Shown: in pieces, positions 1-64,000 of the stretch
Layout: each line of letters opens with the position of its first letter
Numbering within the stretch: the first letter of the stretch is position 1
DNA from: a virus
Direction: 5' to 3' (one strand)
Length of the DNA stretch: 64,000 bases
Virus record (IMG/VR): IMGVR_UViG_3300015372_000001
Coordinates: 16,738-80,737 of that record
Made by a program: the position numbers and the translations under genes
Notes under the pieces: model-generated
Databases searched by the model: none
What the model was told of the DNA's origin: nothing
What the model saw: the letters and a program-made list of their open reading frames with translations, nothing else

Positions 1-2493
1 GTCGCCGACTACCACCGCAGCATGACCCGGGCCTGGGACGACTTCCACCTCCAGCGGAACCGCCAGGAGGAGGACTACCGGCACCAGATCGAGGTAACCG
101 CCCAGCAGCAGGCCATCGGGATGAACCTCTACCAGCGGGTGGACACCCAGCGCACCTCGAGCGCGACCTGGCTGCTGAGCAACACCCAGGACATCTTGTC
201 CCGGCTGCGCGAGCAGAAGCAGAACCTGAACAAGCTGCGCGAGCTGGGCTTCTCCGACGCAGTGATCCAGCAGCTGCAGCTGACCGACCCGTCCAACGCC
301 CAGGAGCTGTCCCGGTTCGTCGCCGAGGTCGAGCGGGACCGCAGCATGGTGGGCAAGTTCAACCGGACCGCCCGGCGGCTGCAGGGAGCCACCAAGGCGC
401 TGGGCACCGATGAGTCCAACCTGGACTTCCAGGAGATGCAGCGCCAGTTCCGGCTGTCGCGCACTCGTGGCCTGGCCGACATGAACCGGTCGATGGACCG
501 GCAGCGCTCGGACTTCCGGCGTGGTCTTCACCAGCAGCGTGAGGACTTCAACATCATGATGGACCAGCAGGCCGAGGACTACACCACCCAGATGAACCGG
601 CAGGAGAAGCAGTACCGGACCACCATGCACCGGGCCGCGGTGGACATGTCTCACATGGCCGACGAGATCACCGGGTCGATCGAGTCGGTGCTGGTCCGGG
701 CGCACCGGAGGCTGACCGGCAGCGCCAAGGAGCAGGCCGGGATCGCGCTGCAGTCCTTCCGCGACCTGAAGCGAGACTCCTCGGCCGAGGCGGTCGCGCT
801 GATGACCGAGCTGGCCGACATCTTCGGGTTCAAGTACACCGCGCCGAAGGGCGCGAAGGACACCGGCTCCTCCGGCTCCTCCGGACCTGCGCCGGGGAAC
901 GCCACCTCCGCAGACATGGGCTCTGCCGGGTACAGCGCGACTGCGGGGCAGACCTACTACGCCGGCGGCTACGGCGGGCCGAGCGGCGGGCTGCCGAACT
1001 CCGGGATGAACCAGGGCGGTGTGGTGCCCGGCTACACCCCGGACCGGGACACCCACACGATCGCGGTCGGCGGCGGCGAGGCGATCATGCGGCCGGAGTG
1101 GGTCCGGGCGATCGGCGGGGAGAAGGCGATCGCGGCGATGAACCACGCCGCCAAGTACGGCAAGGTGGTCGTCCAGGAGGGCTTCGCCGCCGGTGGGGTG
1201 GTCAACCCCGACCGCCGGGTCTACATGGACGGCGAGCCGCTGTCGAAGATCGCCGCCGCCCAGGTGCTGCTGGCCGAGAAGCTGTCCAAGCTGAACTTCT
1301 CGATCATGCAGGGCTCCTGGCAGCCCTACTCCAGCTACTCCGGCTCCTCCCACATGGGACCGGGTGTGTTGGACGCGGCACCTGGTGACTTCACCACCCA
1401 GTACTGGCTGCGCCGAGTCGGGTTCGCGGCCTGGGGCCGCAACTTCCCCGGTGCCGCCACCGCCGGCTCGGGCGCGCACGTCCACGCGGTCTCCCGGATC
1501 GATCCTGGTGCCTCCGGCCACGCCCAGCTGTCTTCCTTCGCCCGGGGCGAGGACGGCCTGGGCGGCCCGGACTACGGCCCGAACCCGCCGCTGGAGCCGG
1601 GGCTGATGCAGATGCTGGCCCAGTTCGGTGACCTGGCGCTCTCCACCGGCTCACCCAGCGGCGGAGCCGCGATGAAGCCGCGCGAGGTCCGGCGGATGGT
1701 GCAGCGGCAGGTGCTCAAGGACATGTACGCGCGCGCCGAGCGTTCGGCCGCGCACATGTCCGGGGTACACCCGCTGAAGCCGGGGATGATCTCGACCATC
1801 ATCAACCGGTTCGCCAAGCACAAGATCCGGGAGATGGTGCACAAGTACGGGGGAGTCAGCGGAGCTCCTCCGGGTGCGGTCCTCGAGCCCACCGTGGCTG
1901 CGGCCCAGAAGTTCGCCCGGTCACACCTGGCTGACTACGGCTGGGGTGGCGGCCAGATGTCCCCGCTGGTGAACCTGTGGAACCGGGAGTCCGGCTGGCA
2001 CTGGAACGCCGACAACCCGAACTCCTCGGCCTACGGCATCCCGCAGGCGCTGCCCGGCTCGAAGATGGCCAGCGCGGGCGCGGACTGGAAGACCAACGCA
2101 GCCACCCAGGTCAAGTGGGGTCTGGGCTACATCAAGGACCGGTACGGCTCGCCCGCGGCTGCCTGGGCGCACAGCAACGCCTACAACTGGTACGGCGACG
2201 GGGCGATGTTCGACCGGCCCAACGTGATCGGCGTGGGCGAGCGGGGACCGGAGGCGGTGATCCCGCTGAACGACGCTGGCGGGGAGTTCCTGGCCCGCTC
2301 GATCGGGCTGTCCACCCTGGCCGGGCACGGCGGGAGCATGAGCGTGCACAACTACCGGATCGACCGGTCCACCAACTTCACCGGGCCGATCACGGTCCAG
2401 GCCAACGACCCGAACGAGCTGCTGGCCAAGCTGCAGGCGCGCCAGCGGGTTCGCGCGCTGTCTCGGCCCTCCCTGACAGGATCAGCGGCATGA
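1..2493 (+). CDS. Tape measure protein, C-terminal part (5' end outside window), with peptidase-like and lytic transglycosylase domains
   Basis: Long helical Q/R/E-rich ORF; GGGEAIM and GERGPEAVIPL motifs typical of tape measures; SLT-type domain LWNRESGW...AYGIPQALPGSKM...YIKDRYGSP (~1960-2195); followed by minor tail genes. Confidence 0.9.
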   Translation, partial: VADYHRSMTRAWDDFHLQRNRQEEDYRHQIEVTAQQQAIGMNLYQRVDTQRTSSATWLLSNTQDILSRLREQKQNLNKLRELGFSDAVIQQLQLTDPSNAQELSRFVAEVERDRSMVGKFNRTARRLQGATKALGTDESNLDFQEMQRQFRLSRTRGLADMNRSMDRQRSDFRRGLHQQREDFNIMMDQQAEDYTTQMNRQEKQYRTTMHRAAVDMSHMADEITGSIESVLVRAHRRLTGSAKEQAGIALQSFRDLKRDSSAEAVALMTELADIFGFKYTAPKGAKDTGSSGSSGPAPGNATSADMGSAGYSATAGQTYYAGGYGGPSGGLPNSGMNQGGVVPGYTPDRDTHTIAVGGGEAIMRPEWVRAIGGEKAIAAMNHAAKYGKVVVQEGFAAGGVVNPDRRVYMDGEPLSKIAAAQVLLAEKLSKLNFSIMQGSWQPYSSYSGSSHMGPGVLDAAPGDFTTQYWLRRVGFAAWGRNFPGAATAGSGAHVHAVSRIDPGASGHAQLSSFARGEDGLGGPDYGPNPPLEPGLMQMLAQFGDLALSTGSPSGGAAMKPREVRRMVQRQVLKDMYARAERSAAHMSGVHPLKPGMISTIINRFAKHKIREMVHKYGGVSGAPPGAVLEPTVAAAQKFARSHLADYGWGGGQMSPLVNLWNRESGWHWNADNPNSSAYGIPQALPGSKMASAGADWKTNAATQVKWGLGYIKDRYGSPAAAWAHSNAYNWYGDGAMFDRPNVIGVGERGPEAVIPLNDAGGEFLARSIGLSTLAGHGGSMSVHNYRIDRSTNFTGPITVQANDPNELLAKLQARQRVRALSRPSLTGSAA

Positions 2494-2969
2494 CCACCAG
2501 AGCCAGGCCCTTCGTCGCCGAGGAACGCACCGGGCTGAACTACCTGGCGGTGGAGATCTCCTACGGCTCGAGGTGGGTCAACCTCAACGACGGCGAGGTC
2601 TACAAGATCAGTGCCGACCAGACCCGGGAGACCACCACCAAGACCTGGCGGAAGACGGTGGCCGACTCCCCGGTGCTGGGCGGCAACTACCTGATCCACG
2701 CGGTGCCGGACATGGTGACCGAGACGGTCGGGGTCTGGGTCTACGGCCGCAGCCAGTCCGAGGTGGCCGACAACCTGTTCGGGCTGACCCGGCTGTTCGA
2801 GCAGTACGACTACCGGATCCGGTGGACCACCGATGACTACCGGGAGTACTGGCGCTGCCAGCTGGCCGAGGCGGCGACGAGCCGGGGCCAGGTCTGGACC
2901 CACAGCCAGATGGCGGCCGCGCACTTCACCGTCCCGCGCTACCCGGACGTGACCCGGGAGCGGATCTGA
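2490..2969 (+). CDS. Minor tail protein (distal-tail position), 159 aa
   Basis: ATG at 2490 overlaps the tape measure TGA (ATGA); position directly after tape measure; the longer 1977 start is a shadow extension. Confidence 0.7.
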   Translation: MTTRARPFVAEERTGLNYLAVEISYGSRWVNLNDGEVYKISADQTRETTTKTWRKTVADSPVLGGNYLIHAVPDMVTETVGVWVYGRSQSEVADNLFGLTRLFEQYDYRIRWTTDDYREYWRCQLAEAATSRGQVWTHSQMAAAHFTVPRYPDVTRERI

Positions 2970-3427
2970 TGGCGGGCCGCTTGACGATCTGGGGTGCCGG
3001 TGAGCTGCTGACCACCTTCTTCGGCAACCTCGATGCCGCCAAGGACCCGCCATCCGCGTTCTACCTTGCCCTGGTCCGGCTTATCGCTCCCACACCGTAC
3101 ATGTCCGGGGCCGAGCTGGACGAGCCGGACGCCTCGGACTACGCCCGGGTGCGGGTACCCAACGACACGCTGAACTGGGCCAACCCGTCCAGCCCTCAGG
3201 CGATCGCCAACCTGATGGACGTGTCCTTCGTCCCGGCGGTCACCGACTGGGGCGAGTGCCGGTACTGGGCGCTGTGCAACGCATCCACCGAGGGGTTCAA
3301 CTACCTGGTCGGTGATCTGGAGTCCCCGATCCTGGTCGTGGCCGGAGACACCGTGGTGGTCTCCGACGGCGACCTGGGTGTCACCCTGGGCCCGTTCTAC
3401 ATGGCCGACGACGAGGATGACGCCTGA
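2969..3427 (+). CDS. Phage tail protein
   Basis: YLAL...YARV...WG...A..NA..G.N.L..G.L pattern of a common siphovirus tail family; TGATG coupling. Confidence 0.7.
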   Translation: MAGRLTIWGAGELLTTFFGNLDAAKDPPSAFYLALVRLIAPTPYMSGAELDEPDASDYARVRVPNDTLNWANPSSPQAIANLMDVSFVPAVTDWGECRYWALCNASTEGFNYLVGDLESPILVVAGDTVVVSDGDLGVTLGPFYMADDEDDA

Positions 3428-4410
3428 TGGCGACCAAGCAGATGAAGCCCGGCTCGACCGCGATCGTCGCCCGGGCGATCACCAAGGCCGGGGTGGTGCC
3501 GCCGCAGATCCGGGACCTCCCCGGCGGGCTGTACCCGCTGCACTCGGCCGCCTTCGAGATGGACGAGTACCGGATCATGGCGGGCTGGCCGGTGCCGGTG
3601 CCGGCCTACGACATCCGGATCCAGACTCTGATGAGCGCCGACGGCACCGTGATCGCGGACCGGGACTCGCCCACCTCGCTGGTCACTGGGGCCGACTTCC
3701 GGTGGATCGCGGACAACAACTACTGGGACACCACCTCGCTGCGCTGGGCCCCGATCCAGGGTCAGGCCCCGCCGTGGTCGGCGATGCCGGGCACCGAGCC
3801 GACCCTGATCACCAACTACTCCTACACCGTGGCCGACGAGCGGTTCACCGAGATGACCTGCCTGAACTTCGACTCCGACACCGCCGACTACCTGGTCAAC
3901 GACCTGACCCTGACCATGGGCGGGATCCAGGGCTACACCATGATCATGGTGCTCAGCCCGAACTCGGTGTACGGCAACAACGCCGACGTGCCGGCCAACG
4001 GCCTGCTCGGTCCGGCGGAGAACACCGACTCCCCGCCGGGCTGGTTCAGCCTGAAGATCCAGGGCAACTACCTGTGGCTGGACTCCGACGACTCCACCGA
4101 CCAGCGCGGGGTCTCGATCGGGGTCGGTCAGCGGACCAACGCTCCGATGTTCCTCGCGATCGTGCTGGGACGCCCTCAGGCGGTCATGTACGCCGCCTCA
4201 GGGCCTTCCAGCCTGCTGAGCAAGAAGATCCCCACCGGGGATGTCGAACGGGCCCTGAGGGGCGACTTCTGGCTCGGCAAGACCCCACTGACGCCGGCCA
4301 CCGCGGACATGGCGCTGTTCGACTTCGGGATCTACGGCAACATGCTCTCTCCGGCCGCGATCGGGGCCGAGTTCGCGGCGCTGTCCTCGATCTACGGCGG
4401 AGACACATGA
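3427..4410 (+). CDS. Minor tail protein (beta-rich)
   Basis: 327 aa, TGATG coupled, within tail module. Confidence 0.65.
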   Translation: MATKQMKPGSTAIVARAITKAGVVPPQIRDLPGGLYPLHSAAFEMDEYRIMAGWPVPVPAYDIRIQTLMSADGTVIADRDSPTSLVTGADFRWIADNNYWDTTSLRWAPIQGQAPPWSAMPGTEPTLITNYSYTVADERFTEMTCLNFDSDTADYLVNDLTLTMGGIQGYTMIMVLSPNSVYGNNADVPANGLLGPAENTDSPPGWFSLKIQGNYLWLDSDDSTDQRGVSIGVGQRTNAPMFLAIVLGRPQAVMYAASGPSSLLSKKIPTGDVERALRGDFWLGKTPLTPATADMALFDFGIYGNMLSPAAIGAEFAALSSIYGGDT

Positions 4411-6683
4411 CCACGACCGAGAGCACCACCTTGACCGCGGTGGCCAGCGAGCAGGTGCCGCTGGGCTACTACCGGGTCTTCGCCCAGCCGCCGGGCGGCC
4501 ACCGGCGGGAGATCACCATCTTCCGAGGCGCGCCGGTCCGGCTGATGTCGGCGACCACCCAGGACCCGTTCACCGAGGTCAACGCGCAGATCGCCCTGCC
4601 CCAGGTCACGCTCTTCGACAACCCGGGTTCTGGCGACCTGGACTGGCTGGTGGCCGACTGCGACATCGACATCGAGTTCCAGAACACCGGGGCCTACGAC
4701 TTCAGGTGGTCCTGGGAGGGCTACGTCGCCTCGTTCAGCTACAGCCTGTCCGGGAGCGACTCGCTGGTCACCATCGACCTGAAGGGTGCCTTCTACGGGC
4801 TGGACGACTACCTGGCGATCCCGTCCTTCCCGCGCCGTCCGATCCCGTACGAGATCCTGATCGCCCGGGCCTTCGACCAGACCCTGCACCCCTCCCGGCT
4901 GGGCAGCTTCCGGATGGAGTTCCCGAGGTGGTGGTCGAATCGGGTGCCGGAGTTCAACGACCCCGACTACCTGGTCGCACTGAAGCCGTTCGGGGTGACC
5001 ACCAACCAGCTCTGGACCGGGTTCACCTCCCGCTCCACCGGGACCTGGGAGGTGCTGCTGACCGGGCACGTCCAGTCCCTGCTCAGCGTGATGTACACCG
5101 CCGGCGGAGCGCAGTGGAGCATCCGGAACCGGGGCAAGCGCCGGGGGGAGCTGTACCTGCGGCAGATCCCGGCGGCCACCAGCGACAACATCATCGAGAT
5201 CTACCTGGGCGCGCCCGGGGTGAGCTTCGAGGGCACCCGGGACTACACCCAGCGAGCCGGGGTGATCTACGGCTCCGGCTCGGACGAGGCCGCGATCACC
5301 TTCTCCAACATGCAGGTCACCCCGGACGGGCGGACCACCTACTTCAAGCCGTTCGCCTACTCCGCCCGGCAGTGGCCGCGCAAGGGCAACCCGATGTACG
5401 ACAAGCGGGTCAAGCCCAAGGAGACGATGATCCAGTTCCAGCAGGGGATGGACGAGCTCGCCGCGACCAAGGTGGCCCAGGCCCAGTACCAGCGGTTCGC
5501 CGAGCCCGGGCTCACCGGGTCGATCACCCTGCTCACCGACCCCCGGTACTCCGACGGCTCGCTGTGCCCGCGGCTGATGATCCGGGCCGGGTCCACCATC
5601 CGGCTGAACGGGATGCTCGGGGTCAAGGAGGGAATCCTGGCCCACGTCACCCAGGCGGTGGCGGACTTCCAGTCGCTGAGCGTGTCGCTGACCTACGACA
5701 CCAAGTACCGCGACCAGCTGACCATCGAGGAGGTGCGGGCTCGGACCAGGGACTCCCTGAACCCGGTGCACGCGCTGCAGGTCGGCAAGTACCAGAACAC
5801 CATCAACGATCTGATCATCCCGTGGGACTACAGGGCCGGAAGCGGGATCATCCCGACCCCGGCCAAGGAGTTCTTCGCCCAGAAGCTGCCCTCGAGCGCG
5901 ACCTTCCCGTTCGAGGAGTGGACCCGCAAGCACCCGCCGAAGGACCCGGAGAGCGCGCCGTACTACATCCGGATCGGGCCGACCGACGTGAACAACTCCA
6001 GCAACAACTGGTCCGGGGTGGTCCGGGAGAACAGGATGACCATGGCCATCCCGATCCGGATGGGCCAGGCCGGGACGATCCGGCTCACCCAGCTGGCGGC
6101 GTACGACCGGGACGGCAACGTGATGCCGGTGAAGTTCCACTTCAGCGTCTACTACGGCAACGCCACGGCCGCGGACGGGATGCCGAAGTTCCCGCTGGAC
6201 CCGTACCACAACGCCGACCCGGACCCGGACAAGATCGCCCCGGACTGGCGGCGGCCGCGGAAGCCGGTGACCGCGGAGATCATCCCGACCAACTACAAGA
6301 CCTTCCAGGCCAACCCGTTCTACAAGGGAGCCTGGGAGCAGGTGCAGGAGGACGGCACCGTGTTCCCCTGGTCCGCCGACTCCAACCTGCCCACTCCCGG
6401 CTCGGGGCTGGTGGTCGGCTGGGGCAACTACTACGAGCCGGCCGGGTACTCCCCGGGCCGGGCCAGCAAGGGAGCCGCACGGACCGGACTGCTCCAGGAC
6501 GACACGGCCTGGACCTGGGACGTGGCCCAGACCCAGAACATCGACTTCCAGAACCCTGAGAACAACGTGAACGAGCAGTACATCGGGATGCTCTTCGTCC
6601 AGATCTACTGCGACGACCAGGACGACAAGGCGGTCTTCTTCATGGGCCGGCTGATCCGTAGCGATCCCGGGCAGACCAACTAG
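4407..6683 (+). CDS. Large minor tail / baseplate hub-like protein, 758 aa
   Basis: ATG 4407 overlaps previous TGA (MTTTESTT...); size and position; the 3312 upstream extension is a shadow of the preceding gene. Confidence 0.7.
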   Translation: MTTTESTTLTAVASEQVPLGYYRVFAQPPGGHRREITIFRGAPVRLMSATTQDPFTEVNAQIALPQVTLFDNPGSGDLDWLVADCDIDIEFQNTGAYDFRWSWEGYVASFSYSLSGSDSLVTIDLKGAFYGLDDYLAIPSFPRRPIPYEILIARAFDQTLHPSRLGSFRMEFPRWWSNRVPEFNDPDYLVALKPFGVTTNQLWTGFTSRSTGTWEVLLTGHVQSLLSVMYTAGGAQWSIRNRGKRRGELYLRQIPAATSDNIIEIYLGAPGVSFEGTRDYTQRAGVIYGSGSDEAAITFSNMQVTPDGRTTYFKPFAYSARQWPRKGNPMYDKRVKPKETMIQFQQGMDELAATKVAQAQYQRFAEPGLTGSITLLTDPRYSDGSLCPRLMIRAGSTIRLNGMLGVKEGILAHVTQAVADFQSLSVSLTYDTKYRDQLTIEEVRARTRDSLNPVHALQVGKYQNTINDLIIPWDYRAGSGIIPTPAKEFFAQKLPSSATFPFEEWTRKHPPKDPESAPYYIRIGPTDVNNSSNNWSGVVRENRMTMAIPIRMGQAGTIRLTQLAAYDRDGNVMPVKFHFSVYYGNATAADGMPKFPLDPYHNADPDPDKIAPDWRRPRKPVTAEIIPTNYKTFQANPFYKGAWEQVQEDGTVFPWSADSNLPTPGSGLVVGWGNYYEPAGYSPGRASKGAARTGLLQDDTAWTWDVAQTQNIDFQNPENNVNEQYIGMLFVQIYCDDQDDKAVFFMGRLIRSDPGQTN

Positions 6684-6691
6684 GAGGAGCC

Positions 6692-7054
6692 GTGGACGGC
6701 ACCATCACCGATGCCCAGGTGCACCTGTGGCTGCAGGACATCGCGGACAGTGGTTATGTCAGCCTGCACTTCGACACCCCGGCGCTGGGCGGGCTGACCG
6801 CGGCCGAGATCTCCGGCGGCGGCTACCAGCGGTTCAAGATGAGCTGGTCGAACCCGGACAACCGGGCGATCTGGAGCGTGGTGGACGCCCGGTTCACCGG
6901 GCTGGTGCAGACCAAGGTCACCTACTTCGGGGTCTGGGACAAGCTGACCAAGGGCATGCTGATGGCCTACACCGAGCTGGCCACCCCGGTGGCGATCCTG
7001 AACGGCAAGGGCTTCGTGATCCCGAAGGGCCAGATCGCGGTCAGCATGGGCTAG
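6692..7054 (+). CDS. Phage tail protein, probable paralog of 2969..3427
   Basis: AGGAG RBS; SLH...EISGGGYQR...FGVWD..TKG pattern similar to 2969..3427. Confidence 0.7.
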   Translation: MDGTITDAQVHLWLQDIADSGYVSLHFDTPALGGLTAAEISGGGYQRFKMSWSNPDNRAIWSVVDARFTGLVQTKVTYFGVWDKLTKGMLMAYTELATPVAILNGKGFVIPKGQIAVSMG

Positions 7055-7196
7055 CCTGTGGGCGAAGTTGAAGTGCCCGCGCGTGGTACGCCGTGCGCCG
7101 GCCCTGGGCAAGCCGGGACCTTCTGGTCGTGAACCCCTCCTCCGGGAGGGGTTCTCCGTCTATTCACTCCATTCACTCTGGTCACATCGAGGGCAT

Positions 7197-7252
7197 AAAA
7201 AAAGACCCGTTGGGGGCCGCCCTGCCCGAAGGCAGAGCGACCCCCTCGGGTC
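7197..7252 (-). terminator. Intrinsic terminator ending the leftward accessory arm
   Basis: Minus strand: GACCCG-GGGGG..CTGCC-TTCG-GGCAG..CCCCC-CGGGTC long hairpin with cUUCGg loop followed by T7. Confidence 0.85.
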
Positions 7253-7365
7253 CCTACAGGTTCCACCAAGATCGGTGTCCCCATGATTGCCCCGGTGCTG
7301 ATCCCCCGATTCAGCGGTGGGGCGAGCCCCCTCCCCCTACATGCGCAATGGGGGGAGGGGACGGT

Positions 7366-8532
7366 TCAGGCCGCACGCTCCAGGATCGGAACGTCCGGGT
7401 GTCGGCAGACCTGCGGAGAAGACCAGTTCCCGGTGTTCCGGAAGTGCTCCTCGTCGGCCATGATCGCCAGCAGCTGACCCACCCAGCCATCGGCCAAGGG
7501 TAGGACCCGACCGTCCGCTTCCCGCATTCCGGGAGCGACGCAGATCCGGCCCAGCCGGCAGCCGTGCTGATCGACCTGCACGATGTTGCCGTGCACGCCG
7601 TTCTGCAGGGTGTCGATCTCATACATCCCACCCTGCGAGCCCCTCACCGGGATGATGTGGCGGTCCCGGAGCGACTGCTTCTGCTCGGGTGTGAGCAGCA
7701 TCTGGAGCAGCTCACCGCCCCGAGCCTCGGCCATGATCCTGGCCTCCTGCGCGGCGGCGTAGCGCTGCTCCTGCTCGAGCGCCCGACGGGCACGCTCCTC
7801 GCGAGCGCGCTGCTCACGATCGGCGAACTCCTGCAACTGCTCGGCCGTGGGCACGGTGCGCTGCTGGATCACCCGCCACTGCTCGGCGACGTGCCGGGCA
7901 GCCTCGCCGGCGTGGGTCAGGGCGTCGCCCATCTGGTGCCAGCCCACATCCCAGGTGACCCCGGTCCCCTCGAAGCGGGCCATGTCCTCGTCGGCGATGG
8001 TGGTGTAGGTACCGGTGGTGGTGTTGCCCACCGTCCACCCTGCCCACATCTCGTCTCTGGTCACGGTCCAATCTCCTATCGTGGTGGTGTTGTAGGCCGG
8101 ATGGGTCCAGGTGACTGTCGGATAAACCGCCGCCGTGACCGTGGTGTAGGTGTTCAGCGCGATCCGGTCCTGGGTGGCCTGGGTGAGGTCGTCCCAGCGA
8201 TACGGGTACGGGTTCTGCACCGGGTAGGTGATGGTGGTGTGGGTGTGGGTCGGGATGTCCCAGGCCCGACCGCCGTAGTGCCGGCCGACTCGCAGGTCGT
8301 TCCAGCCGTACGGCAGCCCCTCGAACCGGCCCCGGTTCCGCCGGACGTACTCGTCGTACTTGGTCTCCCGACCGTCCAACCCCCACTCCCGGAGCAGCCG
8401 AGCCCGCTCCCGGTGGGTGCGTCTGCCGTACAACTCTCGGCTGACGTTGCGCATGTCTCGGCACGGCCGATCCGGCTCGGAGTAGCACCTGGGACAGGCC
8501 ACACCCCAGACGTTCTTGATCCGGCCGGCCAT
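7366..8532 (-). CDS. Cys-motif family protein 1 (N-terminal Zn finger, Thr/Trp-rich linker, coiled coil, conserved C-terminal domain); candidate Ubl partner
   Basis: CPRC..EPDRPC..HRER N-terminus; C-terminus GRICVAP...LPLADGWVGQLLAIMADEEHF aligns with 20388..20909 and 21248..21631. Confidence 0.75.
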   Translation of the reverse strand: MAGRIKNVWGVACPRCYSEPDRPCRDMRNVSRELYGRRTHRERARLLREWGLDGRETKYDEYVRRNRGRFEGLPYGWNDLRVGRHYGGRAWDIPTHTHTTITYPVQNPYPYRWDDLTQATQDRIALNTYTTVTAAVYPTVTWTHPAYNTTTIGDWTVTRDEMWAGWTVGNTTTGTYTTIADEDMARFEGTGVTWDVGWHQMGDALTHAGEAARHVAEQWRVIQQRTVPTAEQLQEFADREQRAREERARRALEQEQRYAAAQEARIMAEARGGELLQMLLTPEQKQSLRDRHIIPVRGSQGGMYEIDTLQNGVHGNIVQVDQHGCRLGRICVAPGMREADGRVLPLADGWVGQLLAIMADEEHFRNTGNWSSPQVCRHPDVPILERAA

Positions 8533-8541
8533 CAGCCGCCC

Positions 8542-8859
8542 TCACGGACTGCCCGGATGAAGCAAGTGGTGGTGACTGGGACACAGCCACCGCACCTCCA
8601 ACGGCTTGGTGTAGTCGTCATGGTGTGCATCGGTCTTCTCCCTTCCGCAGACCTCGCACGGGCCTCTGACCAGCCGCCCAGACTTGAGGGCGGCGGCGAC
8701 CTTGTTGCGCGCAGCAACCTTGGTCCGGTCAGCCTGCTTGGCCTTCGCGAGTTGCTTCGCTCGAGTGCGTTGGTAGTAGCGCTGGCGAGCAGCCTTCACC
8801 TTGTCGGGGTTGGCCGCTCGCCAGGCTCGGTGGTACTCACGACGATCGGGAGGCGTAGC
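8542..8859 (-). CDS. HNH-type endonuclease, start unresolved
   Basis: CEVCG...AHHDDYTKPLEVRWLC..HH motif; frame is open and coding-like (REYHRAWRAANPDK) up to the stop of the upstream gene; first in-frame start is GTG 8799. Confidence 0.75.
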   Translation of the reverse strand, partial: ATPPDRREYHRAWRAANPDKVKAARQRYYQRTRAKQLAKAKQADRTKVAARNKVAAALKSGRLVRGPCEVCGREKTDAHHDDYTKPLEVRWLCPSHHHLLHPGSP

Positions 8860-9120
8860 TCAACCCCCTTGGAGTTGCTTCGTCATTATTATCTTCCCGG
8901 CCTGCGGGTCGAACTCGTGGATCACGGTGCCGGTCTTCTCCCCGGAGGTCTCGTCCACGGTGTAGGCGAGCATCCCCCGCTTCTTGGCCTTGTGGAAGGC
9001 CTCCCTGGCGACCTTCACCTCGTCCTCGATCCGGGGGTCCCACATGATCCGGGTGTCCCCGGTCGGGTCCGCGATCGAGAGCATGTTGCGGCCCTCGGGT
9101 CGGATTGCGGTGTCTGTCAT
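8860..9120 (-). CDS. Ubiquitin/ThiS-like small protein A with C-terminal Gly-Gly (86 aa)
   Basis: Ends KIIMTKQLQGG-stop; paralog of 20910..21170; AAGGA RBS; ORF is solid, Ubl call is inference. Confidence 0.7.
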   Translation of the reverse strand: MTDTAIRPEGRNMLSIADPTGDTRIMWDPRIEDEVKVAREAFHKAKKRGMLAYTVDETSGEKTGTVIHEFDPQAGKIIMTKQLQGG

Positions 9121-9133
9121 GCGATCTTCCTTT

Positions 9134-9355
9134 CTAGTTCCAGGGAAAGTTGTCCCTGAGGTACTGGATCCGGGCCTCCTCGGCGAGGTTGGCCAGGTGC
9201 TTGGTGTACTGGTGGCGCGTGTAGAGCCCGAACGCAGTGCAGACCACGGCCGCCGCCAGGTTCATCAGCGAGACCCAGTTCCACACCCACCAGGCGATGA
9301 ACAGGTTGAAGGCGGCCAGACCGAAGTCCATCAGTGCGATCCAGCGCCAGTGCAC
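9134..9355 (-). CDS. Small membrane protein
   Basis: Two hydrophobic segments; GAGG upstream. Confidence 0.6.
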   Translation of the reverse strand: MHWRWIALMDFGLAAFNLFIAWWVWNWVSLMNLAAAVVCTAFGLYTRHQYTKHLANLAEEARIQYLRDNFPWN

Positions 9356-9356
9356 C

Positions 9357-10232
9357 TCAGTCCACCTCCGGCATGTGGTCGGTGGCGGGCCGGTAGCGCA
9401 TGGTCTGCCGTTCGCGGCCGTTGGCGTAGTCGTTCCAGCTCCTGATCCCGTTGGCCAGGAAGGTGGTCGGCCGGTAGGTGCCGCTGATCGACCGGTAGCC
9501 CTTCTCCGAGATCAGCCAGCGGCGGAAGGCGAGGATCGGGCTGCCGGGGCTCAGGTTGGTGCCGTCGCCCAGCCGCTCCCGGAACTCGGTCTGGGTGTCC
9601 GGACCGTGCTTGGAGTACAGCGAGAGCAGCGCGATCAGGACGCTGACCGAGGTCCGCATCCCGTACCGGCCGACCGCGTTGGAGACGACGTAGCCGGGCC
9701 GGAGCGAGTCCTGGATCGCTGGGCCGACCTCATCGTCGGCCAGCTTGATCAGCAGGTCCTGGGTGGTCATGCCGACCGTGGCCGAGCCCAACGTCGAGGT
9801 GGTGCCGATCACCTCGGGGTAGGCCAGCACCTGGCGGGTGACCGCGGCCAGCACGTTCACGTCGGTGTAACCGGCGATCCGCAGGCTGTCACCCGGCGAC
9901 CGGGCAGCTCCGGTGTCGATCACGCCGAAGGTCTCGGGGTCGGCATCGAAGGCGACCAGACTGGCGACGTGCTTGCGCTGGGCGGCGATCGCGGTGAGCC
10001 GGTGCCGTCCGTCCAGGACGAACCCGGTCGGATCCAGGGCGATCGGCTGGTGGGTGAACTTCCACTCGCCGGTCTCGATCGCGTGCAGGATCTTGGCGAC
10101 GTTCCGCTGGCGGATGGCGCGCTGGTTGCGCTCCGGAGAGACAGTCAGCCACTCGCGGGCCATGGCCGGCGTGATCTTGACCTCCTCGATGCGCATCTTC
10201 CGCTTGCCACCGCCGCTAGGGGTGGTAGTCAT
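9357..10232 (-). CDS. ParB/Srx-like N-terminal domain protein
   Basis: ITPAMAREWL..NQR...GEW...PI.....LDGRHRL motif. Confidence 0.7.
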   Translation of the reverse strand: MTTTPSGGGKRKMRIEEVKITPAMAREWLTVSPERNQRAIRQRNVAKILHAIETGEWKFTHQPIALDPTGFVLDGRHRLTAIAAQRKHVASLVAFDADPETFGVIDTGAARSPGDSLRIAGYTDVNVLAAVTRQVLAYPEVIGTTSTLGSATVGMTTQDLLIKLADDEVGPAIQDSLRPGYVVSNAVGRYGMRTSVSVLIALLSLYSKHGPDTQTEFRERLGDGTNLSPGSPILAFRRWLISEKGYRSISGTYRPTTFLANGIRSWNDYANGRERQTMRYRPATDHMPEVD

Positions 10233-10238
10233 AACTGC

Positions 10239-10508
10239 TCATTCCATGTCGGCCAGGAACTCCATGAACTGGTTGGCCAGTCCGGGGCTCATCTGGATCG
10301 GGATTCGGATTCGGCCGGCCTGGTCGGTCCGGCCAGCAACGAACATCAGCACGCAGAGGTTCACGAGGTCCTCGTCACGGGTGATGACGAGCTCGTTGAC
10401 GCGGATGTACTCGTCAACGAGCACGGCCAGGCGTTCCTCTTCGGTTTCGGTCACGTTGGTGCCGGCGGCCTCGATGGCCTGGGCGGTGAAGGCTTCTTCG
10501 ATCTCCAT
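10239..10508 (-). CDS. Hypothetical protein
   Basis: AAGGAGG RBS before ATG 10508. Confidence 0.6.
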   Translation of the reverse strand: MEIEEAFTAQAIEAAGTNVTETEEERLAVLVDEYIRVNELVITRDEDLVNLCVLMFVAGRTDQAGRIRIPIQMSPGLANQFMEFLADME

Positions 10509-10619
10509 GTGTCCCTCCTTGGGACGCAATGGAGCGAGCACCCGAGTGCCCGCTCCACCGCAGAATGCGACCAGGGAGGGGGCGCAACCCCCCAGTTCTC
10601 CCCCTCCCCGGTCTCTGGG

Positions 10620-12275
10620 CTAGCTGCGCACCATGATCTCGCCGTCGGACAGGTCAACGACGTGGTGCTGCAGCACCCGCTCGAACACGTTCTCGACCGC
10701 CGCCTCCAGAGCAGGCTTGGGCGGCCGGTCGGTGGCCAGCTGGTGCGCGTCGCGCTCGGCGCGCTTGGCGTTGGCCGCCCGGAGGAAGTCCTCGGTCGTC
10801 AGAGGCTGACCGAGCTTCCTGGTCCGGATGATGTTGTGCTTCACCACGTCCTCCAGCGTGCGGACGACGAACGCCGGCATCCAGCCCTCGTAGGCGGTGT
10901 CGAGCTGGGCGTAGTCCAGCTTGGCCCGCTGCGACTCCGGGATGTGGCTGTCGATCAGCCGCTGCAGACCGGGCTGGTCCAACGGGCCGATGACGATGGT
11001 GTGGTCGATCCGGTGACCGCCCTTCATCGACTTCGGGATCTCCTCGGGGTGGTTGGTGGTCATCAGCAGCGTGACCGCGTACCCCTTGGTTCGCATCCCG
11101 TCGAACTCCCCCAGCAGCTTGTCCATGGCGTCGGGGTTCTTGAACAGGTGCTCCACGTCCTCGAGCACCATCACCGTGGGCTGGTCCAGCCGCTGGACGA
11201 ACCGAGTGGCCTGAACCAAGTCCTCGTTCCAGTTCACCTCCACGAAGTTGAACCCGTACTCCAGGCAGTACTGCCCGGCGATCGCCGCCGCGCAGGTCTT
11301 GCCACCACCGTTGTCGCCGGACAACAGCACGTTGTTCGACAGCTTGATGTGGGTCCGCTCCGTCCTCGTGATCGGCTTGCCGTCCTCATCGAGAACCGGC
11401 TTCCGACCCTCAGGGTCGGTCACCCACTCGGTGACCGGCTCGGCTTCGGGATGGTCCGCTGCCACGAGGTTGCCCGCATGGTCGTCGTAGACGATGTTGT
11501 CGTCCTCATCGACCACGTAGACCTTGTGGACCAGGTAGCCAGCGTTGGCCTCCTTGATCAGCTCGTGGCACTCGATCAGCCCGTAGATGTGAGCCTGCAG
11601 CTCCCACCAGTTCTCGGTGGAGTAGGCGATGGTCGCCCGGTCCACCACGTACGGGTCGATGAACTCCGGCTGGGCGGTGACGTTGCGCATCGCCTTCCCG
11701 GCGTAGATCGAGTTCTCCTTGAGGAAGTCCTCGAGGAGCAGGAAGAAGTTCGAGATGTCGGTCTCGTACTTCAGCTTGCCGTAGGCGCTGACCGAGAACG
11801 AGACTCCGTACTCGGGGTGCATCGCCATGCCCAGCTCGAACGTGGTCTCCCAGGGCTTGAAGTACATCGTCCCCCAGGGCACGTTGTAGGACTCGCCGCG
11901 GTTGACCTCGACCGCGATCATCTGCGGCGGCGAGGCGAACCAGCCGGTGGTCCGCTTGCCGAGTGGGGTGTCCCACAGCTGGGTGAGCAGCTTGTTGAAG
12001 TTCCACGCGCCGTCCGGCGGCCGGCACAGGAAGACCTTGGAGAACTCGTAGGTCTCCTCCTCGGCTTCCTTCTTCTCGCGGATGGTCTCCTCGGCGGTCT
12101 CGAGGGCCATGTCCACCGGCAGCGCGATCTTCTTGCCGCCGTCCTTGCGTCGCTCGATCTTCTCGGTCAGGGTGCTGCGGTTCTTGCCGTGCTCGGCAAG
12201 AAGGTCACTGACCCGTCGGCGCTCCTCGTCTGCTGCCTCGGTGCTCCACGGGTCAACCTTCTCCTGCTCTGACAT
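10620..12275 (-). CDS. AAA+ ATPase (classic AAA clade)
   Basis: Walker A GDNGGGKT, Walker B VMVLEDVE, sensor-1 MTTNHPE, Arg-finger region GHRID; GGAAGG RBS before ATG 12275. Confidence 0.9.
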   Translation of the reverse strand: MSEQEKVDPWSTEAADEERRRVSDLLAEHGKNRSTLTEKIERRKDGGKKIALPVDMALETAEETIREKKEAEEETYEFSKVFLCRPPDGAWNFNKLLTQLWDTPLGKRTTGWFASPPQMIAVEVNRGESYNVPWGTMYFKPWETTFELGMAMHPEYGVSFSVSAYGKLKYETDISNFFLLLEDFLKENSIYAGKAMRNVTAQPEFIDPYVVDRATIAYSTENWWELQAHIYGLIECHELIKEANAGYLVHKVYVVDEDDNIVYDDHAGNLVAADHPEAEPVTEWVTDPEGRKPVLDEDGKPITRTERTHIKLSNNVLLSGDNGGGKTCAAAIAGQYCLEYGFNFVEVNWNEDLVQATRFVQRLDQPTVMVLEDVEHLFKNPDAMDKLLGEFDGMRTKGYAVTLLMTTNHPEEIPKSMKGGHRIDHTIVIGPLDQPGLQRLIDSHIPESQRAKLDYAQLDTAYEGWMPAFVVRTLEDVVKHNIIRTRKLGQPLTTEDFLRAANAKRAERDAHQLATDRPPKPALEAAVENVFERVLQHHVVDLSDGEIMVRS

Positions 12276-12350
12276 GCTGTGCCTTCCATAGTTGGCTGTA
12301 CTAGGGGTTCGTTGCACGGTCCTGCTGGTTGGTGCTGGTGGTACCTCCTC

Positions 12351-12737
12351 TCAGAGCGATCCGATGTCCCAGATCTGCCGGTAGCTGTTGAGCACGTCCT
12401 GGCACTGGGGGTCGTTCTGATCGACCCAGGTGGGGACGGGCTTGGGGTAGGACAGGGTGTAGGTCTCGGTCATCCCGGCGATCGGGTAGTGCTCGCAGAT
12501 CGCGTAGTCGCGCTTGGCGTCTCCACCCGTGCCGAGCATCAGGACTGCGAGCAGGTCTCCTTGCCTCAGCATCTGCGTCCGGGCCTGGGTGGCGCGTGCC
12601 TTCCCGAGTTCGGTGAGGTGGAGGGTGTGAGCGATCTTGTAGTCCTTGTCGATCAGGAACATGACCTCGCGTCCGGACATGACCGAGATCACGGCCTGGA
12701 CGACGCTTCTCAGCATCGGGTCTTCGGGTTCTTTCAT
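12351..12737 (-). CDS. Hypothetical protein
   Basis: AAGGAG RBS before MKEPED. Confidence 0.6.
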   Translation of the reverse strand: MKEPEDPMLRSVVQAVISVMSGREVMFLIDKDYKIAHTLHLTELGKARATQARTQMLRQGDLLAVLMLGTGGDAKRDYAICEHYPIAGMTETYTLSYPKPVPTWVDQNDPQCQDVLNSYRQIWDIGSL

Positions 12738-12817
12738 GGGTCTCTCCTTGCTGACGAGGGGAAGCGAAAGGAGGGGAGGGACCCGTGCCGAAACGGGCCC
12801 CTCCCCTGGGGTGACTC

Positions 12818-13876
12818 TCAGGCGACCTTGCTGCCCTTGAGCCGGTCGTGCTCTGCCTTCAGCCGGATGATCTTGTTCAGCCGGCTGTTCTCGGCCATCG
12901 CTCCGCGGTAAAGCGCCGAGGGGTAGATCCCTGACTCCTCGGAACTGGCGATCGGCACCTCGTGCTCCGATCCCCACTGCAGAAGCAAGGACTTCTTGAA
13001 GTCCTCGTGGATCTCTGCGACGGTGGCCGACTTCTTGACCTTGGAGTGCTTACCCGCCCGAACGTGGATGAGGTTCTGGCGACCCTGCAGTTCGCAGATG
13101 TACTCCTTGTCCTGGTCGGGCTTGTTCATCTCGGCGTTGATGAGCACGTCCAGGTCGTTGAAACGCTTGGCAAGCGTCTCGGTCGGGATCAGGTCGCCCT
13201 CGGGCAGCTTGACCTTGTAGCCGTTGCCCTTGGCGGGCTCGGCGGCCGAGGAGTCCTCGGTCTTCTCGACCTCGGCCGGAGCCTCAGTCACAGGCGGAGC
13301 CTCGGGCGAGGTCTTGGTCACGACGACCTCGACCTCCTCGGTCTCGTCGGTGAGAGCCTCGAAGACAGCATCGACTGCCTCCTTGACCTTCTCCTCCGCG
13401 ACCTTCCGGGACTTCTTCTTCGGAGCCTTCGGCTCCTCAGGGGCGGGGGCGACCTCGATCGCCACCACCTTCTCCTTGCCTCGCCAGTTCTTCCTGGTGA
13501 CGATCGTCACCACGAGGCCCAACAGGACGAGTCCCGTCAGCGCCGCGAGCAGCTTGGAGCCCATCATGACCGCGAGGGCCACTCCGACTCCGTACGCCAC
13601 CGGCTGAACCACCATCCGGTTGGCCCACTGGACCCCCGGGTGTGCCCAGTGCCAGGCCTTGGATCCGGCGAACTTCGCCTTGTCCCAGGCCCAGGTGACT
13701 GGGGTGAGGTGGAATGCCCAGTTGCCGGCCTTCTTGGCGAACTGGACGGCCTTGGAGGTCGCGGTCTTCGCGAACTCCAGAGCCTTCCGGGCCATGGCCC
13801 GGAAGCGATCCGACACGCGCGCCATGAAGGCGTCACGGTTGGGGATCGCAGGCACAACTGCAACTGCTGCAGCCAT
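12818..13876 (-). CDS. Membrane-anchored hypothetical protein
   Basis: Amphipathic N-terminus, two hydrophobic helices, acidic/Pro linker; first gene after a promoter-leader. Confidence 0.7.
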   Translation of the reverse strand: MAAAVAVVPAIPNRDAFMARVSDRFRAMARKALEFAKTATSKAVQFAKKAGNWAFHLTPVTWAWDKAKFAGSKAWHWAHPGVQWANRMVVQPVAYGVGVALAVMMGSKLLAALTGLVLLGLVVTIVTRKNWRGKEKVVAIEVAPAPEEPKAPKKKSRKVAEEKVKEAVDAVFEALTDETEEVEVVVTKTSPEAPPVTEAPAEVEKTEDSSAAEPAKGNGYKVKLPEGDLIPTETLAKRFNDLDVLINAEMNKPDQDKEYICELQGRQNLIHVRAGKHSKVKKSATVAEIHEDFKKSLLLQWGSEHEVPIASSEESGIYPSALYRGAMAENSRLNKIIRLKAEHDRLKGSKVA

Positions 13877-13922
13877 GGTGATCACACCCTTTCATGATGT
13901 GGTCGTTGGGGTTTGCACACCG

Positions 13923-13988
13923 GGCCCTCTTCGAGGCCGCTCCGCAGAGCCGGTCGATTGCCACACGTCTTCGGCCCTCTTCGAGGCC
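13923..13988. repeat. Two exact 16-bp direct repeats GGCCCTCTTCGAGGCC, 50 bp apart
   Basis: 13923-13938 and 13973-13988, each followed 4 nt later by CCGCAG. Confidence 0.9.
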
Positions 13989-14003
13989 CACCCGCAGGTT
14001 CCG

Positions 14004-14043
14004 GACATGCAAAAAGCCCCTGACCATCGGGGTCAGGGGCTTC
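14004..14043 (-). terminator. Intrinsic terminator in 5' leader
   Basis: Minus: GCCCCTGACC-CCGAT-GGTCAGGGGC-TTTTTGCATGTC. Confidence 0.8.
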
Positions 14044-14049
14044 AGTGGG

Positions 14050-14090
14050 CGGATGGCCTCTGACAGCCATCCGTCCTGTTTCCGCGCAGG
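14050..14090 (-). ncRNA. Candidate two-hairpin leader RNA element, copy 1
   Basis: Same lengths, spacing and GTCAGAGGC loop as 31197-31237 with compensatory stems. Confidence 0.5.
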
Positions 14091-14112
14091 CAGAAGCCCA
14101 CGCACTGGAATC

Positions 14113-14141
14113 AGTGTATCACATACACAACACTGGGTCCA
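14113..14141 (-). promoter_or_regulatory. SigA-like promoter
   Basis: Minus: TGGACC-17-TACACT with TGn extension. Confidence 0.7.
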
Positions 14142-14252
14142 GGAGACATCGGCAGTGGCCGGTGGGGACCGCGCACCGTGGGGATGCCGTCCTGCCTAAC
14201 CGGCCACCACCGTGGACCGGCCCCTCCACCGGACAACAGAGGGGCCAGTCGT

Positions 14253-14510
14253 CTATGGGCTGGCCTTGCGCCTGACGGCGCACTGCTCGCACCAGCCGAT
14301 GAACCGGTCACGCCGGTCCTGCCCCAGCCGCCACAGCTCGTCGGCGATGAAGTTCGGCACCATCCGGGCGTTCTTCATCCCCGAGCAGTACGGGACGCTG
14401 TGCAGCAGCGCGACTCCTCCCATCGCGGTGGCGGTGGTGTACATGACGCCGTTGCTGGTGCGCTCCCAGTCGGCGAGCACCGACATGGTGGGCGTGAAGG
14501 TGTCAGGCAT
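14253..14510 (-). CDS. Hypothetical protein
   Basis: AAGGAGG RBS before MPDTF. Confidence 0.55.
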   Translation of the reverse strand: MPDTFTPTMSVLADWERTSNGVMYTTATAMGGVALLHSVPYCSGMKNARMVPNFIADELWRLGQDRRDRFIGWCEQCAVRRKASP

Positions 14511-14763
14511 CGGCTGCCTCCTTCTGGTCCGAGTCGTGCCAGGCCAGCCAGTCGGCGAACCCGACGGTGGTGTCACCTAGCGCGACCTCCTGCTGCCAGA
14601 GCGCGTACGCGCCCAGGCTGCTCGGGTCCACGGCGGCAGCACGCTCCCGAGCGCGTCGATCTGCTGCCTCCATGCAGGTGGCGATCCGGTCCAGGTGGTG
14701 CCGGATCATGCTGATGTCGCCGCAGAACTGATGGTCCATGCGGCTACCCGGCTCTCCTGGCAT
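14503..14763 (-). CDS. Hypothetical protein
   Basis: TGATG coupling to upstream gene. Confidence 0.55.
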   Translation of the reverse strand: MPGEPGSRMDHQFCGDISMIRHHLDRIATCMEAADRRARERAAAVDPSSLGAYALWQQEVALGDTTVGFADWLAWHDSDQKEAADA

Positions 14764-15140
14764 CAGCCCTCACCTCCGTGCTGGACGTGGAGATCCTCGA
14801 TCTCCTTGTTCCGCCTGGCTTCTCTCTCGGCGTGGTGAATGTCGCACAGCGTCTTCCACCAGCCGTGGATCGACCGGGTTTCGGCTCGCTTCCCGCACAC
14901 CTCGCAGAGCTTGGTGGAGGCCTCCTCGGCGATGGCGATCGCCTCGTGGAAGCCCTCGGCGTCGGACTGGGCGTAGTACCGCAGCCCGCCGAACTTCTCC
15001 TTGACCTGCTGGAGGGTGAAGTCCGGGTCCAGGTCGTTGAGCTGGAGCTCCAGGTTGCGGAGCAGTTGGTGCCAGCCCTCACCGACGTTGCTAGCCGCAG
15101 TCATCATCGGTGATGCCTGCGGCCCGAAACAGGTGGTCAT
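14763..15140 (-). CDS. Conserved phage protein with Zn ribbon (QVKEKFGGLRYY type)
   Basis: GEGW...QVKEKFGGLRYY...CEVCG...GWWKTLC. Confidence 0.75.
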   Translation of the reverse strand: MTTCFGPQASPMMTAASNVGEGWHQLLRNLELQLNDLDPDFTLQQVKEKFGGLRYYAQSDAEGFHEAIAIAEEASTKLCEVCGKRAETRSIHGWWKTLCDIHHAEREARRNKEIEDLHVQHGGEG

Positions 15141-15511
15141 GACACTCCCTCGGTTTCCTGTGGTTCACGAGCCCAGTACTCGTGAACCTGATCCCAGCCA
15201 TCCAGCCGCTGACCGGCCAGGTGCATCACGTAGATGTCGGCGACGTGCATCATCACTCCGTAGCCCTCCATCGGGCCGCGGGTCACGATGATCCCGCCGA
15301 CGTTGGCGGTCTGCTTGGCACCGGTCACCTCGACCAGCGCCACCAGTTGGGCGAGCTCGTGGACCACCACGTCGTACGTCGGGCAGTCCTTGATGCCGCG
15401 GACTACCTTCAGGATCTGGTAGACCCGTCTGGCCTGCTCGCGCAGATGGTCGTTGTCCTTCAGCTCCGCGCTGCGGGGCATCCACTCGTGGTTCGGATCC
15501 AAGTTGCTCAT
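15137..15511 (-). CDS. Hypothetical protein
   Basis: AAGGAG RBS before MSNLDP; ATGA overlaps. Confidence 0.6.
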   Translation of the reverse strand: MSNLDPNHEWMPRSAELKDNDHLREQARRVYQILKVVRGIKDCPTYDVVVHELAQLVALVEVTGAKQTANVGGIIVTRGPMEGYGVMMHVADIYVMHLAGQRLDGWDQVHEYWAREPQETEGVS

Positions 15512-15717
15512 GTCTCTCCTTTCTCGTGCTCTAGGTTGTGTTGCTCGGCGTACTTCGCGGAGAGCTCGGCGAGCCCTCCCAGACCCTCGGTGAACCGGGG
15601 CCATGCGTGCCCGCAGTGCGGGCACACCCAGTACAGAACTCCGTCGTAGACCCCGAGCACCTCGTAGCCGAGGTAGTCGGGCTCCTCGCACTCCGGGCAG
15701 CCGTCCGGTTCGGCCAT
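15508..15717 (-). CDS. Small Zn-ribbon protein
   Basis: CPEC...YDGVLYWVCPHCGHAWPR. Confidence 0.65.
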   Translation of the reverse strand: MAEPDGCPECEEPDYLGYEVLGVYDGVLYWVCPHCGHAWPRFTEGLGGLAELSAKYAEQHNLEHEKGET

Positions 15718-16079
15718 CAGCCGTTGTAGAGCGAGGTAGTGCCGACGAATGCTCCGGACCACTCCCAGTTGTCCAGCCAGTAGGCGTTGAAGTCACGCTC
15801 GTCCAGCTGAACGGTGTCGTTCACCTCGGCTTCGAGGCGGGCGATCATCACGTCGTAGGACTTCGCGTAGCTGGTGGGCTTCGGAAGCTTGTTCAGCGGA
15901 GAGAAGCTCTGGTAGTTCAGCTTCTGATCCTTCTCCGCTCGATCAGCGACCTTGCGAAGCTCCCGGATCGCCTTCTTCAGCCAGGTCCTCCGGGCCTTCT
16001 TGTACTCCTTGATGTGCTTGGTCCGGTTCTCCTGGAGTTTGTCCAGGAGGTCGGTGGTCTTGACCTCGGTGGGCTTCAC
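15717..16079 (-). CDS. Conserved phage hypothetical protein
   Basis: AAGGAG RBS, GTG start; LQENRTKH..EY...P.SY..YD..IA.LE...LD..DF..Y..D.W.W. Confidence 0.7.
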   Translation of the reverse strand: MKPTEVKTTDLLDKLQENRTKHIKEYKKARRTWLKKAIRELRKVADRAEKDQKLNYQSFSPLNKLPKPTSYAKSYDVMIARLEAEVNDTVQLDERDFNAYWLDNWEWSGAFVGTTSLYNG

Positions 16080-16483
16080 GGTGTTCTCCTTACTGGGTCG
16101 TTGCTGGGGCCGGTTGGCGGATGCCAGTTGCCCTTCTCGTCGCGGTACGCGGGGGTGTCGAGCATCATCACTTCGTCCTCGATCTGGTCGCCGATGGTGG
16201 TGCCGGCGGCGTTCAGGATCTTGGAGCCGCAGTCGGTGCAGCGCATCGGACGGGCTCGCGCCGTCTTCGCATCGCTGCGCTTCTCCAGCTCCTCGGTGAT
16301 CTCGGTCTCGCCGATGAAGCAGATCCCGCCGACGATGATGGCCGGGATGCCCATGGCGAAGGCGGTGGCCATCAGCGCCTTCCCGGCCGGGTCCGGCAGC
16401 CAGTAGCTGACCATCAGCGCGATCCAGGCCACCACCACGGTCACCACCGCGAACGCGGTCACCAGGCGGATGTTGTGCCGCAT
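16076..16483 (-). CDS. Membrane protein with CxxC
   Basis: Two hydrophobic helices; coupled overlaps. Confidence 0.6.
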   Translation of the reverse strand: MRHNIRLVTAFAVVTVVVAWIALMVSYWLPDPAGKALMATAFAMGIPAIIVGGICFIGETEITEELEKRSDAKTARARPMRCTDCGSKILNAAGTTIGDQIEDEVMMLDTPAYRDEKGNWHPPTGPSNDPVRRTP

Positions 16484-16839
16484 CAGTAGCCACGCTCCTC
16501 GCGGATCGTCTTGCGGGCGATCTCCCGGAACCGGCCTTCGAGATCGAGCTCGGTCTTCATCTGGGCCAGTTCCTTGGTGTCGCTGGTGATCACCTGGGCC
16601 TTCTGCTGCTGGTCCAGGTAGATGTTCTTCTCCAGCGCCATCGAGGACCGGTGGTTGGAGTGGTACCAGCCGAGCGCGACGTTGGCGGCGACCGCGGTCG
16701 CGAAGAACAGCACCCCGGACCAGATGAACCGGTAGTTCACCCCGGTGCCCATCCAGATGCCGATCAGTACCAGGGCGAACGCGATCGTGTAGAAGATCGC
16801 GATGTACTTGCTGTAGCGCAGGAAGTCGTTCCAGGTCAT
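16483..16839 (-). CDS. Membrane protein
   Basis: Two hydrophobic helices; GAGGAG RBS. Confidence 0.65.
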   Translation of the reverse strand: MTWNDFLRYSKYIAIFYTIAFALVLIGIWMGTGVNYRFIWSGVLFFATAVAANVALGWYHSNHRSSMALEKNIYLDQQQKAQVITSDTKELAQMKTELDLEGRFREIARKTIREERGY

Positions 16840-17114
16840 GTTCTCTCCTCAGGGTGTTGGGCTTCGTAGAAGTCGATGGAGCCGATCACCATCTGGCCCC
16901 ACAGGTTCACGTCGGACTGGTCCGGGCCGAGGGCGGCTGCATAGGCCAGCCCGACCTCCTCGCGGAGGATCTCCTTGCCGTCGGCGATCCGGGTGACGGT
17001 GAGGATCCCGCGCCAGCTGTTGGTCTCCATCCGGGTCACGTCGGCCCGCCAGGCTCCGTCATCGACGCCTGCGGACCAGACCAGCCCGGCGATCTCGGCG
17101 GGTTCTTCGGTCAT
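16836..17114 (-). CDS. Hypothetical protein
   Basis: GAGGAG RBS before MTEEP. Confidence 0.6.
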   Translation of the reverse strand: MTEEPAEIAGLVWSAGVDDGAWRADVTRMETNSWRGILTVTRIADGKEILREEVGLAYAAALGPDQSDVNLWGQMVIGSIDFYEAQHPEERT

Positions 17115-17178
17115 GGCAGCTCCTCTCACAAGTCGAGGGGGCAGCAAGCAGGACGTGCCTGCTCACTGCCCCCTGGTC

Positions 17179-17412
17179 TCAGGCGACGTTCTTCAGATGG
17201 CGGATGGCCATCAGCACGAACGTCTTGGTGGACTCGAAGTAGGTGATCTTGCGAGTCACCTCGGTGCTGGTCGCGGTGAAGCCGTTCTGGCTGAACAGCT
17301 GACGAGCGAACTCACCGATCTCTCGGGTCATCTTGTCGATCGTGACCTGGTTGGCCTTCCGGGTTCCCTTGGCCAGATCCGCAACGAACTTGATCTCGAT
17401 CCTGCGTGGCAT
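17179..17412 (-). CDS. Hypothetical protein
   Basis: GGAGGT RBS. Confidence 0.6.
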   Translation of the reverse strand: MPRRIEIKFVADLAKGTRKANQVTIDKMTREIGEFARQLFSQNGFTATSTEVTRKITYFESTKTFVLMAIRHLKNVA

Positions 17413-17416
17413 TGCG

Positions 17417-17635
17417 TTACCTCCGTTCCTTCTGTTCAGTCCGAGATGTCATGTGCCAGTACGGGCAGTCCCGGCACTTGTAGGCGCGCAGCCGTTGCCC
17501 GCCCTTGATCGCGCGATTGAGCGTGGCGCTCAGTGCATGCGCCTTGCTCTGGTAGCAGAACTTGCCGCTCTTGCACTCCTTCAGGGCCGGGGAGCGGTGC
17601 GGCTTCCTCCTCCTCGGCTTGATTCGTCGGCCCAT
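17417..17635 (-). CDS. Small basic Zn-finger protein
   Basis: C..GK..Y...RAYKCRDCPYWHMTS motif common in actinophages. Confidence 0.65.
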   Translation of the reverse strand: MGRRIKPRRRKPHRSPALKECKSGKFCYQSKAHALSATLNRAIKGGQRLRAYKCRDCPYWHMTSRTEQKERR

Positions 17636-17645
17636 GGGCCCTCCC

Positions 17646-17945
17646 TTACTCCTCGGTCCGCCCATAGGGGTGCGGAATGCTTCTGACGGCTCGCTTCCGG
17701 CCATGCAGCGCGGCCAGCAGCGACTCGATGTAGGGGTCGTAGGTGCCTCCGGCGATGCCCTCGATCAGGTCATCGATCTCGGGCGGTCCGGAGGACTCCG
17801 CGACCTCTTCCTCCTCGGCGCGGCGCAGCCACTCCCAGGAGTGATCGGACAGATCAGTCACGGTGTGACCGATCGGATGGGTGCAAGCCAGCCGCTCCCC
17901 GCTGACCCGGCTGGTGTACTTCTGGTTGCAGATCCGAGGGCTCAC
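17646..17945 (-). CDS. Hypothetical protein
   Basis: GTGA overlap; Cys/His-rich N-terminus. Confidence 0.55.
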   Translation of the reverse strand: MSPRICNQKYTSRVSGERLACTHPIGHTVTDLSDHSWEWLRRAEEEEVAESSGPPEIDDLIEGIAGGTYDPYIESLLAALHGRKRAVRSIPHPYGRTEE

Positions 17946-18292
17946 GCCGGCTCATCTCCTTCCGGGAGCGGGCTCTCGATCGAGATGACGCGAGGCAGTG
18001 GTTCCGGTCCGACATAGCGCAGACACCGGCAGGTGGTGAGCACCTGCCGGGTGCCCAGCTTGGTCTTCTTGAAGAAGGCGACGGTGTAGTGACAGCCGTC
18101 GTCGTCGCTGTGGAACGAGTAGTGGTGCGTGCACCCACAGGTCGGGTCCGGATCGGTGAGGACCCGGACCCGACGCTGCAGCCGAATGTTCGCCTGGTGG
18201 TAGGTCTCACCCCAGCCGAGGGTGAGGAACCAGCCGATGGCCAGCACCACGTTGCAGGTCAGGCTGACCCACAGCAGGTGCTGTGCGGTCAT
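17942..18292 (-). CDS. Membrane-anchored Cys/His-rich protein
   Basis: N-terminal TM helix; CGCTHH..H...C...CRC.RY.GP. Confidence 0.65.
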   Translation of the reverse strand: MTAQHLLWVSLTCNVVLAIGWFLTLGWGETYHQANIRLQRRVRVLTDPDPTCGCTHHYSFHSDDDGCHYTVAFFKKTKLGTRQVLTTCRCLRYVGPEPLPRVISIESPLPEGDEPA

Positions 18293-18561
18293 CTGACGAT
18301 CGCCGTCTCACGATCGAGGATCTCGTACCGGGAGTAGCCGTTCTCCGGATCGCCGATGATCCGCTGCACCTCCGACAGCACCAGCTGGTCGAGCTGGATG
18401 TGGGTGTGCACCTCCGTGGAGGGCCCGTTGTCGGGGCTCTGGGCGGGCGTACGGCGCTTCCGGGGAGTCGGTTGGACCTCTCCCCTGGCCACGGCCTGAA
18501 CGGCCTTCTCGTGGAGGCTGGCGGTCTCGGGGAGGGGCACGCCCTTCTTGGTCTCAGTCAT
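18289..18561 (-). CDS. Hypothetical protein
   Basis: GGAGG RBS before MTETK. Confidence 0.55.
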   Translation of the reverse strand: MTETKKGVPLPETASLHEKAVQAVARGEVQPTPRKRRTPAQSPDNGPSTEVHTHIQLDQLVLSEVQRIIGDPENGYSRYEILDRETAIVR

Positions 18562-18883
18562 GGTCCTCCGCTCCTTCCACGGTGTCCGGGATGCCGACGA
18601 ACTCCAGGTCCCGGCCACTGGCCTGGAAGATCGCCTTCATGTGCATGAACAGCGCGGCCATCGCCTGCACCGAGTCCTCGTAGTCGCGGATCTGGATCCC
18701 GGCCTTCTCGTCGTCCTCGAGGAAGACAATGGCCTTGACCGGGGTCAGGTTGGCCTCGGGGTCGCCCCGGTGCTCCTCGCGCTCTGCTTCGAGTGCGTCG
18801 TCCAAGGCGTCGGTCATCGACTGGCACAGGCGGGTCAGCCGGGTGAACGGCTGGTCGGCCTGCTTTACGTCCATGTCGGTCAT
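18554..18883 (-). CDS. Hypothetical acidic protein
   Basis: AAGGA RBS, coupled overlaps. Confidence 0.6.
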   Translation of the reverse strand: MTDMDVKQADQPFTRLTRLCQSMTDALDDALEAEREEHRGDPEANLTPVKAIVFLEDDEKAGIQIRDYEDSVQAMAALFMHMKAIFQASGRDLEFVGIPDTVEGAEDHD

Positions 18884-19101
18884 GGCGTTCCTTCCTTGCA
18901 GGTCAGCTGGTGGGCCTTGAGCTCGTGTCGAGCCATGGCCGCCTGCGTCCGCAGCTGTTGCAGACGCCGGCGCTCGGGGGCGCTGATGTGTCGCCCACGA
19001 GCCTTGATGGCCAGGCTGTTGTGCTCACCGGCGACCCGGACCAGGTTCCGCTTGAGCTCACTGCACTCCGCGCAAGCGACCCTGTTCTCGGCGATCCTCA
19101 T
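18880..19101 (-). CDS. Hypothetical protein
   Basis: GAAGGA RBS; CxxC. Confidence 0.55.
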   Translation of the reverse strand: MRIAENRVACAECSELKRNLVRVAGEHNSLAIKARGRHISAPERRRLQQLRTQAAMARHELKAHQLTCKEGTP

Positions 19102-19155
19102 TCCGTTCCTTCCTGGGTGACTGGCATGATGGAACCTCGTTCCCTTCCAAGGCGA

Positions 19156-19200
19156 ACAGCAGAGCCCCGGAGCTTGTGGTGATCCCCGGGGCTCTGCTGT
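19156..19200 (-). terminator. Strong hairpin after 19202..19462, terminator-like
   Basis: ACAGCAGAGCCCCGG / CCGGGGCTCTGCTGT perfect 15-bp inverted repeat; weak U-tract. Confidence 0.55.
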
Positions 19201-19201
19201 G

Positions 19202-19462
19202 TCAGGCGACTGCTCGATCCTCGCAACCGAAGACCGGGCTATTGATGTGGTGGGTGATGTTGCCCAGCTCGTCCCGTCCGATCAGGGTGACCATCCGGAT
19301 GTGCTTCGGGTTGAGCTGGGTGAGCAGGCTGGGATCGATCGCACACGAGAGCATGGTGCTGTACTCATCCATCGCCTCTTCGAGGCTGGTGTGGTTGCGG
19401 CTGAAGCTGCTCCCACTGCAGAGAGTGATCCCCACCTCATACGTCACGGATCTGGTGCCCAT
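19202..19462 (-). CDS. Hypothetical protein
   Basis: AAGGAG RBS before MGTRS. Confidence 0.55.
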   Translation of the reverse strand: MGTRSVTYEVGITLCSGSSFSRNHTSLEEAMDEYSTMLSCAIDPSLLTQLNPKHIRMVTLIGRDELGNITHHINSPVFGCEDRAVA

Positions 19463-19556
19463 GACTCCTTCTTTCGGGGTCGGCAGGTTGGTGGTGACCC
19501 ACGCCTCGCCGACCGGGAGGCATTGGCCTATCTGGCGGGGGTGTAGACCCGAGAGC

Positions 19557-19688
19557 TCACTCGAGCCCCCTGTCATGATCGTGGATCTCTTCGGTGGCCC
19601 GCCGTTGCCAGTAGGCCTCCATGAACAGGTTGGTGAGGATGGAGACCCCCACCGACCCGAATAGACAGGACAGGAAGAAGAGCGACAT
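19557..19688 (-). CDS. Small membrane protein
   Basis: TGATG coupling; MSLFFLSCLFG hydrophobic helix. Confidence 0.45.
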   Translation of the reverse strand: MSLFFLSCLFGSVGVSILTNLFMEAYWQRRATEEIHDHDRGLE

Positions 19689-19873
19689 CAGGCCTCCTCC
19701 CCCGTCCAGTCGTGGCAGTTCCCGCAGTACCCCTCGCGGATGTCGTTCGGGTTGTGCGAGGTCCTGCCGCATCGCGGGCAGGTGAAGCCGGTGATGATCC
19801 GGTCCACCGCCTGCTGGGCCTTGCGGCCCCGCTCCACGAACTCGCGGAGCATGTCCTGGTTGCGCTCGGTCAC
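19688..19873 (-). CDS. Small Zn-finger protein
   Basis: FTCPRCGRTSHNPND..EGYCGNCH. Confidence 0.7.
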   Translation of the reverse strand: MTERNQDMLREFVERGRKAQQAVDRIITGFTCPRCGRTSHNPNDIREGYCGNCHDWTGEEA

Positions 19874-20265
19874 GACTGCTCACCTTCTGCGTCGTCACGG
19901 TCGATGCGCTCGGTGGGCAACTCACCTCTGACCCGGACCTTGATCTGGTACCTGCTCCAGTCATCCCGGCCGACCTCCTGGGCGACCACATCCTGGAAGT
20001 ACTCTGGAATCTCCTCCCAGGGCACCTGGTGGAAGTCGAGCAGCTCGTTCCGCTTCAGCTCCGACCGGTCCCGGTTGAGCATCACCGCGTTCCGCAGGTA
20101 GGCCGGCTGTGCGGTCCCCAGCGGGTGGATGCCGGACGGCTCCGCACTGGGCTGGAGCGTGGTGAACTGGGTCCAGCCTTCGGTAGGGCTGGAGAACCCT
20201 TCCGGTGTCGTCGGCTGGTTGGCGTGACCGACCTCGATGACGATGGTCGGTGCAAGGTGCTTCAT
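19870..20265 (-). CDS. Hypothetical protein
   Basis: AAAGGGG RBS before MKHLAP. Confidence 0.55.
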   Translation of the reverse strand: MKHLAPTIVIEVGHANQPTTPEGFSSPTEGWTQFTTLQPSAEPSGIHPLGTAQPAYLRNAVMLNRDRSELKRNELLDFHQVPWEEIPEYFQDVVAQEVGRDDWSRYQIKVRVRGELPTERIDRDDAEGEQS

Positions 20266-20387
20266 GGTGTCCCCTTTCGGAGGGTTTGGTTCCCCACGAC
20301 GGTCGCCGTGGGCAGGGCGGGTCACCCTCCAGACACGCACATCCTCGACGGAGAGGACGAGGATGTGCGTGCTGGGCAGCGACCCCC

Positions 20388-20909
20388 TCAGTAGCGGGTG
20401 TAGGCCACGACCGACTTCGCGAGGAACTGAGTCTCGTTGAACTTCAGGCCCAGGTACTGCCCGAGGTAGAAGTCGTACATCGGGATCGGCAGCGGCTGCC
20501 TCCCCTCCAGCCTCATCGCTTGGCTCCAGAGCTCGTCATCGACCCGAGGGAGCCGGGAGCGGTGCATCGACGCTGGCGTGGAGTAGTCGGACCACAGGTA
20601 TGGACCACCGCAGATCCGGCCGCCCTGGTTCCCGTACGGCGTGGTGGACTTGAACCTGAAGCTGATGTTCTCCACCATCCCGGTGAACCGGATCTCATAG
20701 ACGGCCGATTCGGTCTCCACCTGGATCGGATTGCTGAGATTGCTATCCCAGTCGCCTGGGTCCACCAGTGCCCGCAGCAGAGCCAGCGAGCGCTTCTCGG
20801 CATTCTCCTGGCGCTGCTCCCGGGACGGTCGTGCGGCCCACCGGCCGTTGGGCAGCCGAGGCTGCTGGCGGAGCCGGTTCAGGACGTTGGCGACAGGACT
20901 GCTGGCCAT
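20388..20909 (-). CDS. Cys-motif family protein 3; candidate Ubl partner
   Basis: GRICGGP...PMYDFYLGQYLGLKFNETQF; ATG immediately after the TAG of Ubl B. Confidence 0.75.
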   Translation of the reverse strand: MASSPVANVLNRLRQQPRLPNGRWAARPSREQRQENAEKRSLALLRALVDPGDWDSNLSNPIQVETESAVYEIRFTGMVENISFRFKSTTPYGNQGGRICGGPYLWSDYSTPASMHRSRLPRVDDELWSQAMRLEGRQPLPIPMYDFYLGQYLGLKFNETQFLAKSVVAYTRY

Positions 20910-21170
20910 CTAGCCCCCGACCGTCTGCGGGACCATGACCACCTGCTCGGCGGTCTGGTCGAAGGTGCGGGTGACCGTGCCCGTGCCACCGCCGGAGTCC
21001 ACGGTGAAGGCGAGCATGCCCTTGGCCATGGACTCATCGAAGGTGGCCATGGCCTCGTTGACCTCGGTCTCGACGGCCGGGTCGTAGATCACGTCGGTGT
21101 GGCCGGAGCTGTCCAGGATGCGCAGGACGTGCTTGCCGGCCGGAACGTCGATCTTGGTGAGAGTGGACAT
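20910..21170 (-). CDS. Ubiquitin/ThiS-like small protein B with C-terminal Gly-Gly (86 aa)
   Basis: GAAGGGA RBS; MSTLTK...QVVMVPQTVGG-stop; paralog of 8860..9120. Confidence 0.7.
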   Translation of the reverse strand: MSTLTKIDVPAGKHVLRILDSSGHTDVIYDPAVETEVNEAMATFDESMAKGMLAFTVDSGGGTGTVTRTFDQTAEQVVMVPQTVGG

Positions 21171-21247
21171 TCGGTTGTTTCCCTTCGTGGTGATACAGCG
21201 AAGCCCCACAGCCGAGTTGCTGTGGGGCGGGTGGAACATCCGTGGGG

Positions 21248-21631
21248 CTACAGGACCACGACGTGGTGCGGCCAGTGGGCGTAGGGGACGGCCTTCTTGC
21301 GGAAGGCCCGCTCGTCGTACTTCAACGCGAGGTACTGCCCGAGCCAGATGTCGGGGTCCGGCAGTCGGCCGCCTGTGTAGGAGAAGGGCTTCGGCCCCCC
21401 ACACAGGGCGAACATGAAGTGCCCTTCGGTGCCGACTGCCTTGATGTTGATCGCGGTCGAGGCGAACCAGACCTGGTAGCGCTGCCCGCTCTGGCTGGTG
21501 AACTCCAGGTGGGTGTAGATCCGTCGCTGGAACCGACCACGCTTGTCCCGTTCGACCTGCCACCGCCAGTCCGAACTGGGGACGGTGGCTCGTAGCAGAG
21601 CCCAGCTGCGTTCATAGGCCGCTCCGGCCAT
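21248..21631 (-). CDS. Cys-motif family protein 2; candidate Ubl partner
   Basis: FALCGGP...LPDPDIWLGQYLALKYDERAF; AAGGAG RBS. Confidence 0.75.
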   Translation of the reverse strand: MAGAAYERSWALLRATVPSSDWRWQVERDKRGRFQRRIYTHLEFTSQSGQRYQVWFASTAINIKAVGTEGHFMFALCGGPKPFSYTGGRLPDPDIWLGQYLALKYDERAFRKKAVPYAHWPHHVVVL

Positions 21632-21814
21632 TCATGCTCCTTCCGTGGTGTGGGCGAGCGCGAGGAACCAGAGCTCCGGAGTGGCGTTCTCGCACCGCTC
21701 CATCGCCATGGCCTTGCGTCCGACCTCCAGTTCCCGTTGGAGGTCGGACGTGGACGCTCCGGGGCTGCTGTCCCAGCCCCAGATGTCGGCGTACCAGTAG
21801 ACGTACTCAGGCAT
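21632..21814 (-). CDS. Hypothetical protein
   Basis: GAGGT RBS before MPEYV. Confidence 0.5.
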   Translation of the reverse strand: MPEYVYWYADIWGWDSSPGASTSDLQRELEVGRKAMAMERCENATPELWFLALAHTTEGA

Positions 21815-21983
21815 CTGCCACCTCGGTGGTGACGGTGATGACCAGGACATGCACCTTGCGGAACTCGTCTCCCGGTGGGGTGGGCTGATCGGGGTGGATG
21901 TGAGGTTCCGTCATCCAACCGCCGTCGTTGGTGCGGACCTGCACCTCGACTCGCTCGGTGTAGGTGACCTCGGCGGCGCTCAT
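21807..21983 (-). CDS. Hypothetical protein
   Basis: GGAGG RBS, ATGA overlap. Confidence 0.5.
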   Translation of the reverse strand: MSAAEVTYTERVEVQVRTNDGGWMTEPHIHPDQPTPPGDEFRKVHVLVITVTTEVADA

Positions 21984-22222
21984 CCGACCTCCTCCTGTTC
22001 GACTGCGATGAACCGTCGGACACAGGCCTCGACGTTGAGGTAGGCGGCTGCACTGATCGGCGAGCAGCGAACTGCTTCGATCAGCGCCACACCAGCCGCC
22101 TCGACTGGGATGTGCTGGATCTCCAGGAGTTCCAGCACCTCTCGGGTCACGTCGAAGATCTGGACCAGGTGGGTGTCCATGAGCACCGACACGGCCAGTT
22201 CGACCTTCTCGTCCAGCGTCAT
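21980..22222 (-). CDS. Hypothetical protein
   Basis: GGAGGT RBS, TGATG coupling (MTLDEK). Confidence 0.55.
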   Translation of the reverse strand: MTLDEKVELAVSVLMDTHLVQIFDVTREVLELLEIQHIPVEAAGVALIEAVRCSPISAAAYLNVEACVRRFIAVEQEEVG

Positions 22223-22536
22223 CACACCTCCAGCGGGAGCAGGGAGCGGGGCTCCATGACCGTGACCTGCCGGGCGGAGACCTCCAGCACCTCGGGGATG
22301 TCCCAGCACGCGACACCTTGTTGACCTTGCGCGCCGGCGATCTCCGGGGTGCAGCCGACCTGCACCTCGTCCAGGAGGCGTTCGATCAGGACCGTGAGCG
22401 GCGGTTGACGGCTGTTGACCAACTCCAGCAGCCCGAAGAAGTGACCGGCGATGTAGCTGAACCGGTAGTAGTTCTCGGTCGCGCCCTTGCCCGCGTTGTC
22501 GGGCTTGGTCCGGAACGTGACGACGTAGATGTCCAT
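22222..22536 (-). CDS. Hypothetical protein
   Basis: GGAGGAG RBS, TGATG coupling. Confidence 0.55.
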   Translation of the reverse strand: MDIYVVTFRTKPDNAGKGATENYYRFSYIAGHFFGLLELVNSRQPPLTVLIERLLDEVQVGCTPEIAGAQGQQGVACWDIPEVLEVSARQVTVMEPRSLLPLEV

Positions 22537-22859
22537 CACTCCTCCTCGTCCTCGCCGTAGGACTCCAGCCAGGCCTGCTCGCGCGCCAGGTCACGGTCCT
22601 GGGCGCGCTCGGCCTGCTCCTCGAGCCAGTCCTCGCACTCGTCCGAGCAGCCCAGCTGCCAGACGCTGACGGGCTGGAAGTGCGCGGCGCAGCGCAGGCA
22701 CTGATCGACCCTGTTGTACGGATCGATCTTCTTGATGCAGGTGATGCACCGGTACTGCTGCTCCGGGTGGGGCTCGAACTCGTCGTCCGCCCAGGTGATC
22801 TCGGCCCCGCAGTCCATGCAGGCGACATCGTGGTAGTACGTGGTGATGGTGGTGCTCAT
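22536..22859 (-). CDS. Cys-rich (double Zn ribbon) protein
   Basis: Three CxxC plus CxxxC; AAAGGAG RBS; first gene after a leader. Confidence 0.65.
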   Translation of the reverse strand: MSTTITTYYHDVACMDCGAEITWADDEFEPHPEQQYRCITCIKKIDPYNRVDQCLRCAAHFQPVSVWQLGCSDECEDWLEEQAERAQDRDLAREQAWLESYGEDEEE

Positions 22860-22880
22860 GGTGACTCCTTTCAGGGGTCA

Positions 22881-22923
22881 GACATGCGAAAAGGCCCCCA
22901 GATCGAGTGATCTGAGGGCCTTC
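22881..22923 (-). terminator. Intrinsic terminator in 5' leader
   Basis: Minus: AAGGCCCTCAGATC-ACTC-GATCTGGGGGCCTT-TTCGCATGTC. Confidence 0.75.
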
Positions 22924-22999
22924 CCGCCGGCAACACCTTGTTGCCGTCGTTGCTGGTCAGAGCCGCTTTTGGGTATGCGGTCGCTGATCAACTGCTCTA

Positions 23000-23033
23000 A
23001 CTATCTCATACAGGCGTGGGAAACGCAAGTCAA
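23000..23033 (-). promoter_or_regulatory. SigA-like promoter
   Basis: AT-richer intergenic; TTGACT/TTGCGT -35 candidates, TTGCGT-17-GATAGT; shares ATGWGATA with the other two leftward promoters. Confidence 0.55.
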
Positions 23034-23070
23034 AACGCTACATTCCCAGCACTTTCTTGCGCCTCAGGAG

Positions 23071-23271
23071 TCACACCCCAGGGAACAGCCGCACGTTGGG
23101 GTCGAACGGCTCGTCCAGGATCTGGATCTCCATCTTGCGGCCTCCCTTGGTGAATACCAGGGCCACGACGCCGTAGTCGGCGGCCTGAACCTTCTCGATC
23201 GCGGCCACGATGTCGTTGCTGCTGGCCTTCATGTGCTGTGCCATCCGCAGGAAGTGGTTGTAGTCGGGCAT
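23071..23271 (-). CDS. Hypothetical protein
   Basis: GGAGG RBS, TGATG coupling (MPDYN). Confidence 0.55.
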   Translation of the reverse strand: MPDYNHFLRMAQHMKASSNDIVAAIEKVQAADYGVVALVFTKGGRKMEIQILDEPFDPNVRLFPGV

Positions 23272-23375
23272 CAGGAGCCTCCTCTGCTCCACCACCACGC
23301 GAGGAGCAGCCCTGTCCAGAAGCAGACGTAGCCGTACAGGGCTGCCCACACGATCACCAGGTGCTGAAGACTCAC
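23271..23375 (-). CDS. 34-aa membrane peptide
   Basis: VSLQHLVIVWAALYGYVCFWTGLLLAWWW...; fills gap exactly with GTGA and TGATG overlaps; not in ORF track. Confidence 0.55.
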   Translation of the reverse strand: MSLQHLVIVWAALYGYVCFWTGLLLAWWWSRGGS

Positions 23376-23641
23376 TCAGCCTCCTCGGCGGCCTCGGAGA
23401 TCTTCGCGATCATGTCGTCCACCACCTGCGGAGCGATCTTGAGCATCGCCTGAGCCAGCCGCAGGTGGTCGTCGTCGGCCTCGAACTCGACGCTCAGGAT
23501 CGCGCCCCTGGCCTTGATCATGACCTGGATCCCCATCTCGGTAGGCCGGATGCTGGCCTCGCCGATGGTCGCGCTGCAGTCGGCGTTGTTCAGCCGGGTC
23601 ATCAGCTCCTCGAGCAGCTCGGCATCGGGTACCTGGGTCAC
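23372..23641 (-). CDS. Hypothetical protein
   Basis: GTGA overlap (VTQVPD). Confidence 0.55.
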   Translation of the reverse strand: MTQVPDAELLEELMTRLNNADCSATIGEASIRPTEMGIQVMIKARGAILSVEFEADDDHLRLAQAMLKIAPQVVDDMIAKISEAAEEAE

Positions 23642-24063
23642 AGCTTCTCCCCAGCGATCTTCTCGGCGATCCGGCGGACCTGGGTTGCCGAGTTGGAGCC
23701 GTCGAACAGCGCGCCCGCCTGCTCGTCGGTGAGACCGAGCTCCGTTATCGCGACGTACCGGACATGGATCCCGTCCACCACGTCCGTGGTGGTGTACCGG
23801 GAGTCGGCATGCATCCCGACCCAGCCGGCCACACAGTAGGCAGTGCCGCAGTGCGCCCGGATCTGGTTGAGCTGCTCGTTGTTGACTCGGGTGCCGTCGC
23901 TGTTCCAGACCATTCTGACCAGGTGGTCGGCCATGTAGTTGGGGGGCGTCACGTACCCGCCCTGCCACCACTCGCGGTCGATCTCGGGCAGAGCGTCCTG
24001 CTCCTCTACCCACTCCACTGCCTTCCGCAGCAGCGGGATGTTGGGACTGATGTTCTCGGTCAT
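23638..24063 (-). CDS. Actinophage hypothetical protein (CGTAYCVAGW motif)
   Basis: W.Q..Y...CGTAYCVAGW...LGL...A..LF. Confidence 0.65.
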   Translation of the reverse strand: MTENISPNIPLLRKAVEWVEEQDALPEIDREWWQGGYVTPPNYMADHLVRMVWNSDGTRVNNEQLNQIRAHCGTAYCVAGWVGMHADSRYTTTDVVDGIHVRYVAITELGLTDEQAGALFDGSNSATQVRRIAEKIAGEKL

Positions 24064-24464
24064 GGGATGATCCCTTCATCCGGGTCGAACCCAGCTCTCG
24101 CGATCTTCTCGCACTTGGCCAGCAGGTCCTCGACCTCCGTCTGGGTGGTGGTATCGGCGTCGTTCCAGCAGGTGACCACGCCGACCGGGGCCGGCTGAAG
24201 GTCTCCGTCCTCGTCGTACTTGCGCTCGTCGTAGTCGAGCTGGCTGGCCAGCAGCCAGACCGCCTCGGTCATGTCCTCGTGCTCGGAGACCAGTTGCTCC
24301 AGGGACTCGTTGTCGGTCTCGAACAGACCCTGACAGAACGCCATCCCGCCCATCATGCAGACGTGGCCGTTCTCCTCGTTCAGGGTGCCCTGAGCCCAGC
24401 CGTGCTCCCGGATGTACTCCCGGGTGCTGGCCAGCAGGTCGGCCACCCTGTCCATGATCTTCAT
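24060..24464 (-). CDS. DUF6197-like protein
   Basis: YIREHGWAQG...CMMGG...WNDA..TT..EV. Confidence 0.7.
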   Translation of the reverse strand: MKIMDRVADLLASTREYIREHGWAQGTLNEENGHVCMMGGMAFCQGLFETDNESLEQLVSEHEDMTEAVWLLASQLDYDERKYDEDGDLQPAPVGVVTCWNDADTTTQTEVEDLLAKCEKIARAGFDPDEGIIP

Positions 24465-24826
24465 GTGGTGATCCCTTCATCCGGGTCAAACCCGGCTCGT
24501 TCGATCTTGGCTGCCTTGCGGAACGTGTCCAGGACGTGCTGCTTGCCCCGGGCACCCCTCTCCTTGTCGTCGTTCCAGGTCATGACGTTGCCCGAGGCGA
24601 GGACGATGTTCTCGGATCCGTCGATCGCCTTCATCAGGGCCTGACAGGCGCGCGCGACCTCCGGGGCCTGTACCTGGCTCTCGTCCAGGTCAGCGGAGAA
24701 CAGGATCGCGCCGACGGCGCAGCTCTGGTTCCGGTTGGGACCGAGGAGGGCACCCCTCCACCAGCCATGGTTCTCGAGGTAGTCGGCCGCGGCGTCCAGC
24801 CAGTCGGCCACGGATGCGAACTTCAC
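24461..24826 (-). CDS. DUF6197-like protein
   Basis: AADYLENHGWWRG...CAVGAI...WND. Confidence 0.75.
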   Translation of the reverse strand: MKFASVADWLDAAADYLENHGWWRGALLGPNRNQSCAVGAILFSADLDESQVQAPEVARACQALMKAIDGSENIVLASGNVMTWNDDKERGARGKQHVLDTFRKAAKIERAGFDPDEGITT

Positions 24827-25203
24827 AGCTCGTCCCTCTCCGCGATCTTGATGGCTCGGTCGAATGCCTCTACCACCTCGGCCTGGGTCCGACCGGCGGC
24901 GTCGTTCCAGTCGATCAGGTCGTACTCCCAGGGCCCGGTGGTGAGCTCGGTGATGGCCATCTCCACCACCCGCTGGTCGTTGTACAAGCGCTCCTGGACG
25001 GGGCCACGGTGCCCGATCTGCTCCAGGACCGCCATCCGCAGCGCTCCGATCGAGCAGAACCTCAGCTGCCCGTCATCGTCGGTCGTCATCTCGATGTTCT
25101 GGGCCCAGCCGTTCGCGATCTTGTCGCGGGCTGCGGTCAGCTCCGCGACTGTTCGCGTCTGCATCAGTGGTCCCTCTCCGCGGGTGTAACGGGGTCGCTT
25201 CAT
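24823..25203 (-). CDS. DUF6197-like protein
   Basis: GWAQ...CSIGAL...WNDAAGRTQAEVVEAFDRAI. Confidence 0.75.
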   Translation of the reverse strand: MKRPRYTRGEGPLMQTRTVAELTAARDKIANGWAQNIEMTTDDDGQLRFCSIGALRMAVLEQIGHRGPVQERLYNDQRVVEMAITELTTGPWEYDLIDWNDAAGRTQAEVVEAFDRAIKIAERDEL

Positions 25204-25688
25204 CTTTGGTTCCCTTCCGTGGGGTTGTCTTCTTCCATCTGCTTGGCGATCTCCTTGGGGTACATCACGACCATCGCGTCGTTCCAGGAGTCGGCGTAGT
25301 TGTACTGGCGCTCCCCGGTTGCGGCGTCCAGAGCATCGATGAACTGGCTCAGAAACGACCGCGAAGTGTCCTCGGGGTGCTCATCACCCGGGGTCCATCC
25401 GGTCCAGCGGGTGACCAGCAGGGAGTGTCCTTGCTCGGCCTCCTCGCGGGTGGAGTACCGGATCATGTCCAGGTCGGTGCTGTCGTCGGGGCCGAAGACC
25501 ATCGACTCGAAGATCAGCGGCGGGCCTTCCTCCCTGAACGAGTGGTCCAGCCCGAGCCAGACCGTGGAGACCCGGCAGCCGCCGGGCAGCTCGGTGTAGC
25601 CGATCCGGCGGTGCTCGAAGTCCTCGAACGTCTCGCACCACTTCTCCATGGTGATCGGCTGACCGTCCATGTCGTAGTAGTGGCTCAT
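25200..25688 (-). CDS. Conserved phage hypothetical protein
   Basis: YYD..G.PI...VSTVWLGLDHSF...PLIFESMVFG...RYST..EA..GH. Confidence 0.7.
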   Translation of the reverse strand: MSHYYDMDGQPITMEKWCETFEDFEHRRIGYTELPGGCRVSTVWLGLDHSFREEGPPLIFESMVFGPDDSTDLDMIRYSTREEAEQGHSLLVTRWTGWTPGDEHPEDTSRSFLSQFIDALDAATGERQYNYADSWNDAMVVMYPKEIAKQMEEDNPTEGNQR

Positions 25689-25957
25689 GTGTACCCCCAG
25701 CCCGAGCTCCCTCCGTCGTTGACCTCCTCGAACTCGACGGTGGTGGTGAACCGCAGCCCAGACTCGGTGACGATGGTGAAGGACTGGATGGTCCCGGAGT
25801 CACTGCGGTTCTCCTCGACGTGATCGACCTTGATCGGGAACTCATCGAAGCCCACGACTGCCCGAAAGCAGCCGAGGATCAGGTACTTCAGAGACCGATC
25901 CGGCATCGGGGTCTCACCGGGCCCCGGTGGGCCCATGCGGATGTGTCTCCTGGTCAT
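25685..25957 (-). CDS. Hypothetical protein
   Basis: AGGAG RBS, ATGA overlap. Confidence 0.5.
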   Translation of the reverse strand: MTRRHIRMGPPGPGETPMPDRSLKYLILGCFRAVVGFDEFPIKVDHVEENRSDSGTIQSFTIVTESGLRFTTTVEFEEVNDGGSSGWGYT

Positions 25958-26109
25958 GACGCCTTCTCCTTCGGTGCCTGGTACCACCAGCGCTTGCACT
26001 CGGCGCAGAAGTGGTCTCCGTCGTTGTGGTCGCCGGTGCAGGTGTGGGTGTGGCCGGGATCGGCGATCCCCGGCATGGTCGCCCGGCAGATCTTCGGCTT
26101 GTCGTTCAC
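25954..26109 (-). CDS. Small Cys/His-rich protein
   Basis: VNDKPKIC...HTCTGDH..DHFCAEC; overlaps on both sides; not in ORF track. Confidence 0.5.
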   Translation of the reverse strand: MNDKPKICRATMPGIADPGHTHTCTGDHNDGDHFCAECKRWWYQAPKEKAS

Positions 26110-26309
26110 AGCCACACCACCTGAGTGGCACCGTCATGACCGTGGATCGACATCGCGTCGTCCAGGTTGGCCCAGATCACGGTGGAGGCCTTCTCGGTCA
26201 GCCACCTGATCGCCACCGTGCCGTCGGTGAACTGCACGCCCTCGGCCACGATCCCGGTGCCCGAGACACCGGAGACATCGCGGTCGCGGAGCAGCCGGAA
26301 GGTCCTCAC
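26106..26309 (-). CDS. Conserved actinophage small protein
   Basis: F.L.RD.DVSGVSGTGIVAEGVQFTDG.VAIRW...IHGHDG.T. Confidence 0.7.
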   Translation of the reverse strand: MRTFRLLRDRDVSGVSGTGIVAEGVQFTDGTVAIRWLTEKASTVIWANLDDAMSIHGHDGATQVVWL

Positions 26310-26647
26310 AGGAACTCCACTCGGGAGAACGGGTTCCCCACAACCGGGTGCTTCGGCTTGTCTCCGTGAGAGGAAGGACCGATCATCTGCTGCCCGGCGT
26401 GGAACTTGCAGATGTCGTTGTAGCAGCTGATGCAGTAGTGGCCGATCATCCCGCAGCAGGACCTGATCGTGACCACCTTCGCCGGGTTGGAGCAGGTGAA
26501 GTTGTTGCCGACGGTCTCCACCGGACCTCCGTTCTCGGCGCGCTGGAACTTGTGCCCGATGCACTTCGGCACCTTCTCCTGGGACTCCTCCGGGTCGAAG
26601 TCCAGGTGGGTGATCTCGGCCGGGACTGTGGTGTTCTGCTCACTCAT
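26306..26647 (-). CDS. Cys-rich hypothetical protein
   Basis: Multiple Cys; GGAG RBS. Confidence 0.55.
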   Translation of the reverse strand: MSEQNTTVPAEITHLDFDPEESQEKVPKCIGHKFQRAENGGPVETVGNNFTCSNPAKVVTIRSCCGMIGHYCISCYNDICKFHAGQQMIGPSSHGDKPKHPVVGNPFSRVEFL

Positions 26648-27107
26648 CGCCGCTCCAGATCCCGAGCAGCGGCTGCCGGTCCCGGTACTCCTCCTCGAAG
26701 TCCTCGTGCCAGGGGAACCTGTCGCTGGCGTCCGGCCAGACGATCTGCAGTGCCTCCACCTGTCCGAAGAGGTGGTTGCACATGGACAGCGGGTAGTCCC
26801 CGAGGGGCTCCAGGACCTCCAGAACGGCCACTCTGAGGCCTCGCAGCACCTCGGTGGAGTAGGTGTCCGGGTAGAACCTGGTACCCCGCTGAACGGCCTG
26901 GTACGCCGCGTTCAGGACACCGTGCGCCTGCTGCTGCACCATGCCCATCACGATCATGTCGGGGTGGTCGTGCTTGGTCATCCCGACGGTGTAGGTGAAG
27001 TACTCGTTGCCCGGGCCGAGGTCGTCCTCGGTGGGGAACACCGAGATCGCCGCCCAGCCGGTGCGCTCGATGTCGTCAAGGACCTTCCGGTCCACCTTGT
27101 CCAGCAT
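26640..27107 (-). CDS. DUF4262-like protein
   Basis: I...GW..I.V...FTYTVG....HPD...G...LQIVWPD...RFPW...QPLL. Confidence 0.8.
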   Translation of the reverse strand: MLDKVDRKVLDDIERTGWAAISVFPTEDDLGPGNEYFTYTVGMTKHDHPDMIVMGMVQQQAHGVLNAAYQAVQRGTRFYPDTYSTEVLRGLRVAVLEVLEPLGDYPLSMCNHLFGQVEALQIVWPDASDRFPWHEDFEEEYRDRQPLLGIWSGDE

Positions 27108-27447
27108 CTTCCTCTCCTTCCGGTGTGGTTGAACGTGCGATCTGCTCCTCGGTGTAGCGGCAGCCGATGGCGAAGCCGTCCACCCACAGCGCCATCCCCA
27201 GCGCCCGCAGATCGAGGTCGGTCTGGAGCGCGGGGTTGATCTCGGTCCCGCGCAGGACCCGTTGGTTGCACAGGTAGACCACGGAGTCGGGGTCGGCATA
27301 GACCGCCACGATCTCCTTGGGATGGTGACCACCCTCGCCGGCCTGACCGTCGAGGTAGTTGACCGCATCGGACAGCCACCAGAAGTCGGTGTGCCGGGGA
27401 CGGTCAGGGAACCTCGGGTCGTTGAGCGGGTCGATGAAGTCGTTCAC
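27076..27447 (-). CDS. Hypothetical protein
   Basis: DPRFPDRP.H.DFW.LS; GTGA overlap. Confidence 0.6.
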   Translation of the reverse strand: MNDFIDPLNDPRFPDRPRHTDFWWLSDAVNYLDGQAGEGGHHPKEIVAVYADPDSVVYLCNQRVLRGTEINPALQTDLDLRALGMALWVDGFAIGCRYTEEQIARSTTPEGEEDAGQGGPEGP

Positions 27448-27590
27448 GACCGCTCACCCACTTCGGGCGGAGTGACGCACGGCTCGCATTGGTCGTCGAG
27501 GTTGTCGCGCTCCCAATCCGTCAGGGCATGGCCGCAGGTTCGGCAGACGATTGCCCGCGAGCGACCCGCGTCATTCTCGGCGTTAGGCAT
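27444..27590 (-). CDS. Small Zn-ribbon protein
   Basis: MPNAE...CRTCG...CEPC; GGAGG RBS; not in ORF track. Confidence 0.5.
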   Translation of the reverse strand: MPNAENDAGRSRAIVCRTCGHALTDWERDNLDDQCEPCVTPPEVGERS

Positions 27591-27843
27591 CGCGTCCTCC
27601 CTCGGGCGGAGTGACGCGGGTCCAGTCGCTCACCATCCGGGTCTCAATGCGGAGGTTCCGCTTCGGGGCTCTGAGCGACCTTTCCTCCACGATGCGGAGC
27701 GCGGCCTGCACGGCGTCAAGGGATGGGACCTCGTGCATCCGAACCGCGTTGTGCGAGCCGTCCATGTTCGGGGTGTCGCTGTCGTAGGCGACGCACCAGA
27801 CCTGGCGTAGCCCATTCTCGGCGGTAGATGTCTGGTCGTTCAT
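27583..27843 (-). CDS. Hypothetical protein
   Basis: AAGGAG RBS, ATGA overlap. Confidence 0.55.
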   Translation of the reverse strand: MNDQTSTAENGLRQVWCVAYDSDTPNMDGSHNAVRMHEVPSLDAVQAALRIVEERSLRAPKRNLRIETRMVSDWTRVTPPEGGRDA

Positions 27844-28148
27844 GGCAGCTCCTTGCAGCTCGGGCAGACCCCGAACATGAAGATCACCTGGACGTTGCCC
27901 CGCATCCGGACCGAGTGGCCGGTGTAGAACTCGTCCGGGCAGTAGGCACCGCAGTTGTCGCAGGTGCGCTCCCAGACCTCACGGTCGTGATCGGTGGCGT
28001 TCTCCTCGGGCTCGGTCAGCGGGGTCATCACCACGTTGGCCGGCACGTCGGCGGCGTTGCCCATGTGCTGCTCCATCAGGGCCAGCCGCTGGTCGATGCT
28101 CGCCCGCAGCCACGTCGGCTCAGGCTGGAGCTTGGGCTTGTCATCCAT
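27840..28148 (-). CDS. Hypothetical protein with CxxC pairs
   Basis: GGAGGAG RBS. Confidence 0.6.
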   Translation of the reverse strand: MDDKPKLQPEPTWLRASIDQRLALMEQHMGNAADVPANVVMTPLTEPEENATDHDREVWERTCDNCGAYCPDEFYTGHSVRMRGNVQVIFMFGVCPSCKELP

Positions 28149-28392
28149 GGCTCTCCTCCGGACAGCCGCCGTCCTCGTTCAGATGCCGGTCCAGGGACTC
28201 GGCGTCCTCGAACCGGTAGTGGCAGTGCGGGCACTCGTGCAGGCCAGGCAACTGGTCCTCCTCCTCGGGGTAGTTGGTCTCGCAGAACGGGTTCGCGCAG
28301 GCCAGCGGCCCACCCACCACCCATCCCTTCGGCTTGTAGATGGTGGTGTGCCCGCAGTACGGGCACACCGGGGAGTACTCAGATGTGGACAT
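28141..28392 (-). CDS. Zn-finger protein
   Basis: CPYC, CANPFC, CPHC..F.....L.RH. Confidence 0.6.
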   Translation of the reverse strand: MSTSEYSPVCPYCGHTTIYKPKGWVVGGPLACANPFCETNYPEEEDQLPGLHECPHCHYRFEDAESLDRHLNEDGGCPEESHG

Positions 28393-29575
28393 CGACCACG
28401 GCCAGGTATGCCTCGTCCGGCAGGCTGTCGATCAGCCGGGCGAACTCGCGCTCCCAGGTGGTCTGGTCCTTCTCGTTGCTGACCGTCCCGAACCAGCCCA
28501 TCCGACCCTGCTCGTGCCACTGACCGTCGACCAGCACCGCGTGGGTGATCCCAGCGCCGTCACGAGCGTGAGCGACGTACGCCTCACGACCACCGGAGTT
28601 GACGTACCAGGCCTCCAGCGGGTCATCGAGCCACGGCATCAGGTGGGCCTCGGACAGGGCCTTGATGAACGGCTGGTTGTGGAACTGGTGGCGAGCCTCG
28701 TTGGTGAGCTGCTGCCGGTTCTGCACCCACTCGGCCTCCGAGACCGGCTCCAGTTTCTCCGCAGTCCTGGCCAGCACGTAGCCGTCGTAGGTCTCGTCCG
28801 GGTCGGTGTCGTGGTCGAAGTACACCCGGCGCAGCAGGTCCGGCCAGCTCTCCGGCAGCTCCAGGCCGACGGTCGCCTTCTCGAAGGCGTCGTAGCCGGC
28901 CTCGGCGTTCTGCCCAGCCATCATCCGCATCGCCTCGAAGTCGATCTGGCCCTTGCGAGCCAGGTCCGCCCGGCCCTCGAAGTTGCTGCCCTGGTCGTCA
29001 CCGAAGGTGCCTCCGTTGCCGAGCACGGCGTCCTGGGAGCCGTCGTAGACCGGGAGCTGCTCCTCGCCGTGAACCCGGTCCTCACCGACCGGTGACCGGT
29101 CCTCCAGTGCCCTGCGCCACTCCGGTACCGGTACCGCGGCCAGGTTCACCGCGGGCTTGAGCTGGTAGAAGCCGTGCCAGCGACCACCGAGGGTCCACCA
29201 GTCCCAGCGCGAGTCCGGGTTGTAGCTGGACAGGTAGCCGAACCGGTCCTCCTCGGCGTCGTAGATCCCGCGCTCACAGCCGTTGCCGAAGTAGCCACCG
29301 ACGGCCATCCGGGCCCACTCGTTCCAGGCCTCGAGGTTGCCCTCGGTCACGTAGTCATCGAACGGCTTGGTCGGACCGTCGTCACCGGTGCAGTACTCGG
29401 GGTGCTCCCGGTAGAAGGTCTGGGCCTGCTGGACGCCATCGGCTTCCACCCACTCCGGGTAGGGGTCCATCTCCTTGTTCTCATCGAAGGGATCGAGGAT
29501 CCCTCCCAACATCTCCATCGCCTCGGCAGAGGTACTGGCGTCACGGATTACCACGGTCACGGTGCTGTGCGACAT
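28379..29575 (-). CDS. Conserved phage protein (NP.S.WDWW..GGRW / GRMGWFG / VVD.HI family)
   Basis: MSH.TV start with GGAAGGGA RBS; hallmark motifs listed. Confidence 0.75.
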   Translation of the reverse strand: MSHSTVTVVIRDASTSAEAMEMLGGILDPFDENKEMDPYPEWVEADGVQQAQTFYREHPEYCTGDDGPTKPFDDYVTEGNLEAWNEWARMAVGGYFGNGCERGIYDAEEDRFGYLSSYNPDSRWDWWTLGGRWHGFYQLKPAVNLAAVPVPEWRRALEDRSPVGEDRVHGEEQLPVYDGSQDAVLGNGGTFGDDQGSNFEGRADLARKGQIDFEAMRMMAGQNAEAGYDAFEKATVGLELPESWPDLLRRVYFDHDTDPDETYDGYVLARTAEKLEPVSEAEWVQNRQQLTNEARHQFHNQPFIKALSEAHLMPWLDDPLEAWYVNSGGREAYVAHARDGAGITHAVLVDGQWHEQGRMGWFGTVSNEKDQTTWEREFARLIDSLPDEAYLAVVDVHI

Positions 29576-29600
29576 TCGGTTCCCTTCCATAGGTTGTCTG

Positions 29601-29656
29601 GGCATGAAAAAGGCCCGGTACCGGAGAAGCTTCCTCTGCTCCTCCGACACCGGGCC
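29601..29656 (-). terminator. Intrinsic terminator in 5' leader
   Basis: Minus: GGCCCGGTGTCGGAG...CTCCGGTACCGGGCC-TTTTTCATGCC. Confidence 0.75.
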
Positions 29657-29731
29657 GGTCTTCCTTGAACCTTCCCAGAACGGTTGGGAAGGGCCTGGAT
29701 CAGGGCATGCGGTGCCCCAAACGCTAGGTTC

Positions 29732-29761
29732 ATTGTATCTCATCTAGGTAAAGACGCACAA
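29732..29761 (-). promoter_or_regulatory. SigA-like promoter at head of leftward arm
   Basis: Minus: TTGTGC-18-TACAAT. Confidence 0.7.
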
Positions 29762-29990
29762 GGGCCGAGACGATGTTCGTCCCGGCCTGTTCGGAGTATC
29801 AGCGCGGCACTGTGTCTACGTGACGGGCCGACTGATTGACCCCGAGGCGAGGTGTGATCCCCGCCAGAGACCGCCGGCTAACCTGCCCAGCGATCTCATG
29901 TACCCCACTGTAGGCCATACACCACAGGTTGTCAACCAGGGCAGCCAACCTCGTTACCGTGGAGGGGAGGGGGAGCGCGAAGGGGATGCC

Positions 29991-30254
29991 ATGACCAGGC
30001 GAAGGTTCCGGGACCGGCCTACCGGGGAGATCATGGTGCTGATGATCGCGGCCACGATCTGCACCTACATCGCGGCCACGATGGTCGTGCTGTTCATCCT
30101 GGCGATCACCACCGACCGGGACCTGTCGGGTCCAGCTCGGAACATCGCCGACATCATCAACACCCTGATCGGTCTGCTGGCCGGCTACCTGGCCGGCCGT
30201 ACCGACATCGCACTCGGGCACAAGAAGGAACCGGAGCAGCCCAGTGAACCGTAG
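29991..30254 (+). CDS. Two-TM membrane protein
   Basis: Two hydrophobic helices; AAGGGG RBS. Confidence 0.65.
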   Translation: MTRRRFRDRPTGEIMVLMIAATICTYIAATMVVLFILAITTDRDLSGPARNIADIINTLIGLLAGYLAGRTDIALGHKKEPEQPSEP

Positions 30255-30816
30255 GTGGACCTCGATCCTGGGCTACGGCTCTGCGCTGGTGCTGAGTGGT
30301 GTCGGGTTCGCTGCTGCCAGCTACGACCGGGCGTCATCTGCCAATGCGCCATCGGCTCCATCGGCGTCAACTGGACCCAGTAGTAGCCCAACAGTGTCTC
30401 CTACACCTCCGGCTAGCTCACCGACACCAGTACCAGGACCGCGAGGAGAACCAGGACCGAGAGGCCCACGAGGCCCCCGAGGAAAGCCAGGAACACCGGG
30501 CTCGACAGGTCAGGCAGGTCAGAAGGGTGAGACTGGCTCAACCGGTCCACGAGGACCAGCAGGACGACCAGGAGAACCAGGAAGGGCGGGACCAGGAGGA
30601 CCAGCAGGACCTCCCGGTGAGAGGGGACCACGAGGTGTGAGAGGACCGAGGGGGGCATCGGGACAGGATGGTCTACCGGGCCCGCAGGGCCCAGCCGGAC
30701 CTCCCTGTCCGGATGGCTACACCGGGATGGATCTGGGGGTCCACATCAGGGAACCGATCGATCGGACAGTTCAGATGTTCGTCTGCGTCCGGAACGACCA
30801 GCTCCCGATCGGCTGA
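30244..30816 (+). CDS. Exported or anchored collagen-like (Gly-X-Y) protein
   Basis: Signal/TM N-terminus, about 29 Gly-X-Y triplets, C-terminal CPDGY...C. Confidence 0.8.
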
Positions 30817-30833
30817 AGGCTATGACCTGATGG

Positions 30834-31079
30834 TCACTGGCCTGAAGTGCTGAACCTTCTGCGTGGAGGTGGAGGTGGACCGACTCGAGGTGATCGTGAG
30901 ACCCATCTCCAGGTGTACTTCCTGATCTGCTCCCTGGCCAGTTCCAGACCGTCGGTCTGGTGGTCGTCCGGGATCGGGTCAGGTGGTCGTACGACGTAGA
31001 CCGGACCGGATCTGGCAGCCCACTGCTTCTCCTGAGAGTCCCGTTTCCTCTTCCTGGATCTCCGAGCTCCCCTAGTCAT
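30834..31079 (-). CDS. Small basic hypothetical protein
   Basis: AAGGAG RBS; preceded by structured leader. Confidence 0.5.
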   Translation of the reverse strand: MTRGARRSRKRKRDSQEKQWAARSGPVYVVRPPDPIPDDHQTDGLELAREQIRKYTWRWVSRSPRVGPPPPPRRRFSTSGQ

Positions 31080-31140
31080 GTGGCTCCTTCGGAGCCGTGG
31101 CGCTTCGCACTGTGGCCCTCCCCCCTATCCCCCCAGCGGG

Positions 31141-31171
31141 GGACATGCGAAACAGCCGAAACACTCGGCTG
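31141..31171 (-). terminator. Terminator-like hairpin
   Basis: Minus: CAGCCGA-GTGTT-TCGGCTG-TTTCGCATGTCC. Confidence 0.55.
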
Positions 31172-31196
31172 CCGGGGACCTTTCCGGCGCACGGTC

Positions 31197-31237
31197 GCAA
31201 CCGCCTCTGACGCGGGTTGCTCCGGTTCGACTTCCGG
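31197..31237 (-). ncRNA. Candidate two-hairpin leader RNA element, copy 2
   Basis: See 14050-14090. Confidence 0.5.
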
Positions 31238-31381
31238 GTCCTGATCGGCTTCACGCCGCCGTGGCGTCGCATGATCTGTTCAGTTGGTGCCCAGAACGAG
31301 ATGCAGATCGCGACGCCGATGGCCTACGATGTGATCGCGTTCCTGACAAGCGCACAGTAGTTCGCTGGCACGAGCTACGGC

Positions 31382-31425
31382 AAGGCCCCTGGTTGGCATG
31401 TTCCTGCCAGGGGCCTTTTGCTGTC
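31382..31425 (+). terminator. Intrinsic terminator upstream of replication operon
   Basis: AAGGCCCCTGG...CCAGGGGCCTT-TTGCTGTC. Confidence 0.7.
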
Positions 31426-31493
31426 AGGACCATCTCCAGAGATAGTTCCTTCGGCCCACGCGCGCCGTCCCCGGAGGGGAGTACGGTGCGCAG

Positions 31494-31823
31494 ATGCCGA
31501 CAGTCTGGATCCGGGATGATCCCAAGCACCGGACCAGATTCCACCGCCATCCCGACTGCTTCCAGCTGACCAAGAAGCCGTCCCGGGGCGACCACCACGA
31601 CCTGGTGTCCGCCGACCTCTCGACAGTGCATGTCCGGCCCTGTCGGGTCTGCTACCCCGACGCCCCACACCTGGCGCTGTGGAAGCGGTACTGCCCGACC
31701 TGCGACACCAAGAACGCCTGCCGGCACAACGGTGGGATCGAGGTGATCGACCGACGAGGGCGCAAGTTCTGGGTCTGGCCGGATACCAACCAGATGCCCT
31801 ACTATCGCAAACAGGCCATCTAG
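31494..31823 (+). CDS. Cys/His-rich hypothetical protein
   Basis: FH..PDC..L...PCRVC, CPTC...C.H. Confidence 0.65.
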   Translation: MPTVWIRDDPKHRTRFHRHPDCFQLTKKPSRGDHHDLVSADLSTVHVRPCRVCYPDAPHLALWKRYCPTCDTKNACRHNGGIEVIDRRGRKFWVWPDTNQMPYYRKQAI

Positions 31824-31897
31824 GCCAGCTAGATCACCACATCAACTACACACACTCCTGGACGAGCGTGTGGGACGAGCACACGAATGGAGTCACC

Positions 31898-33199
31898 GTG
31901 CCAGCGGTATCCGCAGAAGCGCTGTTGATCTCAGCCCTGGTCAACACCGCGTCGGTCGGAAGCGAGGTCCCGTTCGGGATCAGCGCTTCGGACTTCGAGG
32001 GCTACTCCGACGAGTACAACTGGCTCGTCAACTACACCGAGACCTACGGCGCGCAGCCGACCTGGGACATCTTCGCGATGAAGTTCCCAGGCTTCTGGCG
32101 CAGCGAGCACACCGAGGTGCGCTCGGCCGCGGACATGGTGCACCAGTCCGCCAACCGCCGCCGGCTGAACACCGCGATCACCGAGGCGTCCGAGCTGGTG
32201 CACCTAGGGGAGGCGAGCGCCGCCTACGAGCGGCTGGTCGAAGCCCGGCCGAGACGGGCTGCGGCTCGTCCCCGGCGGATCCTCACCGACACCGGCTACC
32301 TGGACGAGTGGGACGCCCGGCCGTACGCCGTCGAGCTGCCCTACCCCACCTTGCAGCGGTACACCGGCGGGATCTGCGCGGGCAACCTGTGGTACCTGGC
32401 CGGGAGGCCGAGCCAGGGCAAGTCGGCGCACATCACGGTGATCAGCAAGAGCGCGGTGATCGGCGGGAACCGGGTCCTGATGTACAGCCTCGAGATGAGC
32501 GAGGCCGAGGTCAGGGCCCGGTTCCATGCATGTCTGGGGGCCGAGATGGGCTACCCGTCGATCACCCTGACCAACCTGCGGGCCCGGGCCTGCGAGCGGG
32601 CCACGGTGAAGAAGTTCACCGGCGAGCTCGCCGACCGGCTGGAGGCCTGCGGCGGGGTGCTGGACGTGCACACCCCGGCCGACGGCCCGGTCAGCCCATC
32701 GGTGGTCGCGGCCAGAGCATCGGAGTACGACCTGGTGGTGATCGACTACGTGGGCCTGATGTCCGCCGACGGCGGTGGCCGGGCGGTGGACGACTGGCGG
32801 GAGATGGCCAAGATCTCCAACTCGCTGAAGTCGATCGCGTTGAGCCAGAAGACCGCGCTGCTGTGCGCGGCCCAGATCAACCGGGACGGGGAGACCGGCT
32901 CGGCACCGCCGAAGGTGAAGAACCTGGCCCAGTCCGACGCGCTCGGGCAGGACGGTGACGTGGTGCTGACGATGCGGTCCAAGCCGCACAACGTGGCCAC
33001 CCACTTTTCCCTGGAAAAGAACCGGCACGGTCCCTCCGGGATCTACTTCCACACCACCTTCGACCCCGACCACGGGTCCTTCACCGAGATCTCGGCCGAC
33101 CATGCCGACGACCTGGTGATCAACGCCGAGGTGATGTCCGAGAACACCAGCACTCCGCCACCCGCACTCCGGGTGATCAAGACCAAGGACGAGCTATGA
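31898..33199 (+). CDS. dnaB: DnaB-like replicative helicase
   Basis: AGRPSQGKS, YSLEMS, VVIDYVGLM, AQINR, SDALGQDGD, EKNRHGP; GGAG RBS before GTG 31898. Confidence 0.92.
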   Translation: MPAVSAEALLISALVNTASVGSEVPFGISASDFEGYSDEYNWLVNYTETYGAQPTWDIFAMKFPGFWRSEHTEVRSAADMVHQSANRRRLNTAITEASELVHLGEASAAYERLVEARPRRAAARPRRILTDTGYLDEWDARPYAVELPYPTLQRYTGGICAGNLWYLAGRPSQGKSAHITVISKSAVIGGNRVLMYSLEMSEAEVRARFHACLGAEMGYPSITLTNLRARACERATVKKFTGELADRLEACGGVLDVHTPADGPVSPSVVAARASEYDLVVIDYVGLMSADGGGRAVDDWREMAKISNSLKSIALSQKTALLCAAQINRDGETGSAPPKVKNLAQSDALGQDGDVVLTMRSKPHNVATHFSLEKNRHGPSGIYFHTTFDPDHGSFTEISADHADDLVINAEVMSENTSTPPPALRVIKTKDEL

Positions 33200-33363
33200 G
33201 CACCATCGAGACCCTGCCCGCGATCGAGACCGTGCAGGAAACCCTGTTCGTGCTGCCGCACATGACCACCGTCGGCAACACCACCTTCTGGTGCATCCAG
33301 GAGGACTGTGACGGCGAGCACCACTTCTGGTGCGACTGCCATGCATCCACACACGCTGGCTGA
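33196..33363 (+). CDS. 55-aa Cys/His peptide
   Basis: ATGA overlap with helicase stop; WC..DC..EHHFWCDCH; not in ORF track. Confidence 0.45.
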   Translation: MSTIETLPAIETVQETLFVLPHMTTVGNTTFWCIQEDCDGEHHFWCDCHASTHAG

Positions 33364-34168
33364 GGCGCTGCTGTACGGCCGGGGAGTCGAGCGCCCGTTC
33401 CTGTGCCCGGAACACGGCGACTCCCGGCCGAGCGCCAGCGTGAACGTGGTCAAGAAGGTCTGGTTCTGCTACACCTGCCACGCCCACGGCGACCTGACCG
33501 GGGAGGCCCGGCTGGCCGAGCCGGACTACACGGTGATGCGGCTGTGGCTGGACAAGAAGATCGCCGAGGGCCAGATCTACCCCGAGGCCTGGCTGGACCG
33601 GTTCGACGCCGGCGAGGTGCACCCGTACTGGGTCCAACGAGTAGGGACAGCCGCCGCTCGTGAGTTCCGGTTGGGATCGGATCCGGACGAGGAGGCTGTC
33701 ACCTACCCGCTTCGTGACCCACGGGGTCAGGTGCTCGGGGTGGTCCGACGGGCGCTGGGGGGAGCTGGCCCGAAGTACCGCTACCCGACCGGTGTCGATG
33801 TGGGTCGTCTGCTCTTTCAGTACACACCCGCCTACCGGGATGCGGTAGTGCTGGTGGAGGGAGCGCTGGACGCGATCGCATTGTGGAACGTGGGAGTCGA
33901 GGCGTTCGCGATCTACGGCTCCCGGCTGAGCGAGTACCAGGTGCACCTGATCGACAAGATCGACCCCACCTACGTCTACACCTGCTACGACCTGGACAAG
34001 GCCGGGTGGACCGCGCACTGCGAGACCGAGCGGGCCTTCAAGCACCGGATGGTCACCCGGATCTCCTGGCCCAAGGGCTGGGGCGGTGACATCGCCGAGC
34101 TGTCCGAAGATCGTCGACGACACGTCGTTGATGACCTTGTATCAACTGGACTGGCATGCGTAGAGTGA
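33341..34168 (+). CDS. dnaG: DNA primase (Zn-binding domain plus TOPRIM)
   Basis: CPEH..SRPSASVN..K..W.CYTC; VLVEGALDAI; YDLDKAG. Confidence 0.9.
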   Translation: MHPHTLAEALLYGRGVERPFLCPEHGDSRPSASVNVVKKVWFCYTCHAHGDLTGEARLAEPDYTVMRLWLDKKIAEGQIYPEAWLDRFDAGEVHPYWVQRVGTAAAREFRLGSDPDEEAVTYPLRDPRGQVLGVVRRALGGAGPKYRYPTGVDVGRLLFQYTPAYRDAVVLVEGALDAIALWNVGVEAFAIYGSRLSEYQVHLIDKIDPTYVYTCYDLDKAGWTAHCETERAFKHRMVTRISWPKGWGGDIAELSEDRRRHVVDDLVSTGLACVE

Positions 34169-34172
34169 CCTC

Positions 34173-34529
34173 ATGCCCCAGGATCACGAGTACATGTCGG
34201 GTCACAAGACCCCCAAGGAGAAGCAGCAGCGAGTGCTGGTGGCTCTCGCCAGGGCTGGCCGGGACGGGCTCACCTCGCGTGAGCTGGCGAAGGTAGAGAC
34301 ACCGGGAGATGTCTCGGCGGTGAGTGCCTGGGGGTCCGCCTTCACGGTGCTGCACCAGGAGAACCTGATCGCCGCTCTGGCTGAGCGGCGCGACGCCCAC
34401 CACGTCTATGTGATGCCGGAGCACGTCGGTGACCGGGCCACTTGGCCGGGGTACCGACACCGTGGCTCGGGCCAGATCGTGGTGATCACCAAGCACTGCA
34501 GGACCTGCACCTGCCCAGAGGAGGAGTGA
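34173..34529 (+). CDS. Winged-helix-like protein
   Basis: VL.AL..AG.DGLTSRELA; TTGTAT-18-TAGAGT 6 nt before ATG. Confidence 0.55.
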   Translation: MPQDHEYMSGHKTPKEKQQRVLVALARAGRDGLTSRELAKVETPGDVSAVSAWGSAFTVLHQENLIAALAERRDAHHVYVMPEHVGDRATWPGYRHRGSGQIVVITKHCRTCTCPEEE

Positions 34530-34915
34530 TGGAGAACCCGTTGGTAGACGACTACCTCGAGGCCAAGGCGGAGAGGGACAAGGCCCAGGCCCGGCTCGAT
34601 GAGCTGGGCGAGCGGCTGACCAAGCAGATGGAGGCCGACCAGCGGAAGTCCTACCGCTGGAACGCCGATGGGGTCAGGCACACCCTGACCTACGTCCAGG
34701 CCCACACCACCCAGATCGATGAGCAGGGGCTGCGCAAGGCGCTGACGGCCAAGGTCTTCGACCGTTACACGAAACGTGTATTGGACCGGAAGTCGATGGA
34801 GAACGCGATCGACGCCGGTGACGTGGACCCGGTGGTGGTGAGCCGGTTCGTGACCCTGCGGCCGAACAAGCCGCACCTGACCTACAAGGCCGGCGCGCCG
34901 GTCGAGGAGGACTGA
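34529..34915 (+). CDS. Hypothetical coiled-coil protein
   Basis: GAGGAG RBS, TGATG coupling. Confidence 0.65.
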   Translation: MENPLVDDYLEAKAERDKAQARLDELGERLTKQMEADQRKSYRWNADGVRHTLTYVQAHTTQIDEQGLRKALTAKVFDRYTKRVLDRKSMENAIDAGDVDPVVVSRFVTLRPNKPHLTYKAGAPVEED

Positions 34916-35097
34916 TGGCCAGGCTGAACATCGGGATGGAGGGCGGCTCGATCGACCTGGAGAGCCTGCGCCGGCTGGTGGCTCTGGCCGACTGGCTGGA
35001 CTTCCCGGACTCGGCGTCGGTCTCGTCCAACCTCCAGCAGATCTTCATCAGCATCACCGAAGCCGAGATCAAGTGGGACAAGGTGGTGGGTCCATGA
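34915..35097 (+). CDS. Hypothetical protein
   Basis: TGATG coupling. Confidence 0.55.
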   Translation: MARLNIGMEGGSIDLESLRRLVALADWLDFPDSASVSSNLQQIFISITEAEIKWDKVVGP

Positions 35098-35309
35098 GCA
35101 CCGTGAGGTACCTGCTGGTGGTCAGCGCGGACCAGAAGGTCCGGATCGCCAAGCGCCCGCACATCTATGCCGACGAGATCGCGATCCCGATCAACCTGGA
35201 GTACCCGCCGCACTGGGGCCGGGTGCTGACCGACCAGGCGATCACGATCAAGGTGCCCGACTTCACCCCCGAGGTGATCCACGAGATCGAGAAGGAGGAG
35301 ACCTCATGA
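35094..35309 (+). CDS. Hypothetical protein
   Basis: ATGA overlap. Confidence 0.55.
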   Translation: MSTVRYLLVVSADQKVRIAKRPHIYADEIAIPINLEYPPHWGRVLTDQAITIKVPDFTPEVIHEIEKEETS

Positions 35310-35536
35310 GCACCGCACCCACGATCGGCCGGATCGTGCACTACCGGACCTACGAGAATGACCGGACCCTGACCCGATGCGTCCCGGCGTTCGTGACCGA
35401 GGTCCACGAGAACAGCGAGGTGGGACTGGCCATCTTCACTCCCACCGGCTCGTCCTTCGACCGCAGGGTGCGGTGGGACGAGCAACAGGACCCGGCCACC
35501 TGGCACTGGCCCTGCGTGCGAACAGAGGAAACCTGA
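35306..35536 (+). CDS. Conserved small phage protein
   Basis: PTIGRIVHY...PA.VT.V...L.IF.P...TWHWP. Confidence 0.7.
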   Translation: MSTAPTIGRIVHYRTYENDRTLTRCVPAFVTEVHENSEVGLAIFTPTGSSFDRRVRWDEQQDPATWHWPCVRTEET

Positions 35537-35868
35537 TGGTGAACCCCAAGATCGTGGACTCCGAGGAGATCAAGCGTCGTCCCCGGAAGTCCCCGGCCAC
35601 CCGGCTGATCGAGTCGCTGCCGCCGAACCTGCTGACCGCGCGTCAGGTGGCGGAGAGGTTCGAGGTGAGCATCGAGACGATCCGCCGTCTGGGCCGGAAG
35701 AAGCTGTCGGACGGCAGCCCTATGTTCAAGGCACCGAGCAAGGCTGCGCGGACCGGCGATCTGGTCGTCTGGCTGTACACGCCGGCCGACCTGAGAGAGC
35801 TCGCGGAGTACTTCGGGAGGAAGGAACCCACCAACAACACCACCAGGAAGGGAAGGAAGAAGGCGTGA
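35536..35868 (+). CDS. MerR/excisionase-like HTH protein
   Basis: LTARQVAERFEVSIETIRR...LYT..D. Confidence 0.7.
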   Translation: MVNPKIVDSEEIKRRPRKSPATRLIESLPPNLLTARQVAERFEVSIETIRRLGRKKLSDGSPMFKAPSKAARTGDLVVWLYTPADLRELAEYFGRKEPTNNTTRKGRKKA

Positions 35869-36110
35869 ACGAACCAGCCAGGAAGGGCATGGAGGCCTAC
35901 GAGCTGTTCGCGGGCGACCAGATCACCGTGGGTGTGACCCACCAGATCGAGATCGGCCGGGACAAGTCGTGGGTGAAGTACGAGGCGATCACCAAGATCC
36001 GCCCCGGTGAGGCAGCAGAAGACGCAAGGACCCGGGCCATTGGCCACGTCAACGTGAGCGTCATGGAAGTCGTACATCAGACAGTCGAGACAGTGAGGAA
36101 CGCATCATGA
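35865..36110 (+). CDS. Hypothetical protein
   Basis: GTGA overlap. Confidence 0.6.
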   Translation: MNEPARKGMEAYELFAGDQITVGVTHQIEIGRDKSWVKYEAITKIRPGEAAEDARTRAIGHVNVSVMEVVHQTVETVRNAS

Positions 36111-36916
36111 GGTTTGGCAAGAGCGCGGCCGAGGCCGCCGAAGAGCCTGGTCGTGGCGGTGGTGGAGGGGACTTCATCCGCTACCTGAAGGACGGTGACA
36201 CCACCTTCCGGATCCTGCAGGAGCCGGATGACTGGACCTACTGGTGGGAGCACTTCTCCCCGATGGGGTTCTCCTTCCCCTGCCCGCGCGGCGTGGACGA
36301 CCCGGTGGAGGACTGCCCCGGCTGCAGTAGCGACAACGAGAAGATGTCCAAGGTGAACCGCAAGATCGGGTTCAACGTGCTGGCCTCGGTCAACGGCGTG
36401 GAGTACGTCAACGCCTTCAAGGTCGGGCCCACGGTCGCGGACAAGCTGAAGAACCGGTTCAACCGGTTCTCGACCGTGACCGACCGGGACTACACCATCA
36501 CTCGGTACAAGACCGGCTCGGACCGCTGGGACTTCGACGTGGAGGGCGGGATGCCCAGCCCGGTCGATGTCAGCAAGTACGAGCTGAAGGACCTCGAGGA
36601 GCTCCTGGCCCAGTCCTACGACGAGGCCTGGGGCGACGGTGCGCAGGCCCAGGCGAACCGTCAGGGCTCGGCCGAGGTTGCGGTGGCTGCCCAGCCCAAG
36701 CGGCCCACGATCGCCCCGCAGACGGCGGCTGTGGCCCAGGAGGAGCCCCCTTTTGAGGCTCCGGGGACCGAGAAGGTCTACCAAGAGGCCGACCTGCGGA
36801 AGATGGACCGCGAGGAGCTCCTGCTGCTGATCAAGAACGACCTGGGAGTGGAGCCGCCGAGCACCCTGACCACCCCGGGCGAGGTCGTGGACTGGCTGAT
36901 GTCGATCCAGCCCTGA
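36107..36916 (+). CDS. Single-stranded DNA-binding protein (gp32-like, Zn-binding)
   Basis: F..LKDG....RIL...EH...FPC...CPGC...DRDY.ITR; position next to polymerase. Confidence 0.7.
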   Translation: MRFGKSAAEAAEEPGRGGGGGDFIRYLKDGDTTFRILQEPDDWTYWWEHFSPMGFSFPCPRGVDDPVEDCPGCSSDNEKMSKVNRKIGFNVLASVNGVEYVNAFKVGPTVADKLKNRFNRFSTVTDRDYTITRYKTGSDRWDFDVEGGMPSPVDVSKYELKDLEELLAQSYDEAWGDGAQAQANRQGSAEVAVAAQPKRPTIAPQTAAVAQEEPPFEAPGTEKVYQEADLRKMDREELLLLIKNDLGVEPPSTLTTPGEVVDWLMSIQP

Positions 36917-37039
36917 GAGTCGTGGGTGGGGCTCCGGGTTCTGAACACCGGGCCCCACCCACTACCAGCTCCCCCGTAACCCCCGCATGGAAGGAACGAC
37001 CGAGGTGGCCAAACGTGACGCCACCTCGGGTCTGCTGCG

Positions 37040-39772
37040 ATGAGGATCATCCCAACCCCGAGACCGTTCCGGATCGAGCCGATGCCGTTCTGGCACCTGC
37101 ATGCCCATAGTCGGTACTCGGTCAACGACGCGATGCCGGCGGTCGAGGCGATGGTGGCCAAGGTCAAGGCGATGGGCCAGCCCGCGCTCGCGATCACCGA
37201 CCACGGCAACATGGCCGCGAGCGTGGAGCTGTACCAGGCCTGCGCCAAGGCCGGGATCACCCCGTTCCCCGGCTCGGAGATGTACTTCGTGCCGGACACC
37301 ATGGCCTATCGCACCGACCGTGCGGACAAGAGCACCAAGGCGACCATGTACCACCTGGGTGTGGTGGCCTACACCACCCAGGGCTACGAGCACCTGGTCA
37401 ACCTCTCGACCGCGAGCCACCGCAACCACTTCCACAAGCCGCTGGTGGACGAGCTGATGCTGGCCCAGCTGGCCCAGGACGGGAAGACCGCCGGGCTGGC
37501 GGTGACCACCGGCTGCTACTACGGCTACCTGGCGCAGACTCTGCTGCACGGCGGGGAGGCGTCAGCCCTGCGCTTCCTGCACACCCTCTCGGCCTGGTTC
37601 CCCGGCTCGGTGTACGTGGAGATCCAGAATCATCACATCACTCATGACGAGGGGACGAACGACGATGAACTGGCCGAAGGGCTTGTGGTACTGGCTGACC
37701 GAGCTGGTCTTCCCGTGGTCATCACTCAGGACTCGCACTACCTCGAGCCCGGTGACCGAGCCGACCACGACGGACTCAAGCGACTCGTTGCCTTTGGACC
37801 GGACCCGGACGACGCTGTTTTCCCCGGGGATGGCTTCCACCTGGCGGACGCCGGATGGATCGCAGATCATCACGGTCAACGTCGCCTTGCGCGAGGGCTG
37901 GAAGGACTGGCAGATCTCCTCGGTCGTCACACACTCACGATCCCTGTCCTTGACTCTTACTCGTACGCCGTCCCCGAAGTCGTAGCCAACCCGTTCCAGG
38001 CGCTGGTCAACCGGGTGCACGCCGCGCTCGAGGGGCGGTTCGCACCGAAGGGGATTCCGAACCGGTACGCGCTTCGGCTGGACGACGAGCTGCAGGTGAT
38101 CGATGACTCCGGGATGGCCGGCTACCTGATGCTGGTGGCCCAGGTGACGGACTGGTTGCGGGCCGAAGACATCATGTTCCAGACTAGAGGCTCGGCCGCG
38201 GGTTCTCTGGTCTGCTGGCTGCTCGGAATCTCGAACGTCGACCCGATCAAGTGGGACCTGAGGTTCGAGCGGTTCCTGTCCAAGGATCGGACGAAGCCTC
38301 CGGACGTGGACCTGGATGTGGCCCACGACCGACGTGACGAGCTGCTCGCGATGCTGGACACCCGGTTCACTGCTCATCAGATCGGGTCGTGGGCCACGTA
38401 CTCGCTGAACGACACCGAGGACGAGTTCGGTGAGACCCAACGAGGCTCTCTACGGGTGCGCTACTTCACCGCCGCCAACAAGCGCGACGAGGGCGCATCC
38501 TCGTGGTCTGAGGTTCCGGCCGCCGACAAGACCATGCTCGCCTCCCTCTCCGAACGGCACCTGTACAAGGGTATGGGAACCAACGCCGCCGGGATCGTGC
38601 TCACCAGCACCCAGGCGGAGTTCGACCGTCTCGTACCCATGGCATGGATGGCCAATCGCAAGGCGTACGTCACCCAGTACGGCAAGGACCAGATCGAGGC
38701 GCTGGGCCTGGTCAAGCTGGACGCGCTCGGGCTGAAGACGATGACCGTGCTGGACCGCACCATGCGGATGCTCGGACTGCCGCTGCACCGGCTCGGTGAC
38801 ATCGAGCACAAGGACGGACCCACCTACCAGCTGATCCGCTCGGGCAACACCGAGGGCATCTTCCAGCTGGAGGGCCGCTCCACTCAGTGGGGGCTGCGGG
38901 ACCTGAAGCCGACCACGATCAAGGATGTGATCGCGGCGATGGCGCTGTTCCGTCCCGCGACCATGAACACCGGGGCCACCCGGGCCTACATCGCCCGTAA
39001 GCACGGCGATGCGGCGATCCCGCTGCGGCACGAGCTGATCGCCAGGGTCACCGCGCCTACCTACGGGATCATGCTCTACCAGGAGCAGGTGATCGACATC
39101 CTGCGCGGGCTGGGGATGAACGCCGACGACCTGACCGCGTTCCTGAAGGCGGTCAAGGCCTCCAACAAGGACATCGGTGACGCCGGTGACGTGATCGACT
39201 CCTACATGACCTGGATCATCGAGGAGTGCGCCGAGCGCGGGATGAGCCAGGTCGACATCGACTACATCGAGGGGTCCATCCATGGGTTCGCCGAGTACGG
39301 CTTCAACCGGGCGCACGCCACGGTCTACGGGATCACCGCGTACCGCTGCGCGTACCTGGCGGCGCGTCATCCGCTGGAGTTCCACACGGCTCTGCTGGGC
39401 GTGGCGTCGGGCGGGGACAGCAAGAAGGAGACTCGCTACCTGGCTGCGACCAGGCGTCGCGGGCTGCGGGTGCTGGCACCGGACATCAACGTCTCGGGTG
39501 CCTCCTACACCCTCGATGAACTGCGAGGGGCTGTCCGTCGTGGACTTCAGTCCATTGATGGAGTCGGGGCCATCAGCGCAGCTCGACTGGAATCCCTCCA
39601 GCCCTTCTCCGGGCTGGACGATCTTGTCGAGCGATCCGCCACCGCGAGCGTTTCTGGACACAAGGAGTACGACGGAACCCCCGAGTCCCTGACCGGGGTG
39701 CTCGGCAAGATCTTCGCCTCGGGGGCGCTCACCACCCTCATCCATGGAAGGAACCCGCATGTCCCACTGTGA
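37040..39772 (+). CDS. dnaE: DNA polymerase III alpha-like (DnaE, family C); start 37040 or 37082
   Basis: PHP HLHAHSRYS/AITDHG; RGSAAGSLV; FERFL..R..PPDVDLD; GLVKLDALGL; GIFQLE; YGFNRAHA; PDIN.S; HhH. Confidence 0.95.
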   Translation: MRIIPTPRPFRIEPMPFWHLHAHSRYSVNDAMPAVEAMVAKVKAMGQPALAITDHGNMAASVELYQACAKAGITPFPGSEMYFVPDTMAYRTDRADKSTKATMYHLGVVAYTTQGYEHLVNLSTASHRNHFHKPLVDELMLAQLAQDGKTAGLAVTTGCYYGYLAQTLLHGGEASALRFLHTLSAWFPGSVYVEIQNHHITHDEGTNDDELAEGLVVLADRAGLPVVITQDSHYLEPGDRADHDGLKRLVAFGPDPDDAVFPGDGFHLADAGWIADHHGQRRLARGLEGLADLLGRHTLTIPVLDSYSYAVPEVVANPFQALVNRVHAALEGRFAPKGIPNRYALRLDDELQVIDDSGMAGYLMLVAQVTDWLRAEDIMFQTRGSAAGSLVCWLLGISNVDPIKWDLRFERFLSKDRTKPPDVDLDVAHDRRDELLAMLDTRFTAHQIGSWATYSLNDTEDEFGETQRGSLRVRYFTAANKRDEGASSWSEVPAADKTMLASLSERHLYKGMGTNAAGIVLTSTQAEFDRLVPMAWMANRKAYVTQYGKDQIEALGLVKLDALGLKTMTVLDRTMRMLGLPLHRLGDIEHKDGPTYQLIRSGNTEGIFQLEGRSTQWGLRDLKPTTIKDVIAAMALFRPATMNTGATRAYIARKHGDAAIPLRHELIARVTAPTYGIMLYQEQVIDILRGLGMNADDLTAFLKAVKASNKDIGDAGDVIDSYMTWIIEECAERGMSQVDIDYIEGSIHGFAEYGFNRAHATVYGITAYRCAYLAARHPLEFHTALLGVASGGDSKKETRYLAATRRRGLRVLAPDINVSGASYTLDELRGAVRRGLQSIDGVGAISAARLESLQPFSGLDDLVERSATASVSGHKEYDGTPESLTGVLGKIFASGALTTLIHGRNPHVPL
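37665..37985 (+). CDS. Candidate overprinted ORF nested in dnaE (+1 frame)
   Basis: Coincides with local A/T enrichment at dnaE third positions; GAGGGG ~10 nt upstream of ATG. Confidence 0.35.
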   Translation: MNWPKGLWYWLTELVFPWSSLRTRTTSSPVTEPTTTDSSDSLPLDRTRTTLFSPGMASTWRTPDGSQIITVNVALREGWKDWQISSVVTHSRSLSLTLTRTPSPKS

Positions 39773-40067
39773 AGCCATGATCGCGACCAGGACCGGTAGG
39801 TACGCCTGCTGCGGAGCCGAGCCGGCCGACCTGCACCACAAGATCACCCGAGCCCGGGGTGGGCTGATCCTGGACGCGGCGAACGAGACCTACCACCAGA
39901 TGTACCTGTGCCGAGAGCACCACGCCTACGCCCATGACCGTGAGACCGCGTTCGAGGGCGGGCTGCTGATCCACGGCTACGTGGTGACCGGGGTGGACGG
40001 CCGGCCGCTGTACACCGGGCCCGACGAGTACCTGACCGAGCACTACGGCAAGGGTGCACGAGTCTGA
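39759..40067 (+). CDS. HNH endonuclease
   Basis: CE...C...DLHH...RARGG...LCREHH..AH. Confidence 0.75.
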   Translation: MSHCEAMIATRTGRYACCGAEPADLHHKITRARGGLILDAANETYHQMYLCREHHAYAHDRETAFEGGLLIHGYVVTGVDGRPLYTGPDEYLTEHYGKGARV

Positions 40068-40125
40068 GCGTGTCGCCTGGACGAACCAACGTGCGTCGTA
40101 CTAGTGTGCGTAACAGGAGTGACAG

Positions 40126-40878
40126 ATGAAGTTCTCTGAGACGATCAAGCTGGCCGATCCTGGGCTGGTGGTGAGCAAGCGGCACGAGGCCTGGATCACC
40201 GAGCTCGACCACCACATGTACAGCCAGCGGGCGATCGACTTCGCCCAGGCCCAGCTCGGCTCGGTGGGCCGGAAGAGGTCGGGCACGATCAGCGCCTCGT
40301 CCCTGGGCGAGTGCGGCCGGTACCAGCAGTTCGTCTACCTGGGGATGCCCAAGCTGCTCCCCGATGCGAAGAACGCCGCGAAGATGGCCAACGGGTCGTT
40401 CATGCACCTGAGGTGGCAGATGGAGGGGTTGACCGAGGGCTGGCTGTCCCATGCCGAGGTGCCCTTGGACAAGAACGTCTTCGGGCTGAGCGGGACCATG
40501 GACGGGCTGCTGTACGACGACTCGATCCTGGAGCTGAAGAGCATCAACACCAACGGATTCAGTCGTGTGGTGACCTTCGGCCCACTGATCCCGCACCTGT
40601 TCCAGATGGCCACCTACATGATGTGCAGCGGCATCGACAAGGGCGTCTTCATCTACGAGAACAAGGACAACCAGGAGTACAAGGAGATCGTGGTCACCCC
40701 CGACGACGTGGACTTCGAGGAGACCAGGATCAGGGCCGAGTGGATGTGGGGTTCCACGGTCACCAAGAAGCTGCACGAGCCGCTGGGCAAGTGCATCGAC
40801 CGAGAAGGCTGGGAGTACAACTCGTGCCCGTTCCGTGACCGGTGCCTGTCGATCACGAGCTGGGAGGAGGTCGGGTGA
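40126..40878 (+). CDS. Cas4-like PD-(D/E)XK exonuclease
   Basis: SASSLGEC.R; G...H; GTMDG; ILELKS; Q...YM; C-terminal Cys cluster. Confidence 0.85.
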   Translation: MKFSETIKLADPGLVVSKRHEAWITELDHHMYSQRAIDFAQAQLGSVGRKRSGTISASSLGECGRYQQFVYLGMPKLLPDAKNAAKMANGSFMHLRWQMEGLTEGWLSHAEVPLDKNVFGLSGTMDGLLYDDSILELKSINTNGFSRVVTFGPLIPHLFQMATYMMCSGIDKGVFIYENKDNQEYKEIVVTPDDVDFEETRIRAEWMWGSTVTKKLHEPLGKCIDREGWEYNSCPFRDRCLSITSWEEVG

Positions 40879-41081
40879 ACAGCGTTGTCAACATCGTCTG
40901 GTGCCCGTACTGCGAGGAGCCCATCGACTACCCCTGTCTGACCGTGAGCGGGAAGAAGAGCCGGGTCCTGCACCAGGCTCGCCTGATTGCGTCCGGGGGA
41001 CCGATCTGCACCGAGTGCGGCAACGACCTGGCGGCCGAGGGCCAGCAGCTGTGCCTGGAGTGCCTGGAGGCTACGTCGTGA
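40875..41081 (+). CDS. Zn-finger protein
   Basis: CPYC..PC..H.AR; CTEC..CLEC. Confidence 0.6.
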   Translation: MNSVVNIVWCPYCEEPIDYPCLTVSGKKSRVLHQARLIASGGPICTECGNDLAAEGQQLCLECLEATS

Positions 41082-41245
41082 AGACGATCAGGCTCGAGAC
41101 CGTCCAGGAGATCTGCAAGCTGCTGGAGATCGACCCCGAGGACACCCTGGAGATCTACATCGGGGTGCACGAGGTGACGGTGACCAGGCGGCACGGGTTC
41201 ATCAGCCGGAAGATCATCGCCGACGATGCCGAGGAGTCGGAGTGA
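41078..41245 (+). CDS. Hypothetical protein
   Basis: GGAGG RBS, GTGA overlaps. Confidence 0.55.
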   Translation: MKTIRLETVQEICKLLEIDPEDTLEIYIGVHEVTVTRRHGFISRKIIADDAEESE

Positions 41246-41661
41246 GGATTGAGCCGTCCCGACAGCCGAGCGTCCGTGCGCCGGCCAAGTTCGGGCACAA
41301 GCTGACCGATGTCGAGGTGCTCTCCGGACTGCCCGATGTCGAGGACCTGCACGACGAGCTGCTGGGCTACGCCAACATCATCCTGGGCCGGGCAGACCCG
41401 CCGGCCGACATGGACTCGGTGCTGGACCTGATGGAGATCGCCGCGGCCTACTACGCGCGGGCCAAGGAGATCGACATGCTGATCCACTGGGAGGAGCAGA
41501 ACCGGCGCGTGATCAGGGGCAGCCCGTACTACAAGTTCCGCACCGGACAACTGAGGAGCTTCATCGAGATGGCCAAGATGATGGCCGACCTGGGGAGCAG
41601 GCGACTGACCCAGGAGCGGCTGTTGTTCGAGGCAAGGTACGACGCGAACGGAGATGTGTGA
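41242..41661 (+). CDS. Hypothetical helical protein
   Basis: GTGA overlap; high-GC3 codon use. Confidence 0.6.
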   Translation: MRIEPSRQPSVRAPAKFGHKLTDVEVLSGLPDVEDLHDELLGYANIILGRADPPADMDSVLDLMEIAAAYYARAKEIDMLIHWEEQNRRVIRGSPYYKFRTGQLRSFIEMAKMMADLGSRRLTQERLLFEARYDANGDV

Positions 41662-42146
41662 TGGGCACCAAGCGGGCCAGGAGCCAGCGCTGGATGGAGG
41701 GTGCGGAGGTGGCGCGGGTCGGGACCGCAGGCCATCAGGCGATGTACCAGATGGAGCGGTTGATCCAGGGTCAGCACCCGGAGAAGAACCCGATCAGGCA
41801 GCTGGTGCTGATGAAGAAGTACGGCCGCAGTCTGATGGAGCTGGTCTTCATGATGACCAAGGTGCAGAAGGTGATGCGCGAGCAGATGATGATGGACACG
41901 CCGAACCAGGGTCTGCCCTGGACCGAGCAGGAGGATGAGCTGGTGGTTCGGGACCGGGCCGAGGGGATGGAGATCCACGAGATCGCCCGGTCCTTGGGCA
42001 GGACGCCGGCCGCGATCGCGACCAGGCTGAGCGTGCTGATCGGAGTGCCGAGGTCGGAGATCGTGACCGCCTACATCGACGGCACGGTGGACACCGAGCG
42101 GGTGCGTGGGATCTTCCACGGTGTGGCCAAGCGGGTGGCGGGGTGA
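41661..42146 (+). CDS. Myb/HTH-like DNA-binding protein
   Basis: PWTEQEDEL...EIARSLGRT..AI..RL. Confidence 0.7.
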   Translation: MGTKRARSQRWMEGAEVARVGTAGHQAMYQMERLIQGQHPEKNPIRQLVLMKKYGRSLMELVFMMTKVQKVMREQMMMDTPNQGLPWTEQEDELVVRDRAEGMEIHEIARSLGRTPAAIATRLSVLIGVPRSEIVTAYIDGTVDTERVRGIFHGVAKRVAG

Positions 42147-42358
42147 CCGAGAAGATCCCGGACGAGGTGATCAAGCAGGCCCTGGCCCAGGCGGCGTGGG
42201 ACAAGAGGAAGTCCCTGACCCAGTACCGGATCGCGATCGAGACCGCTCATCAGCACGGCTGGGGGCACACCAGAATCGCACGAGTGTGCGGGGTGAGTGA
42301 GGCCGCCATCCGCAACTACCTGCGGCGATCCAAGAGTAAGGCCAAGGGGCGGAGATAG
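42143..42358 (+). CDS. HTH DNA-binding protein
   Basis: GWGHTRIARVCGVSEAAIRNYL. Confidence 0.7.
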   Translation: MTEKIPDEVIKQALAQAAWDKRKSLTQYRIAIETAHQHGWGHTRIARVCGVSEAAIRNYLRRSKSKAKGRR

Positions 42359-42368
42359 GTGGTTACTG

Positions 42369-43121
42369 ATGGTTGACATAACGTTGCATGCGATGCACTG
42401 TTCGATGCAGTTCGCGGACTCGGCCAAGCAGAAGCAGGCCGATGCAGCGAAGATCTTCGGCCGGGCCAAGAGCAGGGGCGTGCACTGGATCACCGGCACC
42501 GAGGCGGGGATGGCGAAGAGCGCCGACCTGCGCAAGGCACTGGGCAAGGCAGCCGACGCCACCGACTACCGGTTCACCGTGCAGAGCGATGTCTGGATCG
42601 CGGTCAGGAAGGACCTGATCCTGCCGGGGACCTGGAAGCGAGGGTTCATCCAGACCCTGGAGGCGAGCACCGGGAGCCAGACCTTCTCTGACCGGGGGAT
42701 CCTGTGGGCCCAGTTCGACACCGCCGAGGTTGGGCTGGTGAGCGTGGGGTGCAGCCACTACATGACCAACGGCCGGAAGCCGGGGGACGAGTACTACCAG
42801 GCCAACACCAAGCTGACCAGGGCGATCGGGGAGTGGGGCAAGGTGCACGGGAAGGGCGCGCAGCTGTGCTTCTACGGAGGCGATGCCAACATCGTGGACC
42901 GGACCGACGACGTGTTCCGGGGCAAGCCGTTCACCACCCTGGCCGATGAGCTGAAGGACTGGGAGAACTCGGGGCACGGGAGCATCGACATCATCGCCTC
43001 CTATGACGCCGACAGGCGGGTCAAGGGCAAGTACTGGCGGGTGCTGGACGACTCCGAGTTCCACCTGAACACCGACCACTACGCCTGCGAGGGCGGGTTC
43101 ACGGTGACCAGGAAGACGTGA
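42369..43121 (+). CDS. Endonuclease/exonuclease/phosphatase (EEP) family protein
   Basis: GTE, SH, GGDAN, IDII, TDH motifs. Confidence 0.75.
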   Translation: MVDITLHAMHCSMQFADSAKQKQADAAKIFGRAKSRGVHWITGTEAGMAKSADLRKALGKAADATDYRFTVQSDVWIAVRKDLILPGTWKRGFIQTLEASTGSQTFSDRGILWAQFDTAEVGLVSVGCSHYMTNGRKPGDEYYQANTKLTRAIGEWGKVHGKGAQLCFYGGDANIVDRTDDVFRGKPFTTLADELKDWENSGHGSIDIIASYDADRRVKGKYWRVLDDSEFHLNTDHYACEGGFTVTRKT

Positions 43122-43137
43122 TCGCTAGCCTGAGCAC

Positions 43138-43728
43138 ATGGCCAAGGTGCGGGCTCACTGGGCGGCGATCGGGGACTCGCTGACCTTCGGCTGGGGCTCC
43201 ACCGACCCCGCCACCAAGGCGTACCCGGTGATCGCGGGGCTGCCCAGGATCGGCAAGCCGGGGCAGTGCCTGACCATCCCAGGCCCCTGGCCGGCGCTGA
43301 TCGACACCTTCGCCAACGAGGTGAACAACCTGAAGGCCGACTTCGGGGTGAACGCGATCGTGGTGGAGATCGGGCTGAACGACCTGCGGCGCAGGGACAA
43401 GCTCTACGACGACATGCTGGCCGGGTACCAGCACCTGGCGAAGGTGGGGGACAACCACCATGTGAAGGTGGTGTTCTCCACGATCACGCCCTGGGGAGCA
43501 GGCAGCACCACGGCGACAGCGCTCAAGCAGCAGAACCGGGCTCAGCTCAACCACTGGGTGCGGACCACGGTGGGGTTCGTGGAGTACGCGATCCCGATGG
43601 GCAACGCCACGTTGAGGCCCGAGTTCGACAGCGGCGACCACACCCATCCCAGTGATGCCGGGCATGCCCGGATGGGCGGGGTGCTGGCTGCCTACGCGGC
43701 CCTGCACCAGGAGATCAAGAAGCCCTGA
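43138..43728 (+). CDS. SGNH/GDSL hydrolase
   Basis: AIGDSLTFG, EIGLND, DHTHPSDAGH. Confidence 0.9.
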   Translation: MAKVRAHWAAIGDSLTFGWGSTDPATKAYPVIAGLPRIGKPGQCLTIPGPWPALIDTFANEVNNLKADFGVNAIVVEIGLNDLRRRDKLYDDMLAGYQHLAKVGDNHHVKVVFSTITPWGAGSTTATALKQQNRAQLNHWVRTTVGFVEYAIPMGNATLRPEFDSGDHTHPSDAGHARMGGVLAAYAALHQEIKKP

Positions 43729-43824
43729 TAGCGTCAGACGTTTGCTGATAACGTCTGACGTTATGGCGAGAAAACCCCTGGATACGTCAGACGAAACCCT
43801 CCGACTGACCATTCGTCTGACGAA
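43725..43824. promoter_or_regulatory. Four-copy palindromic operator CGTCWGACG
   Basis: Copies at 43732, 43752, 43785, 43814 around the start of an RHH gene. Confidence 0.7.
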
Positions 43825-44098
43825 ACAGCAACTGGCGCTGTTGGACTCCCAGCGTGGAGGCGCGTCCCGGAGTTCCTACGTGCGCGAGCTGATCGAGCAC
43901 GGGATGGCGCAGAAGACCCTGCGTGACATTCCGCCCATGCAACCGACCCGAGTCGGGGAGCGGATGATCGTGGTCGAGCCCTTGGAACCGGTGCGGGAGC
44001 ATCTGCACCGGTACATCAAGGGCGACGAAGCTGGGTACGTCCGTGGCACCAAGGTCTACCTCTACACCTGCGAGTGCGGGGAGACCGAGGTTCGATGA
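43763..44098 (+). CDS. Ribbon-helix-helix (CopG-like) DNA-binding protein with C-terminal metal-binding motif
   Basis: LTIRLT...LD..RG..SRSSYVRELI; HLH...CECG. Confidence 0.7.
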   Translation: MARKPLDTSDETLRLTIRLTKQQLALLDSQRGGASRSSYVRELIEHGMAQKTLRDIPPMQPTRVGERMIVVEPLEPVREHLHRYIKGDEAGYVRGTKVYLYTCECGETEVR

Positions 44099-44108
44099 GG
44101 GAGGACCG

Positions 44109-44201
44109 ATGAGCCGAGAAGTCTTCCAGTGGATCGTGGTGATCGAGCTGTTCGTGATCATCCTGCTGCTGGCCCTGCCCCTGCGTGGGAGGGTGCGATG
44201 A
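44109..44201 (+). CDS. 30-aa membrane peptide
   Basis: GGAGG RBS; WIVVIELFVIILLLALPL; not in ORF track. Confidence 0.5.
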   Translation: MSREVFQWIVVIELFVIILLLALPLRGRVR

Positions 44202-44208
44202 TGAGCCT

Positions 44209-45162
44209 GTGTCAGGCCATGCGTCCTTCACTCACATCCACTGCTCCTCGCGGTTCGACCGGAGTGCGGCTGCGCTCGAGGTAGACCTCGACCGGTGGAT
44301 GGAGAACAGCTCGCTGATCACCCTGACCGAGGTGGCGTCATCAGACCGGGCCTCAAAGCTGCGAGAGCAGGGCTGGGGTCACTTCGTGGCCTCGGAGGGC
44401 GGCCGCTCCGACGATGCCGCGATCGCCTGGGAGAAGAAGACCTGGCGTGACCAGGAGCACTGGGCCAAGAAGCTGCACGGCAGCTTCGGCAGCGGGGCGT
44501 TGCTGGTCTCGGGGCTGTGGTGCTCCGATGTCCTGCTCAAGCACGTCGGAACCGGGCAGACCCTGATCGTCAGCGTCTCCCACATGCCCGCGCATGTGAA
44601 CGGGACCGAGGGGTTCTCCAACATCCGCAACGAGCCGGCCGCGATCTGGGCTGCCCGCAAGCAGGCCTACCAGCAGGGGATGGACCAGTGGTCCACCCAT
44701 GTCCAGGACATCTGCCGGCGGAAGAAGCCGGATGCGCTGATGGTGGTGGGCGACTTCAACGTCAACCTCAAGGACGACTGGTTCCGGGCCTACATGAAGC
44801 AGCACTGGAAGCCGCTGGACCTGACCTTGGCCTGGAAGCACTTCCCGACCGAGGGCGGAACCCTGGGTGGGAACCGGATCATCGACGGCACCTACTACCA
44901 CGGGATGTCCACCGATGGCGCGGTCCTGCAGCCGCGGGTGAACAGTAGCGACCACCGCCCCTACAAGGAGTCCTTCGCCCTGGGCGCGACCGAGCCGGTC
45001 GAGTTCTACGACCCGGCCACCGGCCACATCGGTCCGGGCGTGGAGTGGTGGGGCTTCGGCGACTACGCCTACGACGAGATGTTCGAGAAGCAGACCGTCG
45101 ATGACGACGGGAACGTGGTCGTGTCCTTCGACTTCTCCGGCCTCGACCCGAACTTCTTCTAA
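44209..45162 (+). CDS. Second EEP family protein
   Basis: LTEV, SHMP, VGDFN, IIDG, SDHRP; acidic C-terminal extension. Confidence 0.8.
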   Translation: MSGHASFTHIHCSSRFDRSAAALEVDLDRWMENSSLITLTEVASSDRASKLREQGWGHFVASEGGRSDDAAIAWEKKTWRDQEHWAKKLHGSFGSGALLVSGLWCSDVLLKHVGTGQTLIVSVSHMPAHVNGTEGFSNIRNEPAAIWAARKQAYQQGMDQWSTHVQDICRRKKPDALMVVGDFNVNLKDDWFRAYMKQHWKPLDLTLAWKHFPTEGGTLGGNRIIDGTYYHGMSTDGAVLQPRVNSSDHRPYKESFALGATEPVEFYDPATGHIGPGVEWWGFGDYAYDEMFEKQTVDDDGNVVVSFDFSGLDPNFF

Positions 45163-45170
45163 GGAGCGAG

Positions 45171-45668
45171 ATGAGCGTCCTGATCGGGATCGACCTGGGG
45201 GTGCGCAAGATCGCGCTGGCGGTGTTCATCGAGAACTCGCTGGCGGTCACCCACGCCTACGAGTCGAACGCCAAGGACCGCGATGTCCAGCTGATGCAGC
45301 TGGGCCACTACGCCCTGGATGTGGTCCAGCTCCATGCTGCGGATTCGGTCTGGACCGAGGACGTGCTGATGGGCAACAACCGCAAGTACTCGCTGGCCCT
45401 GGCCGAGACCAAGGGCGCGGTGCTGGGCTCGCTGTCCCACCTGCGACCGGCCTGCGACATCCGTACGGTCAACGTCAAGGCCTGGAAGAAGGAGGTCGTC
45501 GGGAACGGAAACGCCGGCAAGGAACAGGTGAGTAACTACATCGTTGCCACTCACCCTGCGTATGCTGCGGTCTGTGACGGGGACCAGGACCGCATCGACG
45601 CCACCTGTGTTGCCCTCTACGGACTCCGAATCACCTCCCGAGTACGAGAGCTGCGACTCGCCGAGTAG
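45171..45668 (+). CDS. ruvC: RuvC-like Holliday junction resolvase
   Basis: LIGIDLG; E; WKK.V.GNGNA.K; D..DA. Confidence 0.85.
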   Translation: MSVLIGIDLGVRKIALAVFIENSLAVTHAYESNAKDRDVQLMQLGHYALDVVQLHAADSVWTEDVLMGNNRKYSLALAETKGAVLGSLSHLRPACDIRTVNVKAWKKEVVGNGNAGKEQVSNYIVATHPAYAAVCDGDQDRIDATCVALYGLRITSRVRELRLAE

Positions 45669-46161
45669 CTACCTGCTGGACGACTGGCTGGATCTGACCG
45701 GGCAGCGCATCCCCGACTCCGATGACCAGCGGTGGGTCAGCTACAACGTCTCCGACCTCTACCCGGAGTGGCAGGACCAGGCGCACTGCGCGGGGGTCGG
45801 GGTGCAGTACTACTTCGGCGAGTCGATCCAGCAGGTGCGTCGCGCGTCCAAGCTGTGCGATGTCTGCCCGGTCTTCTACGACTGCCTGTTCCACGCCCTG
45901 GTCAACCGCGAGGGCTACGGGGTCTGGGCCGGCACATCGGGCCGGATGAGACGGCGGATCTTCAAGATGGTGGACACTGGTCAAACCACTGTGGCAGAGG
46001 TGATGGAGGTGTTCCGCCGTGGCGAAGGGGACAGGTACCGGATCGGGGCCCAAGAAGCAGGTCAGTACCGTGAGCTCGCTCCGGAGCCCGTCGCGCGAGG
46101 AGCACTGGACGAGGGCACGAGAGGCCTTCGACCTGAGGCTGGAGGGGCACTCGCCCTCTGA
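45562..46161 (+). CDS. whiB: WhiB-family transcription factor (start uncertain)
   Basis: WQ..AHC...CDVCPV...C..HAL...YGVWAG.S.R.R. Confidence 0.85.
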   Translation: MLRSVTGTRTASTPPVLPSTDSESPPEYESCDSPSSYLLDDWLDLTGQRIPDSDDQRWVSYNVSDLYPEWQDQAHCAGVGVQYYFGESIQQVRRASKLCDVCPVFYDCLFHALVNREGYGVWAGTSGRMRRRIFKMVDTGQTTVAEVMEVFRRGEGDRYRIGAQEAGQYRELAPEPVARGALDEGTRGLRPEAGGALAL

Positions 46162-46492
46162 GATCGCGGCCATCCTGGCGGTCACTCCCGAGTCGGTGAC
46201 CCAGATGCTGAGCGAGCTGTACGGGTTCGACGCGGCCTACCTGACCGAGCAGGAGCGGACCACCGCCCTGGCCACCGAGGTGATGCGGCTGGACAAGCTG
46301 CAGACCGCGGTCTGGCCGGCGGCGATGATGGGCGATCCGAAGTCCGTGGACTCCGCAGTGCGGATCATCATGGCGCGGGCCAAGATCACCGGCCTGGAGC
46401 AGGCCGACCCGGTGGTGAACAAGAACCTGGTGCTGATCATGGGGGACAAGGAGGAGGACTACATCAAGGCCCTGCAGGCGGCTACCGAGTAG
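46019..46492 (+). CDS. HTH protein, probable terminase small subunit
   Basis: GGAGGT RBS; AFDLR..G.S..EIA...RLD.L...W.AA..GD...RAK.TGL. Confidence 0.65.
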   Translation: MAKGTGTGSGPKKQVSTVSSLRSPSREEHWTRAREAFDLRLEGHSPSEIAAILAVTPESVTQMLSELYGFDAAYLTEQERTTALATEVMRLDKLQTAVWPAAMMGDPKSVDSAVRIIMARAKITGLEQADPVVNKNLVLIMGDKEEDYIKALQAATE

Positions 46493-46518
46493 CACGCGCA
46501 GCCCGTAGGGTTCGCCCC

Positions 46519-46947
46519 ATGGCAGCCAAGCGGACCTCGCTCCCCATGACCGAGCTCACCGCAGAGCAGCTGCTACTGCATGTTGTGATCCCGTCCCTCA
46601 ACCGCCTGGAGAAGAAGATGACCGACCTTGGAACAGCAGTAGCAGACCTGCAGTCTGCAGTGGACGGAGTGGCCCAGCGGCTGCTCCCGGAGATCGCCAA
46701 CCTCGAGGCCGCTCTGGCCGCTGCCCAGGCAGACGACGCGGATGCGGCTGCGGCTGCTGCCGACGCGGCTACCGCGGTGGCCAACATCCGGACCGAGGTG
46801 GACCGGCTGAACGCGCTCGGCACCGACCCGAGCACGCCGGTGGACACCGAGACCCCGCCGGTCGAGCCGCCTCCGGTCGAGGTGCCGGCCGACCCGAACG
46901 CTCCGGTCGTGGACAACACCCTCCCCGGCGACCTGCCGGTCGAGTAG
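46519..46947 (+). CDS. Ala-rich coiled-coil protein with acidic Pro-rich tail
   Basis: Composition; TAGGGT 7 nt before ATG. Confidence 0.6.
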   Translation: MAAKRTSLPMTELTAEQLLLHVVIPSLNRLEKKMTDLGTAVADLQSAVDGVAQRLLPEIANLEAALAAAQADDADAAAAAADAATAVANIRTEVDRLNALGTDPSTPVDTETPPVEPPPVEVPADPNAPVVDNTLPGDLPVE

Positions 46948-47051
46948 GCTACAACCGCTGCGACCACGGCGAAGGCCTCGTACCGATCCTGCCCCATGCT
47001 GGACGGTCCGGGGCCTTCGTTCTGGGTAGCGGAGATCGGGATGATGGAGAC

Positions 47052-47462
47052 ATGGTTGCCGCGAACGTGCCGATGGAGATCGACCAGGGCGAGGACTGGA
47101 CCACCACGATCGTCTACACCGACGACTTCGATGAGCCCTACCACCTCGTCGCCCCGTGCCGGCTGGACATCAAGTCCAGGCAGGGAGCGATCCAGCTCAC
47201 CCTGGAGACCCCGGACGAGGAGGTGCCCGAGGGCACGATCCCGGCGATCGGGATCAGCGAGGACATCGGGTTGATCCAGCTGCACATCGAGGACTCGGTG
47301 ACCGCCTCGATGGTGCCCGGGGTCTACAAGTACGACCTGTTCGTGACCGTGAACGACGGCGACGAGTACGCCGGGAACCAGGTGCAGCGGCTGATCGCGG
47401 GCACCTGCACGGTCAACCAGCGGATCACCATCCTCAACGGCACCGCACCTCCGGAGGACTGA
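47052..47462 (+). CDS. Virion structural protein (Ig/BppU-like)
   Basis: IDQGEDW...G.I.L.I....TA...G.YKYDL...RL..G...V. Confidence 0.65.
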   Translation: MVAANVPMEIDQGEDWTTTIVYTDDFDEPYHLVAPCRLDIKSRQGAIQLTLETPDEEVPEGTIPAIGISEDIGLIQLHIEDSVTASMVPGVYKYDLFVTVNDGDEYAGNQVQRLIAGTCTVNQRITILNGTAPPED

Positions 47463-48286
47463 TGAAGAGCGCGTTCGGGGTCGAGCACGGCGAGTTCAGC
47501 AAGGCCGACCAGGCCACCAAGGACCGGCGGACGGCCAACACGCTCGCGGGCATGGGCGGGGCCGCGACCGGGCTGGGTGCGGCTACGGCTGGAATCGGCT
47601 ACGCCGAGCACAAGGGCAAGGACCCGATGGGGTTCATCCACACCTGGGGACAGCAGCTGGGGAGGCGGCCCTCGGCCGGGGCTCGAGCGCATGTGCTCCG
47701 CTCGGTCGCGCGTGGTCATGGGGTGCAGGCAGCCGCCGCCGGCGGGCTGGGTGCGACCTCGCTCGGGCTGTCCCACGCCTACCGGAAGAAGTCCAAGCAG
47801 GTGAGCAAGGCCGTCAACGAGAAGGACGCCTCGCTGCGAGCAGGCACGGCTGCGGTCGGAGGCACTGCTGCCGGCCTGGGCGGGTACAACGCCCAGTTCC
47901 TCGGCGGCCATGTGGCCGAGCACCAGAAGAAGTTCCGGGCCGCCCATCACCTGGTCGCGCTGCACAACATGAACGAGGTCGAGCTGGCTCCCAAGGAGCT
48001 GAAGGAGACCCTGAAGACGCGCCGGATCAGCGGCCGGGTGGCCGGGATCAAGGGTGCCGGAGCGGTGGCCTCGGCCGGGATCGCGGGAGCGGGGGCCAAG
48101 GTGGCCTACGACGCGATCAGGGGGCCGAAGAAGCAGCCGGTCTCCAAGGAGGCCGGGTTCATGCCGATGGGCCCGCGGAAGAAGGCCGGTCCTGCGAAGA
48201 TGGACGCGCTGAGGTCCGGCTACCGGATGCGCTCGGCGCGACAGGCGAAGACCCTGGGTCGGCTGGCCCGGGTGACCAGGCGGTGA
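47462..48286 (+). CDS. Gly/Ala-rich basic protein with SAFGVEHGE leader; probable internal virion protein
   Basis: GGAGG RBS, TGATG coupling; repeated (F/V)SK motifs. Confidence 0.65.
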   Translation: MKSAFGVEHGEFSKADQATKDRRTANTLAGMGGAATGLGAATAGIGYAEHKGKDPMGFIHTWGQQLGRRPSAGARAHVLRSVARGHGVQAAAAGGLGATSLGLSHAYRKKSKQVSKAVNEKDASLRAGTAAVGGTAAGLGGYNAQFLGGHVAEHQKKFRAAHHLVALHNMNEVELAPKELKETLKTRRISGRVAGIKGAGAVASAGIAGAGAKVAYDAIRGPKKQPVSKEAGFMPMGPRKKAGPAKMDALRSGYRMRSARQAKTLGRLARVTRR

Positions 48287-48294
48287 GGTGAGTC

Positions 48295-48522
48295 ATGCAG
48301 AGCGCATTCGGTGTGGAGCACGGTGAGATCAGCAAGGTGGCAGGAAGACTCGCTCTCAAGTCTGGTCGCGCGGGAGCATGGAGGGACCTCAAGCAGGGGC
48401 TGAAGGAGGGCTTCGAGTACCCGCCGAACAGGGCGATGGGGAAGCTGGCCGCGATCGGTACGGCTGCCGGTGGCGGTAGCTACGTGGGCACCAAGCAGGC
48501 CATGAAGAACAGGAAGCGCTGA
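48295..48522 (+). CDS. Small basic protein with SAFGVEHGE leader
   Basis: MQSAFGVEHGEISK N-terminus. Confidence 0.65.
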   Translation: MQSAFGVEHGEISKVAGRLALKSGRAGAWRDLKQGLKEGFEYPPNRAMGKLAAIGTAAGGGSYVGTKQAMKNRKR

Positions 48523-49208
48523 TGGCGAACGTAGTCAAGCTGGTCAACGGTGGGGCGATCCAGGTCCGTACCGGAGTGATCCAGGGGATCGGCCCGGTCG
48601 GGCCCAGGGGCGCGGTCGGTCCACAGGGACAGCAGGGTGAGCAGGGCCCGGTCGGCGAGACCGGTCCGCTGGGCCAGATCCTGGCCGTCCAGGGCCGGAC
48701 CCTGATCACCGACAGCCAGGCGCTGGCCGCGAACACCGACACCGTGATCGCCTTCGGTGGGATCGACTACGACCAGCAGACCAGCTTCTTCTTCTCCTCC
48801 TCCAACATCGTGCTGCACGACCCCGGCGACTACCTGCTCAGCGTCTATCTGGTCTTCAACGACGCCGCTGCCGGGCTGAGATCGGTGTGGTTCCAGTCGG
48901 TGACCAACGGGCTGATCTCGCGCACCGACCGCTCCAGCGTGGCCGGATCCACCTTCTGCGTGGACCTGAGCTACCCGTGGCGGTGCAAGGCGGGCGAGGA
49001 GACGATCAACGTGCTGGCACGCTCTGCCCAGGCGTTGAACATCTCTGCTGGAGCGTTGACCGTGACTCGAGTCGGCTCGGGGCCGATCGGCGAGACCGGA
49101 CCGCCCGGACCGCAGGGCCCGGTGGGTGCGCAGGGAGCGCAGGGACTGAAGGGCGACCCGGGCTCTCCGGGCGCGTACGCGAGTTACGACGAGCTGGTAG
49201 GGCACTAG
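48522..49208 (+). CDS. Collagen-repeat minor tail protein
   Basis: Two Gly-X-Y blocks flanking a beta-rich domain. Confidence 0.75.
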   Translation: MANVVKLVNGGAIQVRTGVIQGIGPVGPRGAVGPQGQQGEQGPVGETGPLGQILAVQGRTLITDSQALAANTDTVIAFGGIDYDQQTSFFFSSSNIVLHDPGDYLLSVYLVFNDAAAGLRSVWFQSVTNGLISRTDRSSVAGSTFCVDLSYPWRCKAGEETINVLARSAQALNISAGALTVTRVGSGPIGETGPPGPQGPVGAQGAQGLKGDPGSPGAYASYDELVGH

Positions 49209-49224
49209 GCCCTAGCATCGCCTC

Positions 49225-52200
49225 ATGACCGGGGTCTATGACCATGCCCAGAGCCCTCGGCTCGGTCAACGCACCTCGGTGGAGTCCACCTACGTCCAGA
49301 TGTTCTCCGGGGACGACATCCCCGAGGCGGCCTGGACCGGCCAGCTGATCTACCGCAACGAGACCCAGGCGCTGCAGATCTTCAACGGCAACGCCTGGGA
49401 GGACGTGGTAGGCGGCACCCCGGGCACGCTGACCTTCATCGGGTCGATCCCACCGGTCGCCCAGCACATCGGTGACATCTGGCTGGACTCCGGCAACGAC
49501 AACCGGATGTACGTCTCGGCCAGCGTGGGTGCGGACGCGATCGCGGCCGGGGAGTGGGAGGCGGTCAGTGCCGGGGTGCCGCCGCTGACCGAGACCACCC
49601 ACATCTACCAGCAGGACACGCCTCCTGGCGGGGGCGATGTCCCACCGCCGAAGGACAACGACTTCTGGTACGAGACCCCGGGCAACCACCAGTACTACTA
49701 CCTGGCCACCGCTCCTGGGACGCACTGGATCGCGGTCAAGGACACCGGGATCGACCAGGCCCAGAGCACCGCCGATGCGGCTCAGGCCGCTGCCGACGCT
49801 GCTACGGCTGCGGCCAGCGCTGCTGCTGCGGCTGCGGTGGACGCCAACAACGCCGCCGCCGACGCGATGACCGCTGCCGAGGCTGCTCAGGCCACTGCGG
49901 ACGGGGCGATCACCACCTACTACCTGTCCGACCCGCCCTGGGCCAACGCTGCCTCTGGTCATGACGACAACGCCGGCGACATGTGGTTCGACATCGATGA
50001 CGGCCAGGCCTACCGCTGGAACGCGGTGACCAAGAACTGGGACGTGATCGAGGACAGCTCGATCGGAGCAGCGCTGGGTGCGGCCAACACCGCACAGGCA
50101 ACTGCGGACGCGAAGATCACCGCCTACTACGCCACCGCCCAGCCCTGGGCGAACGGGCTGACCACGCACGACCTGGACTTCGGCGACATCTGGTACGACA
50201 CCGACGACAAGAACAAGCCCTACTACTGGAAGAACGACCGGACCTGGGTCTCGGTGCGAGACGGCACCATCGCCGATGTCCAGGCCGACCACGATGCGCT
50301 GGCAGCGGTCGTGCACTCCGACCTCTTGCCGCCGACCAGCTCTCCGACTCCAGTGGTGATCGGCGGGATCGGAGCTCTGTTCGCGCGCTGGCCGGGGATC
50401 GTGAACCACGATCCGGTCGAGTACCAGGTGCACATCTCGATCACAGACAACTTCACCCCCACCGCCGACACCCTGGTGGTGACCACGCCCTCGAACTCGA
50501 TGACCATCCGGCAGCTGCCCACGGCGATGGGCGACCCGCTCACCACCGCGCTGGTCTACAACACCACCTACTACGTCAAGATCATCGCCCAGGACGTGGA
50601 TGGCGCGACTACTCCGAGCACCCAGGGCTCGGGGCAGATGGTCCAGATCACCGGACCCGACATCGCGGCCCATGAGGTCGATGCCGAGAAGATCGTGGTC
50701 GGGTCGCTGACCGGAGACCTGTTCAGCGGAACCGTGGTGACCGGTTCCACGCTCAGCACCGGAGCCTACGACCCCGATACCAAGCAGATCACCGGTGCGC
50801 GGGTAGACCTCGGGTCATCCGGTCTGATCATCGTGGACTCGGACGGGAACGAGATCACCAAGTTCCCGCTGGACCCGACCGAGCACACCTTCATCAAGCA
50901 GGCCCAGGTGGATGTGGTCTCCCTCGATGTGGCCGACAACCTCGCCCTGCACGGGACCAACAACGAGGTCTCGACCGAGGCCGAGCTGACCTTGGCCGCC
51001 GGTCCGACCGCGCCGTCCACGCCGCCGACGGTGACCCATGTCTGGGACCAGCTGCAGCTGGACATCACCACCGCGGTTCCTCCGCACACGCCCAACCCCG
51101 GCTACGACCTGGGCACCTTCGCACTCGACCCGAGCCAGATCACCTCGTTCGACTGGGTGACCACCAACGGTGGCTACTGGGCCGTGTTCCAGCAGAAGTC
51201 GGCCGGGTTCCGGGTCTGGCGGTTCAAGACCGACGGCACGATCTTGAACAACGTCGGCACCGGCCGGCCCTGGGTGGACGACTGGAACAACCGGACCAAC
51301 GTCTTCTGCACCTTCCACGACACCCTCGCTCGGCTCGACTTCCTCTGGATGCAGGACTCCGGGGACTGGTTCATCGGCGGGTCCAGGCCCGACGGGGTGA
51401 ACGAGATCAACTTCATCCCCAGGGCCTGGATCATCGACGTGACCAAGCCGCCGGCGCTCGCCTACGACGTGGCCGGGAACAAGTACATGCTGCTCCAGCA
51501 GAGCGGGGCGAACACGGTCGTGCGGCGGTTCCACCTGGTGGCTGGCTCCGGCGGGATCTTCGGCACCGCGGTGGTCGATGGAGCGGACTTCTCCATGTCC
51601 GGGTTCAACGCCGGCTCTCGGTACAACGGCCTGGTCTATGGCAGCCAGGTCGGCACCGGTACTCGGTATGCGCTCGCCGCCGACTCCTTGCAACAGGTCA
51701 CGGTGTGGGACACCACCTCGACCGGCTACAAGGTCGGCAGCGGTGTCTACGAGTCGTGGTTCAAGCCGACTGCCAACTCACGCGGGTTCTGTCATGACGG
51801 CACCAAGTTCGCCTCGGTGGACGGGACCGGCCTGATCACCTTCTACGCCGACTGGACCTGGACCGAGTACCCGGTCACCACCTACATCGGGGCATCGGCC
51901 TACGACAGCGATGCTGCCGGGGCCGGTGGGACTCACGAGACTCCGGTCGGGATTCCGTTGAAGCAGTTCACCCAGATCCGCCGGGCCAAGCTGCAGGTCA
52001 CCATGCCGGAGACCAACGACTCCGGCGGCAACAACGACCCGGACAAGTGGCGGATCTACTACCTGCGGTCGGCGTCGGTACCGACCGACGGGACCGGGTT
52101 CAAGCTGGCCGGCACGATCGGTTCTCCCTCTGCGCCCACCTCGATCTCTCCACCCCTGAGCGCGAATCCGGCTGGAGCCGCACCGCCTGGCGGGCTGCAG

Positions 52201-52914
52201 GGCACCGCCGGTGCGAACAACACCTTCCCCGGTGCGAACCCGGCCCGGATCGAGAGCGGCGAGGGTCCGACCCCGCTGATCCAGCTGGTCGGGGACGGGT
52301 CCGGCAAGGTCGGTCCATTGAGCTGGAATGCCTCCGGTGTGCTGCTCACCACTCCGATGCCGCCCGGCTCGATCATGATGTGGGCGACCGCGACCCCGCC
52401 GACTGGCTGGCTGATCTGTGACGGGTCCTCGAAGCTGAACGGTGACTACCCAGCTCTGTCGGCGGTGATCCGAGGAACCTACGGCGGGGCAGACGGATCG
52501 CACTTCTACCTGCCGGACCTGAAGTCCAGGTTCCCGATCGGGGCCGGGCTAGCAGCCGCACTGGGCAACAGCGACACCTTGCCGGGCGTGCTGGACGACG
52601 CCACCCGGTCCGGGAAGTTCACCCACGCGCACGGACACAACCACAATCACGCCGGCCCGAACCACCAGCACACCGGCCCGAACCACCAGCACCTCATCAC
52701 GGTCACCAACGCCCAGAACGCCTCGGGTACCGCAACCACCCGCGTGGTCACCGTGGGTGGCTCGCCTGCGCTAGGCGGCGGGAACGGTGTCACCAACTTC
52801 GAGGGCACCGAGTTGACCGGCTTAGGTGGCACCGGACTCACCGATGACGACAACACCAGCGGTGGCAGCACCGGGCACGCCTACACCGCACTCAACTTCA
52901 TCATCAAAACCTAG
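49225..52914 (+). CDS. Tail fibre with tail-collar domain
   Basis: Repeated GD(I/M)W(F/Y/L)D modules and Ala coiled coils; collar PGSIMMW..TPPTGWLICDG...F.LPDL..RF; HxH repeats; LNFIIKT end. Confidence 0.88.
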   Translation: MTGVYDHAQSPRLGQRTSVESTYVQMFSGDDIPEAAWTGQLIYRNETQALQIFNGNAWEDVVGGTPGTLTFIGSIPPVAQHIGDIWLDSGNDNRMYVSASVGADAIAAGEWEAVSAGVPPLTETTHIYQQDTPPGGGDVPPPKDNDFWYETPGNHQYYYLATAPGTHWIAVKDTGIDQAQSTADAAQAAADAATAAASAAAAAAVDANNAAADAMTAAEAAQATADGAITTYYLSDPPWANAASGHDDNAGDMWFDIDDGQAYRWNAVTKNWDVIEDSSIGAALGAANTAQATADAKITAYYATAQPWANGLTTHDLDFGDIWYDTDDKNKPYYWKNDRTWVSVRDGTIADVQADHDALAAVVHSDLLPPTSSPTPVVIGGIGALFARWPGIVNHDPVEYQVHISITDNFTPTADTLVVTTPSNSMTIRQLPTAMGDPLTTALVYNTTYYVKIIAQDVDGATTPSTQGSGQMVQITGPDIAAHEVDAEKIVVGSLTGDLFSGTVVTGSTLSTGAYDPDTKQITGARVDLGSSGLIIVDSDGNEITKFPLDPTEHTFIKQAQVDVVSLDVADNLALHGTNNEVSTEAELTLAAGPTAPSTPPTVTHVWDQLQLDITTAVPPHTPNPGYDLGTFALDPSQITSFDWVTTNGGYWAVFQQKSAGFRVWRFKTDGTILNNVGTGRPWVDDWNNRTNVFCTFHDTLARLDFLWMQDSGDWFIGGSRPDGVNEINFIPRAWIIDVTKPPALAYDVAGNKYMLLQQSGANTVVRRFHLVAGSGGIFGTAVVDGADFSMSGFNAGSRYNGLVYGSQVGTGTRYALAADSLQQVTVWDTTSTGYKVGSGVYESWFKPTANSRGFCHDGTKFASVDGTGLITFYADWTWTEYPVTTYIGASAYDSDAAGAGGTHETPVGIPLKQFTQIRRAKLQVTMPETNDSGGNNDPDKWRIYYLRSASVPTDGTGFKLAGTIGSPSAPTSISPPLSANPAGAAPPGGLQGTAGANNTFPGANPARIESGEGPTPLIQLVGDGSGKVGPLSWNASGVLLTTPMPPGSIMMWATATPPTGWLICDGSSKLNGDYPALSAVIRGTYGGADGSHFYLPDLKSRFPIGAGLAAALGNSDTLPGVLDDATRSGKFTHAHGHNHNHAGPNHQHTGPNHQHLITVTNAQNASGTATTRVVTVGGSPALGGGNGVTNFEGTELTGLGGTGLTDDDNTSGGSTGHAYTALNFIIKT
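52652..52692 (+). repeat. Tandem 21-bp coding repeat (GPNHQH x2)
   Basis: CCGGCCCGAACCACCAGCAC twice, 21-nt period. Confidence 0.8.
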
Positions 52915-52922
52915 GAGAGCCG

Positions 52923-53195
52923 ATGAGCTACACCACGATGGTCGAGATCGCCAACAACGTCTCGCTGCTGCACCGGGTGGCTGCTGCCGCGGCCGCCGAG
53001 GGCCTGCAGACCGATCCACTCGCCTGGGCCCAGGAGCACAGCTGGTTGATCGCGTCCCAGCCAGGTTGGGCCGATGCCTGGCAGTACGCCATCGACACGG
53101 CCACCGACGACGTGAACCCGGATACCGGGATGCGGCCCGGGGTGATCAACGACCAGATGATCCTGTCCGCGGTGCAGGCGCTCCTGGCCGCATAG
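52923..53195 (+). CDS. Small tail-associated protein
   Basis: AGGAG RBS; MSY...L..RVAAAAA.EG...I.D..ILSAVQ. Confidence 0.65.
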   Translation: MSYTTMVEIANNVSLLHRVAAAAAAEGLQTDPLAWAQEHSWLIASQPGWADAWQYAIDTATDDVNPDTGMRPGVINDQMILSAVQALLAA

Positions 53196-53245
53196 GCGGG
53201 TGGCTCGCCTGGGGATGATGGTGATGTGCCTCTAAGGAGGGTGCG

Positions 53246-53623
53246 ATGACAGTCGAGAGCCCTACCCGCGTGGCCCGCTGCCTGGGCTTCCTGGTCTACT
53301 GCGTGGGGATCATCTTCTGGGCGATCTCCGGACCGGACCCGATCGACATCGCCGAGTGGATCGCGGTCGTCCTGTCCGCCGTCGCGATCGTGGGGCTGGC
53401 TGCTCACGCCACCACCAAGTTCAACCTGCCCGGCGAGCACTACGCCTACCTGGTGACCGGGTTCGCCGGAGCCACCTCGGCCATGCTGTACGTGGTCGAC
53501 AACGAGGACACCGGAGAGTGGAACGTCTACCTGACCCTGCTGCTGATTGCGCCAGCAGTGCTGTCCTATGGCGCATACCTGACCATGGACGTAGAGGGCC
53601 GGGGGACACATGACACTAGATGA
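53246..53623 (+). CDS. Four-TM membrane protein
   Basis: AAGGAGG RBS; hydrophobic helices. Confidence 0.7.
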   Translation: MTVESPTRVARCLGFLVYCVGIIFWAISGPDPIDIAEWIAVVLSAVAIVGLAAHATTKFNLPGEHYAYLVTGFAGATSAMLYVVDNEDTGEWNVYLTLLLIAPAVLSYGAYLTMDVEGRGTHDTR

Positions 53624-53795
53624 GGGAACCAGAGAGATCCTTGTGCTGCTGATCACCACCTCCGGGACGGTGGCGGTGGCCTACTTCAAGACCCACCCGG
53701 GGCCGAACACCAGACGAATCCAGCAGGAGCAGGACGAGGACCGTGCCGCCGGCAATGCGGTGCGCGCACAGGACCGCAACGATCCGGGTGCGTAG
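53610..53795 (+). CDS. Small single-TM protein
   Basis: ILVLLITTSGTVAVAYF. Confidence 0.5.
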   Translation: MTLDEGTREILVLLITTSGTVAVAYFKTHPGPNTRRIQQEQDEDRAAGNAVRAQDRNDPGA

Positions 53796-53829
53796 CGCTG
53801 GATGAGACGATGACGATGAGGAGGTTGCC

Positions 53830-54162
53830 ATGCCGACCAACACCCCGATCGCAGGCTTCCGGATCCCGGTAGGCGGCGACGACCCGGATGTCGTAGACGA
53901 CCTGACCCAGTTCGCTCTGGGCGTCGAGAAGCGGGTGATCGCGGTCTTCGCCACCCCGTCCGCCCGGGACACCGCGTACACCGGGAGGCTCGAGGAGGGG
54001 CTGTTTGCCTTCACCAAGGACCAGAACCAGCTCTGGTACTACTCCGGGGCGGCCTGGGTCGAGTTCGTGCCGAGCACCGGGCAGAAGATCGGCTCCGGAC
54101 CATCGGTGCCGTCCAACTCCGACCCGACCTACGCCAACAACGACGTGTTCTTCAAGGTGTGA
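53830..54162 (+). CDS. Minor tail protein
   Basis: GGAGGT RBS; F.T..ARD...EG...T.D...LW.YSG.AW. Confidence 0.7.
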   Translation: MPTNTPIAGFRIPVGGDDPDVVDDLTQFALGVEKRVIAVFATPSARDTAYTGRLEEGLFAFTKDQNQLWYYSGAAWVEFVPSTGQKIGSGPSVPSNSDPTYANNDVFFKV

Positions 54163-54163
54163 G

Positions 54164-55288
54164 ATGTCGCTGCACATCAAGGTCGATGGAGTCTGGGTCG
54201 AGGCTCAGCGCCCGTACCTGAAGCGGAACGGGGTCTGGGTCGCGGCGGACGAGGCCTGGGTGAAGCGCTCCGGTGCCTGGGTGCGGGCCTACGAGTTCGA
54301 TGTCATCCCACCGAACCCGCCGGAGATCACCCTGCAGATAGTCGAGGACTTCGACACGGTGCACGGCCAGCGGAAGCTGAAGACCCGCTACATCAAGGTC
54401 GGCACCCGGCTGCCTGGGGCGGCCAACGATCCCGATGCTCGGCTGACTCGGGTGCTGACCACCTACCACGGCGACGCCCCGACCACCCAGTTCGGCGGCA
54501 CCTACACCACCACTCCCGATCATGACTGGACCGGCGAGCCGTGGAGCGAGTGGCGCTACAACAAGTACGGCGACCACAACAACACCTCGAACTACACCTA
54601 CAAGCAGTGGCCGCCGAACGTGACTGCCGGGTACACCATCCCCGGGGACAAGGACTACCACTTCACCGGCTGGAGCCTGGACGACGCCGGCAACTGGAGC
54701 GTGGCCACCCCGACTAAGATCCACATCCCCAAGGACTCGGTGGAGACTCCGAACATCATCGTCAAGGACGCCCGGTTCCAGCCGAACACCTCCGGGAGCT
54801 GGCGCAGCAACGGGTACCAGGGCGGGGACCTGATCCAGCAGAACAACCCGAAGAGCCAGGGGCTGTGGTTCCACGGCAACCAGTTCACCGACTCAGTCGG
54901 CACGCAGGGTGCGCCGACCATCCGCAAGGCCCAGATCAAGATCACCCGTGAGGGCAAAGACGAGGACAACGGCTCGGCCAGCGCCAACATCTACCTGTTC
55001 TGGCACGGCTACATCAACCCCAACGCACTGCCGAACCCGAACGCGCCGGGCGGGATCACCCAGCACGGGATCAACAAGGTCGGGCAGCTGGCCAAGGGCG
55101 AGTCCAAGTGGTTCGACCTGCCGGAGGTGTACTTCAACAACCTCAAGAACGACATCAAGGGGTTCGGGCTGTACTGGAAGGACCCGGACAAGGCGTCGGC
55201 CTTCGCAGCCGACTACTCCCGGATCGTGTCGACCAGCCAGGCACTGCGATGTGGTGAGGTCTACATCGTGTGGGAAGAGAAACTCTAG
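54164..55288 (+). CDS. Minor tail protein
   Basis: Three K..G.W repeats at N-terminus; beta-rich. Confidence 0.7.
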   Translation: MSLHIKVDGVWVEAQRPYLKRNGVWVAADEAWVKRSGAWVRAYEFDVIPPNPPEITLQIVEDFDTVHGQRKLKTRYIKVGTRLPGAANDPDARLTRVLTTYHGDAPTTQFGGTYTTTPDHDWTGEPWSEWRYNKYGDHNNTSNYTYKQWPPNVTAGYTIPGDKDYHFTGWSLDDAGNWSVATPTKIHIPKDSVETPNIIVKDARFQPNTSGSWRSNGYQGGDLIQQNNPKSQGLWFHGNQFTDSVGTQGAPTIRKAQIKITREGKDEDNGSASANIYLFWHGYINPNALPNPNAPGGITQHGINKVGQLAKGESKWFDLPEVYFNNLKNDIKGFGLYWKDPDKASAFAADYSRIVSTSQALRCGEVYIVWEEKL

Positions 55289-55296
55289 GAGGAAGC

Positions 55297-55458
55297 ATGG
55301 CCAAGAGCACCAACCCCAACCAGGACACCGAGTACGACAACCCCGGTGTCGAGGGCCAGCTGCTCTACCCCGAGGTAGAGGTGGACCAGGAGCGGGCAGC
55401 CGCCTTCGCCGGCGGCAAGGTGGATTCACTCTACGACGAGGACGAGGAGGACGAGTGA
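55297..55458 (+). CDS. Small acidic protein 1
   Basis: AGGAGG RBS; GQLLYP motif shared with next gene. Confidence 0.65.
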   Translation: MAKSTNPNQDTEYDNPGVEGQLLYPEVEVDQERAAAFAGGKVDSLYDEDEEDE

Positions 55459-55667
55459 TGGCCGACACTGAGCCGAACCAGCCACCGGAGGACAACCCGG
55501 TGATGTACACCACCCACGCCGACGATGCCGGGATCGTCGGGCAGATCCTTTACCCGACCACCGAGGTGGATGCCTACCGGGCCGGTGAGTACGCGGCCGG
55601 GAGCGTGGACACCCTGGAGATCAGCGACGACGAGACCTGGCCACCCGAGGAGGAGCCCGAGGCATGA
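55458..55667 (+). CDS. Small acidic protein 2 (paralog of 1)
   Basis: TGATG coupling; GQILYP motif. Confidence 0.65.
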   Translation: MADTEPNQPPEDNPVMYTTHADDAGIVGQILYPTTEVDAYRAGEYAAGSVDTLEISDDETWPPEEEPEA

Positions 55668-55828
55668 GTGATGAGCCGTCGGTGGAGGAGCCCCTCGCGG
55701 ACGAGGCAGACCTGGAGGAAGAGGGTCTGGAGGTCGACTTCGACCCAGATGAGGAGATCGAGCCGGACGACTCCGACGACCCGGGCCCGGGCGGAAACCT
55801 GGGCATCGAGGAAGGCGAGGACGGATGA
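55664..55828 (+). CDS. Small hyper-acidic protein 3 (54 aa)
   Basis: ATGA overlaps on both sides; MSDEPSVEEPLADEADLEEEG...; no Lys or Arg; not in ORF track. Confidence 0.6.
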   Translation: MSDEPSVEEPLADEADLEEEGLEVDFDPDEEIEPDDSDDPGPGGNLGIEEGEDG

Positions 55829-56262
55829 GACCGGTCAACGCCGCGATCGGCACGCCGTACGGCAGGCGCGGCCCGTGGTGGTCGTGCCGGCGGGACTCCC
55901 GGGGCAACGGGATCCACACCGGGGTTGACTTCCCGGCCGCGATCGGGACCACCGTGATCGCGGCCCGGGGCGGCCGGGTGGTCTACGCCAACCACGGCTC
56001 CGCCTTCGGCTTCCACCAGCTCGAGATCGTGCACGGCGACGGCACCCGGGACTTCTACGCCCACATGCGCACCCGGAGCGTGCCCAACGGGTCCCGGGTC
56101 CGGGCCGGGCGCAAGATCGGCGAGGTCGGGGCCGAGGGCAACGTGACCGGGCCGCACCTGCACTTCGAGCGGCACTCGGTCGCGACCGGGGGCTGGTCGT
56201 GCTCGATCGTGCGCAACCCGCAGCCCTCGATCGACTTCAAGCCGAGATGGAAGAAGAAGTAG
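55825..56262 (+). CDS. Endolysin, M23 peptidase
   Basis: HTGVD, YAHM, GNVTGPHLHFE. Confidence 0.9.
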   Translation: MRPVNAAIGTPYGRRGPWWSCRRDSRGNGIHTGVDFPAAIGTTVIAARGGRVVYANHGSAFGFHQLEIVHGDGTRDFYAHMRTRSVPNGSRVRAGRKIGEVGAEGNVTGPHLHFERHSVATGGWSCSIVRNPQPSIDFKPRWKKK

Positions 56263-56799
56263 ATGGCCGTCTCGCAGAACGGCTGGCAGGTCCTGGGCGG
56301 GAGCTTCGACGGCCCCTTCCCGCGGCTGCGGAACTGGAGGATCCCCGGGGCGACCCGGCAGCTGCCGCTGCGAGACGGCTCGGCAGGGTTTCTGCTGGTG
56401 CACATGGCGACCTGGTTCGACCGCAACATCGAGAAGATCGATCCCGGCTTCGATGACTGGGGCTGGTCCCCGCGCCGGATCGGCAACACCGACGTGTGGT
56501 CCAACCATGCCTCGGGGACCGCGGAGGACCTGAACGCCGACCGTCATCCGCAGGGCCGGTCGGCCTCGCTGAGCTTCTCCACCCTGGAGATCACCAACAT
56601 CCACCGTCGGCTGGGGATGTACAAGGACTGCGTGCGCTGGGGCGGCGACTTCCGTTCGATCCCGGACCCGATGCACTTCGAGATCGCCAAGGACCCGGTG
56701 GCGGTCGAACAGCGCGCCCGGTACCTGTGCGGGCGCGGTGCGATCGGCAGAGCGGTACTGGCTGCGAACCCCGGAGCCAGATCGGTGATCTTCACCTAG
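56263..56799 (+). CDS. Endolysin, M15-type peptidase
   Basis: SQNGW; SNHASGTAEDLNA..HP; WGGD; D.MHFE. Confidence 0.9.
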   Translation: MAVSQNGWQVLGGSFDGPFPRLRNWRIPGATRQLPLRDGSAGFLLVHMATWFDRNIEKIDPGFDDWGWSPRRIGNTDVWSNHASGTAEDLNADRHPQGRSASLSFSTLEITNIHRRLGMYKDCVRWGGDFRSIPDPMHFEIAKDPVAVEQRARYLCGRGAIGRAVLAANPGARSVIFT

Positions 56800-56807
56800 G
56801 AGGAACC

Positions 56808-57008
56808 ATGGAGATCGTCAAGAACGAGCCAGTCCTGATCCAGAGCCTGGTGCAAGCGGTCCTGGGGCTGTTCCTGGCCTTCGGGGTGAACCTGAGCAAC
56901 GAGCAGACCGGCTCGATCATGGCCGTGGTGGCAGTGGTGCTGGCGATCGTGGCCCGGATGTTCGTCACCCCGACCAACAAGCTGCCCGCACCACCTGCGG
57001 GTGACTGA
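56808..57008 (+). CDS. Holin
   Basis: AGGAGG RBS; EPV...two TM helices...R.FVTP; follows lysins. Confidence 0.8.
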   Translation: MEIVKNEPVLIQSLVQAVLGLFLAFGVNLSNEQTGSIMAVVAVVLAIVARMFVTPTNKLPAPPAGD

Positions 57009-57328
57009 TGCCCGGCTTCGTCACCGTCTACGGCTCCTTCGCCCGGGGCCGGGAACCGGTGCACGGGCTGGTCCGGTTCACCCCGGAGCGGCTGTGGGTG
57101 ATCGAGAACGAGGTGCCCTGGGCCACCCTGGCACCGTGGACCGAGCTGGACGCCGAGGGTCGGTTCGAGGTCCGGCTCACGCCCACCGACACCGATACCG
57201 TGCCCTGGTACTACCAGGTGGAGAGCCCGGCCGGCTGCTGGCGGATCCGGGTCTACAAGAAGTGCCCGACCTACGGCCTGAAGGAGCTGATCGTTGAGCA
57301 TCGTCCTGGGCCGCGGTCCCCGCACTGA
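57008..57328 (+). CDS. Hypothetical protein (tail-protein N-terminal-like)
   Basis: G.V.FTP...LD.EG.F.V.L..TD...W.Y.V. Confidence 0.55.
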   Translation: MPGFVTVYGSFARGREPVHGLVRFTPERLWVIENEVPWATLAPWTELDAEGRFEVRLTPTDTDTVPWYYQVESPAGCWRIRVYKKCPTYGLKELIVEHRPGPRSPH

Positions 57329-58796
57329 CTCCGAGCTGTACGAGCTGGTCAAGGCGCTGTGGGGCCATACCATCCCCCGGCACAAAGTGTGTCCCGAGCA
57401 CAACGCGCCGTTCGAGGCCTTCGCCCACGGCTACTTCAACCGCGCCCCGCAGATCCTGATCAAGGGGTCGCGAGGCCTGTCCGGGAAGAGCCGCCTGGTC
57501 TCCCTGTTGGGCCTGACCTACGCGGCCGTGCACGGGGCCGACACCAACATCGTGGGCGGCTCGCTGAACCAGTCGGTCAACATCCAGGAGACGATCCGGG
57601 ACGCCTTCAACTTCGAGCGCGCGCCGAGGTACCTGATCCGGGACGAGTCGCAGACCGCGGTCCGGCTGGTCAACGGTGCGGTGATCCGGCCGCTGACTGC
57701 CTCGCAGAAGACGGTCCGTGGCCCGCACCCGCCGATGCTGCTGCTGGACGAGATCGATGAGATGGATGTCGAGATCCTGGAGTCGGCCAAGGGCCAGCCG
57801 ATGCCGCAGAAGAACTACCGCGGGGAGATCATCCCGGCCCAGACGATCATGAGCTCGACCCTGCAGTACTCCGACAAGGCAATGGCCCAGGAGCTGGCCA
57901 GGTTCGACCTGGAGGGGCTGCCGGTCTTCGAGTGGTGCTACCGCGACACCGCCAACCCGATCGACGGCTGGCTGGACCCGGGGTTCGTGGAGCAGAAGCG
58001 GCGCGAGGTCTCGGCCGAGCGCTGGCGGGTGGAGTACGACCTGGGCGAGCCCAGCATCGGCAACCGTGCCTTCGACGCCAGCGCGGTCGAGGAGACCTTC
58101 TCCCTGCCGGCGGCCACGCTGAAGCAGAAGGACGGCAAGGAGTGGCAGGAGTACCGGTTCGAGGACCCGAAGAACGACCGGGAGTACGTGATCGGGGCTG
58201 ACTGGGCGCAGGCGGTGGACTGGACCGTGATCAGCGTGGTGGACGTGACCTACTTCCCGGTCAAGGTGGTGCACTGGACCCGGATGCGCCGGCATCCCTA
58301 CCCGGTGATGGTGGGGGTGTTCAACAAGCTGATGAAGGCCTACAACGCCGAAGGGATCCATGACGCGACCGGTCTGGGCGCGGTGGTCAGCGACTACATC
58401 GACCGGCGCGCGCGGGGCTTCATCATGGCCGGCCGGGCCCGGGACGACATGCTGAGCGAGTACGTCTCCTCGGTCGAGAACGGGAGGTGGCGGGCCCCGA
58501 AGATCCGGGAGTTCTACCTGGCGCACCTGTACTGCTCGACCGAGCAGCTGTTCAACCGGGGAAAGGAGTTCCACCTGCCGGACGAGGTGTGCTCGATGGC
58601 CCTGGTCTGGCGGTCGATCAGCAAGCGGGCGATCCCGGCGATCCCGGTGGTGCTGGGCGGCAACAACGACCCGTCCTGGATCGAGGACGAGATGCGGTTC
58701 AACCGTGACGCCAAGCGCAAGCCCGGCAACTGGGTGGTCGGCGGGGTGGAGAACAAGTCCAAGGAGATCGCCAGCGAGCTCGACCTGATGGTGTGA
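57294..58796 (+). CDS. terL: Terminase large subunit
   Basis: Walker A GSRGLSGKS, Walker B LLLDEID, RNase H-like VIGADWA..D.T, HLPDEV; adjacent to portal. Confidence 0.9.
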   Translation: MSIVLGRGPRTDSELYELVKALWGHTIPRHKVCPEHNAPFEAFAHGYFNRAPQILIKGSRGLSGKSRLVSLLGLTYAAVHGADTNIVGGSLNQSVNIQETIRDAFNFERAPRYLIRDESQTAVRLVNGAVIRPLTASQKTVRGPHPPMLLLDEIDEMDVEILESAKGQPMPQKNYRGEIIPAQTIMSSTLQYSDKAMAQELARFDLEGLPVFEWCYRDTANPIDGWLDPGFVEQKRREVSAERWRVEYDLGEPSIGNRAFDASAVEETFSLPAATLKQKDGKEWQEYRFEDPKNDREYVIGADWAQAVDWTVISVVDVTYFPVKVVHWTRMRRHPYPVMVGVFNKLMKAYNAEGIHDATGLGAVVSDYIDRRARGFIMAGRARDDMLSEYVSSVENGRWRAPKIREFYLAHLYCSTEQLFNRGKEFHLPDEVCSMALVWRSISKRAIPAIPVVLGGNNDPSWIEDEMRFNRDAKRKPGNWVVGGVENKSKEIASELDLMV

Positions 58797-58821
58797 GTGA
58801 CAACCCAGGGAGACTGGAGAC

Positions 58822-60744
58822 ATGGCAGACGTGCGGTTCCCCGACGGTCGAGACATCTCGATCTACGACGAGGACAACGTGGGGGATGCGGTCCCCAAGA
58901 ACGTGCCGCCGATGCTCGAACTCGGTGTCACCGGAGTCAAGCGGGTCTCCGGCTACGTCGATGAGGAGTTCCTGCCGGCGCTGCGTGGCCGCAAGGCGGT
59001 CAAGGTCTACCGGGAGATGTCTGCCAACGACTCCATGGTCGGGGCGCTGCTGTTCAGCATCGACAAGCTGATCCGCGAGGTGGAGTGGAAGGTGCTGCCG
59101 GCCGACCAGTCCGAGGAGAACATCCTGGCCCAGGAGTTCCTCGAGTCCTGCATGGACGACATGAACGAGCCATGGGACGGGTTCATCGGCGAGGTGCTGA
59201 GCATGATCCCGTACGGCTGGAGCTGGCACGAGATCGTCTACAAGCGCCGGATGGGCCCCTGGGAGACCGACCCGAAGAAGCGCTCGAAGCACTCCGACGG
59301 GCTGATCGGCTGGCGGAAGATGCCGATCCGCGCCCAGGAGACGCTGATGCGCTGGGTCTTCGCCGAGGACGGCGGGGTCAAGGCGATGGTGCAGATGGCC
59401 CCGCCCCGGTACCAGATGACGGTGATCCCGATCGAGAAGTCGATCCTGTTCCGGACCGCGATCGCCAAGGGCAACCCGGAGGGCTACAGCCTGCTCCGCA
59501 ACGCCTACCGGCCCTGGTACTTCAAGAAGCGGCTGGAGGAGTTCGAGGCGATCGGGGTCGAGCGGGACCTGGCTGGTATGCCGGTCGGTCGGGTCCCGGC
59601 CGACTACCTGACCGCGGCCAAGGGAACCCCCCAGGCGAAGACCGTGGACGCCTTCAAGAAGATGGTGCGCGGGGTCAGGCGGGACGAGAACGAGGGCCTG
59701 GTGCTGCCCACCCAGTACGACCCGGACACCAAGCAGCCGCTGTTCGACTTCGAGCTGATGAGCTCGGGAGGCTCCCGGCAGTTCGACACCAACTCCATCA
59801 TCACCCGCTACGAGCAGCGGATCCTGATGACCGTGCTGGCCGACTTCATCCTGGTCGGGCACCAGGACACCGGCTCCTACAGCCTGCACACCGACAAGAC
59901 CGGGATCTTCCGGGCCGCGCTGAACGCGATCGCGAAGGCCATCGCGGACACCCTGAACCGGTACGCCGTGCCCCGGCTGTTCGCGATGAACGGCTGGAAG
60001 CTGGACCAGCTGCCGCGGTTCGAGCCGACCAACGTGGACCCGCCCGCACTGGACCAGCTGGCCGCCTTCATCTCGGCCACCGCCGGTGCCGGCATGCAGT
60101 GGTTCCCGGACCCGGAGCTGGAGAAGTACGTCCGCGAGATCGCCCGGCTGCCGGAGATGACCGAGGAGGACGTGGACTACAAGCGGGCGATGCTGGAGCA
60201 GCAGCAGGCGATGGAGTTCGCCGGCAGCCAGATGGAGATGCTCGGGATGCGGCAGAAGGCCGAGCTGACCGCGCAGGGGTTCAGCCCGGAGCAGGCCCAG
60301 ATGCACGCCGAGCAGCCCACCGCCGAGATGGCCCAGCAGTACGCCGTGGACGGTGCCAATGCCGAGCAGGAGGGCGAGGCGGCCAGGCGGCTGCACCCGG
60401 TGGGCCAGGCCGACGCCGCCGACGCCCAGATGCAGATGCAGATCGAGCAGAGCCGGGAGGAGATGAAGAACGCTCCCCCGCCCGCAGACCCGAACGAGGA
60501 GAAGCGGTTCGCGCGGGAGAAGGCCAAGGCCGACCAGGACGAGAAGTACGCTGCGGTCGGACACAAGCGGGAGACCGAGAAGATGAAGCTCGCCGACCAG
60601 TTGGCCGAGCGCAAGCACCAGCGGGACATCGCTGCGCTGCGGGAGAAGAAGAAGCAGGTCGGTCGCCCGGACAAGCGTCCTGCTGCCAGGGTGGTCCCGG
60701 CGAAGAAGACCGCGAAGAAGCCACCTCCGAAGAGGGGGAAGTGA
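58822..60744 (+). CDS. Portal protein
   Basis: YG.S.HE.VYK; GNPEG.SLLRNAY..WYFK..LEE.EAIG.ERDLAG.P; II.RY...I...LA.F; GSYSL. Confidence 0.9.
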   Translation: MADVRFPDGRDISIYDEDNVGDAVPKNVPPMLELGVTGVKRVSGYVDEEFLPALRGRKAVKVYREMSANDSMVGALLFSIDKLIREVEWKVLPADQSEENILAQEFLESCMDDMNEPWDGFIGEVLSMIPYGWSWHEIVYKRRMGPWETDPKKRSKHSDGLIGWRKMPIRAQETLMRWVFAEDGGVKAMVQMAPPRYQMTVIPIEKSILFRTAIAKGNPEGYSLLRNAYRPWYFKKRLEEFEAIGVERDLAGMPVGRVPADYLTAAKGTPQAKTVDAFKKMVRGVRRDENEGLVLPTQYDPDTKQPLFDFELMSSGGSRQFDTNSIITRYEQRILMTVLADFILVGHQDTGSYSLHTDKTGIFRAALNAIAKAIADTLNRYAVPRLFAMNGWKLDQLPRFEPTNVDPPALDQLAAFISATAGAGMQWFPDPELEKYVREIARLPEMTEEDVDYKRAMLEQQQAMEFAGSQMEMLGMRQKAELTAQGFSPEQAQMHAEQPTAEMAQQYAVDGANAEQEGEAARRLHPVGQADAADAQMQMQIEQSREEMKNAPPPADPNEEKRFAREKAKADQDEKYAAVGHKRETEKMKLADQLAERKHQRDIAALREKKKQVGRPDKRPAARVVPAKKTAKKPPPKRGK

Positions 60745-60745
60745 G

Positions 60746-63700
60746 ATGCCGTTCCAGAGCGTGAAGCAGCGCGGGTACCTGCTCGCGCACCCGGAGATCA
60801 CCGACAAGAAGGGCCGGTCGGTGGGCCGGAAGTGGCTCAAGGAGCACGGGACCAAGGTCGAGAAGAACCGGGGTGACGGCTGGCTGAAGCCGGTGGTGGC
60901 CGGCACCGTCGCCGGTGGTCTGGCCAACCAGTTCCCCCGGGTCCAGGACATCGAGCGCGAGGCCCGACGGAAGAAGAAGCGCAAGGGCGTGACCAAGCGG
61001 CTGGACACCCCGGACTGGCCCGAGGACGGGTTCTTCAACACCAAGGCGGCCCAGCAGGCCTACGACCTGGTGATGAAGATGGACCGCGACACCGCCGAGA
61101 TGTTCGTGACCTGCGTAGTCTCCGACGCGCTCGAGGCCGACATCGAGGCCAACCGGCGGACCCTGCAGAAGCACCTGAACGAGGTGGTGGCCAAGCAGTT
61201 CACCGACCTGAAGCGAGCCACCATGCGGGTGGTGGCCAAGAGTGGGGACGGCGAGCAGGAGCAGGTCGAGTTCGCCCAGGCAGTCTCGGCCCTGGAGGAG
61301 ATCTGCAAGGCGGGGGTGGTCTCCAAGGTCAAGACCCCCTACGACTACGGCTTCGTCTTCCGTGAGGACCTGATCCGGCGTGACCCGGGGTCCGGGCAGT
61401 TCCAGACCAAGATCAAGCGCACCCAGGTCCGGCCGATCAACGACAAGACGGCTGCGTCGATGGGGATCCCCGAGCACACCACGGAGAACAAGCCCACCAA
61501 GTTCACGCCCAAGCAGAAGGCCCAGTACCAGGACGAGTACCGGCAGCTGGCCCACTTCCTGGGCTCGGTGGCCCAGTCCACCCAGAACTCCGGGGACACC
61601 CGGATCGACCTGCACTTCGAGGACGACCAGGGCAACCAGTGGATCGAGGAGGCGACCAGCACCCGACCGAAGCCGGGGCTGCTGGACCCCCGGGACCGGA
61701 ACCTGCGCGGGGTCACCGCCTACCCGAAGACGCTGAACCTGGGTGGGGCAGCGTTCGGTCTGAGCGGTGCGCTGGGCGGTGGGCTGTCCCCGCAGCGGGT
61801 GGGCCAGATCAACACCGCGGCCGCCCAGATGCCGTCCTTCGCCCAGGCCTGGACCAGGGACTACGGCCACACCGACACCAACGCCCGGCTCTACGGCCGG
61901 ACGAAGGCCGGAGGGCAGCTGCTGACCGAGGTCGCTCCCGCCGGGTCCAAGGCGAACCTGGCCGGGCACTTCGGGCGGTTCGTGGGCCAGTACGGCCCGC
62001 AGGCCGAGGCGGTGATCGGGCCGCCGGCGCGGAAGACTGCCTACCGCTACCGGGGCACCGAGAAGAAGCCGGACGAGAAGATGGTGGAGGCGTACCGCCA
62101 GGAGGTCAACCGGCAGATGGCCTTCCGGAGCGGCTTCGGTGATGAGGAGACCCAGACCGCGGTCAAGACCGCTCAGACCAGGGCGCTGAAGGCCGAGCAG
62201 AACAAGATCGCCGACCGTGAGGGCAAGCCGGTCGAGGCGGTCCGGATCCCGGAGGACCGGCGCAGGCAGATCCTGGACGCCACCAAGGCCAAGGTGCGCA
62301 GCGTGCAGCGGCCGGGCAAGCCCACCTGGACCGAGCAGAACGCGGCCAGCGCCGCGATCATCGACCATCTGCAGCGCCCGACCTCCGAGGGTGGAGCGGC
62401 CCCGGAGAAGAAGCTGTACAACCTGCAGCTGGCCTCGGGGAACGTCCCGCCGAGCGAGGGCGTGATCTTGGACCGGGACGGCCAGATCGTGACCCAGGCG
62501 ATCGGCTACGGCGACGACCACTACCTGCCGTTCAACCTGAAGAACCTGAAGGCGCTGAAGGGCGGCTCCTACATCCGGAACCGCTCGGTGGGCGGGCTGA
62601 CCAGCGAGGACATCTACACCGGCCTGGTCTCGGGCGCGCGTCAGGTGACCGTGGTCTCCCGCTCGGGGGTGTTCACCATGGAGTTCGAGCCGGACTTCCG
62701 TGGTGCTCGCCGGCACAACGACAAGGCCGCCCGGATGACTCGGCGCTACGAGCAGCTGCTGGACGCGGTGCAGTCCGAGCAGGTGGAGCGGCAGGGGATC
62801 GACCCCGATGTGCGCGCGGTGATCACGCAGAAGGTCAAGGCCGAGGCGGACACGGTGGGCCGCGGGGTCATGACCAACGCCGACATCCGAGCCGAGGTCA
62901 AGCGCCGGATCCAGGACTACCAGGCCAGTCCGGAGCTGGACGACGACACCGAGGAGATCATCCAGCTGATCGTGAACAACCGGACCGCCGGGCTGACCAG
63001 CCCGGACTCGAAGAAGATCCGGGCCACGGTCGAGAACGAGATCGCCCGGGACAAGGAGTACCGGTACCGGTTGAACGGCAACGGCTACGCCGCCGCGCTG
63101 GATGGCCTGCGCGAGCAGTTCCCGTACTACATCAAGGTCCGCAGCGTGCCGACCAAGGAGCTGGAGCGGTTCGAGACCGAGCGGGACCTCGGCTACATCG
63201 AGCCCGGGAAGATCCGTCCCACCGCTGCGGCCGCCGGTCTGTTCGGCAACGTCGGCGCGATCCAGACACCGAAGTACGACAAGATGGGCGGCAAGCTCTC
63301 GGCCCGGGACACCAACACCTACAAGCCGGCGTTCGTCCAGCCGGAGGAGCCCACCGCGGAGCCGACGGAGACTTCGACCGAGACCGCTGCCGAGACCGGG
63401 GAGAAGAAGCCGGAGACGGCTCCGGTGCCGACCACGATCGGTGCGATCAAGGAGCAGGCCAAGTACGACGACGCCGCGGTGACCCTGCAGCAGGCGATCA
63501 AGGAGCACATCGACCTGAGCCAGGACCAGCTCGCCAGCAAGTGGTACGGCCTGGGGTCGGGCGAGTTCCGGGCGTGGATCCAGAACAAGGAGAACCAAGC
63601 CGACTTCGACCAGTACGTGACCACCCGCGCGGCCGAGATGACCGCGGGTGGTACCGACCCCAGCGCACTGCACCGCGCGGCGGTGGTACAGCCGATGGCC

Positions 63701-64000
63701 GGCTACAAGCAGGCCTCGGGCCGGCTGGGGCAGAAGGCGTACGAGCGGATTCTGAGCCAGCAGTGGGGAGACAAGCCGTACGGCGGCTTCGCCGGTCCGG
63801 CGTATGAGGCCGGTGCCGACGAGGCGACCCGGCACAGGGAGCTGACCCGGCTCAGGGCGGACCGGGTGGGCGTGGTCAACCTGAAGCCGATCAGCCAGAT
63901 GACCGACAAGGAGCTGGAGCAGGAGGTAATCGCGGTCTCCCAGATCCGGCGAGTGCTCGGCGGCTTGACCGGCCAGCCCACCTTCGAGCAGAAGAAGGAG
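60746..64000 (+). CDS. Large post-portal protein (over 1080 aa, 3' end outside window); probable internal head protein with MPN/JAB-like segment
   Basis: ATG 60746 (MPFQSVKQRGYL..HPEI); no stop seen in the parts I translated, and it is absent from the ORF track as expected if it has no stop in the window; RRDPGSGQF motif; EGVILDRDG...RNRS.GGLTSED at ~62450-62690. Confidence 0.75.
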   Translation, partial: MPFQSVKQRGYLLAHPEITDKKGRSVGRKWLKEHGTKVEKNRGDGWLKPVVAGTVAGGLANQFPRVQDIEREARRKKKRKGVTKRLDTPDWPEDGFFNTKAAQQAYDLVMKMDRDTAEMFVTCVVSDALEADIEANRRTLQKHLNEVVAKQFTDLKRATMRVVAKSGDGEQEQVEFAQAVSALEEICKAGVVSKVKTPYDYGFVFREDLIRRDPGSGQFQTKIKRTQVRPINDKTAASMGIPEHTTENKPTKFTPKQKAQYQDEYRQLAHFLGSVAQSTQNSGDTRIDLHFEDDQGNQWIEEATSTRPKPGLLDPRDRNLRGVTAYPKTLNLGGAAFGLSGALGGGLSPQRVGQINTAAAQMPSFAQAWTRDYGHTDTNARLYGRTKAGGQLLTEVAPAGSKANLAGHFGRFVGQYGPQAEAVIGPPARKTAYRYRGTEKKPDEKMVEAYRQEVNRQMAFRSGFGDEETQTAVKTAQTRALKAEQNKIADREGKPVEAVRIPEDRRRQILDATKAKVRSVQRPGKPTWTEQNAASAAIIDHLQRPTSEGGAAPEKKLYNLQLASGNVPPSEGVILDRDGQIVTQAIGYGDDHYLPFNLKNLKALKGGSYIRNRSVGGLTSEDIYTGLVSGARQVTVVSRSGVFTMEFEPDFRGARRHNDKAARMTRRYEQLLDAVQSEQVERQGIDPDVRAVITQKVKAEADTVGRGVMTNADIRAEVKRRIQDYQASPELDDDTEEIIQLIVNNRTAGLTSPDSKKIRATVENEIARDKEYRYRLNGNGYAAALDGLREQFPYYIKVRSVPTKELERFETERDLGYIEPGKIRPTAAAAGLFGNVGAIQTPKYDKMGGKLSARDTNTYKPAFVQPEEPTAEPTETSTETAAETGEKKPETAPVPTTIGAIKEQAKYDDAAVTLQQAIKEHIDLSQDQLASKWYGLGSGEFRAWIQNKENQADFDQYVTTRAAEMTAGGTDPSALHRAAVVQPMAGYKQASGRLGQKAYERILSQQWGDKPYGGFAGPAYEAGADEATRHRELTRLRADRVGVVNLKPISQMTDKELEQEVIAVSQIRRVLGGLTGQPTFEQKKE

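Follow-up and report, generated by a model that had tools for sequence, protein, structure and literature searches.

A two-gene phage module of a Gly-Gly-ending beta-grasp protein and a conserved-cysteine partner: a possible minimal protein-tagging device

The stretch of viral DNA analysed here, called the window below (64,000 nucleotides), carries two genes for small proteins that we name Ubl A and Ubl B, and three genes for partner proteins that share a domain with a conserved cysteine (Table 1). The module belongs to a cluster of small accessory genes encoded on the other strand from the structural and replication genes. An earlier note made from the sequence had described two 86-aa paralogues ending in Gly-Gly, with about 33 identities counted by hand, and BLASTP agrees with this count (34/79 identities, 43%, E 9e-18). 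The ATG of Ubl A is preceded by its own ribosome-binding site, GAAAGGAAG, as seen by sequence inspection, and the ATG of partner B2 directly adjoins the Ubl B stop codon. The closest relative of Ubl B is the second Ubl of another locus, L003 (55% identity), which, like Ubl B, stands upstream of a CGGP-type partner.

Table 1. Genes and domains of the two Ubl loci in the window.
Feature	Id	Position	Strand	Description
Ubl A	P0001	8860..9120	minus	86 aa, beta-grasp model (predicted), tail KQLQGG, free C-terminal Gly-Gly
HNH endonuclease gene		8542..8859 (stop-to-stop frame)	minus	between Ubl A and partner A
Partner A	P0003	7366..8532	minus	388 aa, C-terminal Cys domain, ends Ala-Ala
Cys domain of partner A		7369..7764	minus	residues 257-388
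Partner B1	P0004	21248..21631	minus	127 aa, short CGGP-type Cys domain, C77, upstream of Ubl B
Ubl B	P0002	20910..21170	minus	86-aa paralogue of Ubl A, C-terminus PQTVGG
Partner B2	P0005	20388..20909	minus	173 aa, stand-alone CGGP-type Cys domain, C100

Conservation of the free C-terminal Gly-Gly had been anticipated, and it proved to be strict. Indeed, all 62 database relatives of Ubl end in this way (64/64 family members), as do the relatives in 24 distinct viral loci (24/24); the sole longer relative likewise terminates in Gly-Gly, and a search for C-terminal fusions among the relatives found none. In the viral loci, the third position of the two glycine codons varies (GGC, GGG, GGT or GGA), and this freedom indicates that selection acts on the protein. 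Searches of Pfam, PHROGs and PDB sequences give no family for either Ubl or partner. For Ubl A, no Pfam family is found at E ≤0.1; Ubl B has only a sub-threshold match to DUF4265; and Ubl is not a member of the curated ubiquitin, ThiS and MoaD sequence families of Pfam.

A beta-grasp topology had been suggested for the Gly-Gly protein. The AF2 model of Ubl A (pLDDT 79, with a lower value of 60 for the C-terminal tail in the monomer) agrees with it, since it has the order beta-beta-alpha-beta-beta-beta (E12-18, E21-27, H32-47, E50-55, E65-67 and E76-81). The best Foldseek matches are SUMO/Smt3, PB1, UBX and RA domains and one bacterial Ubl, with E 0.02 or worse. In a structure search independent of Foldseek, nearly all matches are beta-grasp proteins, BubA and MoaD among them, with Z ≤5.4, which is below the typical noise level stated by the tool. 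The model and three structure searches thus support the predicted placement of Ubl in the beta-grasp fold class; since the structure-match scores are weak, this support concerns the fold class and does not imply homology with known Ubls.

Partner A is made up, in order, of a Zn-finger-like motif (about residues 11-48, nt 8389-8502; Phage_zn_bind_8 at E 3e-4, below cut-off), a Thr/Trp-rich region, a Glu/Arg/Gln-rich predicted helix and the C-terminal Cys domain. Five residues of this domain, N316, C331 (nt 7540-7542), P345, D348 and Q353 (N60, C75, P89, D92 and Q97 in domain numbering), are invariant across 108 partner sequences, so the cysteine that had been singled out in the window is conserved throughout. 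Three partner copies with two shared motifs, each within two genes of a Gly-Gly gene, had also been reported, and both points hold. A six-frame search with P..D...GQ.L.[ILVM]..[DN]E..F gives exactly three matches, all on the minus strand, each preceded by [IL]C..P and each falling in one of the three partner genes. The partner profile scores these copies at E 3e-24 to 7e-51, its alignment having included them; direct tblastn does not link the three to one another, and the independent BLAST links among them run via L003 and L007. Partner B1 lacks the insert of about 35 residues and the terminal A-N motif that are present in its 150-156 aa relatives, and may for this reason be a decaying copy. 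P0068, an apparent chimeric or interrupted variant of P0004, was left out of the analysis. Partner B2 has no Ala-Ala tail; among the long partners, 107/147 end in Ala-Ala or Val-Ala. The N-terminal regions of ten long partner proteins contain no Pfam domain. Altogether, the profile matches 9382 representatives (clusters), and the family is unnamed.

The "processing" (protease) role that had been offered as one option for the partner is unlikely, as the family has no conserved His. A Cys protease or deubiquitinase was rejected on the same ground, with no His common to the CVAP, CGGP and CxHP subtypes, and a zinc site in the Cys domain was rejected since only one Cys is invariant.

The Cys domain is modelled with pLDDT 94 and pTM 0.85, and its predicted order is helix, helix, four-strand meander, Cys loop and two helices, with the Cys at the close of strand 4 and the main helix 15 residues further on. 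Compared with 48,161 chains, about 20 of its best 50 matches are RWD, UEV, E2 or bacterial E2-like structures, led by an RWD domain (Z 5.2) and Ubc9 (Z 5.0, rmsd 3.4, 89 aligned residues); all lie at Z ≤5.2, below the typical noise level stated by the tool. A CdnG-E2 complex, BubCD and Cap2 are also among the matches. Foldseek against the PDB found nothing for the partner. Pfam UQ_con and Prok-E2 have no match at E ≤1 (15 + 8 members scanned), and the HPN motif is absent from the family, whose invariant residues in the 108 sequences are N, C, P, D and Q. Judging from the model, the partner domain weakly resembles only the UBC/RWD/UEV (E2-like) superfold in topology. In view of this weak likeness (Z about 5), the partner is probably not of an unknown kind. 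The matches in BFVD are uncharacterised phage proteins, one of them from Agrobacterium phage Atu_ph07; this lead was dropped, as neither family profile matches the Atu_ph07 genome.

The linkage of the two families, suspected from the window, recurs elsewhere. Starting from Ubl, a partner gene lies downstream in 14/14 evaluable loci (immediately in 12, after a gap of 440-750 nt in 2); starting from the partner, a Ubl gene lies upstream in 11/11. Where the module is duplicated (the window, L003 and L008), the cognate pairs are retained, and the two module genes are each other's only conserved neighbours. An AAA ATPase (10620-12317) and a phrog_5931 gene (9357-10232) were considered as parts of the system and rejected, since only 2-3 of 15 loci have them close to the module. 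In 20/24 loci, no more than 8 nt separate the Ubl stop from the partner start, and judging from such junctions the two genes are usually translationally coupled. At these junctions (GGAGGCTGA..GTG, GGGGGCTGATG and GGAGGGTAACATG), the Gly-Gly codons double as a Shine-Dalgarno element for the partner gene coupled to Ubl, which places them under a second constraint.

The HNH gene that had been noticed between Ubl A and partner A belongs to phrog_2340 (8542-8799, E 1e-20; residues 5-101 of the stop-to-stop frame, E 1.8e-22). It is in the same frame as Ubl A, and its homology begins 5 codons past the TGA of Ubl A, ahead of the first start codon (GTG 8799). Because the partner follows the Ubl stop so closely in most related loci, the sequence comparison identifies the HNH homing-type gene as an insertion between Ubl A and partner A.

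The Ubl and partner pair recurs in many environmental phages. It has no match by megablast of the locus, nor by tblastn of Ubl and two partner types against 50,697 GenBank phages; ESM Atlas returns only "hypothetical protein" clusters, mostly viral for Ubl; and neither Ubl nor the CxHP-type partner has a relative detected by pattern scanning in 185,579 species genomes. The absence of E1 and JAB genes, first stated for the window, extends further: ThiF-type E1 (PF00899) is absent from 11 phage records that carry the module, of which 6 are ≥99% complete, with positive controls matched, and Prok-JAB (PF14464) has no match in the whole 80.7 kb phage record. No adenylating-looking enzyme was seen in the accessory block, no nucleotidyltransferase (CD-NTase) among the scanned flanking genes and no sulfur-pathway gene in the window.

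Co-folding of Ubl with its partner, which the earlier note had proposed, brings the Gly-Gly tail and the Cys loop into one interface. The predicted complex scores 0.79, against 0.00 for the best of 3 controls, a mark reached by 58/80 solved complexes and 2/110 mismatched pairs, this calibration being rough since our own alignments went into the prediction. Between runs, at least 91% of contacts are shared, with a partner pLDDT of at least 81. The interface involves partner residues 75-80, 86-89 and 92-93 (domain numbering) and Ubl residues 80-86. According to this prediction, Ubl and partner form a specific complex in which the Ubl sheet lies on the partner helices and the Gly-Gly tail along the Cys loop.

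We propose that the module is a minimal pair of a Ubl and an E2-like protein, specific to phages and activated by a host E1-like enzyme or without an E1; we put the probability of this reading at about 0.45, slightly under even odds. The C-terminus of Ubl would form a thioester on the partner Cys (C331 in partner A), and Ubl would then be passed to the partner itself or to targets held by its variable N-terminal region. Target choice by this region is purely conjectural, as the N-terminal regions match no Pfam family. Since no E1 was found in the phages with the module, activation would be host-borne, through a MoeB/MoeZ/ThiF-type adenylating enzyme, or would follow E1-free chemistry such as that reported for E2-only CBASS. 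Against the proposal stand the weak fold matches of both proteins, the missing HPN motif, the lack of UQ_con and Prok-E2 matches and the lack of a detected E1, for a free carboxylate needs activation. Moreover, RWD and UEV domains have the same fold and bind partners without catalysis, and the Gly-Gly codons are under the second, translational constraint. In a bolder version, which we regard as improbable, tagging would be independent of both ATP and E1: the partner Cys would attack the Gly85-Gly86 bond, the last Gly would leave, and the Ubl, now linked as a thioester, would be transferred to proteins of the host or the phage that the variable N-terminal region binds. L,D-transpeptidases do comparable leaving-group chemistry with a terminal D-Ala, and the E2 of E2-only CBASS does so with the stretch that follows its client's Gly. 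If true, this version would amount to a self-sufficient two-gene ubiquitin-like system across thousands of phage lineages.

The serious rival to a conjugating Ubl and E2-like pair, somewhat unlikely in our estimate, is a non-covalent obligate heterodimer, in which Ubl would be a stabilising or regulatory subunit or an inhibitor, and its Gly-Gly would plug the groove of a non-catalytic RWD/UEV-like module. The predicted complex requires no covalent bond, the top fold matches of the partner are the non-catalytic RWD domains, the module records lack a detected E1, and translational coupling fits stoichiometric subunits. In addition, the Ala-Ala and Val-Ala ends of the long partners resemble the ssrA-type ClpXP degron, and such degron-like ends suggest control of protein stability. 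However, when a cytoplasmic protein has a lone invariant Cys and no further metal ligands, that Cys is more typically a nucleophile, and groove binding does not usually require an end as strict as the exact Gly-Gly seen in each of about 85 relatives. It could also be argued that the terminal Gly-Gly is kept only as the ribosome-binding site (GGN GGN) of the downstream gene and has no ubiquitin-like meaning, a view inspired by the junction sequences and the short distance to the partner start. We give it next to no credence: the commonest form, GGCGGC, is a poor Shine-Dalgarno match; the third codon positions are free to vary, but the two residues stay constant; codons for Arg, Glu or Lys are never seen, although the ribosome could use them equally well; Gly-Gly persists where the partner is 294-750 nt away (L004, L013, L017 and locus A of the window); and residues 80-86 of the Ubl tail are within the predicted interface.

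Two further readings borrow from known Ubl biology. The pair may be a decoy or counter-defence device that competes with or titrates a host E1-like enzyme or the host's Ubl-based immunity (Bil, Bub, type II CBASS) and does not itself tag targets. Host Ubl systems are known to act against phages (10.1101/2023.09.04.556158, PMC10557695), the module is phage-only by the pattern scans described above, and it is placed among small accessory genes. We nevertheless find this decidedly improbable, for what Ubl shares with BilA and BubA is the fold and not the sequence, and its strict association with a partner of its own speaks for a function contained within the module. Still less probable to us is a sulfur carrier with its client, like MoaD-MoaE, ThiS-ThiG or CysO-CysM, where a host E1-like enzyme would make a Ubl thiocarboxylate, the tail would deliver sulfur in the conserved pocket of the partner, and the Cys would form an acyl-disulfide or persulfide. 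Dependence on a host MoeB/ThiF-type enzyme is normal for such carriers (PMC1779556, PMC2948915). The free Gly-Gly on a beta-grasp fold, the tail inserted at the conserved site of the partner in the predicted complex and the MoaD chains among the Ubl fold matches (2q5w_D, Z 3.5; 1fm0_D, Z 3.2) would fit, but the partner is unlike MoaE, ThiG, CysM and the PP-loop thiolases, the window has no detected sulfur-pathway gene, and variable, non-enzymatic N-terminal regions are unsuited to a biosynthetic enzyme.

Ubiquitin-type tagging has been characterised in eukaryotes, in archaea and, recently, in bacterial anti-phage operons, nearly always with an E1. A citable exception to this requirement is E2-only (type II short) CBASS, in which the CD-NTase CdnG is accompanied by a stand-alone bacterial E2 that covalently captures the client's C-terminal tail, residues beyond the client's target Gly being removed during ligation (PMC12948482). 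Like this system, the module has two proteins, an E2 fold (weakly resembled in the model) and no E1, and its conserved Cys is predicted in a loop after the last beta-strand; the CdnG-E2 chain 8hsb_B is among the partner fold matches (Z 3.1). On the contrary, Gly-Gly is already terminal in the phage Ubl, the client is an 86-aa beta-grasp protein instead of a nucleotidyltransferase, the module is phage-only whereas E2-only CBASS defends bacteria, and the two systems have no similarity in sequence. With Bil (BilABCD) and Bub, the module shares a beta-grasp Ubl with a C-terminal Gly, an E2-like protein and the context of phage-host conflict (PMC10557695, PMC11601596, PMC11601603), and BubA and BubCD chains are among its weak fold matches. 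These operons are, however, cellular and invariably contain an E1 together with a peptidase (JAB or Ser protease), and Bub acts through oxyesters (PMC10557695, PMC11601596, PMC11601603), whereas the module has a Cys as candidate nucleophile and lacks E1 in the 11 records and JAB in the one searched.

The sulfur carriers and E1-only modifiers (MoaD, ThiS, CysO, TtuB, SAMP, Urm1) are small beta-grasp proteins whose free Gly-Gly is made as such or processed, whose tail enters the partner's active site and whose housekeeping MoeB/ThiF-type activator is encoded elsewhere (PMC1779556, PMC2948915). They have no E2-like component, whereas the module has a candidate one and lacks an E1; moreover, Ubl has no Pfam ThiS or MoaD match and the partner is unlike the known client enzymes. 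As to eukaryotic E2~ubiquitin and UEV/RWD-ubiquitin complexes, the likeness lies in the Ubl sheet predicted on the partner main helix with the tail toward the Cys loop, and in a helix and strand order that in the model matches the UBC/RWD superfold. This predicted packing, as we see it, recalls the closed E2~Ub arrangement. The partner differs from eukaryotic E2s by its lack of HPN and of a UQ_con match and by being much shorter (about 115 residues), and a Z of only about 5 is too low to establish homology between the two.

The module, which has no Pfam or PHROGs family name and was not found in the literature searched, may thus be a minimal device for protein tagging that has not been described before. 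Should the pair act in conjugation, phages would own a minimal tagging system that borrows a host enzyme or needs no activation, raising the questions of what is tagged in the host and by what chemistry a Ubl acts without an E1. If there is no conjugation, the pair would still be a large unannotated heterodimer family with a strikingly ubiquitin-like interface. In both cases, the small size of the Ubl-partner pair makes it easy to study in vitro.

We have shown that this phage carries a conserved, coupled gene pair, i.e., a protein of beta-grasp fold whose C-terminus is always a free Gly-Gly (Ubl) and a partner with one invariant Cys. When viral contigs were queried with the Ubl, 15 loci were recovered, 14 of which have a partner-family gene downstream, the fifteenth ending at the contig edge. 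The reciprocal query, made with a different partner subtype, added 8 new loci in a total of 11, and each of the 11 has a GG protein directly upstream. The partner starts at most 8 nt from the Ubl stop in 20 of the 24 distinct loci, often as TGATG, and no further conserved neighbour genes were found around the module. In the phages carrying two modules (the window phage and the related loci L003 and L008), the pair is always duplicated together. Moreover, the best relatives of Ubl A and Ubl B, the GG proteins of our two loci, are both found in L003, each beside the same partner subtype, which argues, from sequence comparison, that the pairs are cognate and older than the divergence of these phages.

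The similarity of Ubl A and Ubl B, first noted in a manual alignment, was borne out (34/79 identities, E 9e-18), and the two are paralogues. A database search gave 62 relatives, at 47–99% identity and all metagenomic; Gly-Gly is the extreme C-terminus in every one of them, as it is in all 24 distinct viral-locus copies and in the only longer relative, and no C-terminal fusion was found among the relatives. The Ubl has no sequence match in Pfam, PHROG or PDB. Its AlphaFold2 model, built from a 31-sequence alignment (pLDDT 79), has the order beta-beta-alpha-beta-beta-beta. Foldseek returned nothing at E 1e-3 or better for this model, and the top rows, all weaker than that, were Smt3/SUMO, PB1, UBX and Ras-association domains and a bacterial Ubl. 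VIA-align was used both for a second look and to search 48,161 chains independently; it gave almost exclusively beta-grasp rows, among them Raf-RBD, protein L/G, PB1, Smt3, BubA and MoaD, with Z of at most 5.4. We conclude from the model that the fold class is beta-grasp, and claim homology to no particular Ubl family.

The long motif that the earlier note had described for the partners occurs at exactly three sites in the six-frame translation of the window, those of partners A, B1 and B2. BLAST alone fails to connect these three copies; they are connected by profiles and transitive hits. Their common domain, of about 115 residues, is C-terminal in proteins of 120–516 aa, and a 24-member profile of it matched 9382 cluster representatives at E ≤1e-3 and 5116 at ≤1e-10 among 1.84 billion proteins, despite which it belongs to no Pfam or PHROG family. 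Across 108 aligned members, N60, C75, P89, D92 and Q97 (domain numbering) are invariant, corresponding to N316, C331, P345, D348 and Q353 of partner A. Around the Cys, three subtypes can be told apart. Partner A has C-V-A-P together with another Cys close by, both copies at locus B have C-G-G-P, and the third subtype is C-x-H-P. AlphaFold2 modelled the domain with confidence (pLDDT 94, pTM 0.85): a pair of helices is followed by a meander of four strands that ends at the Cys, then by a loop of 14 residues and two further helices. Foldseek found no match for it in the PDB. In the exhaustive VIA search, the best Z scores were 5.2 (RWD) and 5.0 (Ubc9, rmsd 3.4 Å over 89 residues), and some 20 of the 50 best rows were of the UBC/RWD/UEV superfold, among them E2S, UBE2F, Tsg101, Vps23, FANCL, the CBASS CdnG-E2 complex, BubCD and Cap2. 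Since these scores fall inside the noise range stated by the tool, we ascribe to the modelled domain a UBC/RWD-like topology and do not regard it as a proven E2.

Outside this domain, the N-terminal regions matched no Pfam family. That of partner A contains a motif resembling a Zn finger, a stretch rich in Thr and Trp and a helix rich in Glu and Arg; a Thr-rich stretch with repeated W-x-x-W spacing and then a Glu/Arg/Gln-rich helix are seen in partner A and in the database relatives P0095, P0116, P0147 and P0159. Among the 147 best representatives of the long partners (P0080-P0226), 107 end in Ala-Ala or Val-Ala and 114 have Ala as last residue, the loci concerned including the window and L003-L028; stand-alone CGGP partners end in A-N-x-F/Y instead. 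The Ala-Ala/Val-Ala end resembles an ssrA-type ClpXP degron; if it acts as one, the partner would be degraded quickly unless something shields it. Partner B1 (P0004) lacks two features of its 150–156 aa relatives, an insert of ~35 residues and a nearly invariant A-N motif at the terminus, and may therefore be a decaying paralogue. Its database variant P0068 is identical over the first 73 residues and then diverges completely; either it is interrupted or the assembly is chimeric.

Complex prediction supports binding of the Ubl to its partner. The score was 0.79, and the best of three controls scored 0.00. In the benchmark, which applies only roughly because the alignments used here were self-made, that mark was attained for 58 out of 80 complexes of solved structure and for 2 out of 110 mismatched pairs. 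Three runs agreed on at least 91% of contacts, with partner pLDDT of at least 81. On the partner, the predicted interface takes in the main helix and residues 75-80 (with the Cys and the Pro after it), 86-89 and 92-93; on the Ubl, it takes in residues 15-22, 51-55, 60-66, 76-80 and the entire tail 80-86. Thus, the conserved residues of both families fall in one interface, and the predicted specific complex joins the GG tail and the Cys loop.

The parent IMG/VR record (80.7 kb) is rated complete by CheckV, and the window (positions 16738-80737 of the record; GC ~65%) has genes for a tape-measure protein, a portal, tail fibres, a DnaB-like helicase and a DnaE-like polymerase. The closest cultured relatives of the polymerase are from Gordonia phages at only 36% identity; the host is perhaps a high-GC actinobacterium. 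The module lies within an extended run of small accessory genes on the minus strand. The AAA ATPase and phrog_5931 genes are near the module in only 2–3 of 15 related loci. The HNH gene (phrog_2340) reported between Ubl A and partner A is indeed present. It shares the frame of Ubl A, and its homology starts 5 codons past the Ubl A TGA; the earliest start codon available to it (GTG 8799) lies about 16 codons further downstream. Readthrough of the TGA into a Ubl-HNH fusion, initiation at a non-canonical codon, or truncation of the HNH gene at its 5' end might explain this.

Features of the two loci and of the surrounding accessory block (window positions)
Feature	Position	Strand	Remarks
Partner A (P0003)	7366-8532	-	388 aa; Cys domain C-terminal
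Partner A, C-terminus (Ala-Ala)	7366-7371	-	
Partner A, N-terminal Thr/Trp-rich region and helix	7933-8265	-	
HNH frame	8542-8862	-	phrog_2340
Ubl A (P0001)	8860-9120	-	86 aa, C-terminus QLQGG
Small hydrophobic Trp-rich ORF	9134-9355	-	directly upstream of Ubl A; probably a membrane protein
phrog_5931 protein	9357-10232	-	just upstream of locus A
AAA ATPase	10620-12317	-	565 aa; PF00004, phrog_10440; just upstream of locus A
Partner B2 (P0005)	20388-20909	-	173 aa
Ubl B (P0002)	20910-21170	-	paralogue of Ubl A, C-terminus QTVGG
Partner B1 (P0004)	21248-21631	-	127 aa
DUF6197 protein	24461-25072	-	E 3.8e-16
DUF4262 protein	26640-27368	-	E 2.6e-28

We propose that the partner Cys would accept the C-terminus of the Ubl in an E2-like thioester and that the variable N-terminal region would direct it; we give this covalent reading a probability of roughly 0.45. 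ThiF (PF00899) is absent from the window phage and from ten other module-carrying records (6 of the 11 being at least 99% complete; positive controls matched), and Prok-JAB is absent from the window phage. Activation could be ensured by a host MoeB/MoeZ/ThiF-type enzyme, as for SAMP, TtuB and Urm1 (PMC2948915), or could be E1-free, as in E2-only CBASS, which "operates without E1 homologs" (PMC12948482). In that system, the CD-NTase C-terminus is captured covalently by an E2 whose conserved Cys lies in a loop close to the final strand, and the residues beyond are cleaved off (PMC12948482). The earlier note had proposed a ubiquitin-like conjugation system with a Cys-dependent conjugating or processing enzyme. 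This reading is supported in part: the fold class, the GG, the invariant Cys, the linkage, the predicted complex and the lack of E1 and JAB agree with it. A Cys-His protease role is unlikely because the His is not universal across the partner subtypes.

That the two proteins form a purely non-covalent heterodimer is a serious, though less likely, alternative. A counter-defence decoy is improbable, and a sulfur-carrier pair a little more so. Least credible of all is that GG is conserved as a translational artefact. The Gly-Gly codons do also provide the partner gene with its Shine-Dalgarno element, e.g., GGAGGCTGA..GTG; however, the third position of both codons varies (GGC, GGG, GGT, GGA) and the residues never do, so selection acts on the glycines themselves. 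Moreover, GG is kept where the partner is 294–750 nt distant, and other purine-rich codons, equally good for the ribosome, never occur. We thus rejected this constraint as the cause of the conservation.

Neither family turned up in 185,579 genomes of prokaryotic species scanned by pattern, and the module therefore appears confined to uncultured phages. In conclusion, this is a real, widespread and unannotated phage module, ubiquitin-like in form.

What the first reader, a model, noticed from the sequence alone, without database searches (positions are those of the whole stretch)
20388..21631. Locus B: second GG protein flanked by two conserved-Cys partners
Seen: minus-strand order is partner 2 (127 aa, core domain only), Ubl B, partner 3 (173 aa, with an insertion of about 30 aa after the Cys). 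Partners 2 and 3 share RS.ALLRA.V...DW, CGGP and LGQYL.LK(Y/F)(D/N)E..F..K.V.Y. The partner 3 ATG follows the Ubl TAG with no spacer, in the same frame (GGG GGC TAG ATG). Inference: the pairing recurs 12 kb from locus A despite roughly 60% Ubl divergence, which argues for a functional module and possibly two orthogonal tag/enzyme sets. Its position among early accessory genes fits host takeover or counter-defence, for example a decoy for bacterial Ubl-based antiphage systems.
Basis: partly seen in the sequence, partly recalled or inferred. Interest (0 to 1): 0.85.

Follow-up and report, generated by a model that had tools for sequence, protein, structure and literature searches.

The report
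Phage ubiquitin-like protein with cysteine partner
An uncultured soil phage carries, twice, a tightly coupled gene pair for a small ubiquitin-shaped protein ending in Gly-Gly and a cysteine-bearing partner predicted to clamp that tail; the pair is widespread in uncultured phages, matches no named protein family, and comes with no activating (E1) enzyme.

Summary
On the minus strand lie partner 2 (21248-21631, 127 aa), Ubl B (20910-21170, 86 aa, ends VGG) and partner 3 (20388-20909, 173 aa, TAG-ATG junction).

The canonical unit is Ubl then partner. In 20 other contigs where the upstream DNA could be read, all 24 partner genes follow a GG gene on the same strand. Of these, 22 abut or overlap it. 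Partner 2 is an extra paralogue, set off by a hairpin.

- **Ubl:** it models as a beta-grasp. All 126 homologues examined end exactly in GG.
- **Complex:** co-folding scored 0.85 against a best control of 0.02. The GG tail lies on the Cys loop.
- **Co-divergence:** Ubl and partner types diverge together (r = 0.84).
- **Missing enzymes:** six phage genomes carrying the module have no ThiF-type E1. The own genome has no Prok-JAB match.
- **Known families:** no Pfam, PADLOC or PDB sequence match, and I found no paper describing the pair.

Best reading: an obligate Ubl/E2-like pair, possibly charged by a host E1. Conjugation and the decoy role are untested.

Other first-reader notes from this scan describe the same two loci in this genome. 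None is on other DNA.

The parts
21248..21631 (-). Partner 2: 127-aa short-type partner paralogue lacking the post-Cys segment. It keeps the invariant Asn, Cys-Gly-Gly-Pro, Pro..Asp and Gln.
   Evidence: ORF. HMM match E 4e-47. Alignments. Closest relatives are P0006-P0014 at 40-43% identity.
21203..21228 (-). GC-rich hairpin (10-bp perfect stem, 6-nt loop) in the 77-nt gap between partner 2 and Ubl B.
   Evidence: Inverted repeat I3.
20910..21170 (-). Ubl B: 86-aa beta-grasp protein ending in Gly-Gly followed directly by a stop.
   Evidence: AF2 model pLDDT 77.6 with strand-strand-helix-strand-strand-strand order. Fold hits are nearly all beta-grasp. All 126 homologues examined end in GG.
20388..20909 (-). 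Partner 3: 173-aa partner whose ATG abuts the Ubl B TAG. Invariant Asn81, Cys100 (CGGP), Pro143, Asp146 and Gln151.
   Evidence: AF2 pLDDT 90.3, pTM 0.81. Conservation counts. Predicted complex with Ubl B.
20334..20371 (-). 14-bp perfect hairpin just after the partner 3 stop; it closes the cassette.
   Evidence: I1. RNA fold -38.2 kcal/mol, z = -3.9. No U-tract, so it is not shown to be a terminator.
8860..9120 (-). Ubl A: 86-aa paralogue of Ubl B, of the commoner type A, ending QGG.
8542..8799 (-). Small Cys/His-rich ORF (HNH-like by eye) inserted between Ubl A and partner 1.
   Evidence: No Pfam hit at E <= 0.01. An ORF also intervenes in two other pairs: L007 (295-nt gap) and L023 (870-nt gap).
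7366..8532 (-). Partner 1: 388-aa long-type partner. It has a weak N-terminal zinc-finger match, a Thr/Trp-rich region, a coiled coil and a C-terminal core (VHGNIV..HGC..CVAP), and it ends in Ala-Ala.
   Evidence: (E 4e-26).

Best explanation
Locus B is one of two copies of a phage-specific two-gene module. The first gene makes an 86-aa beta-grasp (ubiquitin-like) protein whose C-terminus is always Gly-Gly. The second gene is translationally coupled to it and makes a cognate partner with a helix / four-strand / helix domain and an Asn-Cys...Pro-x-x-Asp...Gln constellation. The two are predicted to form a 1:1 complex. In it the Ubl's conserved beta1-beta2 hairpin packs on the partner's two conserved helices, and the GG tail runs antiparallel along the Cys-x-x-Pro loop, so the terminal Gly should sit beside the Cys. 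Inferred mechanism: the partner is a minimal, very divergent E2-like carrier that holds the Ubl C-terminus at its Cys as a thioester and passes it to a target. The phage encodes no E1, so activation would come from a host E1-like adenylating enzyme (a MoeB/ThiF-type enzyme or the E1 of a host Ubl system). Shown here by sequence analysis and structure or complex prediction only: the module, its conservation and coupling, co-divergence, the predicted folds and the predicted interface. Inferred: the thioester chemistry, the host E1, the target, and any role in infection. Partner 2 is an extra paralogue that keeps the interface residues and may share Ubl B.
Confidence: 0.4

Rival explanations
1. 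Non-catalytic obligate heterodimer. The Ubl and partner are two subunits of one protein, and the GG tail is simply a flexible peg that fills the partner's groove. The Cys is structural or a metal ligand. The complex would act by binding a host or phage component as an adaptor, inhibitor or regulator.
For: Start/stop overlap implies roughly equal synthesis of the two proteins. The predicted interface is very large and confident, and it uses most of the conserved residues of both proteins. No E1, JAB or other Ubl-pathway enzyme is present in six phage genomes. Type A partners carry extra invariant His and Cys residues that could bind a metal. The Rctr197k pair persists without GG.
Against: GG directly before the stop in 126 of 126 homologues is stricter than a docking peg would seem to need. 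Invariant Asn81 and Gln151 are not among the listed interface residues, yet they are absolutely conserved, which suggests chemistry rather than binding. GG is lost together with Asn81, Pro103 and Gln151 in Rctr197k.
Confidence: 0.3
2. Counter-defence decoy. The phage Ubl, presented by its partner, engages the E1, E2 or deconjugating enzyme of a host Ubl-based defence (Bil, Bub or type II CBASS) and jams or redirects it.
For: The module lies in a leftward block of small genes of unknown function. It was found in phages only: pattern scans of 185,579 species genomes found no relative, and the Atlas clusters are mostly viral. The lack of a phage E1 fits dependence on a host E1. Several paralogous, co-diverging types per genome fit an arms race. 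Known bacterial Ubl pathways act in antiphage immunity (abstracts of PMC11601596 and 10.1101/2023.09.26.559546).
Against: There is no sequence similarity to any PADLOC defence component. The host is unknown. Nothing links these phages to hosts with such systems, and a simple decoy would not obviously need a dedicated Cys partner.
Confidence: 0.15
3. Cysteine peptidase or deconjugase kept in check by its own Ubl. The partner would be a Cys hydrolase specific for GG-linked conjugates, and the co-translated Ubl occupies its cleft as a product-like inhibitor, chaperone or activator.
For: The GG tail is predicted to lie in the Cys cleft, as a product would. The Cys/Asn/Asp/Gln set is also what a thiol hydrolase might use.
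Against: No invariant His is present; His at Cys+2 occurs in only 43 of 108. No papain-, OTU- or CE-type fold appears among the structural matches.
Confidence: 0.08
4. Sulfur-carrier pair of the MoaD/MoaE or ThiS type. The Ubl would be thiocarboxylated by a host MoeB/MoeZ-type enzyme and would donate sulfur in the partner's active site.
Against: No MoaE-, ThiG- or PP-loop-like match appears for the partner. No cofactor or modification genes lie nearby.
Confidence: 0.07

Closest known systems
Eukaryotic-type Ubl/E2 pairs (ubiquitin, NEDD8 or SUMO with UBC-fold E2; also the RWD/UEV non-catalytic relatives)
   Same: The small protein is a beta-grasp with a free C-terminal Gly-Gly. The partner has helix / four-strand / helix order with a conserved Cys between the sheet and the next conserved helix. 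The Ubl tail is predicted along the Cys loop and the Ubl body on the following helix.
Bacterial antiphage ubiquitination-like operons: Bil, Bub and type II CBASS Cap2/Cap3 (PMC11601596; 10.1101/2023.09.26.559546; PMC1779556)
   Different: Those operons are bacterial and always include an E1, usually with a peptidase. This module is phage-borne, has two genes and no E1, and matches no PADLOC model.
Lambda/T1 tail assembly protein I (TAPI) Ubl domain with the TAPK JAB/NlpC peptidase (PMC1779556)
   Same: Both are phage-encoded Ubl-like domains with a conserved C-terminal Gly next to a dedicated partner gene.
   Different: TAPI lies in the tail operon, is fused to a C-terminal domain and pairs with a JAB peptidase. 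Here the genes lie among small non-structural genes, the Ubl stands alone, and the own genome has no Prok-JAB match.
MoaD-MoaE (molybdopterin synthase) and ThiS-type sulfur carriers
   Same: The GG-ended beta-grasp gene is adjacent to its partner gene, and its tail is predicted to insert into the partner. The comparison to MoaD-MoaE is from my own recall.
   Different: The partner shows no MoaE or ThiG similarity, and there is no cofactor pathway context.

Membership tests
Ubiquitin-like (beta-grasp) modifier proteins | Beta-grasp fold (strand-strand-helix-strand-strand-strand) | tested here: met
Ubiquitin-like (beta-grasp) modifier proteins | Free C-terminal Gly-Gly | tested here: met
   All 126 homologues examined end in GG followed by a stop.
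Ubiquitin-like (beta-grasp) modifier proteins | Sequence membership in a named Ubl family (ubiquitin, ThiS, MoaD, Multiubiquitin and others) | tested here: not met
   No Pfam family passes threshold for any of 126 members. PHROGs gives only E > 0.1.
Ubiquitin-like (beta-grasp) modifier proteins | C-terminal adenylation by an E1 and covalent attachment to targets | not testable with these tools
   This needs biochemistry. No ThiF-type E1 is encoded in six phage genomes with the module.
E2 / UBC-like superfold (UBC, UEV, RWD) | UBC-like alpha/beta fold | tested here: inconclusive
E2 / UBC-like superfold (UBC, UEV, RWD) | Conserved catalytic Cys between the sheet and the following helix | tested here: met
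   Cys100 sits at the end of strand 4 and is present in 107 of 108 partners.
E2 / UBC-like superfold (UBC, UEV, RWD) | HPN motif shortly before the Cys | tested here: not met
   No HPN is present. The invariant Asn81 lies 19 residues before the Cys, at the start of strand 3.
E2 / UBC-like superfold (UBC, UEV, RWD) | Match to UQ_con, Prok-E2 or RWD sequence models | tested here: not met
   None of these models matched any of the 108 partners scanned against Pfam. The PDB profile search found no E2.
Bil / Bub / type II CBASS ubiquitination-like defence operons | Operon with E1 plus E2 plus Ubl (and a peptidase), matching the defence-system models | tested here: not met
   PADLOC gives no hit for the five proteins. 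No ThiF and no Prok-JAB were found.
Phage TAPI Ubl with JAB tail-assembly pair | Ubl domain in the tail operon next to a JAB/NlpC peptidase | tested here: not met
   The module lies in the leftward block of small genes. The genome has no Prok-JAB match.
MoaD-MoaE / ThiS sulfur-carrier systems | Partner with a MoaE, ThiG or related synthase fold, and cofactor-pathway neighbours | tested here: inconclusive
   No such chain is listed among the structural matches, which does not exclude it. No pathway genes lie nearby.

The most novel reading that the evidence does not exclude
Phages carry their own minimal protein-tagging system. A viral Ubl and a viral E2-like carrier would parasitise a host E1-like enzyme, or activate the GG terminus in some E1-independent way. 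The tag would then go onto host or phage proteins during early infection, with several orthogonal Ubl/carrier pairs per genome. This would be the first virus-side ubiquitin-like conjugation system in the prokaryotic world, and a possible counter to bacterial Ubl-based immunity.
Probability: 0.25. Interest if true: 0.92.

Novelty: new variant of a known kind. Interest (0 to 1): 0.8.

Why it matters
Ubiquitin-like conjugation in prokaryotes is currently known from the cell's side, in sulfur carriers and in the Bil, Bub and CBASS defence operons, and always with an E1. This finding is a large phage-side family pair with no name. The Ubl family has at least 687 clusters at 90% identity. The partner family has 1,227 representatives at 50% identity with E <= 1e-10. 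The pair keeps the hallmark GG tail and a Cys partner but never carries an E1. If it conjugates, it shows phages hijacking host activation enzymes or using new chemistry. If it does not, it is a new and very common obligate heterodimer built on the ubiquitin fold. Either way it gives a compact two-protein system of about 260 residues that can be tested directly in vitro, and it provides families for annotating thousands of 'hypothetical' phage genes.

Tried and rejected
- **Readthrough fusion.** An in-frame readthrough fusion of Ubl and partner 3 (TAG ATG) is rejected as a conserved feature. Only about a third of pairs are in frame with one stop, as chance predicts, and most overlap out of frame.
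- **Natural deletion variant lacking locus B.** Protein P0005 joins partner 2 residues 1-73 to ORF 16076-16483. I reject it as a real variant. Run X8 shows ten such joints, each with 4 shared letters; nine of the ten skipped stretches begin CA, and the coding sequence at the P0005 junction contains CATG. This is the signature of a restriction-ligation library, and other runs show the region intact.
- **Known phages.** Megablast and tblastn against 50,697 phage records gave no match, apart from one divergent pair in Virus Rctr197k.
- **Bacterial and archaeal genomes.** Pattern scans of 185,579 species genomes with Ubl and partner patterns found no relative. These scans are pattern-limited, so distant prophage copies could be missed.
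- **Family libraries.** PHROGs, Pfam, PADLOC, a PDB sequence profile and the ESM Atlas named nothing.
- **Foldseek.** Nothing significant for the partner in PDB. In BFVD the best rows are an unnamed 268-aa entry (the same length as the Rctr197k partner gene product) and an uncharacterised Agrobacterium phage Atu_ph07 protein, at E 0.013 and 0.038.
- **Conserved third gene.** Neighbours differ between phages. Only a homologue of ORF 19202-19576 follows the short partner, in two loci.
- **RNA evidence.** No RNA holder was listed.
- **Literature.** Three full-text searches of the held library (CC-licensed PMC papers and bioRxiv) found no paper describing this pair.

Full report
**1. What is in the sequence**

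The window is bases 16738-80737 of an 80.7-kb virus record that CheckV rates complete. Its GC content is about 65%. Its DnaE is only about 35% identical to those of Gordonia and Brevibacterium phages. Near-identical DNA occurs in rhizosphere metagenomes from 2012 and 2016.

The minus strand of the finding reads as described:
- Partner 2 lies at 21248-21631 (127 aa).
- A 77-nt gap follows, holding a 10-bp GC hairpin at 21203-21228.
- Ubl B lies at 20910-21170 (86 aa, ending QTVGG).
- Partner 3 lies at 20388-20909 (173 aa). Its ATG directly follows the Ubl TAG.
- A 14-bp perfect hairpin at 20334-20371 closes the unit.

Locus A lies 12 kb away. It has Ubl A (8860-9120, ending QLQGG), a small Cys/His-rich ORF (8542-8799), and partner 1 (7366-8532, 388 aa), whose C-terminal 120 residues are the partner core. 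Ubl A and Ubl B are 40-43% identical.

**2. Is the pairing real?**

Both families are large but unnamed.
- The Ubl profile finds 687 clusters at 90% identity.
- The partner profile finds 3,861 representatives at 50% identity with E <= 1e-3, and 1,227 with E <= 1e-10. The profile includes a low-complexity N-terminal region, so the looser number is an upper bound.
- Pfam, PHROGs, PADLOC and a PDB sequence profile all give nothing.

I fetched loci seeded with either protein from IMG/VR and JGI metagenomes and scanned them with both HMMs.
- On the 20 contigs where DNA upstream of the partner is present, all 24 partner genes are preceded on the same strand by a GG gene.
- Of these, 22 abut or overlap it. 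The partner start often lies inside the GG codons, as in GGTGGCTAG.
- Two have one small intervening ORF, as locus A does.
- Ten further contigs end inside the partner ORF and cannot be judged.
- Four of the viral and metagenome contigs carry two pairs (L002, L006, L034, L035), as this window does.

The surrounding genes differ from phage to phage. The conserved unit is therefore exactly Ubl then partner. Partner 2, upstream of Ubl B, has no counterpart elsewhere and is set off by a hairpin. I read it as an extra paralogue.

The in-frame TAG-ATG arrangement occurs in about one third of pairs, which is the chance rate. Programmed readthrough is therefore not a feature of the family.

**3. Subtypes and co-divergence**

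Three pair types appear.
- **Type A:** the Ubl has ...GDTRIMWDP...GKIIM..Q..GG. The partner is long, with a Thr/Trp-rich region, a coiled coil and a VHGNIV..HGC.LGR.CVAP core.
- **Type B:** the Ubl ends ...PQ(Y/T)VGG. The partner is short, with SENI...(L/I)CGGP.
- **Type C:** the Ubl ends ...ITPQIQGG. The partner has VGNV...LCAHP.

Each Ubl type is always next to the same partner type, including in genomes that hold two types. Pairwise identities of Ubls and of partner cores correlate across 22 pairs (r = 0.84; 0 of 2,000 Mantel permutations reach it). Much of this signal is the split between types. It therefore shows duplication of the whole module and cognate pairing, not residue-level co-evolution.

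**4. Structures**

*Partner 3.* The AF2 model (108-row alignment) is confident, at pLDDT 90.3 and pTM 0.81.
- It has a helix at 30-48 and four strands at 62-65, 69-73, 82-86 and 96-100.
- Cys100 sits at the end of strand 4.
- Helices follow at 112-116 and 125-135. This is the segment that partner 2 and the type A partners lack.
- Conserved helices follow at 144-157 and 159-164, and then a last strand.
- Asn81 is at the start of strand 3. In an antiparallel hairpin that places it beside Cys100 at the end of strand 4. This is an inference from topology, because I could not inspect coordinates.

- GCN2, RWDD1, RWDD2 and RNF25 RWD domains;
- the VPS37A UEV domain, FANCL and the Knl1 RWD.

*Conservation in 108 partners*:
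- Asn81, Pro143, Asp146 and Gln151 are invariant.
- Cys100 is present in 107 and Pro103 in 105.
- There is no invariant His.

**5. Predicted complex**

Ubl B and partner 3, each given with its alignment, scored ipSAE 0.85 in three runs against a best control of 0.02.
- That mark was reached by 58 of 80 solved complexes and 2 of 110 mismatched pairs.
- The runs agree in at least 86% of contacts, and partner pLDDT is at least 85.
- The tool cautions that its calibration holds only roughly when the user's own alignments are supplied.

The interface uses the conserved residues of both proteins.
- The Ubl 19-25 hairpin (the LD..GDT motif) and residues 49-57 and 78-80 lie against partner Ala37, Arg40, Leu44 and residues 143-158.
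- The tail (80-86) lies on the Cys loop (100-105). Residue 81 touches 103/104, and residue 83 touches 102-104.
- That antiparallel register would put Gly85/86 next to Cys100. This is an inference.

No similar complex is known by sequence, so the score is unlikely to come from memory of a solved complex. It remains a model, not a measurement.

**6. What is missing**

- No ThiF-type E1 is present in this genome or in five other phage genomes with the module, four of them rated 99-100% complete.
- The own genome has no Prok-JAB match.
- Pfam tallies over 72 window ORFs show replication, lysis and structural genes, an AAA ATPase and several DUFs, but no adenylating enzyme.
- Pattern scans of 185,579 bacterial and archaeal species genomes found no relative of either protein. 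Among 50,697 deposited phage genomes only Virus Rctr197k has a pair. In the data I could reach, the module is therefore confined to uncultured phages.
- The Rctr197k pair is instructive. Its Ubl has lost GG. Its partner has lost Asn81, Pro103 and Gln151 but keeps Cys100, Pro143 and Asp146. That is one case of joint loss, and it fits the idea that the tail and those residues work together.

**7. Interpretation**

The shown facts are:
- an obligate, translationally coupled Ubl/partner pair;
- an invariant GG and an invariant Asn/Cys/Asp/Gln set;
- a predicted clamp of the tail on the Cys loop.

These fit best with the partner handling the Ubl C-terminus chemically. The nearest known logic is an E2-like thioester carrier. 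Because there is no phage E1, activation would have to come from the host, or the chemistry differs from the textbook. I give this reading 0.4.

The main rival, at 0.3, is a non-catalytic heterodimer in which GG is only a docking peg. The size of the predicted interface and the absence of any pathway enzyme favour this rival. The absolute GG terminus and the invariant residues outside the interface argue against it.

Nothing here tests it. Peptidase and sulfur-carrier readings have little support.

**8. Comparison with known systems, and novelty**

Known prokaryotic Ubl systems all differ in gene content, context and sequence (PMC1779556; PMC11601596; 10.1101/2023.09.26.559546). These are the ThiS/MoaD carriers, the Bil, Bub and CBASS type II operons, and the lambda TAPI-JAB tail pair. 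Three literature searches found no description of this pair.

I class it as a new variant of a known kind: the Ubl plus Cys-carrier logic, but phage-borne, without an E1, and in two unnamed families. If the fold or the chemistry proves unrelated to E2s, it would be categorically new.

Other first-reader notes of this scan (e1-6086970, e1-6086980, e1-6086976) describe the same two loci in this genome. None is on other DNA, and none had been followed up.

Noticed in passing
window 7366-7380 (C-terminus of partner 1); proteins P0133-P0278: Long (type A) partners almost always end in Ala-Ala or Val-Ala. Of 146 representatives, 93 end AA, 20 end VA and 114 end in Ala, usually after a conserved C.QP(D/N)VP(I/V)L stretch. 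This resembles the C-terminal AA of ssrA-type ClpX degrons (from my own recall). Short type B partners end in an aromatic residue instead.
   Followed up: partly
window 7800-8400 (N-terminal half of partner 1); L002:6088-6400, L007:5523-5900: Type A partners carry a Thr/Trp-rich low-complexity region with repeated W..W spacing, then an Arg/Glu-rich coiled coil, ahead of the core. Partner 1 also has a weak N-terminal match to Phage_zn_bind_8 (E 3e-4, below cut-off).
   Followed up: partly
window 16351/21413 and nine other joints between 16351 and 21632: Database protein P0005 fuses partner 2 residues 1-73 to ORF 16076-16483. Run X8 shows ten such joints, each with 4 shared letters, nine of the ten skipped stretches beginning CA. 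This suggests a restriction-ligation (proximity-ligation) library rather than a deletion. That library could in principle link the phage to its host.
   Followed up: yes
L040 (KX853510.1, Virus Rctr197k) 3815-5067: This is the only deposited phage with the pair. Its Ubl lacks GG (it ends ...STIPG) and has a partial extra Ubl-like repeat at its N-terminus. Its partner lacks Asn81, Pro103 and Gln151 but keeps Cys. A CRISPR array and a transposase-like gene lie within 2 kb upstream.
   Followed up: partly
window 19202-19576 (-); L001:5434-5784; L002:5461-5853: A homologue of this 124-aa ORF directly follows the short partner in two other phages (27-32% identity). In the window it lies 0.8 kb downstream of partner 3. 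It could be a loosely linked third gene.
   Followed up: no
window 9357-12317 (-): Upstream of locus A in the same direction lie a 291-aa ORF with no Pfam hit (ParB-N-like by eye), a 73-aa hydrophobic ORF and a 565-aa AAA (PF00004) ATPase. No homologue of any of these was detected beside the module in the ten other loci compared by BLASTP.
   Followed up: partly
window 14000-31000 (-): The leftward block holds about 45 small ORFs. Only DUF6197 (three copies), DUF4262, a Gp80-like protein, a C2H2 zinc finger and the AAA ATPase are recognised by Pfam.
   Followed up: partly
protein P0213: This is the one partner representative (of 108) with Trp where the Cys should be (TWGGP). TGG and TGC/TGT differ by a single base, so it may be a sequencing error or a true Cys-less member.
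   Followed up: no
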